Below, piece by piece: positions 1 to 64,000 of a stretch of DNA of 64,000 nucleotides. The stretch is taken from NCBI GenBank assembly GCA_000091205.1, contig AP006499.2; one strand, written 5' to 3'. Origin of the DNA: Cyanidioschyzon merolae (Eukaryota). A program made the position numbers and the translations under genes. How positions within the stretch are numbered: position 1 is the stretch's first letter; every line of letters begins with the position of its first letter. The notes under the pieces were generated by a model. It saw only the letters and a program-made list of their open reading frames with translations. It did not search any database and was not told the origin of the DNA.

Positions 1-652
1 ACTGCGAGCGTCTACAAAACACTACCACTGCGAACGCTCAGTGAGCGCACCGGCTTGTCGCGTTCGGAGATCGCGCAAGTCATTCAGGATCTGCGTTCAG
101 GGCGGTGCTGGAGCCAGAGCGCAGGTGCTTTATGGACTCGCTGGTTCACAACGCTCGTTACACTGGACGCGAATGGCGAGCGGGTTTCGTTCAGGCGGCA
201 CGCTGATACAAGGACCGAGTCTGCTGGAGCTGTAGCGGTACCAGGGTCTTGCGGCATCTACCTGTCCCGTGCGATGTTGGTGGATGCTGGAGTGCATGCA
301 GCGTGTGCAGCAGATTTCTCCCGCAAATGCGCTTGGTTTCCCTGAGTATCATCGTCGTCGTCATCCTCATGATGACAATCGGAGGCTGGAATGCCTCGGT
401 CTATACCAAAACCTAATTCTATGACGTTCACCGTTTTCGAACGCCGTCGTCCACTGTTACGACACGACGAGAGTAGCTGCTCAGAAGCTCTCTGAAAAGC
501 GGATCGATGCACAGGAAGTTGCAACGCACACGAATCCTGCACTGTGCGTTGCAGCGCATCGCGGAGACCCTTCATGACCTAAAAAGGATGATGAGCCCCG
601 CGTCCAAGCGAATGTTCAGCTCGTGTACCGGTATTGCGCTATCTAGGGTCCG

Positions 653-1687
653 CTATCCGAACAATCGCCGTCGCTTGCGCGCACTGCGGGTATACGGCGC
701 AAGCCTCCACTCATCATCAGCATCTTGTTGCTCGAGCGTTCCGAGACGTATGCGGAACAGTCCTAAATCGAAACGGGGACCCAGTTCGATGAGTGCTTGG
801 TGCTGCTGGTGACCCTGGATTCGACCCGCACTCGATGAAGCGGTCGCAGTTCCCGCTTCTTCGTCGTCTGATGAATCATCCGCAGCGGCGGTGCGCCTCC
901 TCTCAACAATGTAATGTCGGAAAGATAGAATACCATCATATCCCTTATCAATGAATGCTACAATACGCTTCGAGTCTGGCTTGGGAACGGGAAACAGAAA
1001 TCGAAGCATGTTCTTCACCCGCATGCCCAGTCTACTCTGAAAGCTGCCCTCGAAGATCACATGGGGATACGCTTCGCTGAGTGGCGGCAGCGCAGCGTCC
1101 GGGCTGTTTTGGTGTTCGTGTCGAAGCATCTCCGCTACATCGTGTCGCATGACGACATTGGAGAGTGCGAAGTACGCCGTCGGACCCAGCGGCAAATGAC
1201 ATACGATGAGCGCATCGGGTTCGCCGCGCGTCTCGTGCAGCAACACCAAGTCCGTGAGCTGTTGCGCTCTGCCGAGCTCGATCAGGTCCTTTAGGATGAG
1301 ATTGCCGCGGTTCAGCCGCTGAGCGTTCGGAAAGAGGAACCGGACCTCTTTCGCAAACTGGCATAAGCGACTCGAGGGGTTCCTCGAGGTCGTGATCACG
1401 ATCTTCGGATCCGCAACGCCCGCTGTGGCGTACTCGTCATCCAGCATCAACCGTGTTGTTGCTAGCATTCGTATCGGATGACGAAGTGCCTCCTCGGTTA
1501 TCTGGACTTTCTCGTCTGCGTCGCTCGTGTCTCGCCGAGCGGACGGCGTCGAGCTCGCACCACCAGGGCGAGCAAGTCCTGGGGGTCCGCGCTGGCGGCT
1601 CGTCTCCGCCCCTGCTGCCGCTATTTCGAGCGCTCTTCTGTAAAGGTACTCTCGACGCAAACGAGCTTGCCTCTTTAGTGATATCAT
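653..1687 (-). CDS. IMP4: U3 snoRNP protein IMP4 (Brix domain)
   Basis: ORF 653..1756(-). Residues from internal ATG MISLKRQARLRREYLYRRALE... match IMP4 end to end (RLRREYLYR N-term; KIVITTSRNPSSRL...FPNAQRLNRG; HLPLGPTAYFALSNVVMRHD; FLFPVPK; C-terminal ELGPRFDLGLFRIRLGTLEQ...WRLAPYTRSARKRR). Start set at internal ATG 1685-1687. Track start 1756 is an upstream alternative start. Confidence 0.85.
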   Translation of the reverse strand: MISLKRQARLRREYLYRRALEIAAAGAETSRQRGPPGLARPGGASSTPSARRDTSDADEKVQITEEALRHPIRMLATTRLMLDDEYATAGVADPKIVITTSRNPSSRLCQFAKEVRFLFPNAQRLNRGNLILKDLIELGRAQQLTDLVLLHETRGEPDALIVCHLPLGPTAYFALSNVVMRHDVAEMLRHEHQNSPDAALPPLSEAYPHVIFEGSFQSRLGMRVKNMLRFLFPVPKPDSKRIVAFIDKGYDGILSFRHYIVERRRTAAADDSSDDEEAGTATASSSAGRIQGHQQHQALIELGPRFDLGLFRIRLGTLEQQDADDEWRLAPYTRSARKRRRLFG

Positions 1688-1991
1688 TGAAGTGTTCGGT
1701 TCGTAGTTGACTGAGGTAAGATGCAGCACGCAGTGTGTTAGCGCGATGCGCTGCACAAACGCCCGTGACGCGCCCTAATACCACGCCGCTGGACTCAGAA
1801 GCGGCTGCAACGGTTCTTTTCCGTGCAGATCTCGAGTGTCTCTTTGCGGGTGGATTGTTTTTCGCTGCCTGTACAAGCGCTGGTGACAAGCGTTCCTTCA
1901 AGCGTCCTTATCGAGTTAAAGAAGCGGTTCGCAGGAGAGAAGTTGTGCAGCGACAGCGCAACGCAGTTGGAGCGCTTTACATGAGACATGA

Positions 1992-4103
1992 TTGTATCTA
2001 AATGGAACAACAGAAACAAAAAATCCCTTGCCCCCAAGGCGTTGCCGTTCCTCCGCACTCTGTTCCTGCACGAGCGTAAGGTACCGCGTCCCAGCAGCAC
2101 GAAAACAACTGCAGCAGCTACTGGTGCCGCCACAACTTGTTGTTGCGTCCATGGCAAACAGCCTCGGCCTACCAGCAGTACCGCTGGAGCCGCGTCTGGT
2201 GCCGGATGCTGCGACTTGGCTCTCGGAGCGCTTCTCCAATGACGATGAAGAGGAGGTGACGCGGCTCGAGGAAGCGGTGTGTCTGCAGCTGGCGGCGCTG
2301 CGAGCGTTGCGGGCACCCCTGCCCCAGGGCATTGCTGTGTACCGGTGTCGAGCGCCCGGTTCACCGTCACGAAGTGCTGACGCTTCCTCAAGTCGTGGAA
2401 CTCGCAGCGTGCGTAGAACTGTGCAGCTTCGCCAGCGGACGCGAAGCGCTTACCGGCAGGCCAGCGGCACTACAGCAGCGAACACTGGCTTGCGCACCAA
2501 CCTCGACACGAGTATTGGTGCCGTTGATGAACACATCAACGACGAGTTGATCGATAGTCAAGAACTCGAAGAAGCAAGCACCGGTGAAACAGAGCCGCGG
2601 CCGGCGCACCGAGCGACGACAGTTGCGCATCGAGTGTTTATTCCACCGCGTTACGTCCTCCCGCATCATGCGCTGATATACGAACACACGGACTGGTATC
2701 GAGAACGAGTGCGTCTGGCCATGGAAACAAACAGTGGCCAGTACGCCTCCGCTGAGGCAAGCTCGGGTCGCGCGCCTGCTCCGCGGGCGCTCACGGTGTT
2801 CCCGGCACCTGCTGGTCGCGACCGCGAAACAGACTCATCGCCCAGGAGACCACGCGAGCGTCGGTTTCGTACACGCTTTTCCGGCCAACGTGAGGGTATC
2901 CTCGAAGATGCACTTGCAACCATACTTTTCCGCGATGAACGCACGGGCGCGGGAACCCCTCCCGCTGCAGAGATGCCTCTGGATCGGCAGCTAGATCGAG
3001 GACCTGGCCTGCCTGACAGTGCCGAGAGACTGCCGGCTCCTTTGCTTGGCTATCGCGAAGAGGTTCGTTCTCATCAGCGACGCGCATATGCGCAGCGTGA
3101 AGCGTTCGGCAGCCCGCCAACGTCCATGGTCCTCAGTGACTGGCTAGAGAGCCGTCGTCGCGACGTCGCGGACCCAGGCAGTGTATCACCAGCCGACGCA
3201 ATGTCGCTGTGGAGCGCACCCCGCGCACCTCAGAGGCACATACCAGGCCGTGGCGACGCAGCGCTCGGCGTCTATCGAGAGCCACGCACGGGGCAGCGGA
3301 GCCTCCAGAGACGCTCGACAGAGGTGTTGTCCACGTCTGTGGATACGGGTCGCATTCGAGGCCCGATAACAGCGAACGAGTCGGCGCCAGAGCTTTTACA
3401 TTCACCGCCTTTCCGAGCTGGATCGATCGGTGACGATTCCTTTGATGCCGGGAGCCTGCGGCTGACTGCCCGAGGACCGAGTCGAGCGCGCCTCTCGGGG
3501 CATGTGGCATCACGCACTCGTGGACTCCCCGTAGATCACATTTCGCCAGCAGATGCGTCTCTGCCCTTAGACGAATCGTTACAGACAGATGAAACGAGCG
3601 GGCGCGTTCATGGACGCGCTGCGCTTCATCGCATGAGGCGTAGCGGTCGAGAGCTCGACGTATCCTCAGTCGCGGATACGTTCCATAGCACATCGGCAGG
3701 CAGCGCGAGCCACCACGCTTGGACGAGGGCGCCCATGGACACTGCACGTTCGACAAGCACAGCTTTTGCATCGCCGTTAACCCTGGAGCACAGAGATTCC
3801 GCAGGTAGCTCGCCGGGTGACTTTGTTGTGAACGATTGGATGTCTGCAGGGGATCGTTCCTCGCGCACCGACCAGAGCCGAGGCGGTTTCCGGACGGGAA
3901 CCGGGTCAGCCGGGGATACCACCACGATAGAAGCGCTTGGTGGTCGACGGCATCGCGGACCCAGGGATCTGGTTGTGCGCATAGAAGAAACGCTGCGCAC
4001 GCGAGCCTGGGAACGATCCACCTCTGCGGATGCATCAGCGCGAGCTTCGGGTACTGCCCGCGCTCAGGTTCGCAATGAACGGCGGCATCTGGATTCATCG
4101 TAA
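1992..4103 (+). CDS. hypothetical Ser/Arg/Ala-rich low-complexity protein (coding status uncertain)
   Basis: 703-aa ORF with no recognisable domain. A 400-aa ORF (3133..4335) overlaps antisense. Length alone favours the + ORF. GC-rich DNA makes long spurious ORFs common. Confidence 0.25.
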   Translation: MYLNGTTETKNPLPPRRCRSSALCSCTSVRYRVPAARKQLQQLLVPPQLVVASMANSLGLPAVPLEPRLVPDAATWLSERFSNDDEEEVTRLEEAVCLQLAALRALRAPLPQGIAVYRCRAPGSPSRSADASSSRGTRSVRRTVQLRQRTRSAYRQASGTTAANTGLRTNLDTSIGAVDEHINDELIDSQELEEASTGETEPRPAHRATTVAHRVFIPPRYVLPHHALIYEHTDWYRERVRLAMETNSGQYASAEASSGRAPAPRALTVFPAPAGRDRETDSSPRRPRERRFRTRFSGQREGILEDALATILFRDERTGAGTPPAAEMPLDRQLDRGPGLPDSAERLPAPLLGYREEVRSHQRRAYAQREAFGSPPTSMVLSDWLESRRRDVADPGSVSPADAMSLWSAPRAPQRHIPGRGDAALGVYREPRTGQRSLQRRSTEVLSTSVDTGRIRGPITANESAPELLHSPPFRAGSIGDDSFDAGSLRLTARGPSRARLSGHVASRTRGLPVDHISPADASLPLDESLQTDETSGRVHGRAALHRMRRSGRELDVSSVADTFHSTSAGSASHHAWTRAPMDTARSTSTAFASPLTLEHRDSAGSSPGDFVVNDWMSAGDRSSRTDQSRGGFRTGTGSAGDTTTIEALGGRRHRGPRDLVVRIEETLRTRAWERSTSADASARASGTARAQVRNERRHLDSS

Positions 4104-4408
4104 AATGAATGATGCATCGTGGTAGTCGACGAGCTGACGCGTGAGAAAGACACTGGGAAGCTGTTTTGTAGGCGCAGGGCGACCCCGGTGGCGGCGCTCC
4201 GAGCGTCCGCGGCAGGCACGATGAATACGATGCACCGGTGCCCTTCAATCGATGTTGCCTGTAGATTTTAAAGAATGGCAATTTTAGGATTGGTAATGCG
4301 TAGCAGCATCTCGAAGGGAATGGTGGTGCTTTCATGGTTCACCGACGGCAACCGGGAATCCCTTGGATTCTCGTTACACCGGTGTCAGAATAAAATGCAA
4401 CGGATCGT

Positions 4409-5038
4409 TCAAATTGGGCGTACACTGTACGCCCTGGGTATCGTTCTAGTGTCATCGACACAGGCCTGTGGAGACTTTTTCATTTCTGAGACCGCTTCCT
4501 TCATCGCCCTCTTGTCTACGGCTCGAAATGAGGCGGGCTCTCCGGTCCTTCCTGCTCGGTTGTCGGCAATGGAAAGATGTTGAAGGCAGCGTTTCAAGTC
4601 CAGATTTCGCAGATTCGGACTGCTGCCAACGCAGTTCATGCAGAGGCGGAAGTTGCGCTCTACGCTTCGCTTGCCATTTTCACCTGATTGGTAGGGAGCC
4701 ATGGTATGCGCTTCGCAACGGTGACAGTAAAATGTACTCTTGTGTTCTGGTATGCCCATTATACGTTCTGCGTCGAGGAGCCTCCTGTGGTGCGTGAAGA
4801 CTTGCTCCATAGCTCGGTACATGACAGGTACCGAGGACTCGCATCGATGCCAGCTTCCGTTTCCGTACCGAGTCCTAGACGCTTTGATGACGGTAATCGT
4901 CTGGATGATCTCTTCGACAAGCTCTCCGTCTGCTGCACACGCAAGCGGATGCTGTACAATTGGATAGAGGATTTGTTCAACGCGACATTGCCCATTAGAG
5001 AACAAGTACCCGGAAGAAAATCCAGGCTGGAGAAACAT
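4409..5038 (-). pseudogene. possible TnpB-like relic (family C) lacking RuvC-III signature
   Basis: ORF contains LVEEI (RuvC-II-like), W(x11)YRA, and HKSTFYCHRCEAH(x23)CMNC zinc ribbon in TnpB order and spacing. Where D-NAA-NI is expected it reads RNLDLKRCLQHL. Lies in an AT-richer island immediately downstream of family A copy A1. Confidence 0.3.
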
Positions 5039-5344
5039 TCGAGAAAATTTGAACCGTGTACACTCACCTCATGCAAAGCGGTGATGCGCTCTGCACAGGA
5101 AGCGATCGCTGTGATGCCTGCATTCCTAGTCCAAGGCCCTTTTCCATGGAAAAGGAGGCAATGGGTGCTTCTGAAAGCATTTCCCGTTGGATATTTCATG
5201 CTGCTGTTGCGCTCAGCTTCGTCGATAGCGATAAATAGAAAAAGGAGGGATTGGTCTTTCGGATAGAATCGACGTTGATTGGACGTGACAAGTTTCGTCA
5301 ACTTCCGGCATGAGCTTGTGAGCAAGCCGATAAAGAACGACGTG

Positions 5345-6815
5345 GCATAATAATCTATGTAAATGCATTGTTCATGAAACAAAGAAAATGTCTCACGACC
5401 ATGAAGGTATATATACATACTGACGAGCAGACGCCTCCGAATCTTCTTTGATCGGCGGCTTGCCTTAGGTATCAGTTTCTCCCCATACACTTCGAGACTG
5501 AGAAGCTGCCCTACAAAGTTTGCTCGCGTCAGCTCATCGGGTCTTGTCTCCAGAACCGCACATCGTATGATATTGATGGCGGCGTTGAAGTCTTTGTTCG
5601 CGAACTCCATGCGTTTGTTGCCGCTGTTTGAACTCATCAATGCAAGGGTTGCTAGAACCCGCGTCCTGTGTGCCACCTGCTGCTCTTTCAGCAATCCGTG
5701 CTTTTCCATCGCCGAAGCCCTCCGCTGTGTTCTCCCTATCTCGACCATCTGGTGTGTATAACCCAGCTCATGCCTTAGATTTTTCATTTCTCAAAATGAA
5801 TGGGCTTCTTTATGCCCGTAGCTAAGGACCTTCCCCGAGGAAGAAGGACATGTTCAAGAAAAACGACATATGCCTCGGCGTGCCATCGTGTGCTGAAAGC
5901 TTCGGCAATTCGCCCCGTGGAGCGATCATTGCGTTTCAGGACAGAATACACTCCTTCAATGGGGCTGAATCACGGAGCGTATGGAGGAATGGAAGGCAGC
6001 TCTACTCCCAGATAGTATCGGCAAAATCTGGAACTCAAGGGGAATGGTAAAATACTACGTTGTTCAATAGAAGGACGTTGCCGGACTTGAGGAAAAAATG
6101 TTCAACAATTCGACAAAGTGTTCGCTGCTATTGAATGAGCCTTCTCAACGAGCGAATATGAGGACGCCAAATGAATCCACTCCAGCTAGAACAGATGATG
6201 ATGTCCTCGTTCTCCTCGAGCTCGATCTTGTATACAATGAGCTCTATCTCCGAGAAAATAAACATATACGATTGGACCGTTTCGTCTGAAGCAGTTCTCA
6301 TCGGCTGAAAAACAAACCGACGTGCCTGTGCTTCACACGAATCGAGAGGTCCCATGCATGTTGTCGCTGCGATCTCGGTGGAAGATAGCCGTTTTCGTGA
6401 ACCAGGACTGGTTTTGTATGAATGTATCCCGAGTTTCCAGGATCACACGAGCAAGCTGGTGAGAAACAGAGACACCCGCAATAACTACTATTATCGCGTC
6501 GCTTTCCTTAAAGCAATCAAGTGGTCGTTTTTCTAACATGGCCGACAACAAAGTTTTTACCAGTACCTGTTTTTGGAGCAGAGCGCGCATACCTGTTTCT
6601 TTCAGTGTTCTCGACCATCCTAGTATAGTAGTATGACTGACCTGAAGAAGGAATGCAGCCCTCGTTACCATGATCAGTAAATAATATGTATCGTGCATGC
6701 ATTTCGTCTACGATCGAATCGATACAAAGCATAGAAATGTCGATCTCGTACGATACACTGCGAAGAGGCATTTGATGACACGCAGCAGGCGCGAAACAAA
6801 ACTGACGTGAAAGAC
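5345..6815 (-). mobile_element. TnpB/Fanzor-like RuvC nuclease relic, family A copy A1 (frameshifted pseudogene plus about 240-bp 3' tail)
   Basis: Minus-strand translation gives KRMEFANKDFNAAINIIRCAVL (RuvC-III D codon at 5590-5592). Upstream are decayed Zn-finger, VPDFADTIW (6008-6034) and AGVDSFG (6166-6186) blocks in different frames. About 75-80% DNA identity to copy A2 over more than 1.2 kb, including the non-coding tail 5345-5590. Confidence 0.6.
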
Positions 6816-6853
6816 TATAACAATATGCATATAATTGCTACAATCTGCCTTTT

Positions 6854-8806
6854 TTGAGACAATCGCTCCTGAACGTCCCTGTGCGCTTACCAGCGAGCGT
6901 CAGCAGGCGCGCGCCTTGTACCCAGATCCGCCGTGGGGCGCCTGTCGGAGGTCGCCGCTACGCGACCGTATCTGCGAGCCACCACGCTGACCTGCACACT
7001 GCTGCATGCGTAGACGGTATGAACAGTGGAAACGAGTACGCCAGAGTGAGTCCTGGCGCTACGAGTGCCCCAGACGCACAAAGTGGACTTGGCGTGACGA
7101 CTGCTGGTAGCGAGGTAACCATAAAGGCGTGGAAGCAGACGGCAGGCGAGCGCTGCGCCGTGGGAAACGCGCTCGTGGCTGCCCACGAGCCGCACTGCCC
7201 GGTCTGCCCCGAGCCGACGAACAAAATTGTGCCTCGTCGGAAGATGGTACCCAGCTCGATGGCTGTGCAGCCGCAGCCTTTTCCGCACCAAGTCGGGGGT
7301 CACGGTGCGCTGGCACTCCACGGCGCTGGGCTGGTCAAAAAACCCCTGGTAGAGCGAGAGCTGGCCTTTTACGAGTACGTTTGGGGTGATCTAGTCGACA
7401 TATTTGAGAGACTGGATGACACGAGTGAAGACGGGCTGAATTTGCGCAGGAAGCTGGTGGCCCCACACAGCCCACGAAAACTCGAACGACTGCTATCGTC
7501 AGAGACGCGGGGGCGTGCGCTCGCAAACTTGCGCGACAGGCTTCAGTACCGCCGAATGAAAGCGGAGCGTCGCTGCGCTTTATGTCGACAAAACGCACCG
7601 GTTGGTTGTGGCTCGAGCGCTGGCACCAACAAGCTCTGTACGATGCAGTTCTCTGACCTGGTGGTTCAGACGCTGCGCGAGTTCACCGCCCGCTACTATG
7701 GTATCGTTTCCCTCTACCGAGTACGCGGCGAATGGAGGTACACCCGCGAGCTCCCATCATCTAGTGCTATCGAACTCGAAGCCAATGACTCGAGTGACTC
7801 GGCGATAACAGGCCTGCCTGATGCCGCGGAGCGACGTTCTCCAGCCTCCTCCGAAGACACCAGTTCGGGACTCGTAGAGCTGTGGCATGCGGAAAACGGC
7901 AAGGCCCTGGACGTGAACCCGTGGGCGCGAGTCTGCTTCGAGCGCTCGTTTGCGTCCTATGCCTCGCACCGTGGGACACGGAGTCCTCGCGTCGGCACGA
8001 CCCCCGGGGCTGACGCGAACCACATGGACCCTGACCGAGGCGTCGTAGTGGAAACCGGCGTCACGAGCTCGGACCCAGACGATGCCGTGCAACATGATTT
8101 TTTAGTGCTCGAGGATCTGACGTTTCCTTTTCGTTACCCGTCAGTTCTGGACGTTAAGGTTGGTACGCGGGACTATGACGACGAGGCAACCGAGGAGAAA
8201 CGCCGTCGGCACATCGAAAAATGCCGGATGACGACGAGCGCTCGCTATGGCGTGCGGTTAACCGGTATGCAAGTATTCCAGCCAGAGCGACGCACCTACC
8301 TTTGCCATGATAAGTACCATGGCCGTCGCTTAAAGGATGAAGAGCAGCTGCAGGAGGAGCTGCAGCAGTACCTCGACAACGGCCAACGGAGTCGCGTTGC
8401 TGCCCTGCGCGCCGTTCAGGTTGCGAACGCCTTTCGACAACGCCTGGAAATACTGCGTGATTTCGTCGCCAGACAGGAAGAATGGCGGTTCTACAGCTCG
8501 AGCCTTTTATTTATCTACGAAGGAGACAGCGTTGAGGCACAAGACGCTCCTGTGCAGCCTGCAAGCGACGCGAACGCTGCGACTGCCTCCGAAGTGGCGT
8601 CCGCGTGCGCTGCCCGGAACGGCAGCAAAAGCGGAAACGCTACCTCCGTTTGCCTGAAAATGATTGACTTTGCCCATACCCAGCGGAGCAACTGCGATGA
8701 TGGCCCAAACGATGACGGCTATTTGCTCGGTATCGAAACCATGATTCGTTTATTTTTCAACGCGGCGCAACGATTCGCCGAGCGCGGAAACCAGTGGCAT
8801 CCGTAA
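6854..8806 (+). CDS. inositol polyphosphate kinase (IPK/IP6K family)
   Basis: QVGGHG; PSVLDVKVGTR (P-x-x-x-D-x-K-x-G signature); SSLLFIYEGD; MIDFAHT. Start uncertain: 6854 is a non-ATG track start, first ATG near 7019. Confidence 0.8.
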   Translation: MRQSLLNVPVRLPASVSRRAPCTQIRRGAPVGGRRYATVSASHHADLHTAACVDGMNSGNEYARVSPGATSAPDAQSGLGVTTAGSEVTIKAWKQTAGERCAVGNALVAAHEPHCPVCPEPTNKIVPRRKMVPSSMAVQPQPFPHQVGGHGALALHGAGLVKKPLVERELAFYEYVWGDLVDIFERLDDTSEDGLNLRRKLVAPHSPRKLERLLSSETRGRALANLRDRLQYRRMKAERRCALCRQNAPVGCGSSAGTNKLCTMQFSDLVVQTLREFTARYYGIVSLYRVRGEWRYTRELPSSSAIELEANDSSDSAITGLPDAAERRSPASSEDTSSGLVELWHAENGKALDVNPWARVCFERSFASYASHRGTRSPRVGTTPGADANHMDPDRGVVVETGVTSSDPDDAVQHDFLVLEDLTFPFRYPSVLDVKVGTRDYDDEATEEKRRRHIEKCRMTTSARYGVRLTGMQVFQPERRTYLCHDKYHGRRLKDEEQLQEELQQYLDNGQRSRVAALRAVQVANAFRQRLEILRDFVARQEEWRFYSSSLLFIYEGDSVEAQDAPVQPASDANAATASEVASACAARNGSKSGNATSVCLKMIDFAHTQRSNCDDGPNDDGYLLGIETMIRLFFNAAQRFAERGNQWHP

Positions 8807-9362
8807 CCGGGCAGCAGAATCACCGACCGTGATATTGTAGAGCGCTTTACTTTTTCGACATTGATGAGCAGCAACTGCTGCTCGACGCGCAGGTCTGCTT
8901 GCGAATACGGATGCACCTGACGACAACCGACAGCGGATGCCCGCAAAACCTCGTGCAAGCACGGCGGCGCCAACCCGCCGGGAAATGAGGCTCACAGCGT
9001 CAACAGTCGTTGCGCTGCTCGGTGCCCGCATCTTCGCTCTTGTCGAACTGGTGTGCACTGCACGGGGATACGAGGACAACCCGATGACAATGAGTACGTA
9101 GATGTTGGTCGATTCTGCACAGATAAACCTACCCGATCTCCTGGACGTATCACGCGCTCGATTCCCTGTCAGTGTCGTTGTTGCGCATCGCCACCGCATC
9201 GACCGAGGCCGACTCGCAAAGACGGCAGCGGCGGCGGCGGCGGTCGGGAACCCAGCAAGTCACGCTTCAGCATCGTGGTGACTGCGGCGTGCACATCGTT
9301 GCGCCTGGCCCACCGTTGGTACTACGACCTGCGTAGAAAACTCCGCTCTCCGCACTTTTTAC

Positions 9363-9914
<552 letters not shown>

Positions 9915-10185
9915 CTAGTCTGCGTGATATAAAACACTCGCTGTGAACTGAACAGCACGACCGCAGGCCTGCTCCCTCGGACGGCACTCGTTTAAGCAAG
10001 GCGCGCTCTGGGACCCGTCACAAACGTTCTGTTTGGCTACCGGTTACAGCGCTCGTTCGGCAGTAGCTTCCACGTGTGCGATTGGTCGGTTTACGCTGTC
10101 GTACAAGAAGCGCCTCTCGCTTGTCTTTGCAGGGGCTGCAGGCACTGTCGACGCAGAGCCGACAAACTGTGCACGGATCGAGAAG

Positions 10186-10188
<3 letters not shown>

Positions 10189-10216
<28 letters not shown>

Positions 10217-10221
10217 CCCAA
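10189..10221. repeat. (CACG)n microsatellite, followed by (GAC)6 at 10280-10300
   Basis: gcacgcacgcacgcacgcacgcacgcacgcac read directly. gacgacgacgacgacgac follows. Confidence 0.9.
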
Positions 10222-10399
10222 CGTGACAGCAAGGCAGCAGCGCTGCGCGCCCGCATCGTTGCCCGTCCGCAGTGACTCGGGCGTCGACGACGACGACGAC
10301 GGCGAAGAAACGGAACTCGAGTGCTGCGGGCGCGTGACGGCGGGAGCGCTGGGCGCGCGCGCGCGCTGAGATCATCTTGCCGGACTCGTCGTTTTCGAC

Positions 10400-11800
10400 G
10401 TGCAGCAGTGAGGGTCTATCGATATATGTAGGTGGATTTGGGATTTTTGGGTCATCTTTTGGGGTGGTTCGCTTGACGCTTTGCGGTTGGAATGAAGTTA
10501 GGTTACCGTAAACGAGCTGATTCGCAGTGCCATGGAACAGGGTTCGAAAACGATCTGGTATTATGATGCAGTACACAAGGTGCACAGCGCCACGCTTCGC
10601 GTTGTTTTCCCGTGAATCATGCATTACACGAGCATTCTTCGAGATTTTTACGGCTGTGTTTCATGGAAACCCGTAGGCACAGTGATTCGGGCCGATGGAT
10701 TTACAAGAAAAACGTTCGGCCTCGTTTCTTGACGACTTGTTCACAAGCTCTTGTCGAATGTTCACTGAAATACGAAGGTAAAATAATCGACTCCGTTCGA
10801 GAGAAAAATCCAAGGCTCTATGTGGCCATGGATGAAGCGGCGTTCGATAGCAGCATGATGCCTCTTAGGGGCTATGCTGCCGGAGGCCCTGGTGTCTTCA
10901 GTTTTCATGGAACGGGGTCTTGGACCTCGACTTGAGTCATCGAAGCGATCGTTACCAGGGGAGCGCGCGTCACCGCTTCGCAAAAAAGGAGCATGAACGG
11001 ATCGAAATTACTCGATTTTTCCTCCAAACTGGATTTCTGTTTTCGCACTTGTTCCATCGCAGAAAACATTGCGCTCCATAAACCCTCAGTAGAATGGAAC
11101 AACGTGCGCCGGATTGTGCGATCGATAGAGAACTTGTCGGGGAATCGTCCAGAAAAAGCCCGTGATCGCTGGTACAGCGTCGAGGGCGTTATCGAAGGAG
11201 GGTATCGACCATCATCCGCTGTGCTCGTCAAGGGCATGTACCGAGTGATAAAGCGTGCCTTTATGCGCCATAGGCCGGTGCCCAGAGAAGTACATACGGT
11301 GGACATGTCGGAACGCATTCAAGTTTCGCGGCTGCGACAGATTCTATACAAAGAAGATAAAAACGAGAATCGAATCGTAGATTGCAACTTTTGCATCTGC
11401 ATGAAATGCGTAAACAACATACGGAAGCCGATTAGGTATGCCGGTAGCACTCGTATGAATATCCTTCGACTGCTGACAAAAGAGCAGGAGCAACGAGAGA
11501 ATCCGGCGGATTGAAAGCCCGGCATAAGAGAGAGGGGATGAAAACAGTCGTAGAAAAAGCCGGCAAACGCTGGTTCGATGACAATGTGAAGAGACCAATA
11601 CCCTTGCGCGTACACCCGAGTTAGCAAAGTGGACCGGTTCCATTCCATTCTGGAATGGGTGTATCTCAGTGCTCGCGTGTTGATGGCACTGGGAAGCGAC
11701 CCAACGTTCAATGTGTACGTCCGAGCTGGAACACCTCTTCCACGCTAGTCTGGCAAGAGAGTATCTCAGATTTCGCGTATTGCCAGAGTCGGAGCGGGCG
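10400..11800 (+). mobile_element. TnpB-like RuvC nuclease relic, family B copy B1
   Basis: ORF 10993..11514 reads ...RIVRSIENLSGN (RuvC-II-like E), W(x11)YR, C-NFC-ICMKC zinc cluster, then STRMNILRLLTKE in place of D-NAA-NILR. Upstream ORF has YVAMDEAAFDS (RuvC-I-like). The 3' tail 11514-11780 is about 75% identical to the B2 tail. AT-richer than flanks. 5' boundary approximate. Confidence 0.5.
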
Positions 11801-12470
11801 TCCCGCGCACTACCGACGGCCCAGGGAATGCGCCTGATCACCGCATCGCAGCTACAGCTGGAGCCTGCAGCCTGATGCACAGAAGCGTGGCGCATCTGGA
11901 TCGCTACCCTGCGGCTACCGCTGCCATCGTTCTGCACCTGTGGTCCTATTGTCCATGCAGGGTACACCATTTACCACGCGACGACGGCTACTGGATACCG
12001 CGCCTACGGATGTGGCTGGCCCCCAGCCGACCACGCGTTGCATGTTGGCAGCCCGCTGTGGCATCGAAACCGCGGGTTCCGCGGCAAACGGCCGTGCCAA
12101 TGTCGCGCCCTGATCGGGCCTCGCACAGCCTGCACCAGTGTGCACGCTCCAGCACGGCGCCAGCACGGCACTTGACGTGTTCACCGGTAACCCGCCATTC
12201 AATGTTAAATGCAAATTTAGCTTATCTCGTCGTTCCATTTAGTATTTCAGCAGCACAAAACATACGAAACGCCCAGCGTCAACGCAAACGATCCCACGAC
12301 GCGATCCATGGAATGTTGTGTGCAGTGATGTGTACGCGTGAACACATGTCACGACCTAGCCAGCATCCGTCAACTGCGTACCAGGATTGAAGCTCGTCCG
12401 CGATTCGACGGACGTATTGGCATCCATAGAAACCCCGTGCGCGTTGCCGCTACTCACAGTGTCGCGAGGA

Positions 12471-15400
12471 TCACAATACAGTCGTCAACGTCGACGATGG
12501 CGCCACGGACACTGCGACGCCAGCCTCGCGCACACGCATCGTTCCGGGTGACGTAACCGCACGTGCGGTGCTTGCGTCCTTTCCGGTACTTGGGTCCAGG
12601 CGCAGCGCACGATACCGACCCTGACAACGAATGAGAAGACGCCTCCCATTCGAGGATGCATCCATCCAGGCCGCGCACGCACGCATCACCACGAGCTCGT
12701 GATCGCCCGCATCGACGAGTGCGTGCACCTCCGCGGCGAGCACCGCCGCCGCATCGCCGATTGCCGCACGAACGCTCTGCGTTACCGCTGGAGGCACCGC
12801 AGTCGCGGCGGACGCGGTACCCGTACGGAGCTCCGTGTCGAAGCGCACCTCGGCGACATATGTGCCGTCGTCGAAGCGTGACGTCAAGGCAGGTATGCCG
12901 CCGCCCTGTCGTGCATTCAGAATCTGGATACCAATGGTGACAGGCGCAGCAGGCGGCGTGCTTGTCGAGTAGGCCTCGCGGAGGCACCGCGCGAACGCTG
13001 CATCGCGTTGTATGTTGCACGACAGGAATGCAGCCGTGCGAGACGATGCGCTGCAGCGGAGCGATGTGACGCAGAGCCACTGCACGCTGCAGTCGGGGCG
13101 CTGCAGCGTCAGCACCGCAACCGCTTTGGGTAGGGCGCTTGCAAAGCGCCTGAGCTCCTCGGCTCGTTCAGCGGGTTCGCTTGCAGGTGCTCGGGGTACA
13201 CAACGCAGCTCGATCGTTCCGAGCTGATTCTGGAAATAGAGCAGCAGCCGCATCGGGTCTGGTGTGCCGAACGTCAGCTGCTGAACCTCGGCTACCACGA
13301 GATATTCGCCGAATTCTGGTGTCAGTGGATGCGTACGACGGACGTTGACCTGTAGCGCTGGTGCGCTAGGCAGCGCATCGCGTTCCAAGTTCAGGTCCGT
13401 GAGGTGCACCAACGAGCCGCAGGCCTGGGAAGCGCCGCGCATTCGGGCGAGCGCGAAGATTCGCTCGACCAGTGGCTGATGCGCATTCGTTAGAAGGTAC
13501 AGGGACAGCGCATCGGGTAAACCAATGTGACCGTGAGCGCTCAGCGCGACGTCTTCATGGATAGGCTTCTCGTCGCCACTGCAGGTATCTGCGGGTTGCG
13601 TGCACGACCTCACGTCATCGACAACCATGTGAAAAGAAACGCACGGCGGTGAAAGCGAACAGACTGCAACCGTGTCGACGAGTGCAATTCCGAGCGTATT
13701 CGTTGATGGCAGCGCTGCGACGACAAGAAATAGGACACGCGGTAGGAGCGCTGCTGCCGCTGAGCAGGCCATGAAACCGGTCTTCAACTCGGGTAGGATG
13801 CGCGGGCTTGCCGCACGCGGTGTGCTCTCTATGCGCGGCCCCTTTTCGAATTCAGACCGCATCAGAACGGCAACCGAGGGTAATGGCTGAAACGGAGGCA
13901 CATAAAAGACGCTTCGCTCGCTTTTCGCCGCGTTCTTGGAGTATATCTGCCTCGTGACCAGACAGTATGCAAGAACTTGTGGGTGCCCTTGCAACCATTC
14001 AGCCGCGTCCGATGCCTTCTGAAACGTCATTGCTGCGGTGGCCAGAGCGTCCGCTGTGGCTGCATCCTTTGCAAGCACCGTCGCCGACGCTATCGAATCC
14101 TTGGTGGCCCGCTGGACGCGTCTCGTGAGCGGGCACAATATATGATAGAAGCCGAAACGCTCCATCTGGTAGTAATCTCCAGACGTAGCGAGTCCGAAGC
14201 CTTCATCACTGTCTTCGAATGCCAGCGAAAAGGCTGCATCCTTGAGGCACGGTATCCACGTCCGCGCTCCGTGTTTCCATCCGGAAAACAGTTGCTCTAG
14301 CGGTGGCGGGCGAATCACCAGCGTTCGCCACGGGCGACCACTGGGATGTCGTCCCCAGGCCCTAATTTCGCTACCCCAGTCCAGAAATGCTCCAACAAGT
14401 TGATAAGCGCCCTCCGGCGAATCAGCGGATACTGCTGCGCTCTCCGCACCAGAGACACTCGATTCAAGGCCGCCAGCCGCCGGCGATATCCTATTCTCTA
14501 GCGATTTTCCATTATTATCTGTTGCTGGTGCTGCTGCAGGAGCAACAAGTTCGCTAGATTGTAGCTTTGATTGATCGTCCAGCCGCAGACGCTCTGCTCC
14601 AAAGCGCTCTCGCAAAGTCCTGTCAATCTGATCAATGATCCAGCCTTTCAGCATCCCATCCAGATCGATACACACACCGCTGCGCGTCAGCACAAGCGCA
14701 CCGGGGTGTCCCGGGCGCGGTGCTTGCAACCGCACGAGCTCAGACCATCCGACCTTTTCCCAATCAAGTTGAAAACGCTCTTCCTTGGGGGGGGCGCTGC
14801 AGAGCACTGCTGCGCAGCGTCGCCCTGAAACCACGCCACAGCGCACCGCATGTCGGATCGAAACGCCCACCAGTGACCCGATGCAAACGATGCGCCTCTG
14901 CCAACAATGCGTACAAAATTGTACCAACTTCGACAGCCTTTTTCGGATGCGCGCTGCTGCACGCTGCGCTCAGCTCCGAGTCGGGATTCCACCGATTCGC
15001 GATGCGTTCGCAAGCGTGCATGTGGGCGCGCAAGCACGCGTGCACTGCGCGTAAGAGCGACTCGGGAACGCAAGCGTCCATCACGCATTCGGGTGCAGCG
15101 GACGATGCACCCAAAGCCGCCCAGTGCATCTGAAGTTGCAATGCGATTCCGAACGCCTTGCCTGAAAACACGACAAGCACGCGATCTTGGTAAGCTTGCT
15201 GGACAACGGAATCGAGCGATAGATCGAGCGGCGACGGGGGCGCGCCGATGCCGCCCGCCGCCGCTCCCTCGTTCGTGGCATCTGATGTAGCATCGAACCG
15301 ACACCAGGCGTCATCGTGGGCGTTAAGCACCTCCTGGTGCACCGCTGCGCCATCTTCCGCAACGAGGTCCGCTGAGGAATCCTCCATACTATACGCTGCC

Positions 15401-15528
15401 TTGGGCTGACGCTCATCGTGCAAGTCATCAATGCCAGACGCGGTGGACAACGAATCATAGGCGCCGGCAGAGCGCTCTTCGTTAACTTCGAGATATCCGC
15501 CTTCCGGTACTGAGAAGAGACAACCCAT
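12471..15528 (-). CDS. ApbE-family FAD:protein FMN transferase fused to about 480-aa C-terminal domain of unknown function; reading frame broken at a G8 homopolymer (14787-14794)
   Basis: ORF 14764..15543(-) carries the ApbE N-terminus (LVVFSGKAFGIAL; SELSAAC...GGRFDPTCGALWRGF). ORF 12471..14927(-) in another frame continues with IDLDGMLKGW, TSGDYYQMERFGFYHILCP, SATVLAKDAATADALATAAM. The frame switch falls at ccttgggggggg. N-terminus from ATG 15526-15528 reads MGCLFS (Gly2/Cys3 acylation-type motif). Confidence 0.7.
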
Positions 15529-16378
15529 GACCGCCAAGCTCAAGCCCTAAAACGAAACTCTTGTTCAAGAGTCTCTCGCAAAGCGAGCACTAATCACGCT
15601 GCAAACCACCAACACACATGCACGATCTATGTCTTTGTCAACTGAACGAAGCTCCATGCCAGGGCGAGCCACGTGTACGAGGACTGCGAGCGCGACGCCG
15701 CACGTCCGTCCGCCGCTCGAACACGACATGCGGCACGCGTGCGAAACGACGCCTGGCACCGGCTGCAAACACGCGATCGCCACGCGCGGCACACGCTGGG
15801 AATCGCTTCCGAGAGCAGTGCATGGTGATTATGGGCGTTTGTTACCATGAAGTTCAGAAAGGTGGAGATTCGTGATTCTAGCTCTGCGATTCGTCGAACA
15901 GTGCCCAGTGCGCAGCGCGCACGATGGGGCAACGCCGGCTGTCATCAGCGCCTCGAAGCAATTGAACAGCAGCTCGAAGGCACGACGAGTAGAAACTGAC
16001 CATTTACTAGGAACGAAGGGAGAGTGCTTCGTTATCCATGCGCGGCAAGGGATGAGAGGTGGTAGATTTTTGCGTGAATAGGAAACTTTACTTGGTGGGC
16101 GTAAGCTCCCGCGATCCGGGCTCGTACGCGGTGCGTACCCGCAGTGGCGAGTGCGTTGGCGACGCCCGAGCAGTTCGTCCGCAACCCAGTGTTTTCTGGG
16201 ACGAGGAGAAAGGTGCCTGGCGTCTGGGCATCGCCCTGACCTCTATCGTCCTGTAGCGTGTCGTTTCGTGCTATCTCGAGCACTAGGTCTATTTGAGCGG
16301 CCTGCGGGATCCCGGGATAACGAAGCAATTCGAACACGAGTCTCATGAACCACACCTCGAGCTGGCGCCTTCCGTAGT

Positions 16379-16840
16379 ATGGCGAAACCGCTCCGTATTC
16401 TTGCTGTGTCCGTAGCGGTGCCACAGGTGCTACTGGGAGCGCTCAAGCCAAGCTCGGCGCACGATAAAACGTACGAAAAGAAGTATCTCCGAGAGGAAGT
16501 ATGCGAAATCGAACTGGGAGGTCTGGGGCCGTATAATGGTCGCTTTCCAGAATACGAATATCCATCGCGCAATCGAGGATCTCTGGTCGGTGGAAACGTT
16601 ACGCTTATCGAGAACATCAACGGCCGCACGTCGCTCAGGCGAGCAGTGTTTCCCAGTGTGCTGCTCATCCTGCGCTGGCAGCGTCACCGGTGCACGCAAC
16701 GCGCACGTGCAGTTGCTGGACGCCAAGAACGCCCAGAGCGTGCCCTGAAGCGGACAAGGTATCTAACAGGCCTCACACTGTCCAGAACAGTTGTAAAAAG
16801 CCGTTGGCCATGCCCACGCGTACCAATCCCCTGCTCCTGA
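16379..16840 (+). CDS. hypothetical small protein with N-terminal hydrophobic segment
   Basis: 153-aa ORF, MAKPLRILAVSVAVPQVLLGAL... No recognisable homology. Sits in an otherwise gene-free gap. Confidence 0.15.
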   Translation: MAKPLRILAVSVAVPQVLLGALKPSSAHDKTYEKKYLREEVCEIELGGLGPYNGRFPEYEYPSRNRGSLVGGNVTLIENINGRTSLRRAVFPSVLLILRWQRHRCTQRARAVAGRQERPERALKRTRYLTGLTLSRTVVKSRWPCPRVPIPCS

Positions 16841-17266
16841 TACGAGCAGACGCGGACCGAGCGACACACAGTCGGCACAGCGCGCTGCGCTGTAGCCTGG
16901 TCCGAAACTTGAACCCTGGTGTCGGTCGGCGGCCAAACTGGCTAAGCTGCAGCGTTCGAGTCGGGTACCACGGCAACGATCTGCAACGAGCTCGACGGAC
17001 CGCAGAGGCTCCTGCATCATCTCTAGAGCCGGCGCGAGCGGGCAGGCAAGCGAGCTCGTGCGTGCACTCGACAGACGGTGCTCGCTGAAACGGCGTGACA
17101 CCTCGAAGGCACCTAGCGCACGCGCCGTACGAACTCGTTCACCATCGTGCGGCAGTGACGTCATGCATTGGATGTAGACCAGATCGCAGACCTCGACATA
17201 CGCTGCGCTCAATGTGATCCTTCAATCTCTCAAGCTCGAGCATGCGCGTGCGAACAAGCACCAGAC

Positions 17267-19921
17267 TCACAGAATCATGTACTGTGAATAGACCAGATCG
17301 CGAACGTCAAAGTACTCTGCGCTGAGTGATCCTTCAATCACCAAATCGTGCTGACGCTTCCGAACGAGCACAATACTCGGAGGCCGATCGTTCTCGACGC
17401 AAAGCGCCCCACCGGCAAACTCCGCCGGCATCAACGATTTGGTCATGATTTCCTTCAAATCGGAAAGTCGCAAATCTCCGACGAAAACATTAAGGTGTCC
17501 GACCTGCGTCCTTTCTGTTACGAGCGCGAACGTCGTCGTGTTAGCCGTGCGATCGCCATCGACTAGCGCTGTCGCTGCAGAGGCTGCGTCTGTTGTCTTC
17601 GCTGCCAACCAGGCTGCATCGACTCCGGACTCCGTGCCTTCGGGGAGCTGCTGCTCCTGCTCCGTCTGTCGCTCGACGGATACCAGGCGTAGCTGGCCGT
17701 CGGGATCGGTCTGGATATAGCCATCAAACCAGGCCAGTTCGTAATCCTGCATCCGCCGCCAGAAGCAACGTCGCAGCAGTGAATCATCGAGTTTGATCCG
17801 GTATACCGACGTGTCCGACGAGACATCGACCATCTCGCGCGCACGTGGCGCGTATAAACGCGTAAAGTTCTTCTTGCCCAGGTACTCGGTGAGCGCAGCC
17901 GTTTCGCGCTCGCTTCCGTGAATGATAATCACTCGCTGAGGTGCCATACTGACGATAAGTTGACGCAAGGAACGGCCATCAGCAAGCCCGGCCATATCAA
18001 AGTTGCGAACCGCGCACCGAATCGTTAGGTCATTGACGACATAGCGAACGAGTTTCGTGGGCAACGTTTCCAGCGCTCGACTCGTTGTCGAATCCGCAAC
18101 AGCCGCATCGTTGTCGTGGGCGGAGCTCCGGAAACGATCGCGACGGTGATAACTCCCCGGAGCATCAGCCGATGTTCTCTCTGGTCGCACAGACGGGGAC
18201 ACAGATGGCGACGGAGCTGTCGCCATGCGCTCGTCGTGGAACCCGTCGATGTTGTCAGTTTTGTGCGGCTCGAGGTCCATCGGCTCACCTTGGTCAGGCG
18301 CATGACGACTGAATGCGTTGTCCGCGCTCTTCGCGAGGCCCTCAAACGCGTCACCGTCGATGGTGCGGTCACCGGGGTCCTCTCCGATCATGTACCTAGC
18401 AGGATCGATGACCTCCCCGTACGCATCGTGGGGCGGTGGCTCGGGCTCCACATGCGGTAGCAGCAGACCAGCCTGAACGAGAGCTTGGTACCGCTGATTC
18501 ACATCATCCTCTTCCTCATCTTCGGCGACTCCGGGAAAATCCGGACCAAGCGCCTCATGGAGCTGGGCTGCATCACCAGCAACAAGCGCCTCGCCGAGCG
18601 GGCCCGAGCTAACGACCCGACCGCCACGCAACTTCTCGGCGACGGCCGTCGGAGCTACCATCGGCATCTCAGCGCTTTCCAGAGCAACTTCTGCTCCGAC
18701 AAAACGGGCTTTCTCTTGCTCCCGTTGCCATCGCTCAAGCTCCTCGCCCTGGAGTGGAACCCGCTCAGCATACGTGAGCGGTTCACGCACACGCAGTTTC
18801 TCCTTCTCCACTGCCAAGCGAAAGGCAAACGTGCCCGACTCGAGGCGATCGCTCATCAGCACCATAGCGCGTGGATCCGCTGCAATCCGTTGTAAGAATA
18901 GAACACGCGAGAATCCATAGTCAAGCGACGGCAACGGTGCCATGACGACTTTGGGACTCGGCAAGGCATCGGCCTGATCCAGCCCGTGAACAACCTGCAC
19001 GTGTCGCAAGCGGAAAGGATTCTCGCGCCTGCTATCAAAGGCACTCACCACCGCGTCGCTCATCCATTCAATCAGTGATTTGGCAAATTCAATGGTGTGG
19101 ATACCAACGTGTTGTGCAAACACCACCGGATAGAGCGCAGCAACATCCGGGTGTGCAGTCCAGAATTCATCAGCGGCTACCAAGAGCTCCAGACAACGAC
19201 CAGCAGAGTCCACAGGCATGAGCACGTCCCCGCCTCCGCGTAGCGTTTCGACAACTGCCTCCCACAGGTCTGTTTCTTTCTTCTGGGATGGAGCAGTGAG
19301 TACGCCGCTTGCGCCCACAATGAGGTGGCTCGGTTTGGTGATCAACTGCGGCGTGGAGGCGCAGCCGTTCAGCAGGCGCTCCCTCCGATGGTTGACATCC
19401 ACACAGTAAACGATCTCTTCGGACTCTTTCTGGAATTTCCATATCGCACCACCGAGTAGGTGTCCCGCGGGATACGCCGTAGCGAAAACGTTCTGAGCGA
19501 GCTCAATGACTTGCTGGTACTTAACAGGGCGCATCCGTTCGAAGGCTTCATCGACGTCATCGAGGGTGAAGGTTTCAAAGTCTTCACCGTAGTACCGGTG
19601 CTGGTGTGCGTCGTAAAGAAACATCTGCCCTAGGATCTGCACTGGTGTTGTTGCATAGATGGGTACGCTCGCTGGGAGGCCGAGCTTCCCCACGAGGTAC
19701 GGCAGCGCACCCAAGTGAGCCAAGTCGGGATGCGTCAGGAAAACCGCATCAATACCACGAGTAATGACCGGCCGAAGTGGTTCCAGAAGAGCAACATCAA
19801 AGCGATCGTTCCACCCGCAGTCCAGGAGAAAAACCCCGTCGTCGATCTCGAGCACTGTGCAGAGCGGCGGTGCGGACGTGTGCGCTCCGTACAAAGGCGT
19901 TACGCGTATCGATGAAGCCAT
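17267..19921 (-). CDS. CPSF2: cleavage and polyadenylation specificity factor 100-kDa subunit (CPSF2/CPSF100)
   Basis: 884 aa. LTHPDLAHLGALPYLVGKLGL (histidine-less MBL motif typical of CPSF100), AGHLLGGAIWKF, beta-CASP region. C-terminus CVENDRPPSIVLVRKR...YFDVRDLVYSQYMIL matches the CPSF100 tail. ATG 19919-19921. Confidence 0.9.
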   Translation of the reverse strand: MASSIRVTPLYGAHTSAPPLCTVLEIDDGVFLLDCGWNDRFDVALLEPLRPVITRGIDAVFLTHPDLAHLGALPYLVGKLGLPASVPIYATTPVQILGQMFLYDAHQHRYYGEDFETFTLDDVDEAFERMRPVKYQQVIELAQNVFATAYPAGHLLGGAIWKFQKESEEIVYCVDVNHRRERLLNGCASTPQLITKPSHLIVGASGVLTAPSQKKETDLWEAVVETLRGGGDVLMPVDSAGRCLELLVAADEFWTAHPDVAALYPVVFAQHVGIHTIEFAKSLIEWMSDAVVSAFDSRRENPFRLRHVQVVHGLDQADALPSPKVVMAPLPSLDYGFSRVLFLQRIAADPRAMVLMSDRLESGTFAFRLAVEKEKLRVREPLTYAERVPLQGEELERWQREQEKARFVGAEVALESAEMPMVAPTAVAEKLRGGRVVSSGPLGEALVAGDAAQLHEALGPDFPGVAEDEEEDDVNQRYQALVQAGLLLPHVEPEPPPHDAYGEVIDPARYMIGEDPGDRTIDGDAFEGLAKSADNAFSRHAPDQGEPMDLEPHKTDNIDGFHDERMATAPSPSVSPSVRPERTSADAPGSYHRRDRFRSSAHDNDAAVADSTTSRALETLPTKLVRYVVNDLTIRCAVRNFDMAGLADGRSLRQLIVSMAPQRVIIIHGSERETAALTEYLGKKNFTRLYAPRAREMVDVSSDTSVYRIKLDDSLLRRCFWRRMQDYELAWFDGYIQTDPDGQLRLVSVERQTEQEQQLPEGTESGVDAAWLAAKTTDAASAATALVDGDRTANTTTFALVTERTQVGHLNVFVGDLRLSDLKEIMTKSLMPAEFAGGALCVENDRPPSIVLVRKRQHDLVIEGSLSAEYFDVRDLVYSQYMIL

Positions 19922-21665
19922 GAGTTTTAACAGTTAGACTAGCGCATGAGAACGTTTCCGCGTTGACTCTGCAGACAAACGCCCAGGTATCACCGTCAAC
20001 AGGCACCTCCGGGGCGCTAAGACGCAGGTTCGCTCCCAGGTTCTGCTCTCTCAGAAGGGCTAGCGTAACGCCGCTTCGTTTGCTGGCTCGTGACGGCTCC
20101 AGCGCGCCGCACCTGCAGGTACACGAAACCGTTCACAGTGCTGAAGATTACGCTTTTCCAGGTGCAACGCTCTTTGAGGTTGAACAGTCTTGTGATCCGC
20201 TCGTTTAGACGAATACACGCGAGCACGCGTCGAGATGTTCGAAGTTGTCCAACAGTGGATTGTTCTCGCGATGGGCAACGGCCTTGATACGAGACGCTGC
20301 AGAGGATACGACATTGGGTGCATGGGGTTCCCGAAGGAACGCATATTCGTTGTTGATGGAACCTGAGTGGTTTAGAGCTGACTGGTGGTTCTTTAGCCGG
20401 ACACCGATAACATTCGCATTGTTGGGGAACCCTGGTCAGTGCGACCCGATCTCCGACTTCAAAATACGTACGTTGCAGATTTCCGAGGTCAATGAAGCAA
20501 TGTCTGACGCAAGTAAACGGGTCATCTACATAGTCTACAGCAGTGTGTAGCGTTGCGGCGCACGCGGCTGGCCCTACGGAGTCAACGAAGGTGTTTGGAG
20601 CGGCAAGGCCACTGCGCGCGGTTGCTTGTGGTCGACCTACTGTTCTGAGAGCGTGCACTAGACATCGAAACCAGTACGATGAACGCAAGTCCGGCGATGC
20701 CAGGTTCCCGCAAAGTATTCGTAAGTTTCGAATCGATCCGTGCGTACACGAAACAGGTGCGTAGCGGGCATGTACGCTGTCCTGGGGTTGCTGAAACTCG
20801 CTTGTGTTTTCCGAGCGTATTGTCGACCCCGGTCAGCCACCGGTCGAAGTTTATTGTTCGAGAATGGACTGTGAGGTCCTGGCAGGACTCGGACGTGTCT
20901 GGTGAAGCGCATCACGTTTCGCGAAAGCAAGTCATATCAAGGGGTCTACGCTATATACGTCCTGGCAACAAGGCTACGGAATATCTGTAAGAGACTCGTG
21001 CATGCGTTCCGCCTAGACCTTTCCGCTGCCCGATGAGGAGCCGCCTCATGCTGAATTCTTCTGTTCCTAAAACAAGACTGAGTCGTAGTGGGTTTACCAC
21101 CCGTGATTTGCCCTAGAACATGCTACGAGAGCGCACGTCTCCGCGAGAGCCAAACCATGAGCATATATGCATCTTGCAGACGCTTTCAGGTCGCAGCTGG
21201 TGATTTCAAATCATAGCTCTGGTTATGGGGCATCTCATATCAACCAGTACCTCCCGGGGCCGGGTCCTCTGATCACGCGATGCACAAACACGTCGGATCC
21301 GTTCGATAGGAACCAAGGGGAGATGCTGATGGTCAGCACAGATGCTCCTCCATTCGAGCGCACAATCGCTGTTATCTTCGCAGCCAGCACCTGCCCATAC
21401 GTAAGGCCTGCTAAGAAACATGGTGCCCGAACACGCGTCGCTTCGTTTCCTAGGCATAAACGCTTGCCGTAAACCGGATCAACATGCACCTCCAGAATCA
21501 ACGAGCCGCCAGTACCTATTCGATGCACTCGCGTCCCGAGTCGGGCCAGCAGCGCGCTCCGTGCAGGTGTTTCCGTGACAACGCCATGAGAGACTAACCG
21601 CCGAGACCGTGGCCTCAGAACGCGACTGCCATTGCCGGGGCATGTGGATGCTCGAACGTCGGTAT

Positions 21666-22361
21666 TCAAAAGGTCATGCGATGCGGATATTGGCCCTTGG
21701 TCAGCGTGAACCGGCTCGAAAGGTATTCGCGGAGCAAAGGAATTCCTTCAACAGCTTTCATCACCTGTCCGTCGATCTGCTTCTGTAGGTTCTTCTTTTC
21801 CTCCGGGAGGCACTGTTTTACAGTCGATTCGCCACCGGAACCGTCCGCGCCGCGCAAGCGGGCTTTCTTTCGCTCCTCGCGAGCCTTGCGAGCACCCTTT
21901 GTGAACCACGTATCGTCAACGGAGCTCGTATCGATACCACTTATATCCACCCGCGTTTTCGTCGCAATCACATAAACCTGATTAACTCGTCGAAGCGGTA
22001 CGCCGTTCAGTGCAAACGGTCCCGTAACCAGCAGGAGGCCAGAGTGCTCCAACTGCCGCAGAAACACCACCCGTTTCCCTCGAAACCGCCCAGCCAACAT
22101 GATAAGAACCGTTCCAGGCTGTATCGAGTTGCGCAACCGCGTGCGCTGCTTCTGGGAACGCTTCTTTGCGCTGGTATGCAGCCGACGCACCCGCGCATCA
22201 ACTGGATAAAAGCTTGGTTTCCGCTTCGGTGCGCGCTCAGAAGGCTTCAGCTCGATGACATTCCCTGTGCCGGAAATGATGGCCGCCTGTTCTTTGATCG
22301 CAGCCTGCAGTGCTGCATCACGTTCGGCACGTTCGGAGGAACCTTTTGTGAAGACGCTCAT
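21666..22361 (-). CDS. RPL6: 60S ribosomal protein L6e
   Basis: PSFYPVDA...PGTVLIMLAGRFRGKRVVFLRQLEHSGLLLVTGPFALNGVPLRRVNQVYVIATKTRVDISG. Start at internal ATG 22359-22361; track start 22403 is TTG. Confidence 0.9.
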   Translation of the reverse strand: MSVFTKGSSERAERDAALQAAIKEQAAIISGTGNVIELKPSERAPKRKPSFYPVDARVRRLHTSAKKRSQKQRTRLRNSIQPGTVLIMLAGRFRGKRVVFLRQLEHSGLLLVTGPFALNGVPLRRVNQVYVIATKTRVDISGIDTSSVDDTWFTKGARKAREERKKARLRGADGSGGESTVKQCLPEEKKNLQKQIDGQVMKAVEGIPLLREYLSSRFTLTKGQYPHRMTF

Positions 22362-24030
22362 GCCGAAGTGTAGACTCCTTTTCGGACTCTGCTCGAGGCA
22401 CAATACTCCTAAACGAGGAGGTCACAGATAATCCGCGTGCGAACATTCCCGGCCTCGGCGGCTGCGTCCGATCGGCGAAGAGGAAATCCCTTAAATAGGC
22501 GAAGGTAAATTCCATATTACATGGCGCGTCCAACTTTAGCCCATTTTCCGCCGTAGAAAGACGCAGGATCGAGCCAGGCTCATTCGAATACGCAAATGCA
22601 GCCGGGAACCACAGAAGAGGCCTCGAATGCTCTCCAGATGCTTCAAAGCTCCATGAGCCGAAGCGCAGACTTCCCGTTGGTCGTCCTGGTTCGATCAGTC
22701 TTACGATGCTTGTCCTCTGGGAGACGCACCAACCGTCAATGGTTGTTTCGGCGCTTGAAGCCGCAATGCCATACTCGTCGTGTGGAAACAGAGCGCTTTT
22801 CGTCTTCCTGACGGAAGCCTGCCTGAGACTTGCACCCATCTGTGAAGTCAACGAAGCGACTTCGAGCCGCACCAGTTGAAGTTGCCCGCAGGAGGAAGCG
22901 GAGGATACCACACGCCCAAACGTTTAGCGTTCAGAGGTCCGTAACGAGGCATGAACTCTGGATACACCTTGAGCATATCGCAGCTGCCGGGCACAGTTGC
23001 TGGTGCTGGTTCGGACAAAACGAGCGATGACGCTGGACGCGTGGCTCGCCGTTTACGAGGATCAAAACTGAACATGTGTTGGCGAGGGGCGTTAACCATG
23101 TGCGAACCCGCGTACCCTGATCTTCCGAGACTCGCGATGCCCCAGCTTAGCCAGGCGCACTCCGTCGCCCATGTTCCCGAAATAGTGTCGCATGCGGGCG
23201 TCTCTTTGGTCTCTGAGATCGGAGGAGTCTAATTGCGTGCGAGGATAATCGACAGGGATGTGGCTTCAGATCAAGTGCCAACGAGCGGCAAGCTCCAGTT
23301 AAGAGACGAATCTTCATGAGCGCCGAGCCGACTGCCACGGACATGTAGCACCGCTTTGCAAACAGAGGGATAATCGGGAATGATGCTCTTGTGCACAGAA
23401 TTCTCTATCGTGCAACGATACCGCTAATGGTGTTGCGAATACGACCATGGTCAGTCGCTTCTGCTCTGGAGACCGAAGCTCAGGCCCGCGCTTCGTGCGG
23501 CAAACCCTCGTCTGCCGAACGATACACTGTCCTGAGCTCATTGGAAGTATCGGTGGCGTCGCAGCAGAGCTGGGTAGAATCTCGTGCATGTCGGGCGGGG
23601 AGCGGGCCTCATCAAACGGATCCAGGAAACACCAACAATGGACATGATTGTCCCTATACTCAATCTAGATGGACGCGGATGCATGCGATGACGCGTGATT
23701 CGCAGACATAAACTGGAATGTCATAAGACATAAATATACAAAACTACCAAGAGTCCGAGAGCGCGCTTCTGCGCCCCGTAGCGCTAGACGCAACGTGCGG
23801 CACATATTCGAACGCGGTTGCGCTTTCGGACACGTATCCACCAGGTGTGCCCGAGAGATCCTGCGTACTTCTTTTGTCGCAAACAGAGCGAAGAAGCGTC
23901 TACTGTCACCGAAGGCACGCAGTTGGCGGAACCTGGTGTGCAAGCGTCAGCGTGCTGTCACTCTTGGACCAGAGAAGCAGTGCTGTTGACGAGCGCTGGT
24001 GTTTCGGGGTCACCTGCTCCGGGAGCCGCC

Positions 24031-27000
24031 ATGTCGGCGGCTGTGCACTACAAGTTCCGCTCTGCGAAACACTTTGGTCGGGTGCAGTTTGAGGGGGACT
24101 TTATTCAGCTCGCAGAGCTAAAAGTAGCCATTGTGGAGCAAGAAAAACTGCAGTTTGGCGAGGACTTTGACTTACAAGTAGTTGACGCACAAACCCAGGA
24201 AGAGTACTACGACGAAGAAACCTTGATACCGAAGAACACTTCGGTTATCGTGAAACGAGTGCCTGCTGGCCAGAAGCAGGGCATATTGAGTCAGATCGCA
24301 CTCGCAAGGAAAAATGAGCGCTTCGCTGAGATTCTCGACCGCTCAACCGGCGGCACGGGTGCCACAGCGGGCGCTATTGCTGCAGCTGCACGGCAGGTGC
24401 TTGCTGGCAACCTGGGACCCAGCACAACCGCGAACACAGGCATGACGGGCAGTGAACCTGTCCGGCTCCGTCGAGGTGACGAAGACACGCGCCTTGCCTC
24501 CGTGGCCCTCGCAGCTGGCGCAGGAGACTCGGGCCCGAATCCACGAAACATCCAGCGTCCAGGCGGCCGCGTAACGGCCTCGGGAGCGATGGATGGGCCA
24601 CCGCCGGGTGCGCAGCCACCGCCAGGTTATATCTGTCACCGCTGCGGAGAGCCAGGCCATTATATCCAACACTGCACGGCAAACCTGGAAGGCGATGTGA
24701 ATATCATTCGTGTGAAGCGACCAACTGGCATTCCGCGGAGCATGCTAAAAACGATTGATGCACCTGTAGATGGAGGGACCGAGCTTCAGCTTCCAGGTGG
24801 TAAATTCGTGACCCTAGCCACAGACGATCGTGAGTTCAGCAAAGAACCCCTGGCGGTGCGAATGGCGCGCCTTGCGGAAGCACGAGCGGGGGCACGCGAG
24901 GACAATACCATCGCTTCCGACGTTACGACGATACAAGGATCCGAGACGAAGCAACCAGTGCCCATGGATAAAAAGGAATCGGAAACAACTCGTCGCCAAG
25001 TTGCTGCTTCCGATGCGCCATCGGAGAGCGCGGCGTCATCGCCGCGAGGCTCCACGCCAACAGACTCGGTGGAAAACGCTCAGCTGTTACCAGCAGATAT
25101 ACGCCCCGATTTACCCTACTTCCCGTTACCAGGAATGGATCAGAAGGAACATTTCTTTGGGACAGGCGAACTGCCCACCGCGCGTGAGTTCCAGGAAGTA
25201 ATCTGGGGTATTATTTTGATGAATAGGGATCAGCATCCAGAACTTGGGCATGACATGGAGACGGGAACTCAACGCGATGTGACGCGGGATTCGGCGGCAG
25301 CGCTCCAGCCTGAGCCCAGATCCATGGAAAGCGCTGAAGCGCCGAGCACGACAAATGAGCGTGCTGTATCAGCACAGCCGCGGCCGCGGATGACTGCTTC
25401 TGCAGAAGGAGAAAGCTACCAGGAGCGCCGGCCGCAGGCGCACGAACGAAAGACACCCACGCATGTGCAGGATGTATCCAAGCGTTCTCCAACATCTGAA
25501 GCACAAAACGTACCCGAACGAGGCGACAGAGATCCCGACAAATCAGCGCCTCGAAGTGGAAGCGTCGCCAATGCGCGTCCGATACCCTCCAGCTTCAAAT
25601 CCACAGAGACCGCGAATCATCATCTAGACGCAGAAAGGCCAAGACCAGGGCGTCGATCGTCGGCGCTCCAGGTGACGTCGATGGAACCCTCAGGTGCACC
25701 ATTTGGCGAAATCGAGTACTCGCGTGTGTCGACCAAGAATCAGCGCTTGCTACCGCCGGATCGGAAGGCTACTGAAAGCGCTCAAGCAACAGCCCCGAAC
25801 TACGGAAATTCATTGCCGAGGAAACAAGCTGCCTTTGCCCGCAGTGGAAAGATGACTGGGAATACCACGAGACCGGGGCTGCCTCTTGCGCCGCTCCAAA
25901 CGCAGCAGCAGCAGCAGCACCAGCAGCAGCAGCAGCACCAGCAGCGACAGACGCATGTGCAACGCTTTCAGGCTGCAAACCAACACGGCAACGAGGCAGC
26001 GAGCGTGGATAAACAGCACCCCTTGGACAGAGGTCAGCATGCCATGCAGAGAACGGAGCCTGCGCGAGAACGTCGACAACCTACTGTTGCAGCCGCCGAC
26101 AGGAATGCGGTATCGCGAGGCGTTCCGACTTCGAGGGCGACCTCTTCTGGTGTCACAGCAACGGGCTCTACCGCGCCCGTTCGTACCAAAATGCCGCCAC
26201 GAATGCCGCATCAGAGACCAGATGAGGATACGCTGGGTCACAGGCATCATGCAGCGTCGGACACGGAGCAAAAACCTGCCCAGTTGAACGCAAACCTCTC
26301 TCAGCCGCAACCGCTGAGCGTGTCGCGTGCTCGAGAGCGATCAGGTCTGGGAAAAAGCGCTCGGCACTCGCCGGCACCCGTGGCACCTGCTCTGCATGGA
26401 ACAACCCGAAAGCACCCGCGGGCTAGCGACTCGTCACCAGGAACCGAGACGCGCGACTCAAGACCGATTCCAGTTTTTGCTCGTCTGGGCACGAGAGCAG
26501 AAGCTGCAGCGTCTACGCGCGCCCCAGCCTCTGTGCCCCAGCGGAGCACTACCGGGAGCATCGGGTCCGCGGAACGGAGGACGGTGCCGCCAGCGCATCC
26601 GCCTCCTGCAGACGCGTCGCAGCTCAAAGGCAAAAACTCCTCCCCGATGAATCAACAAGGCGAATATCTACACCGAGCGAGTGTACGCGCACCACCAAAG
26701 GTTCCGGAAAAGCGTCCGGCAGCGACAGCAGCTGTTGGCGACGACAAGCGCTCCCGGAACACGCCGAGCTCAGCCGAGCGGGCCGCCGCTAACGTCTTTG
26801 AACGATTAGGACCAGCGATACCGGTGCCTCCTCGTCTTGCTGGGCGTATTTCGAGCGGAAAAGTCAGCGACGGTGAACGCGGAGCGAACGCCTCTACCGG
26901 TGCATCTGGTGTGGTCGCCAACGACGCCTCGAAAACGAAAACGAACCTACGGGCAGTGCACGCGAAGCAGAGCGTCCCTATGACACAGCAAAAAACACCC

Positions 27001-27072
27001 GTGCCGACATATTCCTCGAGTGAAACAGGTTCAAGTCGTGCCCGGAACAGGGCTGCAAACTTGCCGTGGTAA
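24031..27072 (+). CDS. RBBP6/Mpe1-like protein: DWNN ubiquitin-like domain plus CCHC zinc knuckle, no RING detected, long disordered tail with polyQ
   Basis: MSAAVHYKFRSAKHFGRVQFEGDFIQLAELKVAIVEQEKL...LIPKNTSVIVKRVP (DWNN). YICHRCGEPGHYIQHC (CCHC). RVKRPTGIPRSMLKTIDAP matches the RBBP6 linker. ATG at 24031; track ORF starts 23818. (CAG)n at 25903-25946 encodes QQQQQHQQQQQHQQ. Confidence 0.8.
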   Translation: MSAAVHYKFRSAKHFGRVQFEGDFIQLAELKVAIVEQEKLQFGEDFDLQVVDAQTQEEYYDEETLIPKNTSVIVKRVPAGQKQGILSQIALARKNERFAEILDRSTGGTGATAGAIAAAARQVLAGNLGPSTTANTGMTGSEPVRLRRGDEDTRLASVALAAGAGDSGPNPRNIQRPGGRVTASGAMDGPPPGAQPPPGYICHRCGEPGHYIQHCTANLEGDVNIIRVKRPTGIPRSMLKTIDAPVDGGTELQLPGGKFVTLATDDREFSKEPLAVRMARLAEARAGAREDNTIASDVTTIQGSETKQPVPMDKKESETTRRQVAASDAPSESAASSPRGSTPTDSVENAQLLPADIRPDLPYFPLPGMDQKEHFFGTGELPTAREFQEVIWGIILMNRDQHPELGHDMETGTQRDVTRDSAAALQPEPRSMESAEAPSTTNERAVSAQPRPRMTASAEGESYQERRPQAHERKTPTHVQDVSKRSPTSEAQNVPERGDRDPDKSAPRSGSVANARPIPSSFKSTETANHHLDAERPRPGRRSSALQVTSMEPSGAPFGEIEYSRVSTKNQRLLPPDRKATESAQATAPNYGNSLPRKQAAFARSGKMTGNTTRPGLPLAPLQTQQQQQHQQQQQHQQRQTHVQRFQAANQHGNEAASVDKQHPLDRGQHAMQRTEPARERRQPTVAAADRNAVSRGVPTSRATSSGVTATGSTAPVRTKMPPRMPHQRPDEDTLGHRHHAASDTEQKPAQLNANLSQPQPLSVSRARERSGLGKSARHSPAPVAPALHGTTRKHPRASDSSPGTETRDSRPIPVFARLGTRAEAAASTRAPASVPQRSTTGSIGSAERRTVPPAHPPPADASQLKGKNSSPMNQQGEYLHRASVRAPPKVPEKRPAATAAVGDDKRSRNTPSSAERAAANVFERLGPAIPVPPRLAGRISSGKVSDGERGANASTGASGVVANDASKTKTNLRAVHAKQSVPMTQQKTPVPTYSSSETGSSRARNRAANLPW

Positions 27073-27077
27073 ACACA

Positions 27078-28310
27078 GCAACTGAATATGTTGGCGATGG
27101 TGTACCAGGAAGCGAAAACGTATCGCGAACATGGGGTAAATGAATATCCACCCGGAGACATGTGCCTGCCTTTTTCGACCGGGCTCCTGCTGTCGGCTTT
27201 CGTTTTCTCCTTGCACACTTCGAACATCAGAGGCGGTGCGACGAAGTTAGGTTTCGTCAGCTCTGCGTGTCTCGTCTTGAGCGCTGCACATCTCCTGATA
27301 TTGATAGCAGCGTTGAAGTCTCGGTTCGCAGACTCCATGCGTGCAGTGCCTCTGGAGCTACTCACTCATGCAAGGAATGGTACAACTCGCGCCCTGTGTG
27401 CCACTACAGTCTCGTGATCGTCTCGTCGATGAAACACCTTTGCTCTCCGATTTCCCCTCATCTTCATCGTCAGTTGCTCTTCTTCGCTCGACGGTCGCAC
27501 AGAAGAGGATGTTTTCCGGTTTTATCGGATAGCCAGCGATGTCGGTCCTTCAGAATCCCCGAATTCCATGCTCATACCTTTCCCTTCTATTTTTATTTCT
27601 TCAAAAAAACACAGTTGTTTATGCCCTCAGATGAGGACCCTCCCGGAAGGAGACGGTCTTGCAGAAGAACGACGAAATGTGCCCTGGTATCACCGTGTGG
27701 TGAACGCTTCAGCGCTTGGCGCAGTGGCGCAATCACTAGGTTTCGTCATAGAAACGCCTGCTCTTCATAGGACTGAACCACCGAATGTACGGAGGAATAA
27801 AAAGCCGCTCTACCCTGACAGAATCAGCGATAGATCGAACGCAAGTGGAATGGAGAAATACCACAATATCCAACGGAAAGACGTCGTCAGACCTCAGGGA
27901 AAAGTCTTCAATTGTTCGATAAAATGGTTCGTGCTGTTGTATGAGCCTTCTCTACGAGCGAAACTGAGGTCGCCGAATGGTTCCACTCCCGCACGAACAG
28001 GTGGTGTCCTTGTTATCTACGAATTCGTTCGTTGAGAATATCAGTTTTTGGCGCTGATCGCATACGCTTCTTTCTTTCAGTATTCCTCAACTACCTGAGT
28101 TCGTATGGTATGGCTGACGTAAATGATGCATGCAGTCCTCCTTGCACTATTCAGTAAAAATATATCTCTGATAGACGATTCAATTACGATCCACACAGTA
28201 CATTGCATCGTGAGTCCGATCTCCTGCTCTGCACTGCGAAAAAAGCATTCGTTGACACGCAGGAACGTCGGAACGGAATTGACTTGAACAAATTCGCAGC
28301 TGAACATCAG
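27078..28310 (-). mobile_element. TnpB/Fanzor-like relic, family A copy A2
   Basis: ARMESANRDFNAAINIRRCAAL (RuvC-III motif near 27320). Collinear DNA homology to A1 from the 3' tail (27080-27320) through VRSIADSVR and AGVEPFG blocks to about 28310, with a roughly 325-bp indel relative to A1. No intact ORF. The 3' end lies within about 10 bp of the RBBP6-like stop codon (27070-27072). Confidence 0.55.
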
Positions 28311-28761
28311 CACCGATGCGCTGAGGTGAAGTGCCGCACAATGCAAAGTCGAGTGTCAGCGCTTGGCAGACGCAGTACTAGCTGCCGCAACGACCACAGG
28401 TTCTCGAGTTCGTGTCTGTGTGTCTGTGTGTGTGTGTCGGTAACCGTGACGTTCGAAACCTTCCGGAACACGCTCGCCGCAACGTGTTTCGAGTTCGTCG
28501 TCCCGTACTGACGTTTTCTGACGACAGAGTAGCGAGCTGGCGTTGACGTTTTGTTCGTGCCGTTTGGAAAGCGGCACCGGAAGCCGAGCCTTCCCCACGA
28601 CGCCCAGTTCCGCTGCGTGTTGTTGCGGTTCCGCGTAGCAGCTCGTTGAACGAGAAAACTGGGGTAGGGGCGCGTCAACGAGCACAGAGGTGGGTCAGGT
28701 TTCGCTTGTGAATAGCCGCACGCAGCCTGCACAACGTCTGCAGGTCGAGTGAACCGTCATT

Positions 28762-29646
28762 ATGGCTCATGAACCGTTAGAACCTACTGTAATCCAAGAG
28801 GATCATACAGTGAGCGTTCCTGTCGCGGAACAAGTGACACTGCGAGTTTTACCAGAGTGGGAGCAGATCTTTCCACCACCGACACTACGCTCTGCGAAAG
28901 AGAGCGACGCGCTCTCCGCCCTGGCTTCGATTCGTCTCTGTGTCTCCTTGGATAGCACTATCTCCGACCTTGAGGAGCAAGTCAGGCGCGCATATCTCCC
29001 CCGCTGCTGTGCGTGCCTGTCGCTTCCTGAAGAGCGCATCCATGAGGCCCTCGAGAGCGCACACATCCGCTATACCGCATCTGTATTAGATCCGCAGTGT
29101 ACACTCCGAGCGCTCCGTTTGGCATCTGGGACCACGCTACGGTGGTTACGAATCCATGACCCGGAATCGCCAGAGGCATCCGCGGCAGCGGTGCAGTTGC
29201 AGACAAGCGCTCCGCAGCAGCGGCGACGAAGAACAACCGTTCAGCGCTTGGAGCCGAATACTGGCTTGACCAGCGGCGGCGCTCGTGTTCTCGTATTTGG
29301 AGAGCACTTTCCCCCGGTAGCCAGAGTTCGTTTTGGACGGGTGGTGGTGAGCGCAAACCGCATCTCTGCGCAGTGCCTATCGTGTATAGCCCCAGCACAT
29401 GAGCCGGGTGTAGTTTGCGTCGAGGTAAGTACCAGGGCGACGACTGCTTCGGAGCAGGATGCGTGGACGCATGATCGCGTCACCTATACTTATGTGGGAT
29501 ACGAACGTCTGTCCATGATCCTTGCGGTGCATGCCGCGGAACGAAGAGCCGCTACCGCCCTCACTGAGACCCAGTCGCCGTGCAGAAGCTCGAGCGAACC
29601 CCTCTCCTGGCTGCGTCGCGACCCCGACGATGAAGACCGTCGTTGA
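28762..29646 (+). CDS. hypothetical protein with IPT/TIG-like domain
   Basis: LEPNTGLTSGGARVLVFGEHFPPVARVRFGRVVVSANRISAQCLSCIAPAHEPGVVCVEVS fits the IPT/TIG pattern. Clean ATG start. Confidence 0.45.
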   Translation: MAHEPLEPTVIQEDHTVSVPVAEQVTLRVLPEWEQIFPPPTLRSAKESDALSALASIRLCVSLDSTISDLEEQVRRAYLPRCCACLSLPEERIHEALESAHIRYTASVLDPQCTLRALRLASGTTLRWLRIHDPESPEASAAAVQLQTSAPQQRRRRTTVQRLEPNTGLTSGGARVLVFGEHFPPVARVRFGRVVVSANRISAQCLSCIAPAHEPGVVCVEVSTRATTASEQDAWTHDRVTYTYVGYERLSMILAVHAAERRAATALTETQSPCRSSSEPLSWLRRDPDDEDRR

Positions 29647-31497
29647 GCTACCCGGAACTGTGCATTTTCTCTCCACATGAGTCTCGGATGTGTACACGTC
29701 TCACCGGTAATGAGATCTAGATCTCCAGGTCCGAGCGCAAATACTAGCCGCATCCAAGCGAAGTAGTCGACGCGTAATGTTTACGAAAGGCGCATGCATT
29801 CATTCGTTCGCTAACGCATGGGCCGGTCGAGTCGCTATAGATCTGGGAGGCTTGCGTTTTCTCTGCAAATATCCAGAAATTCCATGATACCTGTGTTACC
29901 CGCGCGGGCATCTCCTGTGGTAGCGGTACGTGCTTGGCCGTATCGCGCCGCAGACAAGTTGCACAATCGAAAGCAGACTCAGGCAAACTGATCCAAACGA
30001 CACGAGGATCATCGACAGGGTAGTGCCGGGCGTTGGCCGCATCCCTGTTACGGAAATCGGTACCTGGTTCTGCCCAGTATCGAGTGCTGGACAGGTGCGT
30101 CTGGTAGACACGGACGTTTCTCTCGACAAAGCGCTGCAATCATACATCGGCAGTGATGTCGAAAGCGTAAACCACGCACACCACCGTCTGGCGCGGTGGT
30201 ATGGCGAAATCACGTTCAATGACAGAGACGTTACTGCGGGTGCTTCGTGCGTTGAACGCTCTCCGGGCATGTTTCTCGAGACAGCAAACAAGTCGATGTC
30301 GTATGCACGGGGCGCAGTGCTGGAGCTGCTGGTGCCAGCACCTGAACGGAACACACAAACGATTCGTTTCCATTTTGCACTGGGCAGACGCTGGGCTGCA
30401 GGTGCCATAAAAGTGACTGTGCAGTAATGGCAAGCACGCGTCCCGACTGCAGGGTGTGTGCTGTGCATGGGACACGGCCTTGTTCCATGTTCCCGGATGA
30501 ACAATTTAAAACCAGTTCCGATTCGTGTCTCTTGTGGTGTCCCGAAGCCGGAGATGCGACTCCGCCGAACATACGTCACCCACGGAAATTTTGCAGTGAG
30601 AATGCTCCTATGCTACGCAGTCGCTGCACTGTGGCCGCTGCAACGCTTCAACCAAGTGATGCCGCATACCGGCACCCTGAACACTTCCAGAAGCTTGAAC
30701 CTGATGCATATCTGTCCAGGTGGATGCGGATGTACGTTGCCTGGTCCATTACCTGGCACCCTCGACAACGTGTTCGCCCTGAGCCGCTCCATTTCGCATC
30801 CATAGTAGCTGGTAGTGCGCTTAGGCACCCATGAATATGTTCCCTGAAGACAGCGCGGTGCGGGAAAGCACACGTGCCTACCATACGGGCGTCTGTTTTG
30901 ATCAGCCATACCTTAGAGGTAAACAGGAAGCCACTTGGTGTTCAGTGCTGGTGCTCACGGTGAGCGGCACCCGTGCTCTTTTTTCATCATGCATGCCCCA
31001 GGGATTCTAGTTGTACGAGGCCACCTCACACGTGGGGTGTCTGTTTCGTGGCGAAATGGTGTTTACCTTGACCGTGTATATGGTAGCGTATGGTTCTGCG
31101 GTTGCCGCCGGCGATGCCCAACGTCAAAAACGCTTGCAGCAGCAGAGAACGGTTTTTTCGCGACTTGCTCCCAGGACCAAAGGCACTCGAAGACGTACCG
31201 TAGACGGCAGCGATGATCACGCGAAACCACGGCATCAGGAAGCGTAGGTGTAGGGTTGCCAGTGTCCGGGCGAGCGCTTTGGACTTGAAACCTGCATCTG
31301 CTCATGAACGTAACCGTTCGCTATGAAACAATGCAACAGGATTCCTCGGCAAATTCCAAGTCGGACTGGTGGCATAGCACACGTTCTTGGAGCGAGAAGC
31401 GTGTCCTCGGAACAATGCTGCTGTTGTTGTTGATGATGATACGCTTGCAAACCTCGTTGCAGACCTGGACGATTTGCTTGCGCTACTAACGAGCTCT

Positions 31498-32919
31498 TTA
31501 CGAATCCTTTTGTAGACGCTGCTTGGCGGCGCTGGCATGCGCGTCCAACCGCTCTGCAGCGGCAATTTTCTCAGCAGCTGCGGCGACTTCCCGCGCTGTC
31601 GACTTGTCCAAAGCAATAACGCTGGTGATTTTCACAAAATCCCATACGTTGATGGGGCTCGCATAACGGGCACTACCACCGGTCGGCATCACATGACTCG
31701 GGCCGGCCACATAGTCGCCGAGAACCTCACCAGAACTCTCTCCGACAAAAATGCCACCGGCGTGATGGATCCGAGAGACCAGGTCCCACGGCTGGTTGAC
31801 ACTCAAGGAGACGTGTTCTGCAGCAAAGTCGCTGCAGAGCTTCGCACATGCTTCGAGATCATCGCACACGACGAGTCCGCCCTGGCGTTGAATCGCGTGC
31901 TGGGCACGCTGCCTTGCAGCAGCCGTCGGTAACGAAGCAAGTTGTCGATGGAGCGCTTCGCGAACCTTTTCAGCAAACGTCCGCGTTGGCGTCAAGAGGA
32001 TTGGTATCGCTGCTTCATCGTGCTCCGCTTGAGCGAGCAGATCCGCAGCAACCAGCTCAGCGTTGGCGAAGGCATCTGCAACGACAATTGCCTCGGTTGG
32101 TCCATAGATTCCATCGATGTCACAGATCCCGTACACCTCTCGTTTCGCCAAAGTGACGTACAGGTTGCCAGGTCCAACGATTTTGTCGACACGGGGTAAA
32201 GTCTGTGTGCCATACGCCATAGCCCCGATAGCTTGTGCGCCGCCCAGACGAAAGACCTGGAACGAAAGCGCCTCATCACGCTTCGTGAGAGCATGACGAT
32301 GACGCTCCTCGAGCATTTGCTTGCAGAGGGCGCACGCAGCGAGCGTTACGGGGCTAATGTCATTGCTTTCGCGGGAAGGCGGCGAGGTCACCACGAAACG
32401 TCGACACCCCGCCACAATGGCGGGAATCATCGTCATCAGCGCTGTGCTAGGGAGCGCTGCGTTACCTCCGGGAACGTAGAAACCAACAGCTTGAAGAGGT
32501 CGCACCAGCTGCCCTACTTGGCCCCCGAGTTTCGTCGTAAACCAGGAGTTGACGGGCTGCTCTTCATGGAACGCTGCGATACGTCGTGCTGCAATGTGCA
32601 ACGCCTCATATAGGGACGGTTCGGTCTTTTCCAAACTGCATAGGGCGTGATCCAGCTCCGCCGCAGGTACCTCAAGCGCTTTGGGTGAGTCCACGACAAC
32701 TCCGTCTAGCCGCGCGGTCCAGTCCAGGAGTGCGATGTCACCTTGCGTGCGTACGGATTCTAGGATTCGCTGCACTGCCTCCCGGGGGGAAAGTGCCTCA
32801 CCGAAGATTTTCAGGATTCTTTCCTGTTGCAGTGCGCTTACTTGATTGAGATCGAGCGGCTTCCGTTGAAGAATGGAGCCAAGAGCCTCCTCCGCAGTAT
32901 AGATAGGCACGGGAACCAT
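31498..32919 (-). CDS. hisD: histidinol dehydrogenase
   Basis: 473 aa. GNAALPSTALMT; SPP...; CDIDGIYGPTEAIVVADAFANAELVAADLLAQAEHD; GDYVAGPSHVMPTGGSARYASP. No N-terminal extension. ATG 32917-32919. Confidence 0.9.
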   Translation of the reverse strand: MVPVPIYTAEEALGSILQRKPLDLNQVSALQQERILKIFGEALSPREAVQRILESVRTQGDIALLDWTARLDGVVVDSPKALEVPAAELDHALCSLEKTEPSLYEALHIAARRIAAFHEEQPVNSWFTTKLGGQVGQLVRPLQAVGFYVPGGNAALPSTALMTMIPAIVAGCRRFVVTSPPSRESNDISPVTLAACALCKQMLEERHRHALTKRDEALSFQVFRLGGAQAIGAMAYGTQTLPRVDKIVGPGNLYVTLAKREVYGICDIDGIYGPTEAIVVADAFANAELVAADLLAQAEHDEAAIPILLTPTRTFAEKVREALHRQLASLPTAAARQRAQHAIQRQGGLVVCDDLEACAKLCSDFAAEHVSLSVNQPWDLVSRIHHAGGIFVGESSGEVLGDYVAGPSHVMPTGGSARYASPINVWDFVKITSVIALDKSTAREVAAAAEKIAAAERLDAHASAAKQRLQKDS

Positions 32920-33439
32920 TTCCGGTGCAGGTTCCCAGACCTAACCGCCGACGCCCAGTGCTGCGTTTTCCCCCGCTAGTCAAAACCTAAGGTTTGCAGG
33001 CGTGTCTGCGAGTTTTTTGTCGAACTTCACCCCGCACCCGCGAGACTTGAACACAGAACAGGACGAGTGACTCTGGCGGTGGCGAGTAGTGCCTCGTGCT
33101 GCACTCGTGCTCACGCGCTCCGGGTTTCCAGGCAGGCGCGTATCCAGGCCCTACGGCGGTTAATGCTGGAAGCGCACGCTCCACGGGCGTTGTGCGCTCA
33201 CGCTTTGTCGGGTGAACGAGCAGCGCAGTACTCGTCCCTGGTTCGCAACGCTATGTGTCTACCGCTGTCACCTACACGGTTTTTAGTGATGTAGAACTGA
33301 CAGGTAGAAACCGAGGCCCTTGGATACGCGATTGCTGTGTATCGGGAGAACAACAGCTCCACATTGATTGCGCTGCACACCGAACAGCGCCGCCGATTTT
33401 TTTCATTGACAAAACGTGTACTTGTGCCAGCGTTCTCCG

Positions 33440-36400
33440 ATTATGCGGGTTCTCCTTTCTTTTTTGTGTGTTTTCTTTCAGTGCGCGGCGACGTATCCAC
33501 CAACCCCCTACCTCCAAGTTACATACCCTTTACTGATTCCAGGATATTCTGGTCGTTTCATACGTCCCATCGCGTGTGCCTCGTACCTGCCGTTCCGTAT
33601 TCGCCTTTGCGCTTGAACGCTGGAGCAGATAGTTCATGGAGCTGGAACAGCTTTTCTACACCACAGAGGGCGTCGGCTCGAGGCGTGCTTCACCCGACGT
33701 AGAATCGGATCTCGTCGTCAGTTTGTGCTCGGACAGTCTGCGGATGCAGGCTTGTCTTCGCTGCACGACACGCTGGAGAAACTTGGTTGTTAGGATATAT
33801 CGTGGAAGCCGCCTCTCTCCTTTGTGATCATGCATGGAATGCGTTGTTGTCGGTTGGCAATGCGGGTTTGTGCTTGACACCCACCACAGTGGGTAGGCGC
33901 AAAGAGCGCACTGAGCCCATGTGCGCATCCGATTCGCTGGACCTTCCGCCTAGAAGGTAGCATGTGAGTTTGTTCGCCACTAATGAGCGCTGAGGCTCGG
34001 TTAGCGGACCATCAGTTGCCAGTGCTACACTCAGGGTGAGTGTCCGGCCTTTTGCTATCACGGTGATGTCCAGCTGCTGCTGTCCTTCAAGGAGCTCGCT
34101 GCGCTCCTGCTTCGAGCGCGGGCACTGTAAGCCCAAATATGTCAGCGTCTCGGGGGTCTGGTCTCCAGAGCAGGGACAGTGTGACTCCCAGTGCGACTCC
34201 AGTGTTCCTATACGGCTTAGAGCCGGTGCTGGTAGCCAGATGCCACCAACGCGGATTTTGGCGAGCCACTGGGTACCTCGAGCAAGTCCCGGGAATTCCA
34301 GCGCCTCCCACCAGTACTTGCACGTGTTTGCTAGGTTGTAGTTCCGGTATACAGTCAAGCCGGCGTTAAGGGCGCGATTTGTTCCGTGTCTACGTTCCCA
34401 TATTGTTTGGACCGTTCGCTTGAGGCGGCGGGAGCCTTGTACATTTCTGGGGAACGATTGGAGCGCATTTTCGCCTAAGAGGCGCTTCAGCCAAATCTGC
34501 GCTGATTTCATCCAAGTGTTCTAGCGGTGCGTTGGGGTCTGCATGAAAATCCGACTCAAAGAGGTGCGCATAGTGGGCCCTTTGGCCCGTATACATGCCC
34601 GGCAGCCTGCTGCTATCGCTTCTGTCGAGGCTATTTGGAGTTCAAGTCCGAGTGCCAGCGCGGTGGTTGCTCTGCTCTGCACTGAGCATCCAACAACAAC
34701 GAGTCGCATTGCCCTGTTGGCGGCTGTCTGCGGACGCGAGGCATTTGTGTGCTTCATGCCGCACCACCCAGCACCCCAGGTCGTAGGCTGGATGATACAC
34801 ATCCTTAGTGCCCTCGTACGGATTGCTAAGGGGATAGAGGGGTCGGATAGGACTGGGCGTGCGATCGCTGTACGTCTACGCATCTTGGCGATCATCTCGT
34901 TAACGTGTGCCTTTTCGTCGAGCGTCAGCATGCGACAGACCCTGCAGATAGCGATATTTTTCCCCGATCGGACTTTCCTGATTCTGCAACCGCCACGAGC
35001 GATTGCGAATGCTCTGCGAGTCTCCATGGATGACCATGACGCCGCACTTCGATGCTCCTACGTTCATCTTCCAGCGATCGACCCAGGCGCTGACTTGTTC
35101 CATGCTACCCGCAAGCGTTTCCGGGGCGGGTGCCAACAACACGACATCGTCCGCGAATAGAAGGCCTGCGAGGCGGTTCCTATGCGAGGGCTCTTTACCG
35201 GGCTCTCCGCAGTCTATCCACGGCACCTCAAGTCCGTATTGTCTGCAGTTGTTCAGCGGATCGTTGATGAAGATGTTGAAAAGGAGCGGGGATGCGGGGT
35301 CGCCCTTTTGTAGTCCACGGCGGATTCTTATACAAGGGGTTCTTGAGCTGTCGCCCAGTCGGATGCGCATCCATGAGTCTGCATAGAGCGCACGGAAGAA
35401 CGCTAAGCACTTTCCGGAGACTACGGCACGTTCCATCTTCAAAAATAGAACCTCGTGCGGGACCGTGTCAAAGACCTTTTGGAAGTCGGTGAAGCATACG
35501 TAAGTTGGTTGTCGGTCACGAATAAAGCGACGTTGCGCCACTTCAATGAGGGTCAGGGCATGGCTCATGTACTCCTCGCGGCTCCGGAATCCAGCCTGCC
35601 CTGGGGCGAAGAACTTGCGTTGCTCGAGGCCCCTCTGAGTCCGGTTCGTGGGAATGGCGCAAAGTAGCTTTATGATTGACGGGATGAGGCGCATAGTCCG
35701 GTAGTTGTTCATGTCTGTGTGGGAGTCTTTTTTGAGGATCGGTACGACTTCGGCAGTCCTCCATACATCCGGGATGTACGTTTCTTCGAACATGCCTTGG
35801 ATGAGCTCCACAAGGCGTTTGCCTAAGCTTGTGTCAGGTTCATCTGGTATCGATGGTGTCCCTGTTGTCCCGTCTTTTGGGGTCGTCAGTTTCATCCACT
35901 CCGCAGGGATACCGTCGATGCTAGGTGTTTTGCGGTTGCATGACCTTAAGAGGGTCCGAACAGATTCAGGCCAGAAGATTGGCTCGTTCCATTCCGGTAC
36001 CGGGTCGAGGCGCGGTAGTTCTGCGGCATACTGGTGCCAATAGATTCGGTTTTGGCAGTGCCCAGTTGCGTCTTCATGTAATTCTGTGCCGTGGTCCGTC
36101 CAGGCCTCATTCACTGAGGCACCCTCCGTCCTCAGCGCTTCCTTATAAACGATTGGTGTGAGCCCCAGACACTTTTTTGGTGGGTCAAGTCTCGATCGGA
36201 TATAGCGCTAGGTCTCATCTTCGTTGGTGCTCTCGAGCATAGATTTCGCCAGGGAGGCGATTTTGCGGTTTCGATCCTCCTGTTTGTCTTCTCTGGAAAG
36301 TTTCTTCTTTCTTTTGATAGCTTCCTCATGTTGCGCCTGTAGCGCCGGTAGCGCTGCCTTCGCTTCCTTGTCTCCGGCGTTGGCGCGTATGGCGGTGCGT

Positions 36401-36750
36401 TTGACGATCTTATAGAGTCGGTGGCATTCATCAATCCGAGTTTTGGTACATCGTTTCAGGTACTGCGGTTTGCAACTGTTGCGTTCTGGTGCAAGCCGTC
36501 CCGGTTGGTCTAATGATTTGCATGCACGGCTTTTCGGTTCTTCAGCGCTGTGGGTAGGTGACTGAGTTGGGTGACGGCTTTCTTGAGTTCCTGCAGGGGT
36601 GCCCTTTCGGGGGATGACTTGTGATGGGCTCGTTTCGGAGTTCTTCTTTCTAGTCTTCTGTTTTTTCTCGTTGGGCTTCTTCTTCTTCGGGCGCTTTCCT
36701 GAGCTGCTTTCTCTGGATATTTTGCATCTAGGTGGATCATGAGGTTTCTG
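33440..36750 (-). mobile_element. L1-like non-LTR retrotransposon relic (RT plus zf-RVT), 5'-truncated and frameshifted
   Basis: ORF 34900..36114(-) is an RT: FFAPGQAGF, FTDFQKVFDTV, GLQKGDPASPLLFNIF, LLFADDVVL. ORF 33828..34511(-) has the zf-RVT motif HCPCSGDQTPETLTYLGLQCP. The two are in different frames with a bridging fragment (34521..35027). No APE domain upstream. An A-rich (minus-strand) stretch near 33450-33480 is a candidate 3' tail. Boundaries approximate. Confidence 0.6.
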
Positions 36751-37026
36751 TGCCTCCTTCTCCGTATCTGGTTGGGTCTCTTTCGCTATTGTAGAGTCCT
36801 CTATTGGTGTCTCTTCTTCGTTAATGTACTGATATTTCGTTAGCTTTTCTCGGAAGGCTGCAAGTGACCTGTTGGTTACTCTCCGGGCTTGGTGGTATGA
36901 AGCGATGCACTGCGTTGCACCGGCGCGCCGCTGCTACCCAGAGGCCGCGCCCTCGACCAGCGTCGCCGCCAAACCGTGCGCGCCCTATCTTGTACTTCGA
37001 GTCGGTTTCATCGTTCTTGTCGAAAA

Positions 37027-37523
37027 TGGCAGACGACGATGCTACTTTCGAGCAGGTATTACGCATGTACGGCAGCAAAACACCAAAATCACAAAAGATG
37101 CTCGCGTTTGTAGACTCCTTGATCCTTTTTCTCGTACCGCTGCTCGCGTACTGCGGGTTTCTGTTCCAGGTGGACGGACGCGATCCACTAATACTGGGAA
37201 CGCTGCTCACCAGTGCGTTGATTGTTATTCCGCTGCTATGGGTTTCTCACATTCGGTATGCACGTGCTAAGCTTGTGCAGCTCCAACGCACTGCAGCCGC
37301 GCCCCAGTCGGACGAAAAGCGTCTGGTACAAGTTGCCATGCTGCGGGCACTCGCTAGCAACAACATCTGGTACTTGGGACTCGTCGCGCTCTGCTGCGGT
37401 CACATTTTTAACGGGCGCTTCTTCGATGCGCTGAACTTTGGCATATCATCGTTGCTGGGAGCGTCGTTTCTTCTGGTAAACGCCTCTGCAGCAATGCAAG
37501 TTGCTCGCGAGAAACGTGCGTAG
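37027..37523 (+). CDS. hypothetical small multi-pass membrane protein
   Basis: MADDDATFEQVLRMYGSKTPKSQKMLAFVDSLILFLVPLLAYCGFLF...; three to four hydrophobic helices. ATG at 37027. No family assigned. Confidence 0.4.
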
Positions 37524-37801
37524 GAGCCGCTGAAGCACTTCCGTTCGACTCTGGAAACAAGGCGAATCGCGCGTGTACCAGTTTTACATATGGAAAATCT
37601 CGCAGTTCATTCGTTCATTCAACAGATGCAGCCATTCGAGGATGATGCGTCCCGCTGCCGCGCTGAACACGCAGCCAGCAACAGCCAGCCTTTGGCGAAC
37701 GCACAAAAGAAAAAGCACGAGAGCACCCCAGACTTAACAGGATGCATTGAATGCAACGGATAGGTCTTGTATTTGGACGACGGATGTGCATGTCGCGGAA
37801 G

Positions 37802-38419
37802 CTATCGAGTAATGCCATGCGAGAGGTCCACGAGGCCGCGATTGGGCTCCAAGCCTTTGGCCTTTAGCAATTCCAGAACCTTGGGCAGGGAGTCTCGTTG
37901 GCGCTTTCTATGGAGCTGACTCGCAACAGCGGTAAAGTGCGACGGTCGCAGACAGCTCGGTGGACTCTCCTCCAAAGCTCTCAAGGCGACTGCGGGGGCC
38001 TCTAGCTGACACGCTCGTCGCACGAAGTCTGAAACAAGAACCGAGTTCAGCAGCTTGGCGTTACAAAGCGCTTCCCAGAGCTGCGCAAGCGCCTCGGCGT
38101 CTTGCAACTTCGCAACCGTATAGCGGAGTGCTTGCGTGGCGATCAAGTTCTTGCAACCGAACTGTTCGGGGTTTTGTACAAGTTCTAAAATGCGATCGAA
38201 ACGTCCAGCGCGCAGGCAAGCACGCACGTATAGGCTCCAGGTATACTTGCTTAGCGGGATAAAGCGCCGGTGAAACTCCTTCTGTAAACGCGTGGCAGTG
38301 TCCAGGTCCTCTGAGTTTTCAACTTTTCGCAGAATCTCGCGAAAGACCTTTCTCCCAGGAGCTTGATCAGCAACCAGGCTTCTTTGTGCACGCTGAACTA
38401 GCTCAACCAGACTTCCCAT
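37802..38419 (-). CDS. hypothetical alpha-helical repeat protein
   Basis: ORF 37802..38533(-); internal Met MGSLVELVQ... Helical-repeat composition with no confident family match. Confidence 0.3.
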   Translation of the reverse strand: MGSLVELVQRAQRSLVADQAPGRKVFREILRKVENSEDLDTATRLQKEFHRRFIPLSKYTWSLYVRACLRAGRFDRILELVQNPEQFGCKNLIATQALRYTVAKLQDAEALAQLWEALCNAKLLNSVLVSDFVRRACQLEAPAVALRALEESPPSCLRPSHFTAVASQLHRKRQRDSLPKVLELLKAKGLEPNRGLVDLSHGITR

Positions 38420-38848
38420 GCAAGCTCTAGGTATATTTGGGTGCTGCAGGGTGCCAACAGCCAACTTTGCAACCAGTGCTCGGGGCAAGGCACTGGAACG
38501 GAGCGGGGGGCGCCCAGGGTGCCGCGGACGCATTCGGCGTCGTCAGCGCCACCGCCGAGAATGCAGGGCATGTGGGCATTACGCTCTTGCGGCGTGTGGC
38601 GTTGTGCTTCAGGAAACGAGGACTGGGTACAGAGAACGGGGCGGGGAGCAGGGTTGCAGGGTAAGCAAAGGCATCTTGTGGCTGTTTCTGTGCGGGCTTA
38701 CGTCGGACAGTCGCCGCAAGCCAGCCGAGACGCGAGACCTTGCGGTAAAACGGCCACAGCTGCTGCCTCTGCAGCAAGCCGCGCGATCCCACGGAGTAAG
38801 ACGAACGCCTGCGACCGTGGACGCTACTAGCGCCATTAAGGTTTCCAG

Positions 38849-38992
38849 TCCGTGCTGGTGACCTATGTATAGTGTGTCGTAGACGCCAGGGTAGATGCTG
38901 CTGCGTTCTGGAGCGCCCATGCCGTGCTGGCAACCTATAAATCGCATTTCGTGGACGCCGAGGTAGATGCTGCTGCGTTCCTCTGCCAGCCT
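38849..38992. repeat. 2 x 72-bp tandem duplication
   Basis: ccgtgctgg..acctat...tcgt.gacgcc.gggtagatgctgctgcgttc occurs at 38849 and again at 38921 with a few substitutions. Confidence 0.8.
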
Positions 38993-40178
38993 TTTTTCGA
39001 ACAAAGCAGCGACTGCATGAAGCGCTTCACGGTCTCAAAACCGCTTCAAGTAGCAGCCTTGGAAGCGACCGACTTGTCTTCTTGTTTTCCAGCGCATCAA
39101 GACATACACGTGCACGAAGGACAAGCCAGGAACGCACCGTAGCCCCATGGTACTGGCAGCCTCGTAATCAAGCCGCTCCCGCATGCAACCAGAGCGCGCT
39201 GCAAGTGATGAAAGCTTTACGATACTCAGCTCACCCCGAGTATTGCATACAGTGAAGACCGTATGTGACAAGCATATGTCTGATGCAGGTGCGCGAATAG
39301 TTGTTCAGGGCTGAGCCACTCCAACCATGTAAGCGACATAGAGTCTATGACCCTTGTCCGGACAGCGCGTCTCCGTATGCATCTGTTACGATGATGCTCA
39401 TGACGTACTGCCATCAGTCCAGGTTCCTGGTTGGACCGCAGCCGGCACCGTGCCGCCTGTGCGCTGCTGGACTCGTCTGAGCCCTTGCTAGAATGATCGG
39501 TTCAACGTTCGTGGCGGGCGCTTGCATGCCGTATGCCTCTCTCAAAAAAGAGACCCGCCTGGAGAACCCGGGGGCGCCTCCATTTGGTCAGCTCGAAGGG
39601 TCGATACGCCTAAACTGGCTCATTTGGATACACGAACGCCGTCGTTCCCTGGTACCGCGATTCTCATCACTTGTTCCGCCGACGCCTGGCGACGCCGAAG
39701 ATCCGAACGAGTGGAGCGCACCCGCGCTCCACCAGCGAAATTCCTCAAGTGTCACGAGAAGCCTACAAAACAAGCTCGACGTCTGGTAGTCGCCTCGTGT
39801 CGTCGGAATGAGCTCCAACAGCGGAATCCCGCGACTATCGCGAGGATCTTCCGCTTCAGGCTCGCCATCGAGCCATAGACCCCTGTCATTGCATCCAGCA
39901 AGCCTCTATCGCCGACTGGATGATAATGCGCGGGCTCATGGAAAGCGGAAGCGTCCAGAGCGGCATCATGGTCGCTTGACCGGCCACCGACAGATATCAC
40001 GCGCATCCTAGGGGTCCTCGCTGGATTCATAGATCGTGCCGCATAAGGAGCGGTATTCCCGGTATGCTCGATTCCGAGACGCTCCTCTGAACGTGAAACA
40101 TTCACAGGCGTGTGTCGCACCGGGTGACAGCGTTTCTTTACGGGGAAAGCGGGATTCGACTCGGTTCACTGAACCACG

Positions 40179-41087
40179 CTAAGCGTTACAGGGCGGCGCT
40201 CTCCAGAATGCAATCGGTTGCTCTTTCCAGAAACGCCTATCTCCAATATCCGTAACGACGACACGCAGCATATAATGGACAGAGAAGAGACCACAAACAT
40301 CTTCATAGGTTGGTGTAAGGTCATCGAATTGTCTCAAGAAGATGCGGATCGGTAGCTTGCAGGCTGGTTTCGGTGAGCCAGCGAGTACCTGAAAACTCCC
40401 CACGAGCACAGATTGCATCGGCAACGAGAAACCGCTTTCCTGCCGCCGTATCTCGATATCCGCTCGGCGAATGGCGATATGGTTGTCTAGGAAAGTGAGT
40501 GAGCCAACGATGACGTCCTCAATGGAATACGCTCGGCGATCTAACTGTAGCTCCAGGTTCAGAATATCTTCGAGACCCGCGTTGAAGTGAATGGCGGGGA
40601 AGAACCTGGGGGCTCGCTGCGATAATCGAACTACAACTTCCACACCAGTACTCCGTGAAGATAGACCGGAATATCCGTGAAAACTCAACACCACTCGATA
40701 TACGCAGCGAACTCGTGTGCTCTCGTAGGTGTCGTGGACGAGTTCTGCGCACCGGAAAGCGAACGGCAAAGAAACGGCCGCGTGAGGCTCCAGCTTCACG
40801 GACTCCGGTTTAAAGCTCAGTGTGCGCGAAAACACCTCCCAGTCACGTTGAGAAATGCCATACCCAACCGAGACCAGCGCCACCAGCTTCACTGTCAGGA
40901 GCGTGCACGGAAGCGGAAACGTTACCCGAGAGCGCACCACCGCACAGCCCGTGATTTGATCGCCCGTCGTGTAGATAGCCCGATTCTTGGGGTCTCGGGA
41001 CCTGAACGATCCCTCATCTAGCGATATCTGGAGATCAACGCGGTTTTGCAACGCCCAGCGGTACCGCAAGTGACGAAACAAAGACAT
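40179..41087 (-). CDS. VPS26-family (retromer / DSCR3-like arrestin-fold) protein
   Basis: LELQLDRRAYSIEDVIVGSLTFLDNHIAIRRADIEIRRQE and C-terminal TPTYEDVCGLFSVHYMLRVVVTDIGDRRFWKEQPIAFWR match the VPS26 pattern (KDVIVGKIYF...; FSVRYFLNLVL.DEEDRRYFKQQEI.LWR). ATG 41085-41087. Confidence 0.75.
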   Translation of the reverse strand: MSLFRHLRYRWALQNRVDLQISLDEGSFRSRDPKNRAIYTTGDQITGCAVVRSRVTFPLPCTLLTVKLVALVSVGYGISQRDWEVFSRTLSFKPESVKLEPHAAVSLPFAFRCAELVHDTYESTRVRCVYRVVLSFHGYSGLSSRSTGVEVVVRLSQRAPRFFPAIHFNAGLEDILNLELQLDRRAYSIEDVIVGSLTFLDNHIAIRRADIEIRRQESGFSLPMQSVLVGSFQVLAGSPKPACKLPIRIFLRQFDDLTPTYEDVCGLFSVHYMLRVVVTDIGDRRFWKEQPIAFWRAPPCNA

Positions 41088-41465
41088 GGTTGCCGCCTCT
41101 AGAGCCGAGACTCCCCGCGCGGACGCGAGCGTTGCATACGCACTGGTGTCCGCGGTTCCCCCACGCATACCGCACTAAGTTGGCGCGATCCACTCAAACT
41201 GACTCAGAAAACAGTCCGGACTCATGTTCCCAGATGCCACGCGCAGCGCTCACCACTGCTCAACAACAATCAATCGTTACGAATGCATCTGCACACCAGG
41301 GACTGTAGCACCAGCCTGCAGATCGCGCTCCCGAACGGCGACTGTGTCAGGCGGCAGCAATCGGGCATCCCGCCGATTCCTGCGCCAGGATGATCCCGCA
41401 GGCTCGTCGATGCCGTCGATCTTCCGCGCATCGTGTGCACCGCCGCTCGCGCGACGCCGCCGTCG

Positions 41466-41472
41466 CTGCGAT

Positions 41473-41500
<28 letters not shown>
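41466..41500. repeat. (GCAC)8 microsatellite
   Basis: gcacgcacgcacgcacgcacgcacgcacgcac read directly. Same motif as 10189. Confidence 0.9.
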
Positions 41501-41509
<9 letters not shown>

Positions 41510-41829
41510 CGGCGTTTGTAGACGGCGCTTCGGAACAAGGCGGTTTGTGAGCACTCCTTACATTCCCGACTCGGAGAGCAGCTTCGAAAAGAGCGGGGTT
41601 GGGAGCGGAACTCAAGTCGCACGAGTAAACGGGTGCTAAGGAGCGGTCCCGCATAACCGGTGAACGTCCCTGACGCTGAAATTGCGCACCAGCGACTGTT
41701 TTTCGGCAACCAAGTGCGCAGTTCAGTTGCGCTGTGCGTAACCTTTGGAGTCTGCTGGTTTGTACAAGCGAGATACTATATTTTGCACGAAGTGTGACAT
41801 ATTTTCTGGTCGCTCTTGAACCGATTAGA

Positions 41830-42924
41830 ATGCAGGCTTTTGTGGGCACCTTTACTGCCGCACGAGGCGGCTTCGTTTCTGCAAGGCGTGACGCGTTCCT
41901 GTGCGGTGCGGGACAGGTGCGCCCCGCAGCGCCGGTCGTACAGGCCGCGCCTCAGACCCTTGTCATGTCCGGGAAGACGACGGCGCTTCGTGGTAGAATC
42001 CGCACGATAAAAAACACCCAGAAAATCACAGAAGCAATGCGCTTGGTGGCTGCTGCGAAGGTGCGACGCGCACAAGATGCTGTTTTGAGGACGCGTCCAT
42101 TCTCAGATACACTGCAGAAGGTGCTCGGTGGCCTGCTCAGCCGCTTGAACTCTACGGAATACTTCGACCTGCCTTTGCTGAAGCAACGCGAAACAAAAAA
42201 GGTTCTGCTGGTAGCCATCAGCGGCGATCGCGGTCTCTGTGGCAGCTACAACTCGAGCATTCTCCGCAAGCTTCAGCTACGTATCAATGAACTCAAGGCG
42301 CAGAGCCTCGAGGTTGAGCTGGTCACGGTTGGAAGCAAGGTGACGCAGTGGGCACGTCGCCGAAACTACAAGATTCGACGCTCATTTTTATGTACGCAGC
42401 AGCCGACGTCATCCCAGGCGACGGAGATAGCGGATGTTTTGCTGGCGGCGTATCTGGGCGACGATGTGCAGCGGGTGGAGTTGCTCTACACGCGTTTCGT
42501 GTCATTGATCAGTTCCAAGCCCAGTATTCGGACAATGTTACCGCTAACTCCAGTAGGTCTGGAAATGGAAGGTGATGAGATCTTCCAGCTGACAACCGAG
42601 GAGGGCAAGTTCGCTGTCAAACGTTCGTTCCAGAAGCCGTCGCCCGAAGCGATCGAGATTACGCCTGACATGATCTTCGAGCAGGATCCGCTGCAGCTGC
42701 TCAACGCGCTACTGCCGCTGTACTTCAATGGGCAGCTCCTGCGAACGCTCCAGGAATCTGTGGCGGGAGAGCTTGCAGCGCGCATGTCGGCCATGTCGAG
42801 CGCCAGCGACAACGCCAAAGAACTCGCTCGCAAGCTCAACATCGAGTTCAACCGCGCACGGCAGTCCGCGATCACATCGGAACTTGCGGAGATTGTTGGC
42901 GGTGCTGCGGCCCTGGAGGGTTAA
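41830..42924 (+). CDS. atpC: ATP synthase gamma subunit, plastid/cyanobacterial type, with N-terminal presequence
   Basis: LRGRIRTIKNTQKITEAMRLVAAAKVRRAQDAVLRTRPF; EQDPLQLLNALLPLYFNGQLLRTLQESVAGELAARMSAMSSASDNA; ...ITSELAEIVGGAAAL. RRAQ/RPF and EQDP blocks are chloroplast/cyanobacterial signatures. No Cys-pair regulatory insert between TMLPL and EEGKF. First ATG 41830 (MQAFVGTFTAARGG...). Confidence 0.85.
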   Translation: MQAFVGTFTAARGGFVSARRDAFLCGAGQVRPAAPVVQAAPQTLVMSGKTTALRGRIRTIKNTQKITEAMRLVAAAKVRRAQDAVLRTRPFSDTLQKVLGGLLSRLNSTEYFDLPLLKQRETKKVLLVAISGDRGLCGSYNSSILRKLQLRINELKAQSLEVELVTVGSKVTQWARRRNYKIRRSFLCTQQPTSSQATEIADVLLAAYLGDDVQRVELLYTRFVSLISSKPSIRTMLPLTPVGLEMEGDEIFQLTTEEGKFAVKRSFQKPSPEAIEITPDMIFEQDPLQLLNALLPLYFNGQLLRTLQESVAGELAARMSAMSSASDNAKELARKLNIEFNRARQSAITSELAEIVGGAAALEG

Positions 42925-44025
42925 CAACAGTGCCTTAATGGGAGGCGGCTTCAGCAAGTAGACCATGCGATGCATACGGAACGAAGGTAAACATACATAA
43001 CACTCGCGAATGCGCAGTACGCGTGCTGCCGCCAGCGCGATGCATCACCTACCGCTCCACCTGAGCCGGCGACCCGGAGCCCGGCAACATGCCCGACGGC
43101 GTGTGTGCGTCTTGCCCTGGGCTTACGTCCTTGATGCCGCAAAAGCGACCGCATATGGCAATACTCCCGCTTAGCTACACGTGTGGTTACCTGGTCGATG
43201 TCTGCATCGCTCAGGTCTAAGAAACGCTGCGCAGCACATCGAGGCGAGCGGGTACAGCAGTGCGAAATGCGTCGAGCTGGTCAGTACGCAGCGTGCAGTC
43301 GAGTGCGGCATGGTGCGCGCGCAGGCAATCAAGCAGCGTTCTCCAGAACGTCGACGCATATGCGCAGAGACAGCACTGGGTTTGCGTATCATCGCCCAGC
43401 GTGTCGATGCTCGCTGTCACCGGCTCTAGTGGATACCAAGCGGCGGCGACCTGGCGTCTCAGCGTAGGCCGCGCCGGCTGTGTTGCCGCCTGCCTCAGCG
43501 CGACACGCAGCGTATACACGTTACCAGCCCCGGTATCCTGGCGCCAGGCACAGCACACGCGTCCCGAAACCTCCGGTCAGAACCACCTAGCCCATTCCGG
43601 AAACAGCGTTCCGGACTCCTTCGATACCACGCAGTGCAGGGCTCTTAGCGCTCTGTCACTATTGCCGAATAGTAAGCCTCAAAATCGATGAATCTATTCA
43701 GAGTAATCCCGATGCGCCGTATTCCATCCGAGATCAGGGTACGAGCTCCCACCTCTGCACCAGCCCAGTCATGCACCAATGAAAGCAGTGGATATAACTG
43801 CTTGGCATTCCTCGAGTGTCACTCGCGGCGACTGCCGCCTCATGAGGCGTCTCGCAGGCCGCGGGGGCGTCGCCGCAAAACGGCGCGCTTCCGCGGCGAT
43901 CGTCGCGGCAATCTCGATCTGCGGTGCGCCCGGTGCTCGCCTCTACGCCGATGCTTCTGTGCAGGGCGAAGGCGTAGGCGTACGTTTCTCCGGGGTTGCC
44001 GGTGCTGTGCTCGTGGACGCACGTC

Positions 44026-44898
44026 ATGCTAACAGCGTCGTCACCTGCAAAGACACAGACGGAACGCATCAAAATCATTAGGCCCAGTGGTATGACACTG
44101 GGCCAATTGCACACGCTCATAGAGTATGAGCCGACGATACGAACCCCCTTGGAAACTGTTGCAAGCGATTTCGCAGAGGTGCTCGGTGAACAGGTGGTGC
44201 TAACTCGCGGCGCTGAGGTGGTTGAAAAAGCGCCACCGGTCAAACGGGACGTGCTAGGAGAATGGTTGACCAGCTCTGGTGGCGGTGGCGGTGGCGGTGG
44301 TATTCTGACGCAGCTGCCGGCCTCACAGCGCTTCACCACAGCACCCGACGCGGCGCCGCTGGTGCTGCTGTCGGGCTCTTTCAACCCGTTGCACGAAGGG
44401 CATCGCCAGTTGCTCGAGGCGGCACGGAAAATGGTGGCGTGGGATGCTCGTGGCGGCTTTGAAATATCCGTGCTCAACGCGGACAAGGGGGCTATCTCCG
44501 AGGGGGAACTGCACCAACGCCTGCGCCAGTTCGCAGGCTATCGACCCGTGACCCTTACCAGAGCACCGCTGTTTACCGACAAGGCAAAGATTCTTCCTGG
44601 ACGAGTTTTCGTCATCGGAGTCGATACGATGCTACGGCTCGTCGATGCACGATACTACGGAGGCAACGAAACGAAGATGCGCGAGGCGCTCGAGGAAATC
44701 GAACGCTGCGGTTGCCGCTTTCTGGTAGCGGGACGCAAGGACCCGCGCGCTCCAAACCAGAACGACGCCCCGTTCCTGACCCGTGACGACGTCAGCATCC
44801 CACTGGGGCTCGAGTCGCTCTTCGGCAGCATTCCAGAACGACTGTTCCGGGTCGATTTGCGGTCAACAGATTTGCGCGAGGCGTTTACGCGCTCCTAA
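44026..44898 (+). CDS. NMNAT/NadD-like nucleotidyltransferase with N-terminal extension and poly-Gly tract
   Basis: LLSGSFNPLHEGHRQLLEAA (HxGH motif) and C-terminal DLRSTDLREA (SST-x-IR-like). (GGT/GGC)n 44278-44306 encodes SSGGGGGGGG. First ATG 44026. Confidence 0.55.
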   Translation: MLTASSPAKTQTERIKIIRPSGMTLGQLHTLIEYEPTIRTPLETVASDFAEVLGEQVVLTRGAEVVEKAPPVKRDVLGEWLTSSGGGGGGGGILTQLPASQRFTTAPDAAPLVLLSGSFNPLHEGHRQLLEAARKMVAWDARGGFEISVLNADKGAISEGELHQRLRQFAGYRPVTLTRAPLFTDKAKILPGRVFVIGVDTMLRLVDARYYGGNETKMREALEEIERCGCRFLVAGRKDPRAPNQNDAPFLTRDDVSIPLGLESLFGSIPERLFRVDLRSTDLREAFTRS

Positions 44899-44917
44899 TT
44901 GCCAGTCGTTCAGTCGC

Positions 44918-47900
44918 TCAGAGGTTGCCAGCTGCTGCGATGACCAAGGCATCGGGGTCTACCCAGCGGCGAATCGCGGTGTTCACCTCGTCGACGGTCA
45001 GGGATCCGATGCGATCCACGTAGTCGTCAACCCAGGTCAGAGGTCGGCCTTCATCCAAAGTGCTCATGATTGCACCAGCGAGACCACGAGTAGTGGCAAG
45101 ACCCACCTGATAACTACCATACACCGTTGCTTTCTTGGCGTCCAGCTCCGCCTGTGTAACACCATCATGATACCAGCGTTCGACCTGCTCCAAAGTAGCG
45201 GCTACGCCTCGTTCGACGTTCGTGGATCCAAAGGTTGCGCCGATCCGCCACAGGCCGTCGGTACCGAGTTCAGCACCTTCAACACCTGCGCCTATACCGT
45301 AGGTTAGACCGAGCTCGTCGCGAACCACTTGCATTAAGCGCGAGGAAAAGTTTCCACCGAGAATAAAGACGCCCATAGCGAGTGCGTAATACTCGGGGTG
45401 GTTGGAATCCATGCCCAGGGACTGCCCGATCTGCACGTCGACGCTGTCCTTGTCTGGTACACGATACGTTCGCCAGCTGGAAACCGAAGATGGATGTTTT
45501 GTGCTCGCGTTCGCCACGGTGACGCGGTCTAACGCGCGGAGTTCCAGGGGCAACGTTGCGGGAAACCCGCTGCGGCGCCATCCGCTTGGGCAGGTTGCTT
45601 CCAACAGGGACCGCGTTTCCTGCGGATCGACGTCACCTACGGCAATAAAGCGTGCATCGCTACCAAAACCATACATACGAGCGAAACGCTCCACATCGTC
45701 CACCTTGAGTGCACGAAGCGATTCTATGAGCTCCTCCAAAGGATATACAAAGTTGGGATGGCCGCGCGGAAACAGCGCCGCTGAGAAAAGCTCATCGGCC
45801 CGACGGCCTGTACTCTCTTTGGAGGCCTCGAGGTCGCCCAGAAAGCGCAGCTTGGCCATTTCAAAGTCATTCATGTCCAGACGAGGTTCGGTAAGCTGTT
45901 CCATCAGCAAACTTGCAACAAGAGGGAGATCCTTGCGCAAGCAGCGCCCGCGGAAGCGCAAGCGATTGCGGGTAACACCAAAGCTCACACGCGCGCCGAC
46001 ATTCTCCAGGAGTTCCGATATCGCAAACTTGTCCCGGTGGCGTGATCCCTGATCAAACATATCCGACACCATCTCCGCTACCATGAGCGAGCCAAACGGT
46101 TCGCGATCGCCATGATCTGTACCACCGGCTAGGGAGCCGACCAGCGTCACCACCTCCTCGGCTGCAGTGCGTAGCGTGAACTGCGTCAGGCCGCCTTCAA
46201 ACAGCATCTCACGATGTGTTCGCGCTGCTATGCGACTTCGAGGCACAGCCGGAGCTGGGCTCCCCGAAGCCTCCGCACCCGCTGTCGTCGACCGTCGCTT
46301 CTGCGTCGTCAGCGGGAGCGCTGTTGGCGCCACTCGGGTCGCTTCACGCCGCTGCGCGTCCATGGAGCTCTCTGCGTCTTCTACGATCCGACCGGCTGGC
46401 GCTGCTGCAGCGTCTTCATGATCGATAAACGCAGGATCCTCTTGGACATCGTCGTCTTCTGAGCGAAGCGGTACGAACCATCCGGTCGTACTCGCGTCCT
46501 CGCGGAAATATCGTTGAGCAGCTCTCTGAACGTCCTCCAGGCGAACCGGCTCGATACGATTCCGACAGAAAGCCGTCCAGTCGCCCATGGCAAGCGACTC
46601 GTTCAGGCCGTCGGCGATCCCGAACGTACCATCGCGGGAGAACTTGAGATACGCATTCACTTGTGATTTCGCGCGTTCGAGCTCTGCCAGCTCAATACCC
46701 TCCTTCTTGATCTGCTCTATCTCTTCCCAAAGTATTCTCTCTACCGTGGGAGAATCCGCCTGAGGGGTCAGGAAACAGTATATCTGAAAGAGGCCAGGAT
46801 CTCTGAAAGAACTCTCCCAAGCGTAGACGCGCGTAGCCAGTCCCGCATCCACAATGCGTCGATAGAGTCGTCCGGTCTTGCCGCCGGACAGTGCAACAGA
46901 CAGTACCGCTAACGCCGGAGCGTCCTCGTGCAGCCCCGGTGGCGCCTTGAATGCAATACCGATAATATGTTGTCGTCCGCTGCGTTTCACGATGAGTCGC
47001 CGCGGCCCGCGTTGCACGTCCTCTTGCGGGACGACCTGCTTCTCTTGTATCGAATGCGTTGAAGCGGGTAAAGGTCCAAAATACTGAGCTACCCATCCGA
47101 GTACCGTACAGGTGTCAGGTATATCTCCGATGATAGAGAGCGTCGCATTATTCGGATGATAAAAGGTATCATAAAACCTTCGCAGCGCAGCAGCGGTCGC
47201 ATGCTCGATATCGTCTCGCCAGCCGATTGTCGGATGGTGGTACGGATGGGCTTGATACGCCGTTGCCCATATCTCCTTGTCCAACGCTTGGAAATTATCA
47301 TTTTCGCCTCTTTCATATTCGTTTCGGACCACGGTTTTCTCAGCGAGAAGGTCCTCTTCGCGAAGCAGGGCATGACGCATGCGATCGGCTTCAATGGCAA
47401 TGGCCTCTTCGATGAACTCCGACGGCAGGACTGCGTAGTAGTTTGTTCGATCGAACCAGGTGGAGGCGTTAACATTTGCGCCAATGTTCTGGAGCACTGT
47501 CCATATGGGTCGTCCGGTTTCCTTGTTGTAGTGGCGGGAGCCCTTGAACATGAGGTGCTCCAGCAAATGCGTGCTGCCGGTGATCCCCGCAGCTTCGTTC
47601 CTGGACCCGACGAGGTACGTGATCATGACCGTGGCGACCGGTGCAGCGGCGTCCCGACGCAGCAGGACTCGCAGTCCGTTGGCATCGAGCTGGTACTCGC
47701 TGATGCCCGCCACCTGCTGAACGAAGCGGAAAGCGGGGTGTCCCTCGTTCGTCGGCAACGCACTCGCCCCAGTTGATGTTACTTGGTGCGCGTTTTCAAC
47801 AGCTCCGCTGGTGTCTGACGCCGAAGTACGAGGCGTATGGTCCCCTGCGCACGCGCTGATGTGGCGGCTCGTCTCTCGAGCACGTCCACGGCAGCAGCAC

Positions 47901-48070
47901 GAACAACAGCTGCCGCCTTGAGGTGACTGGAAACCTTTCCGAGCGTACTGGGCGCCACGAAAGAGCCGATATGGCAAAGATCGCGCTGCTTTACTCAACA
48001 AGTGTTTGCATGGAATAAAATGCGCAAACATGAGCGCTTTTCTTCGAGTCGAAACCTCTTGACGCTGCAT
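44918..48070 (-). CDS. M16 (pitrilysin/insulinase family) zinc peptidase with two tandem M16 domain pairs and a basic N-terminal presequence
   Basis: GSTHLLEHLMFKGS (inverted HxxEH). A second half from about residue 700 has its own M16-like pair. Track ORF runs to 48679, but the likely start is the internal Met MQRQEVSTRRKALMFAH... near 48070. Confidence 0.75.
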   Translation of the reverse strand: MQRQEVSTRRKALMFAHFIPCKHLLSKAARSLPYRLFRGAQYARKGFQSPQGGSCCSCCCRGRARETSRHISACAGDHTPRTSASDTSGAVENAHQVTSTGASALPTNEGHPAFRFVQQVAGISEYQLDANGLRVLLRRDAAAPVATVMITYLVGSRNEAAGITGSTHLLEHLMFKGSRHYNKETGRPIWTVLQNIGANVNASTWFDRTNYYAVLPSEFIEEAIAIEADRMRHALLREEDLLAEKTVVRNEYERGENDNFQALDKEIWATAYQAHPYHHPTIGWRDDIEHATAAALRRFYDTFYHPNNATLSIIGDIPDTCTVLGWVAQYFGPLPASTHSIQEKQVVPQEDVQRGPRRLIVKRSGRQHIIGIAFKAPPGLHEDAPALAVLSVALSGGKTGRLYRRIVDAGLATRVYAWESSFRDPGLFQIYCFLTPQADSPTVERILWEEIEQIKKEGIELAELERAKSQVNAYLKFSRDGTFGIADGLNESLAMGDWTAFCRNRIEPVRLEDVQRAAQRYFREDASTTGWFVPLRSEDDDVQEDPAFIDHEDAAAAPAGRIVEDAESSMDAQRREATRVAPTALPLTTQKRRSTTAGAEASGSPAPAVPRSRIAARTHREMLFEGGLTQFTLRTAAEEVVTLVGSLAGGTDHGDREPFGSLMVAEMVSDMFDQGSRHRDKFAISELLENVGARVSFGVTRNRLRFRGRCLRKDLPLVASLLMEQLTEPRLDMNDFEMAKLRFLGDLEASKESTGRRADELFSAALFPRGHPNFVYPLEELIESLRALKVDDVERFARMYGFGSDARFIAVGDVDPQETRSLLEATCPSGWRRSGFPATLPLELRALDRVTVANASTKHPSSVSSWRTYRVPDKDSVDVQIGQSLGMDSNHPEYYALAMGVFILGGNFSSRLMQVVRDELGLTYGIGAGVEGAELGTDGLWRIGATFGSTNVERGVAATLEQVERWYHDGVTQAELDAKKATVYGSYQVGLATTRGLAGAIMSTLDEGRPLTWVDDYVDRIGSLTVDEVNTAIRRWVDPDALVIAAAGNL

Positions 48071-49151
48071 AGAAGTCGTCCTTGCACAGCAAAAGTGGAC
48101 TTGGACGGGAAAGTCTCCGCCGAGGCGCATCGTGCGAGCGCGCACGAACGCTTCATGGAGGCACGCTACGTAGGCACATGTGTACATCGGCAGGTTTCTT
48201 TGGCAAGTAGGCAAACAGTTACGGTGGCAGGCAAGCACACGGGCACACGGGCAAGCACGAGTGTAACGAGTACGCAAGGTACTTGCTGCCAGGAACCCGT
48301 GCGGCACTTTACGGAAACGTAACAAGGGTGCAGGTAGCCTGTGAACCTGTCTGACTGCGGGTACTCGTGTCTCGCCCGCTGGAGGGTTTACGGACCTTCG
48401 GACAAGGTCCAGTTGCTTAAGCGTACGATCATGGTGCGCAAACAGGGAGTTATAGCACACCTTGCACCCGCTGAGCGCAACTGCAACAGCGAAACGTGTA
48501 CCGATGTTTTCGGAACTGCAAAAAGTGACCGAGGGTAGTACGGGAGCCCTGGATGAGGCGCATCTGCTGCCCGGCGCCATGCGAGCTCCAAGGGACAGCG
48601 TGCGCAGGGCCAGCACCAGAGCGCTTCTCTCCGCTTCGCGTGTGCGAACAGACTTGTCGTGAAGCTGTCTGAAATTCAAACAAAAACTCTCCAGTTTCTT
48701 GCAACGCCACGTCGCAATACGGTTTCATAGAGCGCCTCTGACCGATCCGTCCTGGCGTCGGCAAGTGTGCGAGCGCTTGTGATATCGGAGGTTTACGCAA
48801 ACGGCAACCAGCACTGAGCCCGTCGCCGCTCCGGCCTATGCGATGGACCAAATGCGACGTGATGCTTCAAACGTATGACGGCGTTCTTGGCAACTGGTTA
48901 CCAGCAGTAATGTCTGTGTAATTTGCCGACAATGTTTTTCTAGGTTTCATGATGAACTCTTGCACACAGCGCCAGCAAGCCTGGGCGCTGAATACCTCCT
49001 TCGTTCTCGACACGCAGAAGCGGCCCTGCGTGGTATCGCCACCGTGACCCGCGGCCCCATACTCAAGGGCTATAGCGCATCAGCTCTTCTACGATTCGAT
49101 TGGGCGCAAAAAGAGCTTTTCAGAATCCATTCCAATGCGCCTATATATCCG

Positions 49152-49940
49152 CTAAAACTCCGGGGGTGCGGGTGCATCCTCGAGGCGGTTGTGGCGCTGA
49201 AACCGTCGGTGCCCTCGGCGGGGCGTCAGATGAGGTGGCCAAATCGTGCCCGGTCCAAGCTCATCTTGTACTTCTTCTCGCCCCGCACTAGTTTCCAGCT
49301 GGCGGAGCTGACGACTAGATACCTCATTATCGGTTCTGGCTACAGCCAATTCGGTTTTTAGGTGAGCAATCTGCCGCAACAGGTTCTCTTCGCGGACAGA
49401 TGCCTCTTCTCGGACTCGTTGGAGCTCCTCCTGCAGAACTCGGAGTGATTCTCGCTGGTTGCGCACCAGTTCCTGCATGAAGCCTTGCAACTCAGAGCGT
49501 AACACTTCCTGCTGGGTGCGTGCGTCGTCAGCAGGGGTCGTAGCCGCTGGCGCTGCTGAGTCCAGCAAACGCGACTGCAGCGCAGCGAGTTGCTCTTCAA
49601 TGCGTGTGCTGCGCCTGCGCTCCGTCTCCAGTTGCTCCTCTAGCGCCTTTTTTGTCATCTGAAGACGGTGGACCTCGTCATCAGATTCGCGTAAGTAACT
49701 TGTAGCCAAAGCATAAGTTTCACGAATTAGCGCCTGTTCACTGTCTTCCCAGAACTGTTGTAGCTTCGCGGTGGCGTCGTGCACCACTTGCTTCCATTGC
49801 TCCAGGTTCTCTGGTTTGGCCTGTTCCACAGCTTGACGGACCAAGTCTGCGTCCAGCCTCTCGGCACTTGATATTCTCTCCTCTTCGAAAGCGTTTGCAA
49901 GACTAGTGAGCTCAGCTCTGAGCGAAGCGGCTCGGCTCAT
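49152..49940 (-). CDS. coiled-coil protein (hypothetical)
   Basis: 262 aa, heptad-rich Glu/Leu/Arg/Gln composition throughout. Clean ATG. Confidence 0.45.
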   Translation of the reverse strand: MSRAASLRAELTSLANAFEEERISSAERLDADLVRQAVEQAKPENLEQWKQVVHDATAKLQQFWEDSEQALIRETYALATSYLRESDDEVHRLQMTKKALEEQLETERRRSTRIEEQLAALQSRLLDSAAPAATTPADDARTQQEVLRSELQGFMQELVRNQRESLRVLQEELQRVREEASVREENLLRQIAHLKTELAVARTDNEVSSRQLRQLETSAGREEVQDELGPGTIWPPHLTPRRGHRRFQRHNRLEDAPAPPEF

Positions 49941-50103
49941 GGTGGCGGCTGAGCACGCACCAGCACCGCCGCTCTAAGTCGAACGACGCCAACGGTGCAC
50001 AGTAGTGGCGATAAACCCTCCCTAGACAAAACGTCTCCAACTGACGTGTAGACGCCTCCCCGTGTTTTTTGACCGGCCACCCACTACTGTTTCCAATTTC
50101 TTC

Positions 50104-51310
50104 TCATATAGTTAACCTTTTGGGAGGTTGTCTCACAAAATTCTCTCTTGTCATCTCTGGAAGTCTTTTTTCCATCACCACACATTTCCTGATATTAATT
50201 GCGGCGTTAAAGTCTCGGTTCACAAACTCCATCCGTTTCTTGCCATCATTGATTGTACTTACTAATGCAAGTCGCCCATGAACGTTCGCCCTCCTTTCCA
50301 TTTGCTATCCCGTCAGCGGTCCGTATTTTTCATATCCTCAGGGCTCCGCTGGCACTTTTCCATCTCGAATCTCTGAAGTGTGCATCCCAGCTCATGGTGT
50401 ATATACAATGCTCGGAACTCATCGATCGGTAGCGGAACGAAACGCCTTGCGCACTCCTTGTACGTTCTCGCCGGTGGAGCTGGTGTAGTCCCTTTTTGGG
50501 TCTTCCAGCGTCCTGCTCCGTATGCCACTACGAGCCTCTGACGTTCATCCTCCTTCAAGCCACTCAACTGATTGAAAAAGTTGGCAAACGCCCGCTGCTT
50601 CCCACAATACAGATTCATTCGCAGACGAGCCCACCGAGGCTTTGTATACCCTTTCCACAGCGCATCCCAATGAGCAACGCGACCTTCCATGAATTTTCGA
50701 AAAGCTTCAAAGTCCGCTCCTCGACTCGTCACCTTGCTCAAAGCCTCCAGGTGCTCTTTCACTTATGCGTTCCACGTCTCGATTTTATTCCTTGCATTCA
50801 TGATTCTGGAGTCTCGATAGTATCTTGCTCTCGAGAACTTTAAAATACTCATGCCTTTCTGAAGTAAGTTGCCGTGGATACCATCTTCCGCACGCTTGGG
50901 TACTGCGATGGTTATGATACTTGTGCCCCAGGGTCCGCGCCAACGACAAAGTCGTTATCCTGCACTTTCTGCGTCGCAGAATCCGCCTCCTTCTCATCTT
51001 CATGCTTCGTTACGGGCGAGGCCGAGCATGGAACAAGACGATCCGCCTTCAAGCGCCGACGGTGTACACACATGGATACCCCATCGGTTTCGATCACCCC
51101 AGTGAATACCTTTTGTTCGCTGACTTTCAAACGTTTGATTTCGAAGATATTCTTCTGGTACTTCTCCCGGTTTACACCGGTGAACTCCTTCCTGCTAACC
51201 TTGAACTCCGGACAGATCTCCCTCATGATGCCATGAAGGACTGCGGAATCGATGGTCACGAAATGTGCCCTGATGTTGCACAACGGAACCACGTTGAAGC
51301 GCTTCTCCAT
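50104..51310 (-). mobile_element. TnpB/Fanzor-like relic, family A copy A3 (diverged subfamily)
   Basis: Three consecutive minus ORFs in different frames: ...[12 protein letters not shown] (RuvC-I-like, near 50920-50950); RLVVAYGAGRWKTQKGTTPAPPARTYKECARRFVPLPIDEFRALYIHHELGC (50313-50762); KKRMEFVNRDFNAAINIRKCVV...NFVRQPPKRLTI* (50104-50301). 12-bp frame break at 50301/50313. May extend 5' to about 51900. The 3' end is about 160 bp from the coiled-coil gene ATG. Confidence 0.6.
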
Positions 51311-52299
51311 TAGGAACGCTTCCGTCTCTCAGACGCTTCATTGTTCCCGCGATTCAGCTCCATCTCCGCCTTGGGTTCGAGCTCTCGGTCTAGGTGCACG
51401 AAATAGCGCATAATTAGGGGATATCATCATTTTTTCACCTTTTTTCATATCTGATACCTTTTCTGCTGGGTTGACCGGCCTCAAGGGTGCACGGTGCTCA
51501 TGAATAGTCGCACGGATTATAGAATCCTCATTCGTGCACCTGCGTGATGTCTTCTTGTCGACGAACTCGATCTCCTGTTCAAGCTGGCGATCGTCCGTCA
51601 TCCCATTGGTGATGGCCCATCTTTCCTTCGCGAGAGAGACCCGGTTGGAGTGCAAACACGGCGCATATCATGAAGCCCTGGAGGTTCATGGTTAAACGGT
51701 CTCCAAGTTCGTTAGGTACCGCATGGCCCCGTGGGTGTAAATATTCCAGTCCCTCTGCATCGAGTACCGTAGAAGCTGTAGAAGGGATGCTTTTCGTGGA
51801 GGGCATGCACCCGCTCATTTCCCCTCGAGGTTTCCCCTGTGGCGAGCACCAGGTGGCGGAGAAGGGTCCTGCTGAAAAATTCTTCCGGAACCTCGGCTGT
51901 TTCGATGTCGGCCACGTCTTCATTCATCTCCTTCACCAAATGCATTAGCCCTGACGAAGCCTTTATAACACTCATGGAGTAAGACGCAACACGGTTTCTG
52001 GGAGTCTCTTGCAACGCTTCCTTGGACGGATGCTTGATATGTATAAGATGGCAGGCTTTGACAACCATCACGTCGTTGTGCCGTCTTTCTTGCAGCCTTT
52101 GACGTCGGGCCTCCTTCATTCGCTTCTTTGTCTCGTCCTGTTCCTCTTCGCACTGGACTGTGTGTTCGTTTGTATCCGCCAGCTGGCGACACTGGGCCTC
52201 CAGGAGCCTCCACTTTCACTCGCATAACTTTCCTTTTTAGTTTTTTTTCTGAGAAAGAACGCACTTTGAATGCTTCAGGTATAAACAGCGAAAAATCAC

Positions 52300-53620
52300 T
52301 TGAATACACTTACTTGAGGGTTGGAATACGATTGAACTGAAAAGCATACTTTGCTACGACTTCAATGCAAATACACCGCGTGCAGCAGAACAACACGCTC
52401 TTGATACCGATCGCGTTTCCGTTCAAGAGCAGCATGCGCGAAGTGTCTCGTGTAACTGGCTGATGTCTCTGGTGCACGTGTCCAGCCCCCTACAGAAAAA
52501 AAAACAGAGACTCACGACTAACTGGCAACGATATGACAATTTCTTTCCCCCCTCTAAGGTAAACGTTAAAAGGCGAAAAGGTTTCCATATTGTCGAAAGT
52601 TTATTTTATAGGCGAAACGTCCCGCGAGCCGGACGTGTCTGCCAGACCAGTGCTTCATGCGACCCCAGTGGAAGGTGCTTGCTGGAAACCCGAGCAACTC
52701 GTGCGAAATGCAGTTTATTATGGGACTAGGAGCGGGTATGCTGCGTCAGGGCGTCGGCCTGGTCGCAGTTATCTCCTTACATATCGCTTGGCGCTGCCGC
52801 AGGCACTAGGTCTGTCTGCAGAGCTTGCAGGCTCCCAGAAAGATTATGTACTCTGGCGCTGTATCGGGAAAAGCGCTCCTCGATTGGACGCCCTCTGTGG
52901 TACGGTAACGCGGTTTTGTCTCCGCGATCCATCTGTTCCAGCGGTTTAGGCGCCACTACGGGTGCTCATGGTAGGTACTCGCGCTCGCTAGAACGTAAAA
53001 ACCGACCAGTATGTCCGCGATGAAGCATAGGTAATGTAACTTGGGAGTAGGGAGTTTGATGGATACTTCAATGCGCACTGAAAAAAATAGGAAAAGAAAA
53101 AGCGCATAATCGGCGAACGCTGGCCAATGTCAACGTTTTGTCAATTAAAAAAATCTGCGAATACCTGACCACAACGAAATGGCACCGATGCGACGGGCGC
53201 GCTCAGTTTCCACCCCGAAAAGACGGGAATGACAAGCGCTGCACAAACCGCAACGACCGCTTGTGCGTGATACGTATGAGCAAGAGCCTGGAGCAGTGAG
53301 ATAGGGACCTGGACGCTGCCATCAACATTCTTCGACTGCTGCGAATGAAGCTGGAGTCAAAACGAGAGACCAACGAATTAAAAACCGGAGGTATGAGGGA
53401 GCGAAAGGAGGCTATTGCAGAAAAGGTCCACAAATCCAAAGTATCAATGACTACAGGAAGAGACCAAAACTCTAGCGTGCGCACCCGAGTGAGTAACGCG
53501 GAACCTTCCATGGTAGTCTGCCGTGGGTACCGGGGAGCCCCGTGTCCATCGCGAGACACTCTCGCAGAGCGTCCGCCTTGTTTTCGGAGGAAGCAGGCGG
53601 AAAAGCGGCAACGCCATGCA
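52300..53620 (+). mobile_element. TnpB-like relic, family B copy B2
   Basis: + strand 53300-53341 translates DRDLDAAINILRLL (near-canonical TnpB RuvC-III) preceded by HRCDG...KRCTNRNDRLC (decayed Zn finger) in the same frame after a stop. Upstream GFHIVESLFYRRN (RuvC-II-like E, about 52595) and W...VEG...AVYY in a second frame. Tail 53350-53600 is about 75% identical to the B1 tail. Carries about 0.4 kb extra internal sequence relative to B1. Confidence 0.5.
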
Positions 53621-54438
53621 AGCCTCGTTATGGCGGTCACGTCGCGGGAACATACACACAGCAATGACCCAGCAGTCACGTGCCGTCCGCGGAACCTTCC
53701 GCCAAGGCAGCCACGTTCGAGTGTGGCCATCACGAACGAGCGCTGCAACTCGGGCACGATGACGGCATCCAGTGGGCACAACGGCCATTCACACCCAGTC
53801 TGCGTTTCGCGTTACTTCTGAGGCCTGGAATGGAGTCGAGCTCAGTTCCCCGGAGGCCAATGGAAATCGACTATTCGGCGGATTTCCGGTCCCGCGAGTA
53901 TTGGTCCTACACCACAAGAAAATCGCCATGAGCGCTCCGACGCTCAACCGTATCCCCCTCGTGGGCTCTGTCGGAGCCCTGAGGCACACAACCGGACACC
54001 CGAGTTCTGACCCAGCCACCGGGCAGCTTGGACGGCAAACGCTCAGCGAGCTTAACGCATCGCATCGCTCTGACGACCACATGCACATCAAGCTGGATGC
54101 AACCGAAAACGAAATGCGTGAAACGCCTACTCATGGCGTTCAGGGGATCCCAACGACCACGACGCGGAAGCGACGAAGCGCTCCGCAATCCGGTCGCGTT
54201 TCCGACACATCTGCAGTAAACTTAGGAATCATCGTCGTTTACGCGTATTGCGAACCCGATATGTCAGTATAATTCCGTCCTTCTGATGCCGCTGCGATCA
54301 CGTTAGAGGTACCGGGAGACACCGTCCATGGCTCCAAACGTCCACAGGCAGCGTGCAAGAAGCGTGAGCTTCGCCGGAGTGCGCACACTCGCCACCACGA
54401 GTACCAACGCCGCTGTGTTGGGTGTTCGTGTCGTACGC

Positions 54439-54963
54439 TTACGGCACGAGCTCGGGCAGATTCTCCGTCAGGAACTGGGTAAGTGCGGGTTTGCCTATAG
54501 CCCCTTCGTGTCGCGCAACAACATCCCCTTTTTTCATGAGAATTAGGGTTGGAAGCCCTGAAATGCCGTACCGAGTCAAGAACTTGGGGTTCGTATCCGT
54601 ATCCAATTTGTATACCTTCATCTTTCCCGAAAATTCGTTCGCCGCCCAGTCGATCAACGGCGCAATCAGCTTGCAGGGCCCGCACCACTCCGCGTAAAAG
54701 TCTACCAAGACAGGCACATCCGCCTGAAGCACCTCCGATTCAAACATATCATCCGTTAGAGTCGGCGCTTTGCAGACCAGAGTGCGCGCCGAGCCAGCTA
54801 CTCGCCTCTTCTCAAAAGCAGGTACACGACGCGAAGCCCAGCGTTGGCGCTGCGACTGGTTTCGCACCACTGGACAGTGCGAGCTCATCGGCCGTGAGCA
54901 CACTGCTCGCGTACCAGCGTTCCTTCCGCTTGGAGAACTTGGTGCGTTGCCTATGACGAACAT
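54439..54963 (-). CDS. thioredoxin (m-type-like) with organellar presequence
   Basis: VLVDFYAEWCGPCKLIAPLIDWAANEF...GLPTLILMKKG. About 70-aa Ser/Arg-rich N-terminal extension. ATG 54961-54963. Confidence 0.9.
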   Translation of the reverse strand: MFVIGNAPSSPSGRNAGTRAVCSRPMSSHCPVVRNQSQRQRWASRRVPAFEKRRVAGSARTLVCKAPTLTDDMFESEVLQADVPVLVDFYAEWCGPCKLIAPLIDWAANEFSGKMKVYKLDTDTNPKFLTRYGISGLPTLILMKKGDVVARHEGAIGKPALTQFLTENLPELVP

Positions 54964-56322
54964 TCTCGAGAAGTGAACTGTTTACCTCGACGCGTGCAGA
55001 GGCGCGTTCAGCGGCTCACGATTCAGAGCCTACACACAACGCAGAAGACCCGCGGAGGCGGACGACGAGGAGGAAGGGTTCCAGGTCGAGAATCCGCGCG
55101 CTCGGCGGATGCGACGCCTCTTTGCGAGCGCGCCTCGTCAGCCGTGCTCGAAGTGCTTTTGCCGATAACGAAGTGTTTACATTGACCACTGGATCCCAGA
55201 TTATGGGGTGTGTATTACGATTCATGTAGTCGTCCACCATGATGCATCATACCTCCCAGTTCCGTTTCCTGTTTTCGGATGTACCGGTCGTTTTGTACAG
55301 TCTATTGTGCGGCGAGTGCCAGCCGTGCGTTATCCGCCTTGGCGCCTGAACACTGCTGGCGCGGATCCGTCTCGGAGACAGAAGGGCCTAGCCATACCAC
55401 TGAGCGCGTCGGCTCGAAAGGTCGTTCACTAGTCACAGAATTAGGATTCTTTATCGTTCTGGGAGCCTGCAAGCTGCGCAGAGAGACGTACTGGCTGCGG
55501 CAGCGTGTAGCGATATACTGGGAGACCACTGCGACCAGGCCGACGCCCCGACGCTCCCTAACTGCCCTAGTCCCAGAATAAACTGCGCTGCGGACGAGTT
55601 GCTCAGTTGCCACTACAGCACGCGCCACTGCAGCGCCGCATGAAGCACGATCCGAGCAGACTCGTCCGGCTCCCGGGGCCTTCCGCCCATGAGGTAAATT
55701 GTCGACAATGCGGAAAACTTTTCCCCTATTTGGAGTTTACCGTAGAACAGGGAAAGAAATCGTAATCTCATTCCTAGCTACTGATTCGTTTCTCTTTTTT
55801 GTTTTCTATAGCGCGCGCTCGATACGCGCATTTACGTATCTGATAGACTTGAGATATGACGCCACAGAGTCTATGACGTTTCGATCTTGCACTGGGAAAA
55901 GCTTCGGTGCATTTCACACTGCAGGCGCACCCGCTCTCGGTGTCACGTTTCAGGGCAGGGTTGCGGTGCGGCTCACGTCGCCGCGTCTGTTTTCTGCAGG
56001 CGCAGCACGAGGTACCTGCGGAACCCCATAATGGATAATTCTGGACCGCTGGTGAGCCCGCATAACGCAATACCTCTACCAACTGGCACGGATCCGATGG
56101 GTATGCCTAGAACACTGCGAACAGTTGAACTCGTCGTTGCCATGTGCTCGAGCGATGCCCCCGGTATCAGCTTCTTTCCATGCCTGGAAACGTGATCGCA
56201 AGAGGCGGGCCATTGATGCCACGAAATCGGGGTCTCTGGTGGGACAGGCTGCTGTCGTATAGCGCATCGTACCCAGAAAACGCGTATGGGCATGGACATG
56301 CCTCTATGACTGCGTTCCTCAT

Positions 56323-56393
56323 TGTGTGTGTGTGTGTGTGTACCTGCCTGCCTGCCTGCCTACTTGCGTACTTGCTTGCGTGCCCTACAGACC
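56323..56393. repeat. compound microsatellite (GT)n-(CCTG)n-(CTTGC)n
   Basis: tgtgtgtgtgtgtgtgtgtgtacctgcctgcctgcctgcctacttgcgtacttgcttgcg read directly. Confidence 0.9.
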
Positions 56394-56649
56394 GTCCATG
56401 CATACGCTGCTTGGACGCACGATGGCGCACACACTGGACAACAGTCGCACGTGGAATCCACTCCCGCCGAGGTCAGTCCAGACGCAAGACGTATCTGGTC
56501 GAGCTGGTATCGCGCACACCCCGTGTATAACGTTCGTTGCGCTTGTCCAGCATGCGTCGACTCTGGACGCGAGCAGTGAAGTTTATCGTGCGGCGCAATA
56601 CGCGTTCACGGAATTTGCCGTTCGAAGCGTAAGACTTTCCAAGCCGTTT

Positions 56650-58488
56650 TTACTTGCCGCGCTTCTTTCGTTTATCCACGATCTCGGCGAGATGCGCGGG
56701 AACATGGTACGTACCCGTGAGCAACTCCACAACCTCATCCGCGAAAGAGCCCTGCAAGGTGACTTCGGTGTCAGGGATCCCGCCTTTCTTGGCGCTTCCT
56801 GCGATTTCCGACACGGTTGCTGCTGCGGCAAAACGCCGCTGGGCATCGGCGGCAAACTGCTGGTCGTCAATACCGTACACGCGCATGCGCTGAATACGGG
56901 TGATATGCTTGCGACCTCCCTGGCGATCCTCGACGATAACTTGTATTGGTTTCACACGTCCGCGTTGCAGTTTGCCATCACGACCGATACGGTGCCAGAT
57001 CTCCATGCTTTCCAGCATTCGATCGAAAAGTTCACGGAAGGGCAGTTGCCGCGGTGAACCGGTCGGTGCGCATTGCAGAAACGAGCAGAGATCCTCATTC
57101 ATCTCGACGATGTTCCTGGGGCGCTCGAGTCCATGAGCACGTACGTAGTGTTCAAGCAGCTTGAACAACTGGTCGCTTTGGAAAAACTCAGCGCCCTGGC
57201 TGGTGTCAGCGACAGCGTCCATCACCGAGGGCATCCCAGCAGCGAGTGCCTCGAGGAATGCTCTCTGGTGGGGTTTCGCTTTGAACCATTCCTCGACGTG
57301 AATGACTCGTTCCGTTTCAGCCAGTGACTGCGATTCCCGTGTTTCCGATGCGCTAAACGCCGCGCTATTATGGGACTCGAACGACTGCAAAAGTTCGTGG
57401 TTGCGATCAACCTCAACAATGAGGATGGCACCGCGCTGTTCCTTCGTTTTGATCAGCTTCCGCTTCACCATCGCTTTGAGAAATGCTCCTAGCTTCTTAT
57501 ATGAGGTCGCTTTCAGATCTAGGGCAGTGCCTGCCGGGCGACTTGGCACCACGAACTCAGTGTAAAACTTGCTCGCGTCAATGGGTAGCGCGAGACTGGG
57601 GTGAATTTTCAGCGCTTGCAAAAAGCTCTGGATCAACAACTGATCCGGTTCTACATCGAGAGCGCGTTCGTTCTCCGTCTCAGCTGTGTCGATAATGTGC
57701 TGCGCTTCAAGGTCTTGCGCCACTTCATCGATAGCATGGTTTGCATCCACCGTGGATGAGGCACTCGTTGTGGCGGCGTTATCGTTCCTGGACGGAGGCG
57801 GCGCCTCACCCGCTTTCATGGTGGACGTCTCCAGGCCCGCTTCCTCGCCGCCGGCATTGCGGTCGTTGTCGTCGTCGTCGTCGTCGTCGCCAGGCACTGC
57901 CTCAACGACCTCACCCAAGATAAAGCCACGATTCGGGACTGCTTTCGAACCGTACTCCCAGAGCGCATCGCCAAAAAAGTGCTCTACTGCAAGCACTTTT
58001 CCTTTGGTGTTCTTGTCCGCGCTATCCGAGCCGATCAGTGTCGTCCCAACGGCGAGCGCACACGGGTTGCCCCGCACGCGTACCGCGATTACTTGGGTGG
58101 CACGCCAGGTTAGCGCTGGGTCATCACGAAAAACGCCAGGAAGCATCAGATCGGCACCGCCCAGGAGAAACTTGCTAACTTGAGAGATGGTCTCGAGTGC
58201 GGGCCAGCGCCGCACCTTCCACAGCGTGTATACCGTTGGGTAGTAGAGCGATGAGCGCGCAGGTTGAAACAGCACCGGATCCTGCTCCACGACGTAGACG
58301 CTTGCCTTGGGCGTCGAACACTTGACCAGAATGATGTTTTTAGACTTTGAGTGCGGTAGGATTTGGTCGACCTCCTCTTCCGTTATCCAGTGCGCTTCTT
58401 GGAGCAGAAGCTCCTGGCGCAGTTTCCGCACATCGGATGATCGTACTGGGTTGCTCGTCGAAACTTCAAGGCGTTTCCATGCACCCAT
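56650..58488 (-). CDS. EIF2D: eIF2D / ligatin (PUA, SWIB, SUI1 domains)
   Basis: N-terminus MGAWKRLEVSTSNPVRSSDVRKLR...YPTVYTLW...LLGGADLMLPGV matches the eIF2D N-terminus. C-terminal SUI1 block KPIQVIVEDRQGGRKHITRIQRMRVYGID...TLQGSF. Poly-Asp from (GTC)9 at 57868-57895. Confidence 0.85.
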   Translation of the reverse strand: MGAWKRLEVSTSNPVRSSDVRKLRQELLLQEAHWITEEEVDQILPHSKSKNIILVKCSTPKASVYVVEQDPVLFQPARSSLYYPTVYTLWKVRRWPALETISQVSKFLLGGADLMLPGVFRDDPALTWRATQVIAVRVRGNPCALAVGTTLIGSDSADKNTKGKVLAVEHFFGDALWEYGSKAVPNRGFILGEVVEAVPGDDDDDDDNDRNAGGEEAGLETSTMKAGEAPPPSRNDNAATTSASSTVDANHAIDEVAQDLEAQHIIDTAETENERALDVEPDQLLIQSFLQALKIHPSLALPIDASKFYTEFVVPSRPAGTALDLKATSYKKLGAFLKAMVKRKLIKTKEQRGAILIVEVDRNHELLQSFESHNSAAFSASETRESQSLAETERVIHVEEWFKAKPHQRAFLEALAAGMPSVMDAVADTSQGAEFFQSDQLFKLLEHYVRAHGLERPRNIVEMNEDLCSFLQCAPTGSPRQLPFRELFDRMLESMEIWHRIGRDGKLQRGRVKPIQVIVEDRQGGRKHITRIQRMRVYGIDDQQFAADAQRRFAAAATVSEIAGSAKKGGIPDTEVTLQGSFADEVVELLTGTYHVPAHLAEIVDKRKKRGK

Positions 58489-60382
58489 ACTTGGAGTCTC
58501 CTAAAAAGGCATTAGCGACAGGAGTCTGGCTTGCGATATCACAAAACGAGCTGTGAGTGTAGCAGCCGCAGATCCTTGTCCAGCGGTGGTGCGTCGCCCG
58601 CGCCGGCGACGTTTTCATTCGGTGGGCATCGCTGCTGTCGTGCGCTGCGTTTATGCGTCTAAGGAGTACGCCCATACCAGAAGTATACAGAATGGAGACT
58701 CTGACCGTACTCGGTCGCCAAAACGCTAGCATTCCGCTCTCCTTCTATCTATTTTCATCAACATCAGCCTGTGCGGGCTTTGAGTGCGACTGATTCCTGT
58801 CCCTCTCGCTGATCACTGGGCTTACAAATGCCGATGTCTGCATTCGCGTCAGCCGCGCTGCAGCAGTCGAGATACGGTGATGCCAGCGTTCGAGTCCGGC
58901 GTTCGCTGTTTCTGGTTCATCCGCAAGCACTGCATCCACAAGCGGTCGTTACGATCCGTGCGTTGCTGGCCATTTGGAGCCCACGTCTCTGGAGCTTCGG
59001 TGCGGCTGCCGCAGCGATGACGCCTGACTGCGTTCAGGTGCTTCCATGGGTCTGACGCCACACACGTGCTCCTTCGAGCACCGCCTCGTGGCACGTGAAC
59101 GCGCGCGTCATCGCTCCTTGCATGCCACTGACCGCTGCAAAAGGCTGCCTTGGATGCCGTACCCAAAGAGCACGGACTTGTTCTGGGCGATCGCCTTGGC
59201 GAGCACGCTATCGACTGCGTATGCAAGCGACCGCTGCCCCGTTCGACAGAGGATTTGCGGTAAGCGACGTCGTTCGGGATCAGGTATGTACCGGGGGCGG
59301 AATCCAGACTGGAGCGCACGCCCAGCAATGTCGATCGGTCTGCGCTCCCTTCTTCGTGCACAGCGGTGACACGCGCTCTGCTGGAAGCGATCGCTACGAT
59401 GCCTGACGTCCGACTCCAGGGCCCTTTGTAATGCAAACAAGGGAGACGAGCACTTGTGGGCGTATTTTCGCATGAGAGGTATGTTGCTGACGATGTTGCA
59501 TGGTGTGTTGTCGATGCCCACAGAGGGAGAGGGCAGGATTTGTCACTGGAGTGAAATCGATGATTTGACGGAACGCGTTCAGAGAGGGTTCGGTATGCGC
59601 TTGAGACGAAGCCTCACAGGCTCGCCGTCGACTTCTCCTTCACTCGCGGAGGCGGTGACCCGAATCGCCCCGCCCGCGAGTCGCCTCGCAACGGACGGAT
59701 CGGGAGCTTGGAGAACGCGGGATCGCAGGATGCTGTTCGTAAGGGAAGCGGAAGAGCAGAGGCTCGCACGCGTACAGCGGGTAACGAAAGCGGATACTGG
59801 ACAAACCATTCTGGATTGCGTCGCGAATGGTCTTGCTTCTAGTCACGTAACGAATTCCTGCTATGAAAGCGGTAGGAACTACTCCGAGGGTTATCACCGA
59901 AAATCCTAAAAGTGCATGCAAATCCCTGAGCCCCAATCGCTGCACGTGGAATGTCGATGCTATGCTTCTGAATAAAAAACTCGGTGAAAATCACGAGGCA
60001 GGAACAGAGCAAACAATTCAGTGTTCCATTTTCACCTGGCGCAAAACTCGCGGTCGCTTTCAGACACTATCTCCGGCAAGCAACGAACAAGGCGAGTGTT
60101 TTCTATGGATCGTGCTGGCAAGTGACAGCGGTCTACACGATACCGTACGCTGAGGTATGCGTTCAGTCTCATTGAACACATCTCCTGGGACTCTCCGAAA
60201 GCATGTACAATGCCCAGGGCCAAGTCGACTTGTAAAAGATCTCTGCGGGCCAATATCCATCCCTAGAAACACGGCTCTCGTCGTGGTGCTTTTCCAGAGA
60301 GCCCCCCGCTTATCCCGAATGTCATTTCCCTCATCCCGAAAGCTGCGCGAACACATGGCGGAGCTTCCCAACGGGACCTTAT

Positions 60383-61285
60383 CTAGCGATCTGCATCCAA
60401 GTAGCAGCGGTGCGATGCGATGACAGCCTCCACAATGCGTTTCTCTATTTCCGTGTCCGACTCGGGACACTCGATTTCCTCCATTCGCCCGTTCTCCAGA
60501 ATCCATACCCTATGATGGCGTTCGTGCAGCAGGTTCGCAACCATGATATGGGCTCCGCTGCGGCTAGCAGTCAACTGTGCTCGTTCGTGCAAAGTCTCCA
60601 TACTGGTTTCGAGTTTGAAAGCAACGACAAACGCCTGTGGCGCCCAGAGCTCACGCAACAGGTCCAAAAGCTTTGGTGTGCAGCTCAACTTCAACACCAA
60701 CGCAGAGTCCGAGGTTCGCTTATGACTCTTGAAGTCTTCAAACCGCAGGTAAAAGTCGGAAACTGCCGCAGCCATGTACAGGATAGCATTGCGTTCGAAA
60801 ACAGCAGATGCACTCGCAATCAACTCCAAATACTGTGCGTACTCATAGACGGTGCAGAACGGCACTTCGAGAACTCGCTCCTCCTTGAGCGCGCGTTCGT
60901 ACTGCACAAGCGCTGCCTGCGCATCCGCCGTGACTCGGAAAGACGCAACCCCTTCCTTAATATGGCCCTCTGACACCAAAACAGTGACGGGATCCGTGAC
61001 GAGTTTCGCCAAGCGCCGCTGCAGCGGCCGTAACGAGCCCTCCCTATACAGAAAAACCACTGCGTACTCTGACTCCAGAAAGTATTCGGCTGAAGCAGCT
61101 CCTCGACGCCCTGTAGAAAAGTTGTCCAAAAACCGTACGGTATGCTTCTCCAACGGTACCGTGGTGCCTCCAGAACTCACCACCGCTAGGTTGCGCTGGA
61201 AGCGTCTCTGCCGCTCCAAAAAGTTGCGTATGCTGCTCTGGAGAGGCAGTTCTGCGACATAGTACGCAGTAAACGATGGATCCAT
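60383..61285 (-). CDS. PPCS: phosphopantothenate-cysteine ligase
   Basis: LAVVSSGGTTVPLEKHTVRFLDNFSTGRRGAASAEYFLESEYAVVFLYR; LYMAAAVSDFY; PKLL...WAPQAFVVAFKLET; HIMVANLL. ATG 61283-61285. Confidence 0.85.
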   Translation of the reverse strand: MDPSFTAYYVAELPLQSSIRNFLERQRRFQRNLAVVSSGGTTVPLEKHTVRFLDNFSTGRRGAASAEYFLESEYAVVFLYREGSLRPLQRRLAKLVTDPVTVLVSEGHIKEGVASFRVTADAQAALVQYERALKEERVLEVPFCTVYEYAQYLELIASASAVFERNAILYMAAAVSDFYLRFEDFKSHKRTSDSALVLKLSCTPKLLDLLRELWAPQAFVVAFKLETSMETLHERAQLTASRSGAHIMVANLLHERHHRVWILENGRMEEIECPESDTEIEKRIVEAVIASHRCYLDADR

Positions 61286-61721
61286 CGGTTCATATGAATC
61301 GTGTGGCTCAAGCCAGTAGCGGTACCAGACGAATCGCCGCTCTTTACGGGATCAGAGCACACCAACAAAGCCAGCCTTGCCGGGTATCGAAGCGCTTGGC
61401 GTCCGTAACGACGTCGCCAGTAACCCTTAATAACGCTACAGCATCCACTGGGTATCCTTGGCGCAATACCTACGAGTATTCTGCCTCTAACTGCTAAAGC
61501 AAGTGCTATATTCCAGGTGGCCAGGTTGCTTCTCGAGTTGCGGCAGCTGGGCGTCGAGCGTTCGGCCGCGACGTCCTTCGGGGCCGCCCCCCGCGCAGCA
61601 GCGCCGCTCTCCCGGTGGGCATGTCGTCACTGCGAGAGCCTTTGAACAGGTTGTTTTTCGTGGCTCTTCACTTTGATCCTTGACGAAAGGCGTCAGAAGA
61701 TCGCTCTACGGCAGCGGTACT

Positions 61722-64000
61722 ATGATCCTGCAGCGAGTGCTGCGCTCAGCGCGGCCGGAGCGGTACGCTGGCAGCCTCGAGCGACTCACTCGTCTGACGC
61801 AGCGTCGACAGTGGACGCTTCCTTTGCGACAGTCTCGCGGGTTTAGCAGCGAGTCTGATGCCGCCGCAGCGGAGAACAAAGAGCCACCAAGCCAACCCAG
61901 TGAGCATTCTGCAAGTGACGCTGTTGCGCAGCCGCCTTCGATTGTGCAACGGGTCCCGTTTCGGGAGCTGGTACTGCCTTGCATCCCGCTGTACCGTCGG
62001 CCGCTCTTTCCCGGAATTGTTGCGCCAATTCTGGTCCAAGACTCGGCTGCATGTGAGGCGTTCCTTGCAATGAAGGATGGTGGTAACCGGTTCGCTGGCC
62101 TCTTCCTCCATAAAAGCGCAGGTCAGGGTCGCCAACAGGGTGGCGGCGAAGCGCCCGGGGGCATCACCGCGCTCCCCGCTGACGGACTCTTGCGCGGAGC
62201 GCCGGATCCGGATCAACTGTTCAAAGTTGGGGTTATTGGTGAACTGCTGCGTATGGCTCCGCGACCGAAGGGTCTCGAGCTCACCTATATGTGTCACCAT
62301 CGAATCCGCGCCACCGGGGTTGCTCGCCGCGAGGCGTTGCTGTTCCTCCACACGGAGCCCGTCCAGGAGGAGAAGGTGGAACAGACCACCTCCATTCGAG
62401 CGTATTCTCTTGCGGTAGTTGAAACACTGCGAGAGCTCTTGTCTGCGGGATCGCTGTACAAGGAACAACTGGAGCTGCTGCTCGAATCCGTGGATGTGAA
62501 CAACCCCTATCATCTTGCAGATCTGGGCGCTTGCCTCGCCTCGACAGCAGACGCTGCCGCTTTGCAAGAAATTCTCGAAGAGCCACGACTGGAAGAGCGT
62601 TTGAGCAAAACTCTTGGACTTCTCAAATCCGAGCTGGAGACCATTCGCGTGCAACGCAAGATCAGTCGGCAAATCGAAGAGAACGTCTCCAATGCGCAGC
62701 GCAAGTTCTTTCTCAACGAGCAATTGAAGTACATTCGCAAAGAACTTGGCTTAGAGAAGGATGAGCGCGAGTCAGTGAAATCCAAACTTTTGGCTCGACT
62801 GGAGCAGAAGCAAGTACCAAAGCAGGCGGCCAGCGTCATCGACGAAGAGATGCAGAAACTGAGCGCCTTGGACCCGGCCAGCTCCGAGTACAATGTGACG
62901 CGCAACTACCTCGACTGGCTGACCATCATACCCTGGGGTGTCTACTCGCAGGATAACCTCGATATCCAGAATGTACGTGCGGTGCTAGACGAGGATCACT
63001 ATGGAATGGATGATGTGAAGAAGCGGATTCAGGAATTCATCGCCATTGGCAAACTCAAGGGCACCGTCGAAGGCAAGATTCTACTGCTGAGCGGACCCCC
63101 CGGGGTCGGCAAGACAACCATTGGCAAGTCCATCGCTCGCGCACTGGGCCGCAAGTGCTACCGTTTCTCCGTCGGCGGTATGAGCGACGTCGCTGAAATC
63201 AAAGGTCATCGGCGAACGTACGTGGGCGCTATGCCCGGCAAGTTCATCCAAGCGCTCAAAGTTGCGCAGACTCAGAATCCGCTCATTCTCATCGACGAAA
63301 TCGACAAACTCGGCCGAGGCTGGCAAGGAGATCCCTCGTCGGCACTCCTCGAAGCACTGGATCCCGAGCAGAATAACGCTTTCCTGGATCATTATCTGGA
63401 TGTGCCGGTGGATCTCAGCAAAACCCTCTTCATCTGCACGGCCAACGTAATCGATTCGATCCCGTCACCGCTTCTAGACCGCATGGAAAACATCTCCCTA
63501 CCTGGATATATTCTGGAGGAAAAAGTTGCCATTGCCCGACGCCACCTGGTACCGCAGGCTCGCAAGGCAGCTGGCCTTACAGCTCGTCAACTGGTGATCC
63601 GTGAAGGCGCTCTGCGGGCGCTCGCACGCGATTACTGTCGCGAGGCTGGCGTCCGTAGTCTTCAAAAACAGATTGAACGCATCTGCCGCAAAGTAGCGCT
63701 GCAGATCGTGAACCAGGACATCGGCCAGATGGTTGTCAACAGCGAATCGCTCCCGGAACTCGTCGGAAAGCCCCCGTACGCAAGCGAGCTCGCTTATCGC
63801 CGCATGCCGTCTGGGGTAGCGCGGGGTCTCGCCTGGACACCTCTGGGCGGAGCAGTCCTCTACGTTGAGAGTATTGATACCGGGCATCAAGGTAGTGGAG
63901 GCGCTTTTACTGGTGGTCCACGCCTCCATACGACGGGCCAAATCGGCAGCGTCATGAAAGAGAGCAGCGATATTGCGCTCTCTTTCGCTAGACGCTTTCT
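61722..64000 (+). CDS. LONP1: Lon protease, mitochondrial-type (LonP1), 3'-partial (runs off window)
   Basis: Absent from the ORF track because no stop lies in the window. Frame with ATG 61722 is open from 61677 to 64000: MILQRVLRSARPERYAGSLERLTRL (Arg-rich presequence), Lon N-domain, Walker A GPPGVGKTT, LILIDEIDKLG. The proteolytic serine lies beyond the window. Confidence 0.9.
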   Translation, partial: MILQRVLRSARPERYAGSLERLTRLTQRRQWTLPLRQSRGFSSESDAAAAENKEPPSQPSEHSASDAVAQPPSIVQRVPFRELVLPCIPLYRRPLFPGIVAPILVQDSAACEAFLAMKDGGNRFAGLFLHKSAGQGRQQGGGEAPGGITALPADGLLRGAPDPDQLFKVGVIGELLRMAPRPKGLELTYMCHHRIRATGVARREALLFLHTEPVQEEKVEQTTSIRAYSLAVVETLRELLSAGSLYKEQLELLLESVDVNNPYHLADLGACLASTADAAALQEILEEPRLEERLSKTLGLLKSELETIRVQRKISRQIEENVSNAQRKFFLNEQLKYIRKELGLEKDERESVKSKLLARLEQKQVPKQAASVIDEEMQKLSALDPASSEYNVTRNYLDWLTIIPWGVYSQDNLDIQNVRAVLDEDHYGMDDVKKRIQEFIAIGKLKGTVEGKILLLSGPPGVGKTTIGKSIARALGRKCYRFSVGGMSDVAEIKGHRRTYVGAMPGKFIQALKVAQTQNPLILIDEIDKLGRGWQGDPSSALLEALDPEQNNAFLDHYLDVPVDLSKTLFICTANVIDSIPSPLLDRMENISLPGYILEEKVAIARRHLVPQARKAAGLTARQLVIREGALRALARDYCREAGVRSLQKQIERICRKVALQIVNQDIGQMVVNSESLPELVGKPPYASELAYRRMPSGVARGLAWTPLGGAVLYVESIDTGHQGSGGAFTGGPRLHTTGQIGSVMKESSDIALSFARRF

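What the first reader, a model, noticed from the sequence alone, without database searches (positions are those of the whole stretch)
41830..42924. Plastid-type ATP synthase gamma lacking the redox-regulatory Cys cassette
Signature blocks (AAAKVRRAQ...RPF; EQDP...LLPLY...LRTLQES...ELAARM...DNA) are chloroplast/cyanobacterial, not mitochondrial. Between TMLPL and EEGKF there is no C-x5-C thiol-regulation insert, the state seen in cyanobacteria and red-lineage plastids rather than green algae and plants. The presequence (MQAFVGTFTAARGGFVSARRD...) is Ala/Arg-rich. Together with single-exon genes this constrains host identity and implies a non-thiol-regulated plastid ATPase.
Basis: partly seen in the sequence, partly recalled or inferred. 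Interest (0 to 1): 0.5.

Follow-up and report, generated by a model that had tools for sequence, protein, structure and literature searches.

The report
Red-algal chloroplast ATP synthase gamma gene
This is the already annotated nuclear gene for the chloroplast ATP synthase gamma subunit of the red alga Cyanidioschyzon merolae, and its lack of the two light-switch cysteines is the published, normal state for red algae, so the finding is correct but ordinary.

Summary
Window 41830-42924 (+) is one uninterrupted 364-codon ORF encoding an F-type ATP synthase gamma subunit (Pfam PF00231, E 5e-88). It is much closer to chloroplast and cyanobacterial gamma (PDB E 1e-93 to 1e-82) than to mitochondrial gamma (about 1e-29). 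It carries the roughly 30-residue phototroph-specific insertion. It has a clean 9-residue gap exactly where spinach and a second solved chloroplast gamma (22vl_D) have the C-x5-C thioredoxin switch. All 119 closest relatives checked share this short, Cys-pair-free form.

The protein is 100% identical to BAM82005.1 / XP_005538041.1, "chloroplast F-type ATPase CF1 subunit gamma, precursor", of Cyanidioschyzon merolae 10D. Its three neighbours are identical to the three flanking accessions. Kondo et al. 2021 (PMC8390522, Fig. 1B) already align this C. merolae protein. They state that rhodophytes, like cyanobacteria, have the phototroph insertion but not the redox hairpin.

Nothing here is new. 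No experiment on thiol independence of the C. merolae enzyme was found, so that point remains an inference. Minor by-products are a conserved N-terminal M-x-A-F-V transit-peptide motif and a Cys (C188) common in the red lineage that is probably structural.

The parts
41830..42924 (+). Complete single-exon nuclear gene atpC: precursor of chloroplast ATP synthase CF1 gamma subunit, 364 aa plus TAA stop
   Evidence: ORF. PF00231 E 4.8e-88 covering residues 51-362. TIGR01146 E 6.9e-94. Exact identity to BAM82005.1 / XP_005538041.1 of C. merolae 10D.
41830..41964 (+). Presequence (plastid transit peptide), residues 1-45, with N-terminal MQAFV Phe motif. The cleavage site is inferred to lie near M46-G48.
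   Evidence: This extension has no counterpart in the mature chloroplast or cyanobacterial chains. The first residues of the spinach alignment (C41, A42) pair with query S47 and G48. AF2 pLDDT is below 50 for residues 1-28 and 41-45, with no secondary structure. Composition is 22% Ala, net +3, one acidic residue. An M-x-A-F-V start is shared with Cyanidiococcus, Purpureofilum and Porphyridium gamma. An N-terminal Phe motif in red-algal and glaucophyte precursors is described in PMC2222254. Import and the cleavage site were not tested.
41965..42921 (+). Mature gamma subunit, residues 46-364: N-terminal helix 49-87, Rossmann-like domain 124-237, C-terminal helix 287-363
   Evidence: AF2 model with mean pLDDT 78.4 and pTM 0.69; the Rossmann core and C-terminal helix are mostly at or above 88. 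Foldseek best hit is spinach 6fkf_g, TM 0.88, rmsd 2.6 A, 49% identity.
42238..42240 (+). Cys137 in GDRGLCG, by my numbering the equivalent of spinach Cys89; invariant
   Evidence: Cys in 123 of 123 aligned sequences and invariant in alignment A1.
42391..42393 (+). Cys188 in RRSFLCTQQ, a Cys common in red-lineage gamma but absent from the green and cyanobacterial references. Probably a buried structural position.
   Evidence: Cys in 104 of 123 sequences. The others have I, T, M, L or G. Spinach has G; 22vl_D and T. elongatus have L; Galdieria has T, I or M; Porphyridium has I. It lies two residues after strand 182-186 of the model.
42556..42561 (+). Site of the missing redox cassette, between G243 and L244. 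Spinach and 22vl_D carry 9 extra residues here, including the two regulatory Cys.
   Evidence: 9-column gap in the query and in 119 of 119 relatives, against EICDINGKC / ELCDVDGKC in the two chloroplast references. The same gap appears in the HMMER alignments.
42559..42633 (+). Phototroph-specific insertion, about residues 244-268 (LEMEGDEIFQLTTEEGKFAVKRSFQ), predicted beta-hairpin 250-257 / 260-267
   Evidence: Between shared anchor positions the query has 42 residues where 2qe7_G (a bacterial gamma) has 13: query 241-283 against chain 193-206. The segment aligns without gaps to the T. elongatus 5zwl_G hairpin segment. AF2 predicts two strands here, but at low confidence, pLDDT about 48-51. 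The role of this hairpin in MgADP inhibition was shown for cyanobacteria in PMC8390522.

Best explanation
This is the nuclear, intron-less atpC gene of the red alga Cyanidioschyzon merolae 10D. It encodes the precursor of the gamma (central rotor) subunit of the chloroplast F1Fo ATP synthase.

Shown here: it is a full-length gamma of the cyanobacterial/chloroplast type. It carries the roughly 30-residue phototroph-specific insertion, lacks the extra 9-residue Cys-x5-Cys segment of the green lineage, and has a 45-residue N-terminal extension.

Inferred: the extension is a transit peptide whose N-terminal Phe motif (MQAFV) directs import into the plastid, and it is removed near residues 46-48. 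The mature subunit forms the coiled-coil shaft inside alpha3beta3. Because no disulfide switch exists, the enzyme is not turned on and off by thioredoxin. Wasteful ATP hydrolysis in the dark is instead restrained as in cyanobacteria, by MgADP inhibition stabilised through contact of the gamma beta-hairpin with the beta DELSEED loop, together with the epsilon subunit. The short form is the ancestral state; the cassette is a green-lineage addition.
For: ORF and motifs. Family: PF00231 E 4.8e-88; TIGR01146 E 6.9e-94 and NF004145 328 bits, above its 317 cut-off. Type: chloroplast and cyanobacterial PDB chains at 1e-93 to 1e-82, non-phototroph bacterial at about 1e-46, mitochondrial at about 1e-29. 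Fold match to spinach 6fkf_g TM 0.88 and T. elongatus 5zwl_G TM 0.86. Insertion present: 42 against 13 residues relative to 2qe7_G. Cassette absent in the query and in 119 of 119 nearest relatives, present in the spinach and 22vl_D references. In the NJ tree the query sits with Cyanidiococcus (88% identity) and three unnamed close relatives, inside a cluster whose named members are red-lineage; the spinach, 22vl_D and T. elongatus references fall outside it. Identity: exact match to BAM82005.1, 'chloroplast F-type ATPase CF1 subunit gamma, precursor', C. merolae 10D. Flanking genes exactly match BAM82004 (VPS26), BAM82006 and BAM82007 on a 1,232,258-bp record. The surrounding ORFs are eukaryotic nuclear genes: Brix, CPSF100, DWNN, eIF2D, RPL6e, VPS26. 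Literature: Kondo et al. 2021 align C. merolae gamma and state that rhodophytes have the insertion but only green plants and chlorophytes have the redox hairpin; they also show the hairpin's role in MgADP inhibition. Redox control is described as green-lineage-specific and absent in diatoms. Presequence.
Against: Nothing contradicts the identification. The functional steps rest on homology. I found no biochemical or in vivo test of thioldependence for the C. merolae enzyme or any red-algal enzyme. The hairpin is modelled with low confidence, pLDDT about 50. The transit-peptide cleavage site and import were not tested. A second Cys common in the red lineage (C188) exists alongside invariant C137, and their distance could not be measured because the tools return no model coordinates.
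Confidence: 0.96

Rival explanations
1. It is the mitochondrial ATP synthase gamma subunit, and the presequence is a mitochondrial targeting signal.
For: The N-terminal extension is basic and Ala-rich with almost no acidic residues, which is also typical of mitochondrial presequences.
Against: Mitochondrial gammas score about 1e-29 and 105 bits, against 1e-93 and 317 bits for chloroplast gamma. TM to mitochondrial chains is 0.67-0.78, against 0.88 to spinach chloroplast gamma. The phototroph-only insertion is present. The named relatives are plastid-bearing red-lineage organisms. The gene is annotated as the chloroplast precursor. The N-terminal Phe motif is typical of red-algal plastid precursors.
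Confidence: 0.01
2. The enzyme is still thiol-regulated, through a different cysteine pair: invariant Cys137 and Cys188, which is common in the red lineage.
For: Cys188 is Cys in 104 of 123 aligned sequences, all of them red-lineage relatives of the query, and is absent from the two chloroplast references and the cyanobacterial reference. Cys137 is invariant.
Against: Where the position is not Cys it is I, M, L or T. That is the pattern of a buried hydrophobic site, not a redox site. Galdieria and Porphyridium lack it. From the model's strand and helix order, Cys137 begins the helix after strand 1, while Cys188 follows strand 3 and leads to a helix that, by Rossmann topology, should pack on the other face of the sheet. 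They are therefore unlikely to be within disulfide distance; this is inference, not measurement. Published statements treat redox control as green-lineage-specific.
Confidence: 0.03
3. The ORF is a cyanobacterial contaminant, a recent horizontal transfer, or a non-functional copy rather than the working plastid gene.
For: The mature part is 52% identical to T. elongatus gamma and has the cyanobacterial short form.
Against: It lies between eukaryotic nuclear genes (VPS26, eIF2D, CPSF100, RPL6e) on a 1.23-Mb C. merolae record. It has a eukaryote-type 45-residue presequence that is conserved in Cyanidiococcus. The ORF is intact and 88% conserved in that sister genus. The same gene order is seen on independent environmental contigs.
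Confidence: 0.01

Closest known systems
C. merolae 10D CF1 gamma precursor (BAM82005.1 / XP_005538041.1)
   Same: Identical over all 364 residues. The neighbouring genes are identical to BAM82004, BAM82006 and BAM82007.
   Different: Nothing; it is the same gene.
Cyanobacterial gamma, e.g. Thermosynechococcus elongatus (PDB 5ZWL)
   Same: 52% identity and a gap-free alignment through the insertion. It has the same short phototroph hairpin with no Cys pair. Regulation by hairpin-dependent MgADP inhibition was shown for this enzyme.
   Different: The cyanobacterial protein has no presequence and is encoded in the bacterial genome. It lacks Cys at the position of C188.
Green-lineage chloroplast gamma (spinach, PDB 6FKF / 6VON; a second chloroplast chain, 22vl_D)
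   Same: Nuclear-encoded precursor with a transit peptide, same fold (TM 0.88, 49% identity), and the same phototroph insertion.
   Different: Green gamma has 9 extra residues with Cys199 and Cys205 that form the thioredoxin-controlled disulfide. These are absent here.
Gamma of red-derived secondary plastids (diatoms and other stramenopiles, haptophytes)
   Same: 55-62% identity, the same Cys-pair-free short form, and mostly the same Cys at position 188. Diatoms are reported to lack the redox-sensitive pair.
   Different: Their precursors carry bipartite signal-plus-transit peptides for four-membrane plastids, e.g. Triparma MKVYAAVLLALLASASSFAP. C. merolae has a simple transit peptide.

Membership tests
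F-type ATP synthase gamma subunit (Pfam PF00231 / TIGR01146) | Full-length profile match above the curated cut-off | tested here: met
   PF00231 296 bits against cut-off 39.9, profile positions 3-285 of 285. TIGR01146 314.8 bits against 194.45.
F-type ATP synthase gamma subunit (Pfam PF00231 / TIGR01146) | Long N- and C-terminal helices (coiled-coil shaft) flanking a Rossmann-like alpha/beta domain | tested here: met
   AF2 model: helices 49-87 and 287-363, five strands at 124-237. TM 0.88 to 6fkf_g.
Phototroph (cyanobacterial/chloroplast) type gamma | Insertion of about 30 residues in the Rossmann domain, absent from other bacterial and mitochondrial gammas | tested here: met
   Query 241-283 (42 residues) against 2qe7_G 193-206 (13 residues). 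The insertion is defined as 30 or 39 residues in PMC8390522.
Phototroph (cyanobacterial/chloroplast) type gamma | Closer to chloroplast and cyanobacterial gamma than to mitochondrial gamma | tested here: met
   E 1e-93 to 1e-82 against about 1e-29. No tree with mitochondrial sequences was built, because no mitochondrial sequences were obtainable in full from the tools.
Nuclear-encoded plastid precursor (rhodophyte type) | Cleavable N-terminal transit peptide, with Phe near the N-terminus in red algae and glaucophytes | tested here: inconclusive
   A 45-residue disordered, Ala-rich, net +3 extension with F4, and an MxAFV motif shared among red-algal orthologues. The motif is described in PMC2222254. 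No targeting predictor was available, and import and cleavage were not tested.
Thiol-modulated (green-lineage) chloroplast gamma | 9-residue segment carrying the Cys199 / Cys205 (C-x5-C) pair at the N-terminal side of the insertion | tested here: not met
   A 9-column gap and no Cys in residues 233-261. There is no C-x(2-8)-C anywhere in the protein.
Thiol-modulated (green-lineage) chloroplast gamma | Thioredoxin- or DTT-dependent activation of the enzyme | not testable with these tools
   This needs biochemistry. No published assay on C. merolae was found.

The most novel reading that the evidence does not exclude
Red-lineage plastid ATP synthases may not simply be unregulated like cyanobacterial ones. 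They might carry their own lineage-specific control that involves Cys188 of gamma, possibly with invariant Cys137 or through thiol modification. Cys188 is Cys in 104 of the 123 aligned sequences, all of them red-lineage relatives of the query, and is absent from the spinach, 22vl_D and T. elongatus references.
Probability: 0.03. Interest if true: 0.5.

Novelty: already known. Interest (0 to 1): 0.08.

Why it matters
It matters little beyond correct annotation. The gene is in GenBank/RefSeq under the right name. The absence of the redox cassette in C. merolae and other rhodophytes has been shown in a published alignment (Kondo et al. 2021). The result does confirm that the window is C. merolae nuclear DNA. 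It also illustrates the accepted evolutionary picture: the phototroph hairpin is ancestral, and the 9-residue thioredoxin switch is a later addition of the green lineage. How red-algal plastids restrain ATP hydrolysis in the dark remains a fair open experimental question, but this sequence does not make it newly testable.

Tried and rejected
- **Frameshift or hidden exon hiding the Cys pair: rejected.** The ORF is continuous. It aligns without gaps to T. elongatus through the site, and all 119 relatives have the same 29-residue span.
- **Mitochondrial gamma: rejected**.
- **Alternative Cys pair.** C137 and C188 are the only Cys in the mature protein. The substitution pattern at position 188 (I, M, L, T) and the fold topology argue for a structural residue. 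The distance could not be measured because structure prediction returns no coordinates.
- **Literature search for direct biochemical tests of red-algal CF1 thiol regulation.** Nothing was found in the held library. A search for the Odontella gamma paper returned no papers.
- **Reference list of the diatom preprint.** I tried to read it for primary citations, but it is not held.
- **LTRs or inverted repeats around the reverse-transcriptase ORF.** None were found, only a 72-nt two-copy tandem repeat at 38845-38980.
- **Searches deliberately not spent.** I did not use the large metagenome or genome scans or the 1.84-billion-protein search, because exact identity to an annotated protein settled the question.

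Full report
**1. What is there**

Window 41830-42924 (+) is a single uninterrupted ORF: ATG, 364 codons, then TAA. The mechanical ORF list extends it upstream to a GTG at 41734. The first ATG is at 41830, which is the annotated start.

The protein matches Pfam PF00231 (ATP synthase gamma) over essentially the whole profile, with E 4.8e-88. It matches NCBIfam TIGR01146 with E 6.9e-94.

**2. Which kind of gamma**

| Comparison set (PDB) | Sequence E-value | Bits |
|---|---|---|
| Chloroplast gamma 22vl_D | 1.4e-93 | 317 |
| Spinach chloroplast gamma 6fkf_g | 1.3e-89 | 304 |
| Thermosynechococcus elongatus 5zwl_G | 1.1e-82 | 281 |
| Non-phototroph bacterial gammas | about 1e-46 | about 160 |
| Bovine, human and yeast mitochondrial gammas | about 1e-29 | about 105 |

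- An AlphaFold2 model was built on a 44-sequence alignment (mean pLDDT 78.4, pTM 0.69). It shows the expected N-terminal helix 49-87, a five-stranded Rossmann-like domain at 124-237, and a C-terminal helix 287-363.
- Foldseek places the model closest to spinach 6fkf_g (TM 0.88, rmsd 2.6 A) and then to T. elongatus 5zwl_G (TM 0.86). Mitochondrial chains score TM 0.67-0.78.
- Against the bacterial gamma 2qe7_G, the query has 42 residues (241-283) where that chain has 13 (193-206). This is an insertion of about 29 residues.
- That insertion is the phototroph-specific one. Kondo et al. 2021 describe it as 30 residues in cyanobacteria and 39 in chloroplasts, forming a beta-hairpin (PMC8390522).
- The model predicts two strands there (250-257 and 260-267), but with low confidence.

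**3. The redox cassette**

HMMER alignments put a 9-residue gap in the query opposite spinach GEICDINGKC and 22vl_D GELCDVDGKC. The alignment to T. elongatus is gap-free there.

I made a MAFFT alignment of the query, these three references and the 119 best database relatives.
- The query and all 119 relatives have the same 29-residue span from IRTMLPL to EEGKF.
- None of them has a C-x5-C. One relative (P0089) has a single Cys in the span.
- Only the spinach and 22vl_D references carry the cassette.

The complete protein has Cys only at residues 25 (presequence), 137 and 188, and no C-x(2-8)-C anywhere. The ORF is continuous and matches the length of its relatives, so no frame correction could restore a Cys pair.

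**4. Whose gene it is**

- The 364-aa sequence is an exact match to BAM82005.1 / XP_005538041.1, "chloroplast F-type ATPase CF1 subunit gamma, precursor", of Cyanidioschyzon merolae strain 10D.
- The left neighbour (40182-41168, -) is exactly BAM82004.1, retromer VPS26.
- The right neighbours are exactly BAM82006.1 (44026-44895, +; conserved hypothetical, cytidylyltransferase-like) and BAM82007.1 (44921-48070, -; probable M16 zinc protease).
- All four lie on a 1,232,258-bp record.
- The same gene order recurs on environmental contigs.
- Other large ORFs in the window are typical uninterrupted eukaryotic nuclear genes: Brix, inositol polyphosphate kinase, CPSF100, a DWNN/zinc-knuckle protein, histidinol dehydrogenase, eIF2D and RPL6e.
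- The next-best relative is Cyanidiococcus yangmingshanensis at 88% identity.
- In a neighbour-joining tree the query groups with Cyanidiococcus and three unnamed close relatives, inside a cluster whose named members are red algae, stramenopiles and a haptophyte. The spinach, 22vl_D and T. elongatus references fall outside this cluster.

**5. Presequence**

- Residues 1-45 have no counterpart in the solved chloroplast or cyanobacterial chains. The first aligned spinach residues (C41, A42) pair with query S47 and G48.
- These residues are disordered in the model.
- They are 22% Ala and 9% Arg, with a single acidic residue and net charge +3.
- The start MQAFV is shared with Cyanidiococcus (MQAFV), Purpureofilum (MSAFV) and Porphyridium (MSAFV), and approximately with other red algae.
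- An N-terminal Phe motif in red-algal and glaucophyte plastid precursors is described in the literature (PMC2222254).
- Met46, at the presequence/mature junction, is at least 90% conserved among 44 red-lineage sequences. I read this as a plausible relic of the cyanobacterial initiator Met; that is inference.
- Targeting and cleavage were not tested.

**6. How it most likely works**

Shown: this is a phototroph-type gamma with the hairpin insertion, without the disulfide cassette, and with an N-terminal extension.

Inferred from established knowledge of F1Fo and from Kondo et al. 2021:
- After import and cleavage, gamma forms the rotor shaft.
- The hairpin contacts the beta DELSEED loop and stabilises the MgADP-inhibited state.
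- With no Cys199/Cys205 equivalent, thioredoxin cannot gate the enzyme.
- Dark ATP hydrolysis is therefore limited as in cyanobacteria, by ADP inhibition and epsilon. Whether a protein inhibitor like the cyanobacterial AtpTheta also exists in red algae is unknown.
- Redox control is described as green-lineage-specific, and diatoms as lacking the pair.

I found no direct assay for C. merolae or any red alga. The "non-thiol-regulated" statement therefore remains a well-founded inference.

**7. Comparison with what is known, and novelty**

The gene is annotated under the correct name. Fig. 1B of Kondo et al. 2021 aligns the C. merolae gamma. [quoted passage not shown] The finding is therefore already known in every respect, down to the species.

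**8. By-product: Cys188**

Cys188 (RRSFLCTQQ) is Cys in 104 of 123 aligned sequences, all of them red-lineage relatives of the query. It is not Cys in spinach, 22vl_D, T. elongatus, Galdieria or Porphyridium.
- Where it is not Cys it is I, M, L, T or G, which suggests a buried structural position.
- By fold topology it should lie away from invariant Cys137. This is inference, because no coordinates were available.
- I give an alternative redox role about 3%.

**Verdict**

The gene is already known, and interest is low.

Noticed in passing
window 42391-42393 (Cys188 of the gamma precursor): A second Cys (RRSFLCTQQ) is Cys in 104 of 123 aligned sequences, all red-lineage relatives of the query. 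It is absent from spinach, 22vl_D, T. elongatus, Galdieria and Porphyridium, where it is replaced by I, M, L, T or G. It is probably a buried structural residue, and its distance to invariant Cys137 could not be measured.
   Followed up: partly
window 41830-41844 and 41965-41967: Red-algal gamma presequences share an N-terminal M-x-A-F-V motif (C. merolae, Cyanidiococcus, Purpureofilum, Porphyridium). Met46 at the presequence/mature junction is at least 90% conserved in 44 red-lineage sequences and may be a relic of the cyanobacterial start codon.
   Followed up: partly
window 34903-36114 (-), with surroundings about 34000-38000: An ORF with a reverse-transcriptase domain (PF00078, E 5e-20) lies in a stretch with strongly negative AT skew (-0.15 to -0.24). 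This is probably a retroelement, in a genome I recall being described as poor in transposable elements. No LTRs or inverted repeats were found within 32.9-39.6 kb.
   Followed up: partly
window 44921-48070 (-): The convergent downstream neighbour (one gene along) is a 1050-aa M16 zinc protease (Peptidase_M16 plus M16_C), BAM82007.1 'probable protease'. Whether it is an organellar processing or presequence peptidase was not examined.
   Followed up: no
window 12474-14927 (-): An 818-aa ORF combines an ApbE (flavin transferase) domain with a C-terminal flavin-reductase-like domain. This is an unusual-looking fusion for a eukaryotic nuclear gene.
   Followed up: no
window 41474-41511: A perfect (CGCA)x9.5 microsatellite lies in the VPS26 / atpC intergenic region, about 320 bp upstream of the atpC start codon.
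   Followed up: no
window 44278-44300: A (GGTGGC)x3.8 repeat encodes a poly-Gly run (GGGGGGGGG) inside the conserved hypothetical cytidylyltransferase-like protein BAM82006.1.
   Followed up: no
window 38845-38980: Two tandem copies of a 64-nt unit, 72 nt apart start to start, 80% identical. Function unknown.
   Followed up: no

Follow-up and report, generated by a model that had tools for sequence, protein, structure and literature searches.

The closest described system to the locus considered here is CMe-1A, a Fanzor1-encoding element of the cyanidiophyte red alga Cyanidioschyzon merolae (Bao & Jurka 2013, PMC3627910). It is about 3 kb long, lacks TIRs, is present in multiple copies at about 80% identity, and begins with ~635 bp that belong to a separate transposable element, TE-N2_CMe; its target-site behaviour and TSDs were not established in that report (PMC3627910). 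In Fanzors more broadly, the canonical RuvC-II Glu is replaced by Gly or Pro, and an alternative conserved Glu is found some tens of residues downstream (PMC10530073). Their fRNA is structured and extends from near the end of the ORF to the right end of the element, well beyond the ORF (PMC10530073).

One copy of such an element, termed A3, lies on the minus strand of the 64,000-nucleotide stretch of DNA that was analysed (the window). A3 is almost certainly an old CMe-1A-type mobile element, a Fanzor1-encoding copy that is now dead. The family itself is therefore already published, and A3 matches its description: the whole element is ~3.2 kb long (about 53159 to 49958), its copies are 75-86% identical, its 5' module also occurs solo, and its host is likewise a cyanidiophyte red alga. 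A search for an inverted repeat joining the element ends at 53159 and 49958 found none, i.e. there are no TIRs. The element is made up of the following parts:

52490 to 53159 (~670 bp), minus strand: 5' module, a separate, TE-N2-like repeat family with 70-74% identity to solo copies
49958 to 52489, minus strand: Fanzor1 core element (5' leader, degenerate ORF and 3' tail), common to all other copies by blastn
50104 to 52158, minus strand: degenerate Fanzor1 reading frame in at least seven frame pieces, found by tblastn with the intact homologue P0001
49958 to 50103, minus strand: conserved non-coding 3' tail of 146 nt, resembling an fRNA or omegaRNA scaffold and shared by 11 copies

In blastn searches, the core matches L002, L003, L005, L007, L013, L017 and L020-L023 at 75-86% identity. 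The same limits recur among these copies (5' ...GCGCACCTGGGAGATC..., 3' ...CGGCGTTGNTGGTG), and the 3' end carries the CMe-1A-type motif ...CGCCACTACTGT...CGGCGTTGNTGGTG. An initial sequence-only reading had confined the relic to 50104-51310 and described it as a diverged subfamily. That span proved too short, as homology with other copies continues to about 52485 at the DNA level and the 5' module reaches about 53159. Nor does A3 represent a diverged subfamily, being a canonical family member that is 75-82% identical to copies elsewhere. Strongly diverged, truncated copies of the family are found in the window as A1 (about 5419-5772) and A2 (about 27148-27413).

Solo copies of the 5' module occur within the window at 55276-55811 (inverted) and 33391-33697, and the module also precedes the Fanzor core in L005/L006 and L017 (70-74% identity). 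Its outer ~300 bp additionally match the 3' end of a retroelement encoding an RT (PF00078) at 33391-36114. Mobilisation of the whole unit by LINE machinery, via the LINE-like 3' tail of the N2 module, was considered and not adopted, because many copies have no N2 module and the Fanzor 3' end is precise, not truncated, in all 11.

The protein-coding content of A3 can be followed along an intact homologue, P0001 (752 aa), whose residues 1-752 are all covered by tblastn over window positions 52158-50134. Three minus-strand ORFs picked out by the sequence-only reading (50912-51310, 50313-50762 and 50104-50301) are present and translate as it had given them, with the second reading ...LVVAYGAGRWKTQKG...IDEFRALYIHHELGC... 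and the third reading ...KKRMEFVNRDFNAAINIRKC... up to a stop codon. When stitched together, the 674-aa A3 translation matched 50 metagenome proteins at E=1e-260 to 1e-86, so the ORFs and their motifs are not chance products. There are 72 homologues in all, within a wider family of 6242 representative relatives at E<=1e-3. In P0001 the three catalytic motifs are all present and the called ORF covers the family alignment from end to end; P0002-P0004 are long uninterrupted C-terminal ORFs.

Assignment to Fanzor1 comes from comparison with solved structures. As single queries, the three ORFs and the stitched protein had no match in Pfam-A or the PDB, and neither the stitched protein nor its close homologues reached any model of the Pfam-A copy searched. 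The close homologues carry a precomputed PF26935 (DUF8286) annotation, graded 'weak'. The profile search proposed with the sequence-only reading was made with a profile of the homologues rather than with the stitched protein alone; searched against the PDB, it aligned motif-to-motif with the Fanzor1 RuvC domain. The only matches were SpuFz (8gkh, E=1.4e-12) and the Parasitella Fanzor1 PpFz (9cf0, E=1e-9); no other structure came up at E<=1. An AF2 model of P0001 was poor (mean pLDDT 56, pTM 0.40), too weak for active-site geometry. All six Foldseek matches of this weak model at E<=1e-3 were to SpuFz, GtFz and PpFz, at TM values of only 0.30-0.45. The Fanzor1 proteins of Spizellomyces punctatus, Parasitella and Guillardia are the only solved structures matched by profile or, tentatively, by the fold of the weak AF2 model.

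RuvC motifs are common to the whole TnpB superfamily, and two distant relatives, P0051 and P0071, approach PF07282 (Cas12f1-like TNB) with 25.2 and 23.2 bits, below the cut-off of 26.3. Both points would fit a prokaryotic TnpB/IS200-IS605 or a Fanzor2/IS607-type element, present as a contaminant or through horizontal transfer, in place of Fanzor1. Such an origin is very improbable, however. The PDB profile search at E<=1 yielded Fanzor1 chains and no TnpB, Cas12f or Fanzor2, and no TnpA-like gene was found in or beside the element. The neighbouring genes are eukaryotic and keep their synteny among cyanidiophytes, and the N-terminus of the family's proteins is extended by a long helical region that opens with a basic, NLS-like stretch. 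A prokaryotic TnpB is further disfavoured by the Gly, instead of the canonical Glu, at the RuvC-II position.

The Fanzor1 assignment also extends to the arrangement of the catalytic site, for which the following features of A3 are relevant:

50936 to 51014, minus strand: ~75-bp (25-aa) unit just N-terminal of RuvC-I, single copy in A3 by comparison with the other copies
50927 to 50941, minus strand: RuvC-I motif GADPG, Asp kept; conserved in P0001-P0072
50505 to 50531, minus strand: VVAYGAGRW, with Gly at the canonical RuvC-II Glu position; AYGAG aligned with SpuFz VMGDWS
50406 to 50426, minus strand: IDEFRAL, alternative catalytic Glu block; Glu kept, TS of DEFRTS mutated to AL
50191 to 50220, minus strand: RuvC-III motif NRDFNAAINI, Asp kept; NRDxNAA aligned with SpuFz NRDMLST

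The RuvC-I, IGDW-type and RuvC-III-like blocks claimed for this locus were all located in the A3 ORFs. The rearranged Fanzor catalytic site suggested for it (GADPG / AYGAGRW / IDEF / NRDFNAAINI) likewise holds, in agreement with the profile alignment to SpuFz. In this profile-PDB alignment, GADPG corresponds to SpuFz VIDPNK, and the VDEFRTS block, 33 residues beyond AYGAGRW, corresponds to LDEYKTS. SpuFz and the cyanidiophyte family therefore share the loss of the canonical RuvC-II Glu, followed by DE(F/Y)(R/K)TS and then NRD, at about 13% overall identity. They differ in two respects. In SpuFz, a CxxC...C zinc ribbon precedes RuvC-III, whereas the second cysteine pair is missing (LALVSTT...) even in intact cyanidiophyte copies, and activity of the live family is therefore not certain. 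Unlike SpuFz, the cyanidiophyte proteins also have a variable 25-aa tandem repeat before RuvC-I; the ~75-bp unit that encodes it is tandemly repeated 2-4x in other copies (L002 self-matches at offsets 75/150/225).

Classification of A3 as a pseudogenised Fanzor-type (TnpB-like) gene with a rearranged RuvC site is supported. Between 52158 and 50104, A3 has accumulated at least eight frame changes and two nonsense codons. These include the loss of 1 nt within RuvC-I, at about 50927/50928 and directly after GADPG, at least five further frame changes between 51780 and 51320, and the following:

50763 to 50765, minus strand: in-frame TAA stop, where intact P0001 has Gly
50305 to 50331, minus strand: two lesions, a 1-nt deletion after an A5 run (50326/50325) and GAG>TAG (50305-50307)

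True pseudogenisation had been argued from a supposed frame break of 12 bp at 50301/50313 with no homopolymer nearby. The pseudogenisation is real, but the reason given for it does not stand: the 12 bp are merely the gap between mechanical ORF limits, and the nearby indel does adjoin a homopolymer, the A5 run at 50330-50326 (other copies read AAAAAAGTACGG at the deletion). Decay is instead established by about 10 independent lesions and by the 50305-50331 pair, both members of which recur in L019, which comes from an independent JGI metagenome assembly and has SNP differences at other positions. Substitution patterns also distinguish A3 from its relatives. Family-wide identity at codon positions 1, 2 and 3 is 89%, 92% and 77%, pointing to purifying selection in active lineages. 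The private substitutions of A3 at otherwise conserved sites amount to 8.1%, 6.8% and 11.9% at these positions, the flattest profile among the copies.

The A5 run next to one indel, together with the introns known from some Fanzor genes (PMC10530073), could be taken to mean that the frame is really intact, its apparent breaks stemming from assembly errors, introns or programmed frameshifts in a live Fanzor gene. Hardly any weight can be given to this reading. About eight frame changes and two nonsense codons are spread across 2 kb, and comparison with intact copies shows 1-nt indels and point stops at the breaks rather than inserted sequence bounded by splice sites. The lesions at 50305-50331 are identical in the independently assembled L019, and replacement changes are raised at conserved sites, as in DEFRTS to DEFRAL. 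As A3 has no intact translatable ORF, in contrast to P0001, it is regarded as a relic and not as a functional family member.

The 3' tail of the family has a conserved fold. Its overall sequence identity among copies (76%) is no higher than at third codon positions. In A3, one hairpin lies within a long-range stem of 10-12 bp (50081-50090 with 49999-50008), after which comes a second, terminal hairpin:

49958 to 49998, minus strand: 3'-terminal hairpin, ending at the element terminus, from single-sequence folds

Across 11 related sequences and 35 pairs, 91.7% of cells are paired, and five pairs show compensatory changes, compared with 1.1 expected (0/500 shuffles). The tails of A1 and A2 were left out of the structure and distance statistics, as their divergence prevents alignment beyond about 160 nt. 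RNAalifold performed poorly on the terminal hairpin because the copies differ in register, and single-sequence folds were used instead; these give 13-18 bp in about 8 of the 11 copies, with z from -2.8 to -7.4 in six. The A3 tail has kept the fold seen in the intact copy L002. In its extent, from near the ORF end to the right end of the element, the tail resembles the omegaRNA of ISDra2 TnpB and the fRNAs of ApmFNuc and CrFNuc-1 (PMC10530073), to which it has no sequence or Rfam similarity. An Rfam search of 49800-53300 likewise returned no match at E<=1. By its position and fold, the tail is probably a guide-RNA (fRNA) scaffold that would be transcribed outward.

What lies beyond the tail is a host gene, as had been noted from the sequence: the 3' end of the element and its tail form the immediate 5' flank of a gene for a coiled-coil protein, and homology to the other copies stops at about 49958. 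The junction consists of two features:

49941 to 49957, minus strand: spacer of 17 nt from element end to host ATG, CGTGCTCAGCCGCCACC, with Kozak-like GCCGCCACCATG
49152 to 49940, minus strand: host gene for a 262-aa coiled-coil protein that is conserved among cyanidiophyte red algae, with ATG 49940 as the conserved start

The protein is 63-67% identical to P0219 and to its Cyanidiococcus yangmingshanensis orthologue, with aligned N-termini. Exact matches were found only in Yellowstone metagenomes; there was no exact match in NCBI, where the best named orthologue is that of Cyanidiococcus (67%). The host was accordingly read as a related cyanidiophyte from Yellowstone hot springs and not as C. 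merolae 10D. The gene is intact and its protein 100% identical in three strains, in which the adjacent tail carries about 1% SNPs. At the corresponding locus of a related species (L024), where the genes for eIF2D, thioredoxin, the coiled-coil protein and an M16 peptidase follow in the same order, the intergenic region contains no Fanzor sequence, which indicates that the insertion is lineage-specific. The non-coding DNA of L024 is too diverged to fix an exact empty site, TSD or TAM, and a metagenome scan for an empty allele with the coiled-coil protein returned only the same filled allele (L019).

This arrangement is not confined to A3. Of 11 independent copies, 10 have their 3' end pointing at a host gene on the same strand; the read-through ORFs P0031 and P0033, which run into host sequence, were excluded from this count because they are ascertained only when same-strand. 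In six of the 11, the same-strand host ATG follows at +12, +13, +18, +31, +44 or +51 nt. Genes behind these tails include likely essential ones, namely those for the eL43 ribosomal protein, SMC and IF-2. The placement of A3 and most of its relatives immediately before host ATGs, on the strand of the gene, is a new observation that goes beyond the description of CMe-1A.

Promoter-targeting retrotransposons such as Tf1 of S. pombe and Ty3 of yeast offer a comparison, as their insertions also cluster just upstream of genes in gene-dense genomes. Both are LTR retrotransposons guided by contacts between integrase and host factors. The family studied here differs in being a Fanzor1 element without a recognised transposase, and in its bias, which includes a fixed sense orientation and a distance of 12-51 nt between the 3' end and the ATG. 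A tentative explanation, on the doubtful side, is that the Fanzor1 family inserted, or was selectively kept, directly upstream of host ATGs in the sense direction, with the host 5'UTR or start serving as the fRNA guide and outward transcription running into the host gene.

Live members of the family encode a TnpB-like nuclease of ~750 aa with the rearranged triad of Asp (GADPG), Glu (VDEFRTS) and Asp (NRDFNAAINI), along with the structured 3' tail of ~150 nt. By analogy with characterised Fanzors and TnpB, the tail would act as a guide-RNA scaffold transcribed outward across the 3' end of the element, so that flanking host sequence would become the guide. A3 is no longer able to produce the protein, and its tail, which retains the fold, ends 17 nt upstream of the conserved start of the coiled-coil gene. 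With the element end so close to the ATG, transcripts of this gene, if it is expressed, would be expected to start in or cross the element.

As the sequence-only reading had suggested, the relic tail may have been co-opted as a putative core promoter and/or 5'UTR of the coiled-coil gene, since the built-in outward transcription of the element would read into it. This idea extends the interpretation of A3 as a dead Fanzor1 copy and does not replace it. It is plausible enough to be taken seriously, although the odds are somewhat against it. The start codon that lies 17 nt from the element end is the one conserved with orthologues, and the gene has remained intact and conserved despite a lineage-specific insertion directly upstream, with an invariant protein in three strains vs about 1% SNPs in the tail. 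Recurrence of the layout in six of 11 copies, including those before eL43, SMC and IF-2, is also consistent with co-option. On the other hand, cyanidiophyte 5'UTRs may be very short, such that an initiator could sit within the 17-nt spacer, and in so decayed a copy the upstream promoter of the element itself may no longer work.

On its own, A3 adds little, since it is a pseudogene and its family has been in the literature since 2013. A strong bias of 3' ends toward host gene starts, often within 12-51 nt of the ATG, would provide the first clue to target choice in this family. As OMEGA and Fanzor guides are made by outward transcription across the right end, placement before genes would make these elements natural donors of 5' leaders or promoters. 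If this is true, the family would represent a promoter- or TSS-targeting Fanzor element that, in a very compact genome, can serve as a portable 5' leader or promoter, with A3 and the coiled-coil gene as one fossilised example.

The stitched 674-aa translation of A3, a minus-strand element relic, had no match in Pfam-A or PDB when used as a single query. It has 72 homologues, 50 of them hot-spring metagenome proteins at 46-79% identity, most of these fragments. P0001 (752 aa) covers the full length, and P0002-P0004 are long C-terminal ORFs free of interruptions; among the more distant homologues are the assembly protein P0051 and numerous proteins of Haematococcus lacustris. Searched against all PDB sequences, a profile of 15 sequences matched Spizellomyces punctatus Fanzor (8gkh, E=1.4e-12), Parasitella parasitica Fanzor1 (9cf0, E=1e-9) and nothing beyond these Fanzor chains. 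The sequence-only reading as a Fanzor relic was correct. An identity as prokaryotic TnpB or Fanzor2 is excluded: the profile result speaks against it, no TnpA was found, and the context is eukaryotic and syntenic. AlphaFold gives a poor model for P0001 (pLDDT 56), yet the model's Foldseek matches at E<=1e-3 are SpuFz, GtFz and PpFz only. At the E<=1e-3 threshold the family is large, comprising 6242 cluster representatives.

The three minus-strand ORFs named earlier were found and their quoted peptides match.

Motifs of A3 (window positions)
50927-50941, minus strand: GADPG (RuvC-I)
50505-50531, minus strand: VVAYGAGRW
50406-50426, minus strand: IDEFRAL
50191-50220, minus strand: NRDFNAAINI (RuvC-III)

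G(A/V)DPG, AYGAG(R)W, VDEFRTS and NRDFNAAINI are present in every complete family member, and the profile aligns to SpuFz as GvDPg/VIDPNK, AyGaA/VMGDWS, VDEFRTS/LDEYKTS and NRDlnaa/NRDMLST. The same layout is reported for Fanzors, whose canonical RuvC-II glutamate has given way to Gly or Pro, with an alternative one further along the sequence (PMC10530073). The rearranged catalytic site proposed earlier is borne out. The zinc ribbon's second cysteine pair, before RuvC-III in SpuFz, is absent from cyanidiophyte Fanzor1 proteins, the intact one included, which read ...VRGLLALVSTTSDSKKRMEFVNRD there (P0001 residues ~664-722; window 50191-50400); P0051 retains cysteines at this position (LLWCCSTKC) and lacks the first pair. 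N-terminal of RuvC-I, a ~75-bp unit occurs once in A3 (50936-51014) and two to four times in other copies, with four in L002 (L002:7146-7450). The 25-aa repeat reads ...KHE(D/E)xK(E)A...Q(K/E)V(Q/E)DND(L/F)VV..., and its region (residues 343-474) is predicted to be disordered in the AF2 model.

A3 is also longer than first reported. By tblastn, residues 1-752 of P0001 align to window 52158-50134, split into seven or more frame pieces, and the part described earlier is the 3' 1.2 kb of this longer unit. DNA alignments with intact copies resolve the frame breaks as small lesions.

Lesions of A3 (window positions)
~50927/50928, minus strand: 1-nt deletion inside RuvC-I, GACCCTGG-GGCAC in A3 vs GACCCTGGAAACAC
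50763-50765, minus strand: TAA stop
50330-50326, minus strand: A5 run, immediately followed by a 1-nt deletion relative to intact copies
50305-50307, minus strand: GAG>TAG stop relative to intact copies
~51780 to 51320, minus strand: at least five further frame changes (tblastn)

The 12-bp break in frame, supposedly away from any homopolymer, is therefore a mere gap between two mechanical ORF limits, and the real indel adjoins a homopolymer. Despite this, the locus is a pseudogene, as had been argued. Both the deletion beside the A5 run and the TAG recur in L019, an independent JGI metagenome contig of the same locus from a slightly different strain with SNPs elsewhere. Private substitutions of A3 (8.1%, 6.8% and 11.9% at codon positions 1, 2 and 3) give the flattest profile among 11 copies. 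A reading as an intact gene, broken only through assembly errors or introns, is ruled out: the lesions are too numerous and of the wrong kind, and L019 shares two of them. The window has few introns and ~56% GC; GC in the A3 region is 0.50 vs ~0.56, with strong skew. Across copies, identity at the three codon positions is 89%, 92% and 77%, which argues from sequence that protein-level selection acted as the copies diversified, and hence for a family that once was active or is so even now.

The family was already described by Bao & Jurka (PMC3627910, section 12) as CMe-1A, with ~150 copies in C. merolae, each ~80% identical to a ~3-kb consensus. It has no TIRs, its TSDs are not defined, and the 635 bp at its 5' end are the same as TE-N2_CMe, an element in its own right (PMC3627910). 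A3 shares this design of a core plus a 5' module that is also a separate repeat.

Element parts and further relics (window positions)
~52489-49958, minus strand: core, common to all copies
52490-53159, minus strand: 5' module, ~670 bp; solo copies at 55276-55811 and 33391-33697
~5419-5772, minus strand: relic A1, only the C-terminal RuvC-III region (NKDFNAAINI) and ~160 nt of tail
~27148-27413, minus strand: relic A2, only the C-terminal RuvC-III region (NRDFNAAINI) and ~160 nt of tail

L005/L006 and L017 likewise carry the module on the 5' side of the core, and the A1 and A2 relics are 67-86% identical over short stretches. The earlier label of a diverged subfamily needed correction. A3 is a Fanzor1 relic with a rearranged catalytic site, ordinary in kind because it belongs to a published red-algal family.

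Several observations concern the wider family. The outer ~300 bp of the TE-N2-like module correspond to the 3' end of a retroelement that encodes an RT (PF00078) at ~33400-36100 (RT ORF 34900-36114, minus strand), in opposite orientation to the Fanzor ORF, so the module looks like a SINE-like partner of that LINE. LINE/RT sequence adjoins the Fanzor 5' end in L002 and L003. The thioredoxin gene (54439-54963, minus strand), in the same gene order in the related species L024, is bracketed by two inverted TE-N2-like copies (52490-53017 and 55276-55811; 72% identical, ~530 bp). In L017/L018, two Fanzor copies stand head-to-head (2-2222, minus; 2917-5440, plus) with a TE-N2-like module between them (2285-2801). 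The 449-aa ORF fragment P0013 is identical at two loci, L007-L012 (IF-2) and L013-L016 (DAO), with many differences between the 3' tails of the two; this hints either that a defective copy was mobilised not long ago or that gene conversion took place among the copies. Close to the core 5' end lies a small hairpin (GGCA...TGYC; window 52400-52485, minus strand; L005:5021-5060; L007:1038-1075) with a compensatory change in L005 (GGTA...TACC), judged by eye only; it is possibly a conserved structure of the 5' end.

Across 11 independent copies, tail homology runs 146 nt beyond the A3 stop codon and stops sharply at ...CGGCGKTGNTGGTG (window 49958). RNAalifold predicts a 12-bp long-range stem, CAGTAGTGGGTGGCC with GCCACTACTG, enclosing a 9-bp hairpin; 91.7% of cells pair, and sliding the partners lowers pairing to 34-61%. 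Compensatory double changes affect 5 pairs vs 1.1 in shuffles (0/500). Many G-U pairs point to a predicted fold of sense-strand RNA rather than a DNA hairpin. The terminal ~41 nt fold into a long hairpin in about 8/11 copies, and the folds of A3 and intact L002 are alike. Tail identity is 76% overall, not above that of third codon positions; sequence constraint is confined to the first ~60 nt and the CGCCACTACTGT block. The region had no match in Rfam. The fRNA scaffold of Fanzors extends past the ORF as far as the right end of the element, and the flank provides the guide (PMC10530073); by position and architecture, the tail fits a candidate fRNA/omegaRNA scaffold.

Between the element end and ATG 49940 of the coiled-coil gene lie 17 nt, confirming that the element's end and tail form the 5' flank of that gene, which is still intact and conserved. 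This ATG, in GCCGCCACCATG context, is the conserved start, as the N-terminus MSRAASLRAEL aligns with the orthologue's MANATPLKADL. Orthologues include a Cyanidiococcus yangmingshanensis protein; the exact protein was seen only in Yellowstone hot-spring metagenomes (SRR6049666 is Obsidian Pool; PMC10762115). Together with the few introns and ~56% GC of the window, this suggests as host a cyanidiophyte red alga near to, yet distinct from, the sequenced species. A related species keeps the order eIF2D, thioredoxin, coiled-coil and M16 peptidase, and its 2.2-kb thioredoxin-to-coiled-coil spacer contains no Fanzor sequence; the A3 insertion is therefore lineage-specific. If the coiled-coil gene is expressed, its transcription must originate in the element tail or run through it. 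Co-option of the tail as a putative promoter or 5'UTR is plausible.

This arrangement recurs among the 11 copies with complete tails.

Distance from element end to first host ATG, same strand in all rows
L021 (end 1746): +12 nt, POT1-like
L013 (end 2638): +13 nt, DAO
A3 (end window 49958): +18 nt, coiled-coil
L023 (end 1755): +31 nt, complete eL43 ribosomal protein
L007 (end 3754): +44 nt, IF-2
L003 (end 6004): +51 nt, SMC, typical MGRIQRL N-terminus
L022 (end 4579): +93 nt, HMG-box-like, weak Pfam match
L017 (end 5440): +137 nt, VHL
L020 (end 3149): +238 nt, RPS4e
L005 (end 7673): +428 nt, DEAD_2 helicase

A same-strand host gene lies ahead of the 3' end in 10/11 copies (one-sided binomial p 0.006) in a small sample from metagenome contigs; only L002 (end 8426) faces an opposite-strand gene, at that gene's 3' end. 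The diverged relic A2 is a counter-example, adjoining the 3' end of a convergent DWNN/zinc-knuckle gene (23818-27072). In six of the 11, among them eL43, SMC and IF-2, the first ATG is 12-51 nt away, far above the few percent roughly estimated for random intergenic insertion. The flanking genes are all different, and the start codons of no fewer than three (coiled-coil, SMC, eL43) fit the N-termini expected for these proteins. This placement suggests either sense-orientation targeting of gene 5' ends or retention because the tail gives outward transcription; PMC3627910 makes no mention of it. The recurrence of 3' ends right before host start codons is the unexpected part of the A3 finding.
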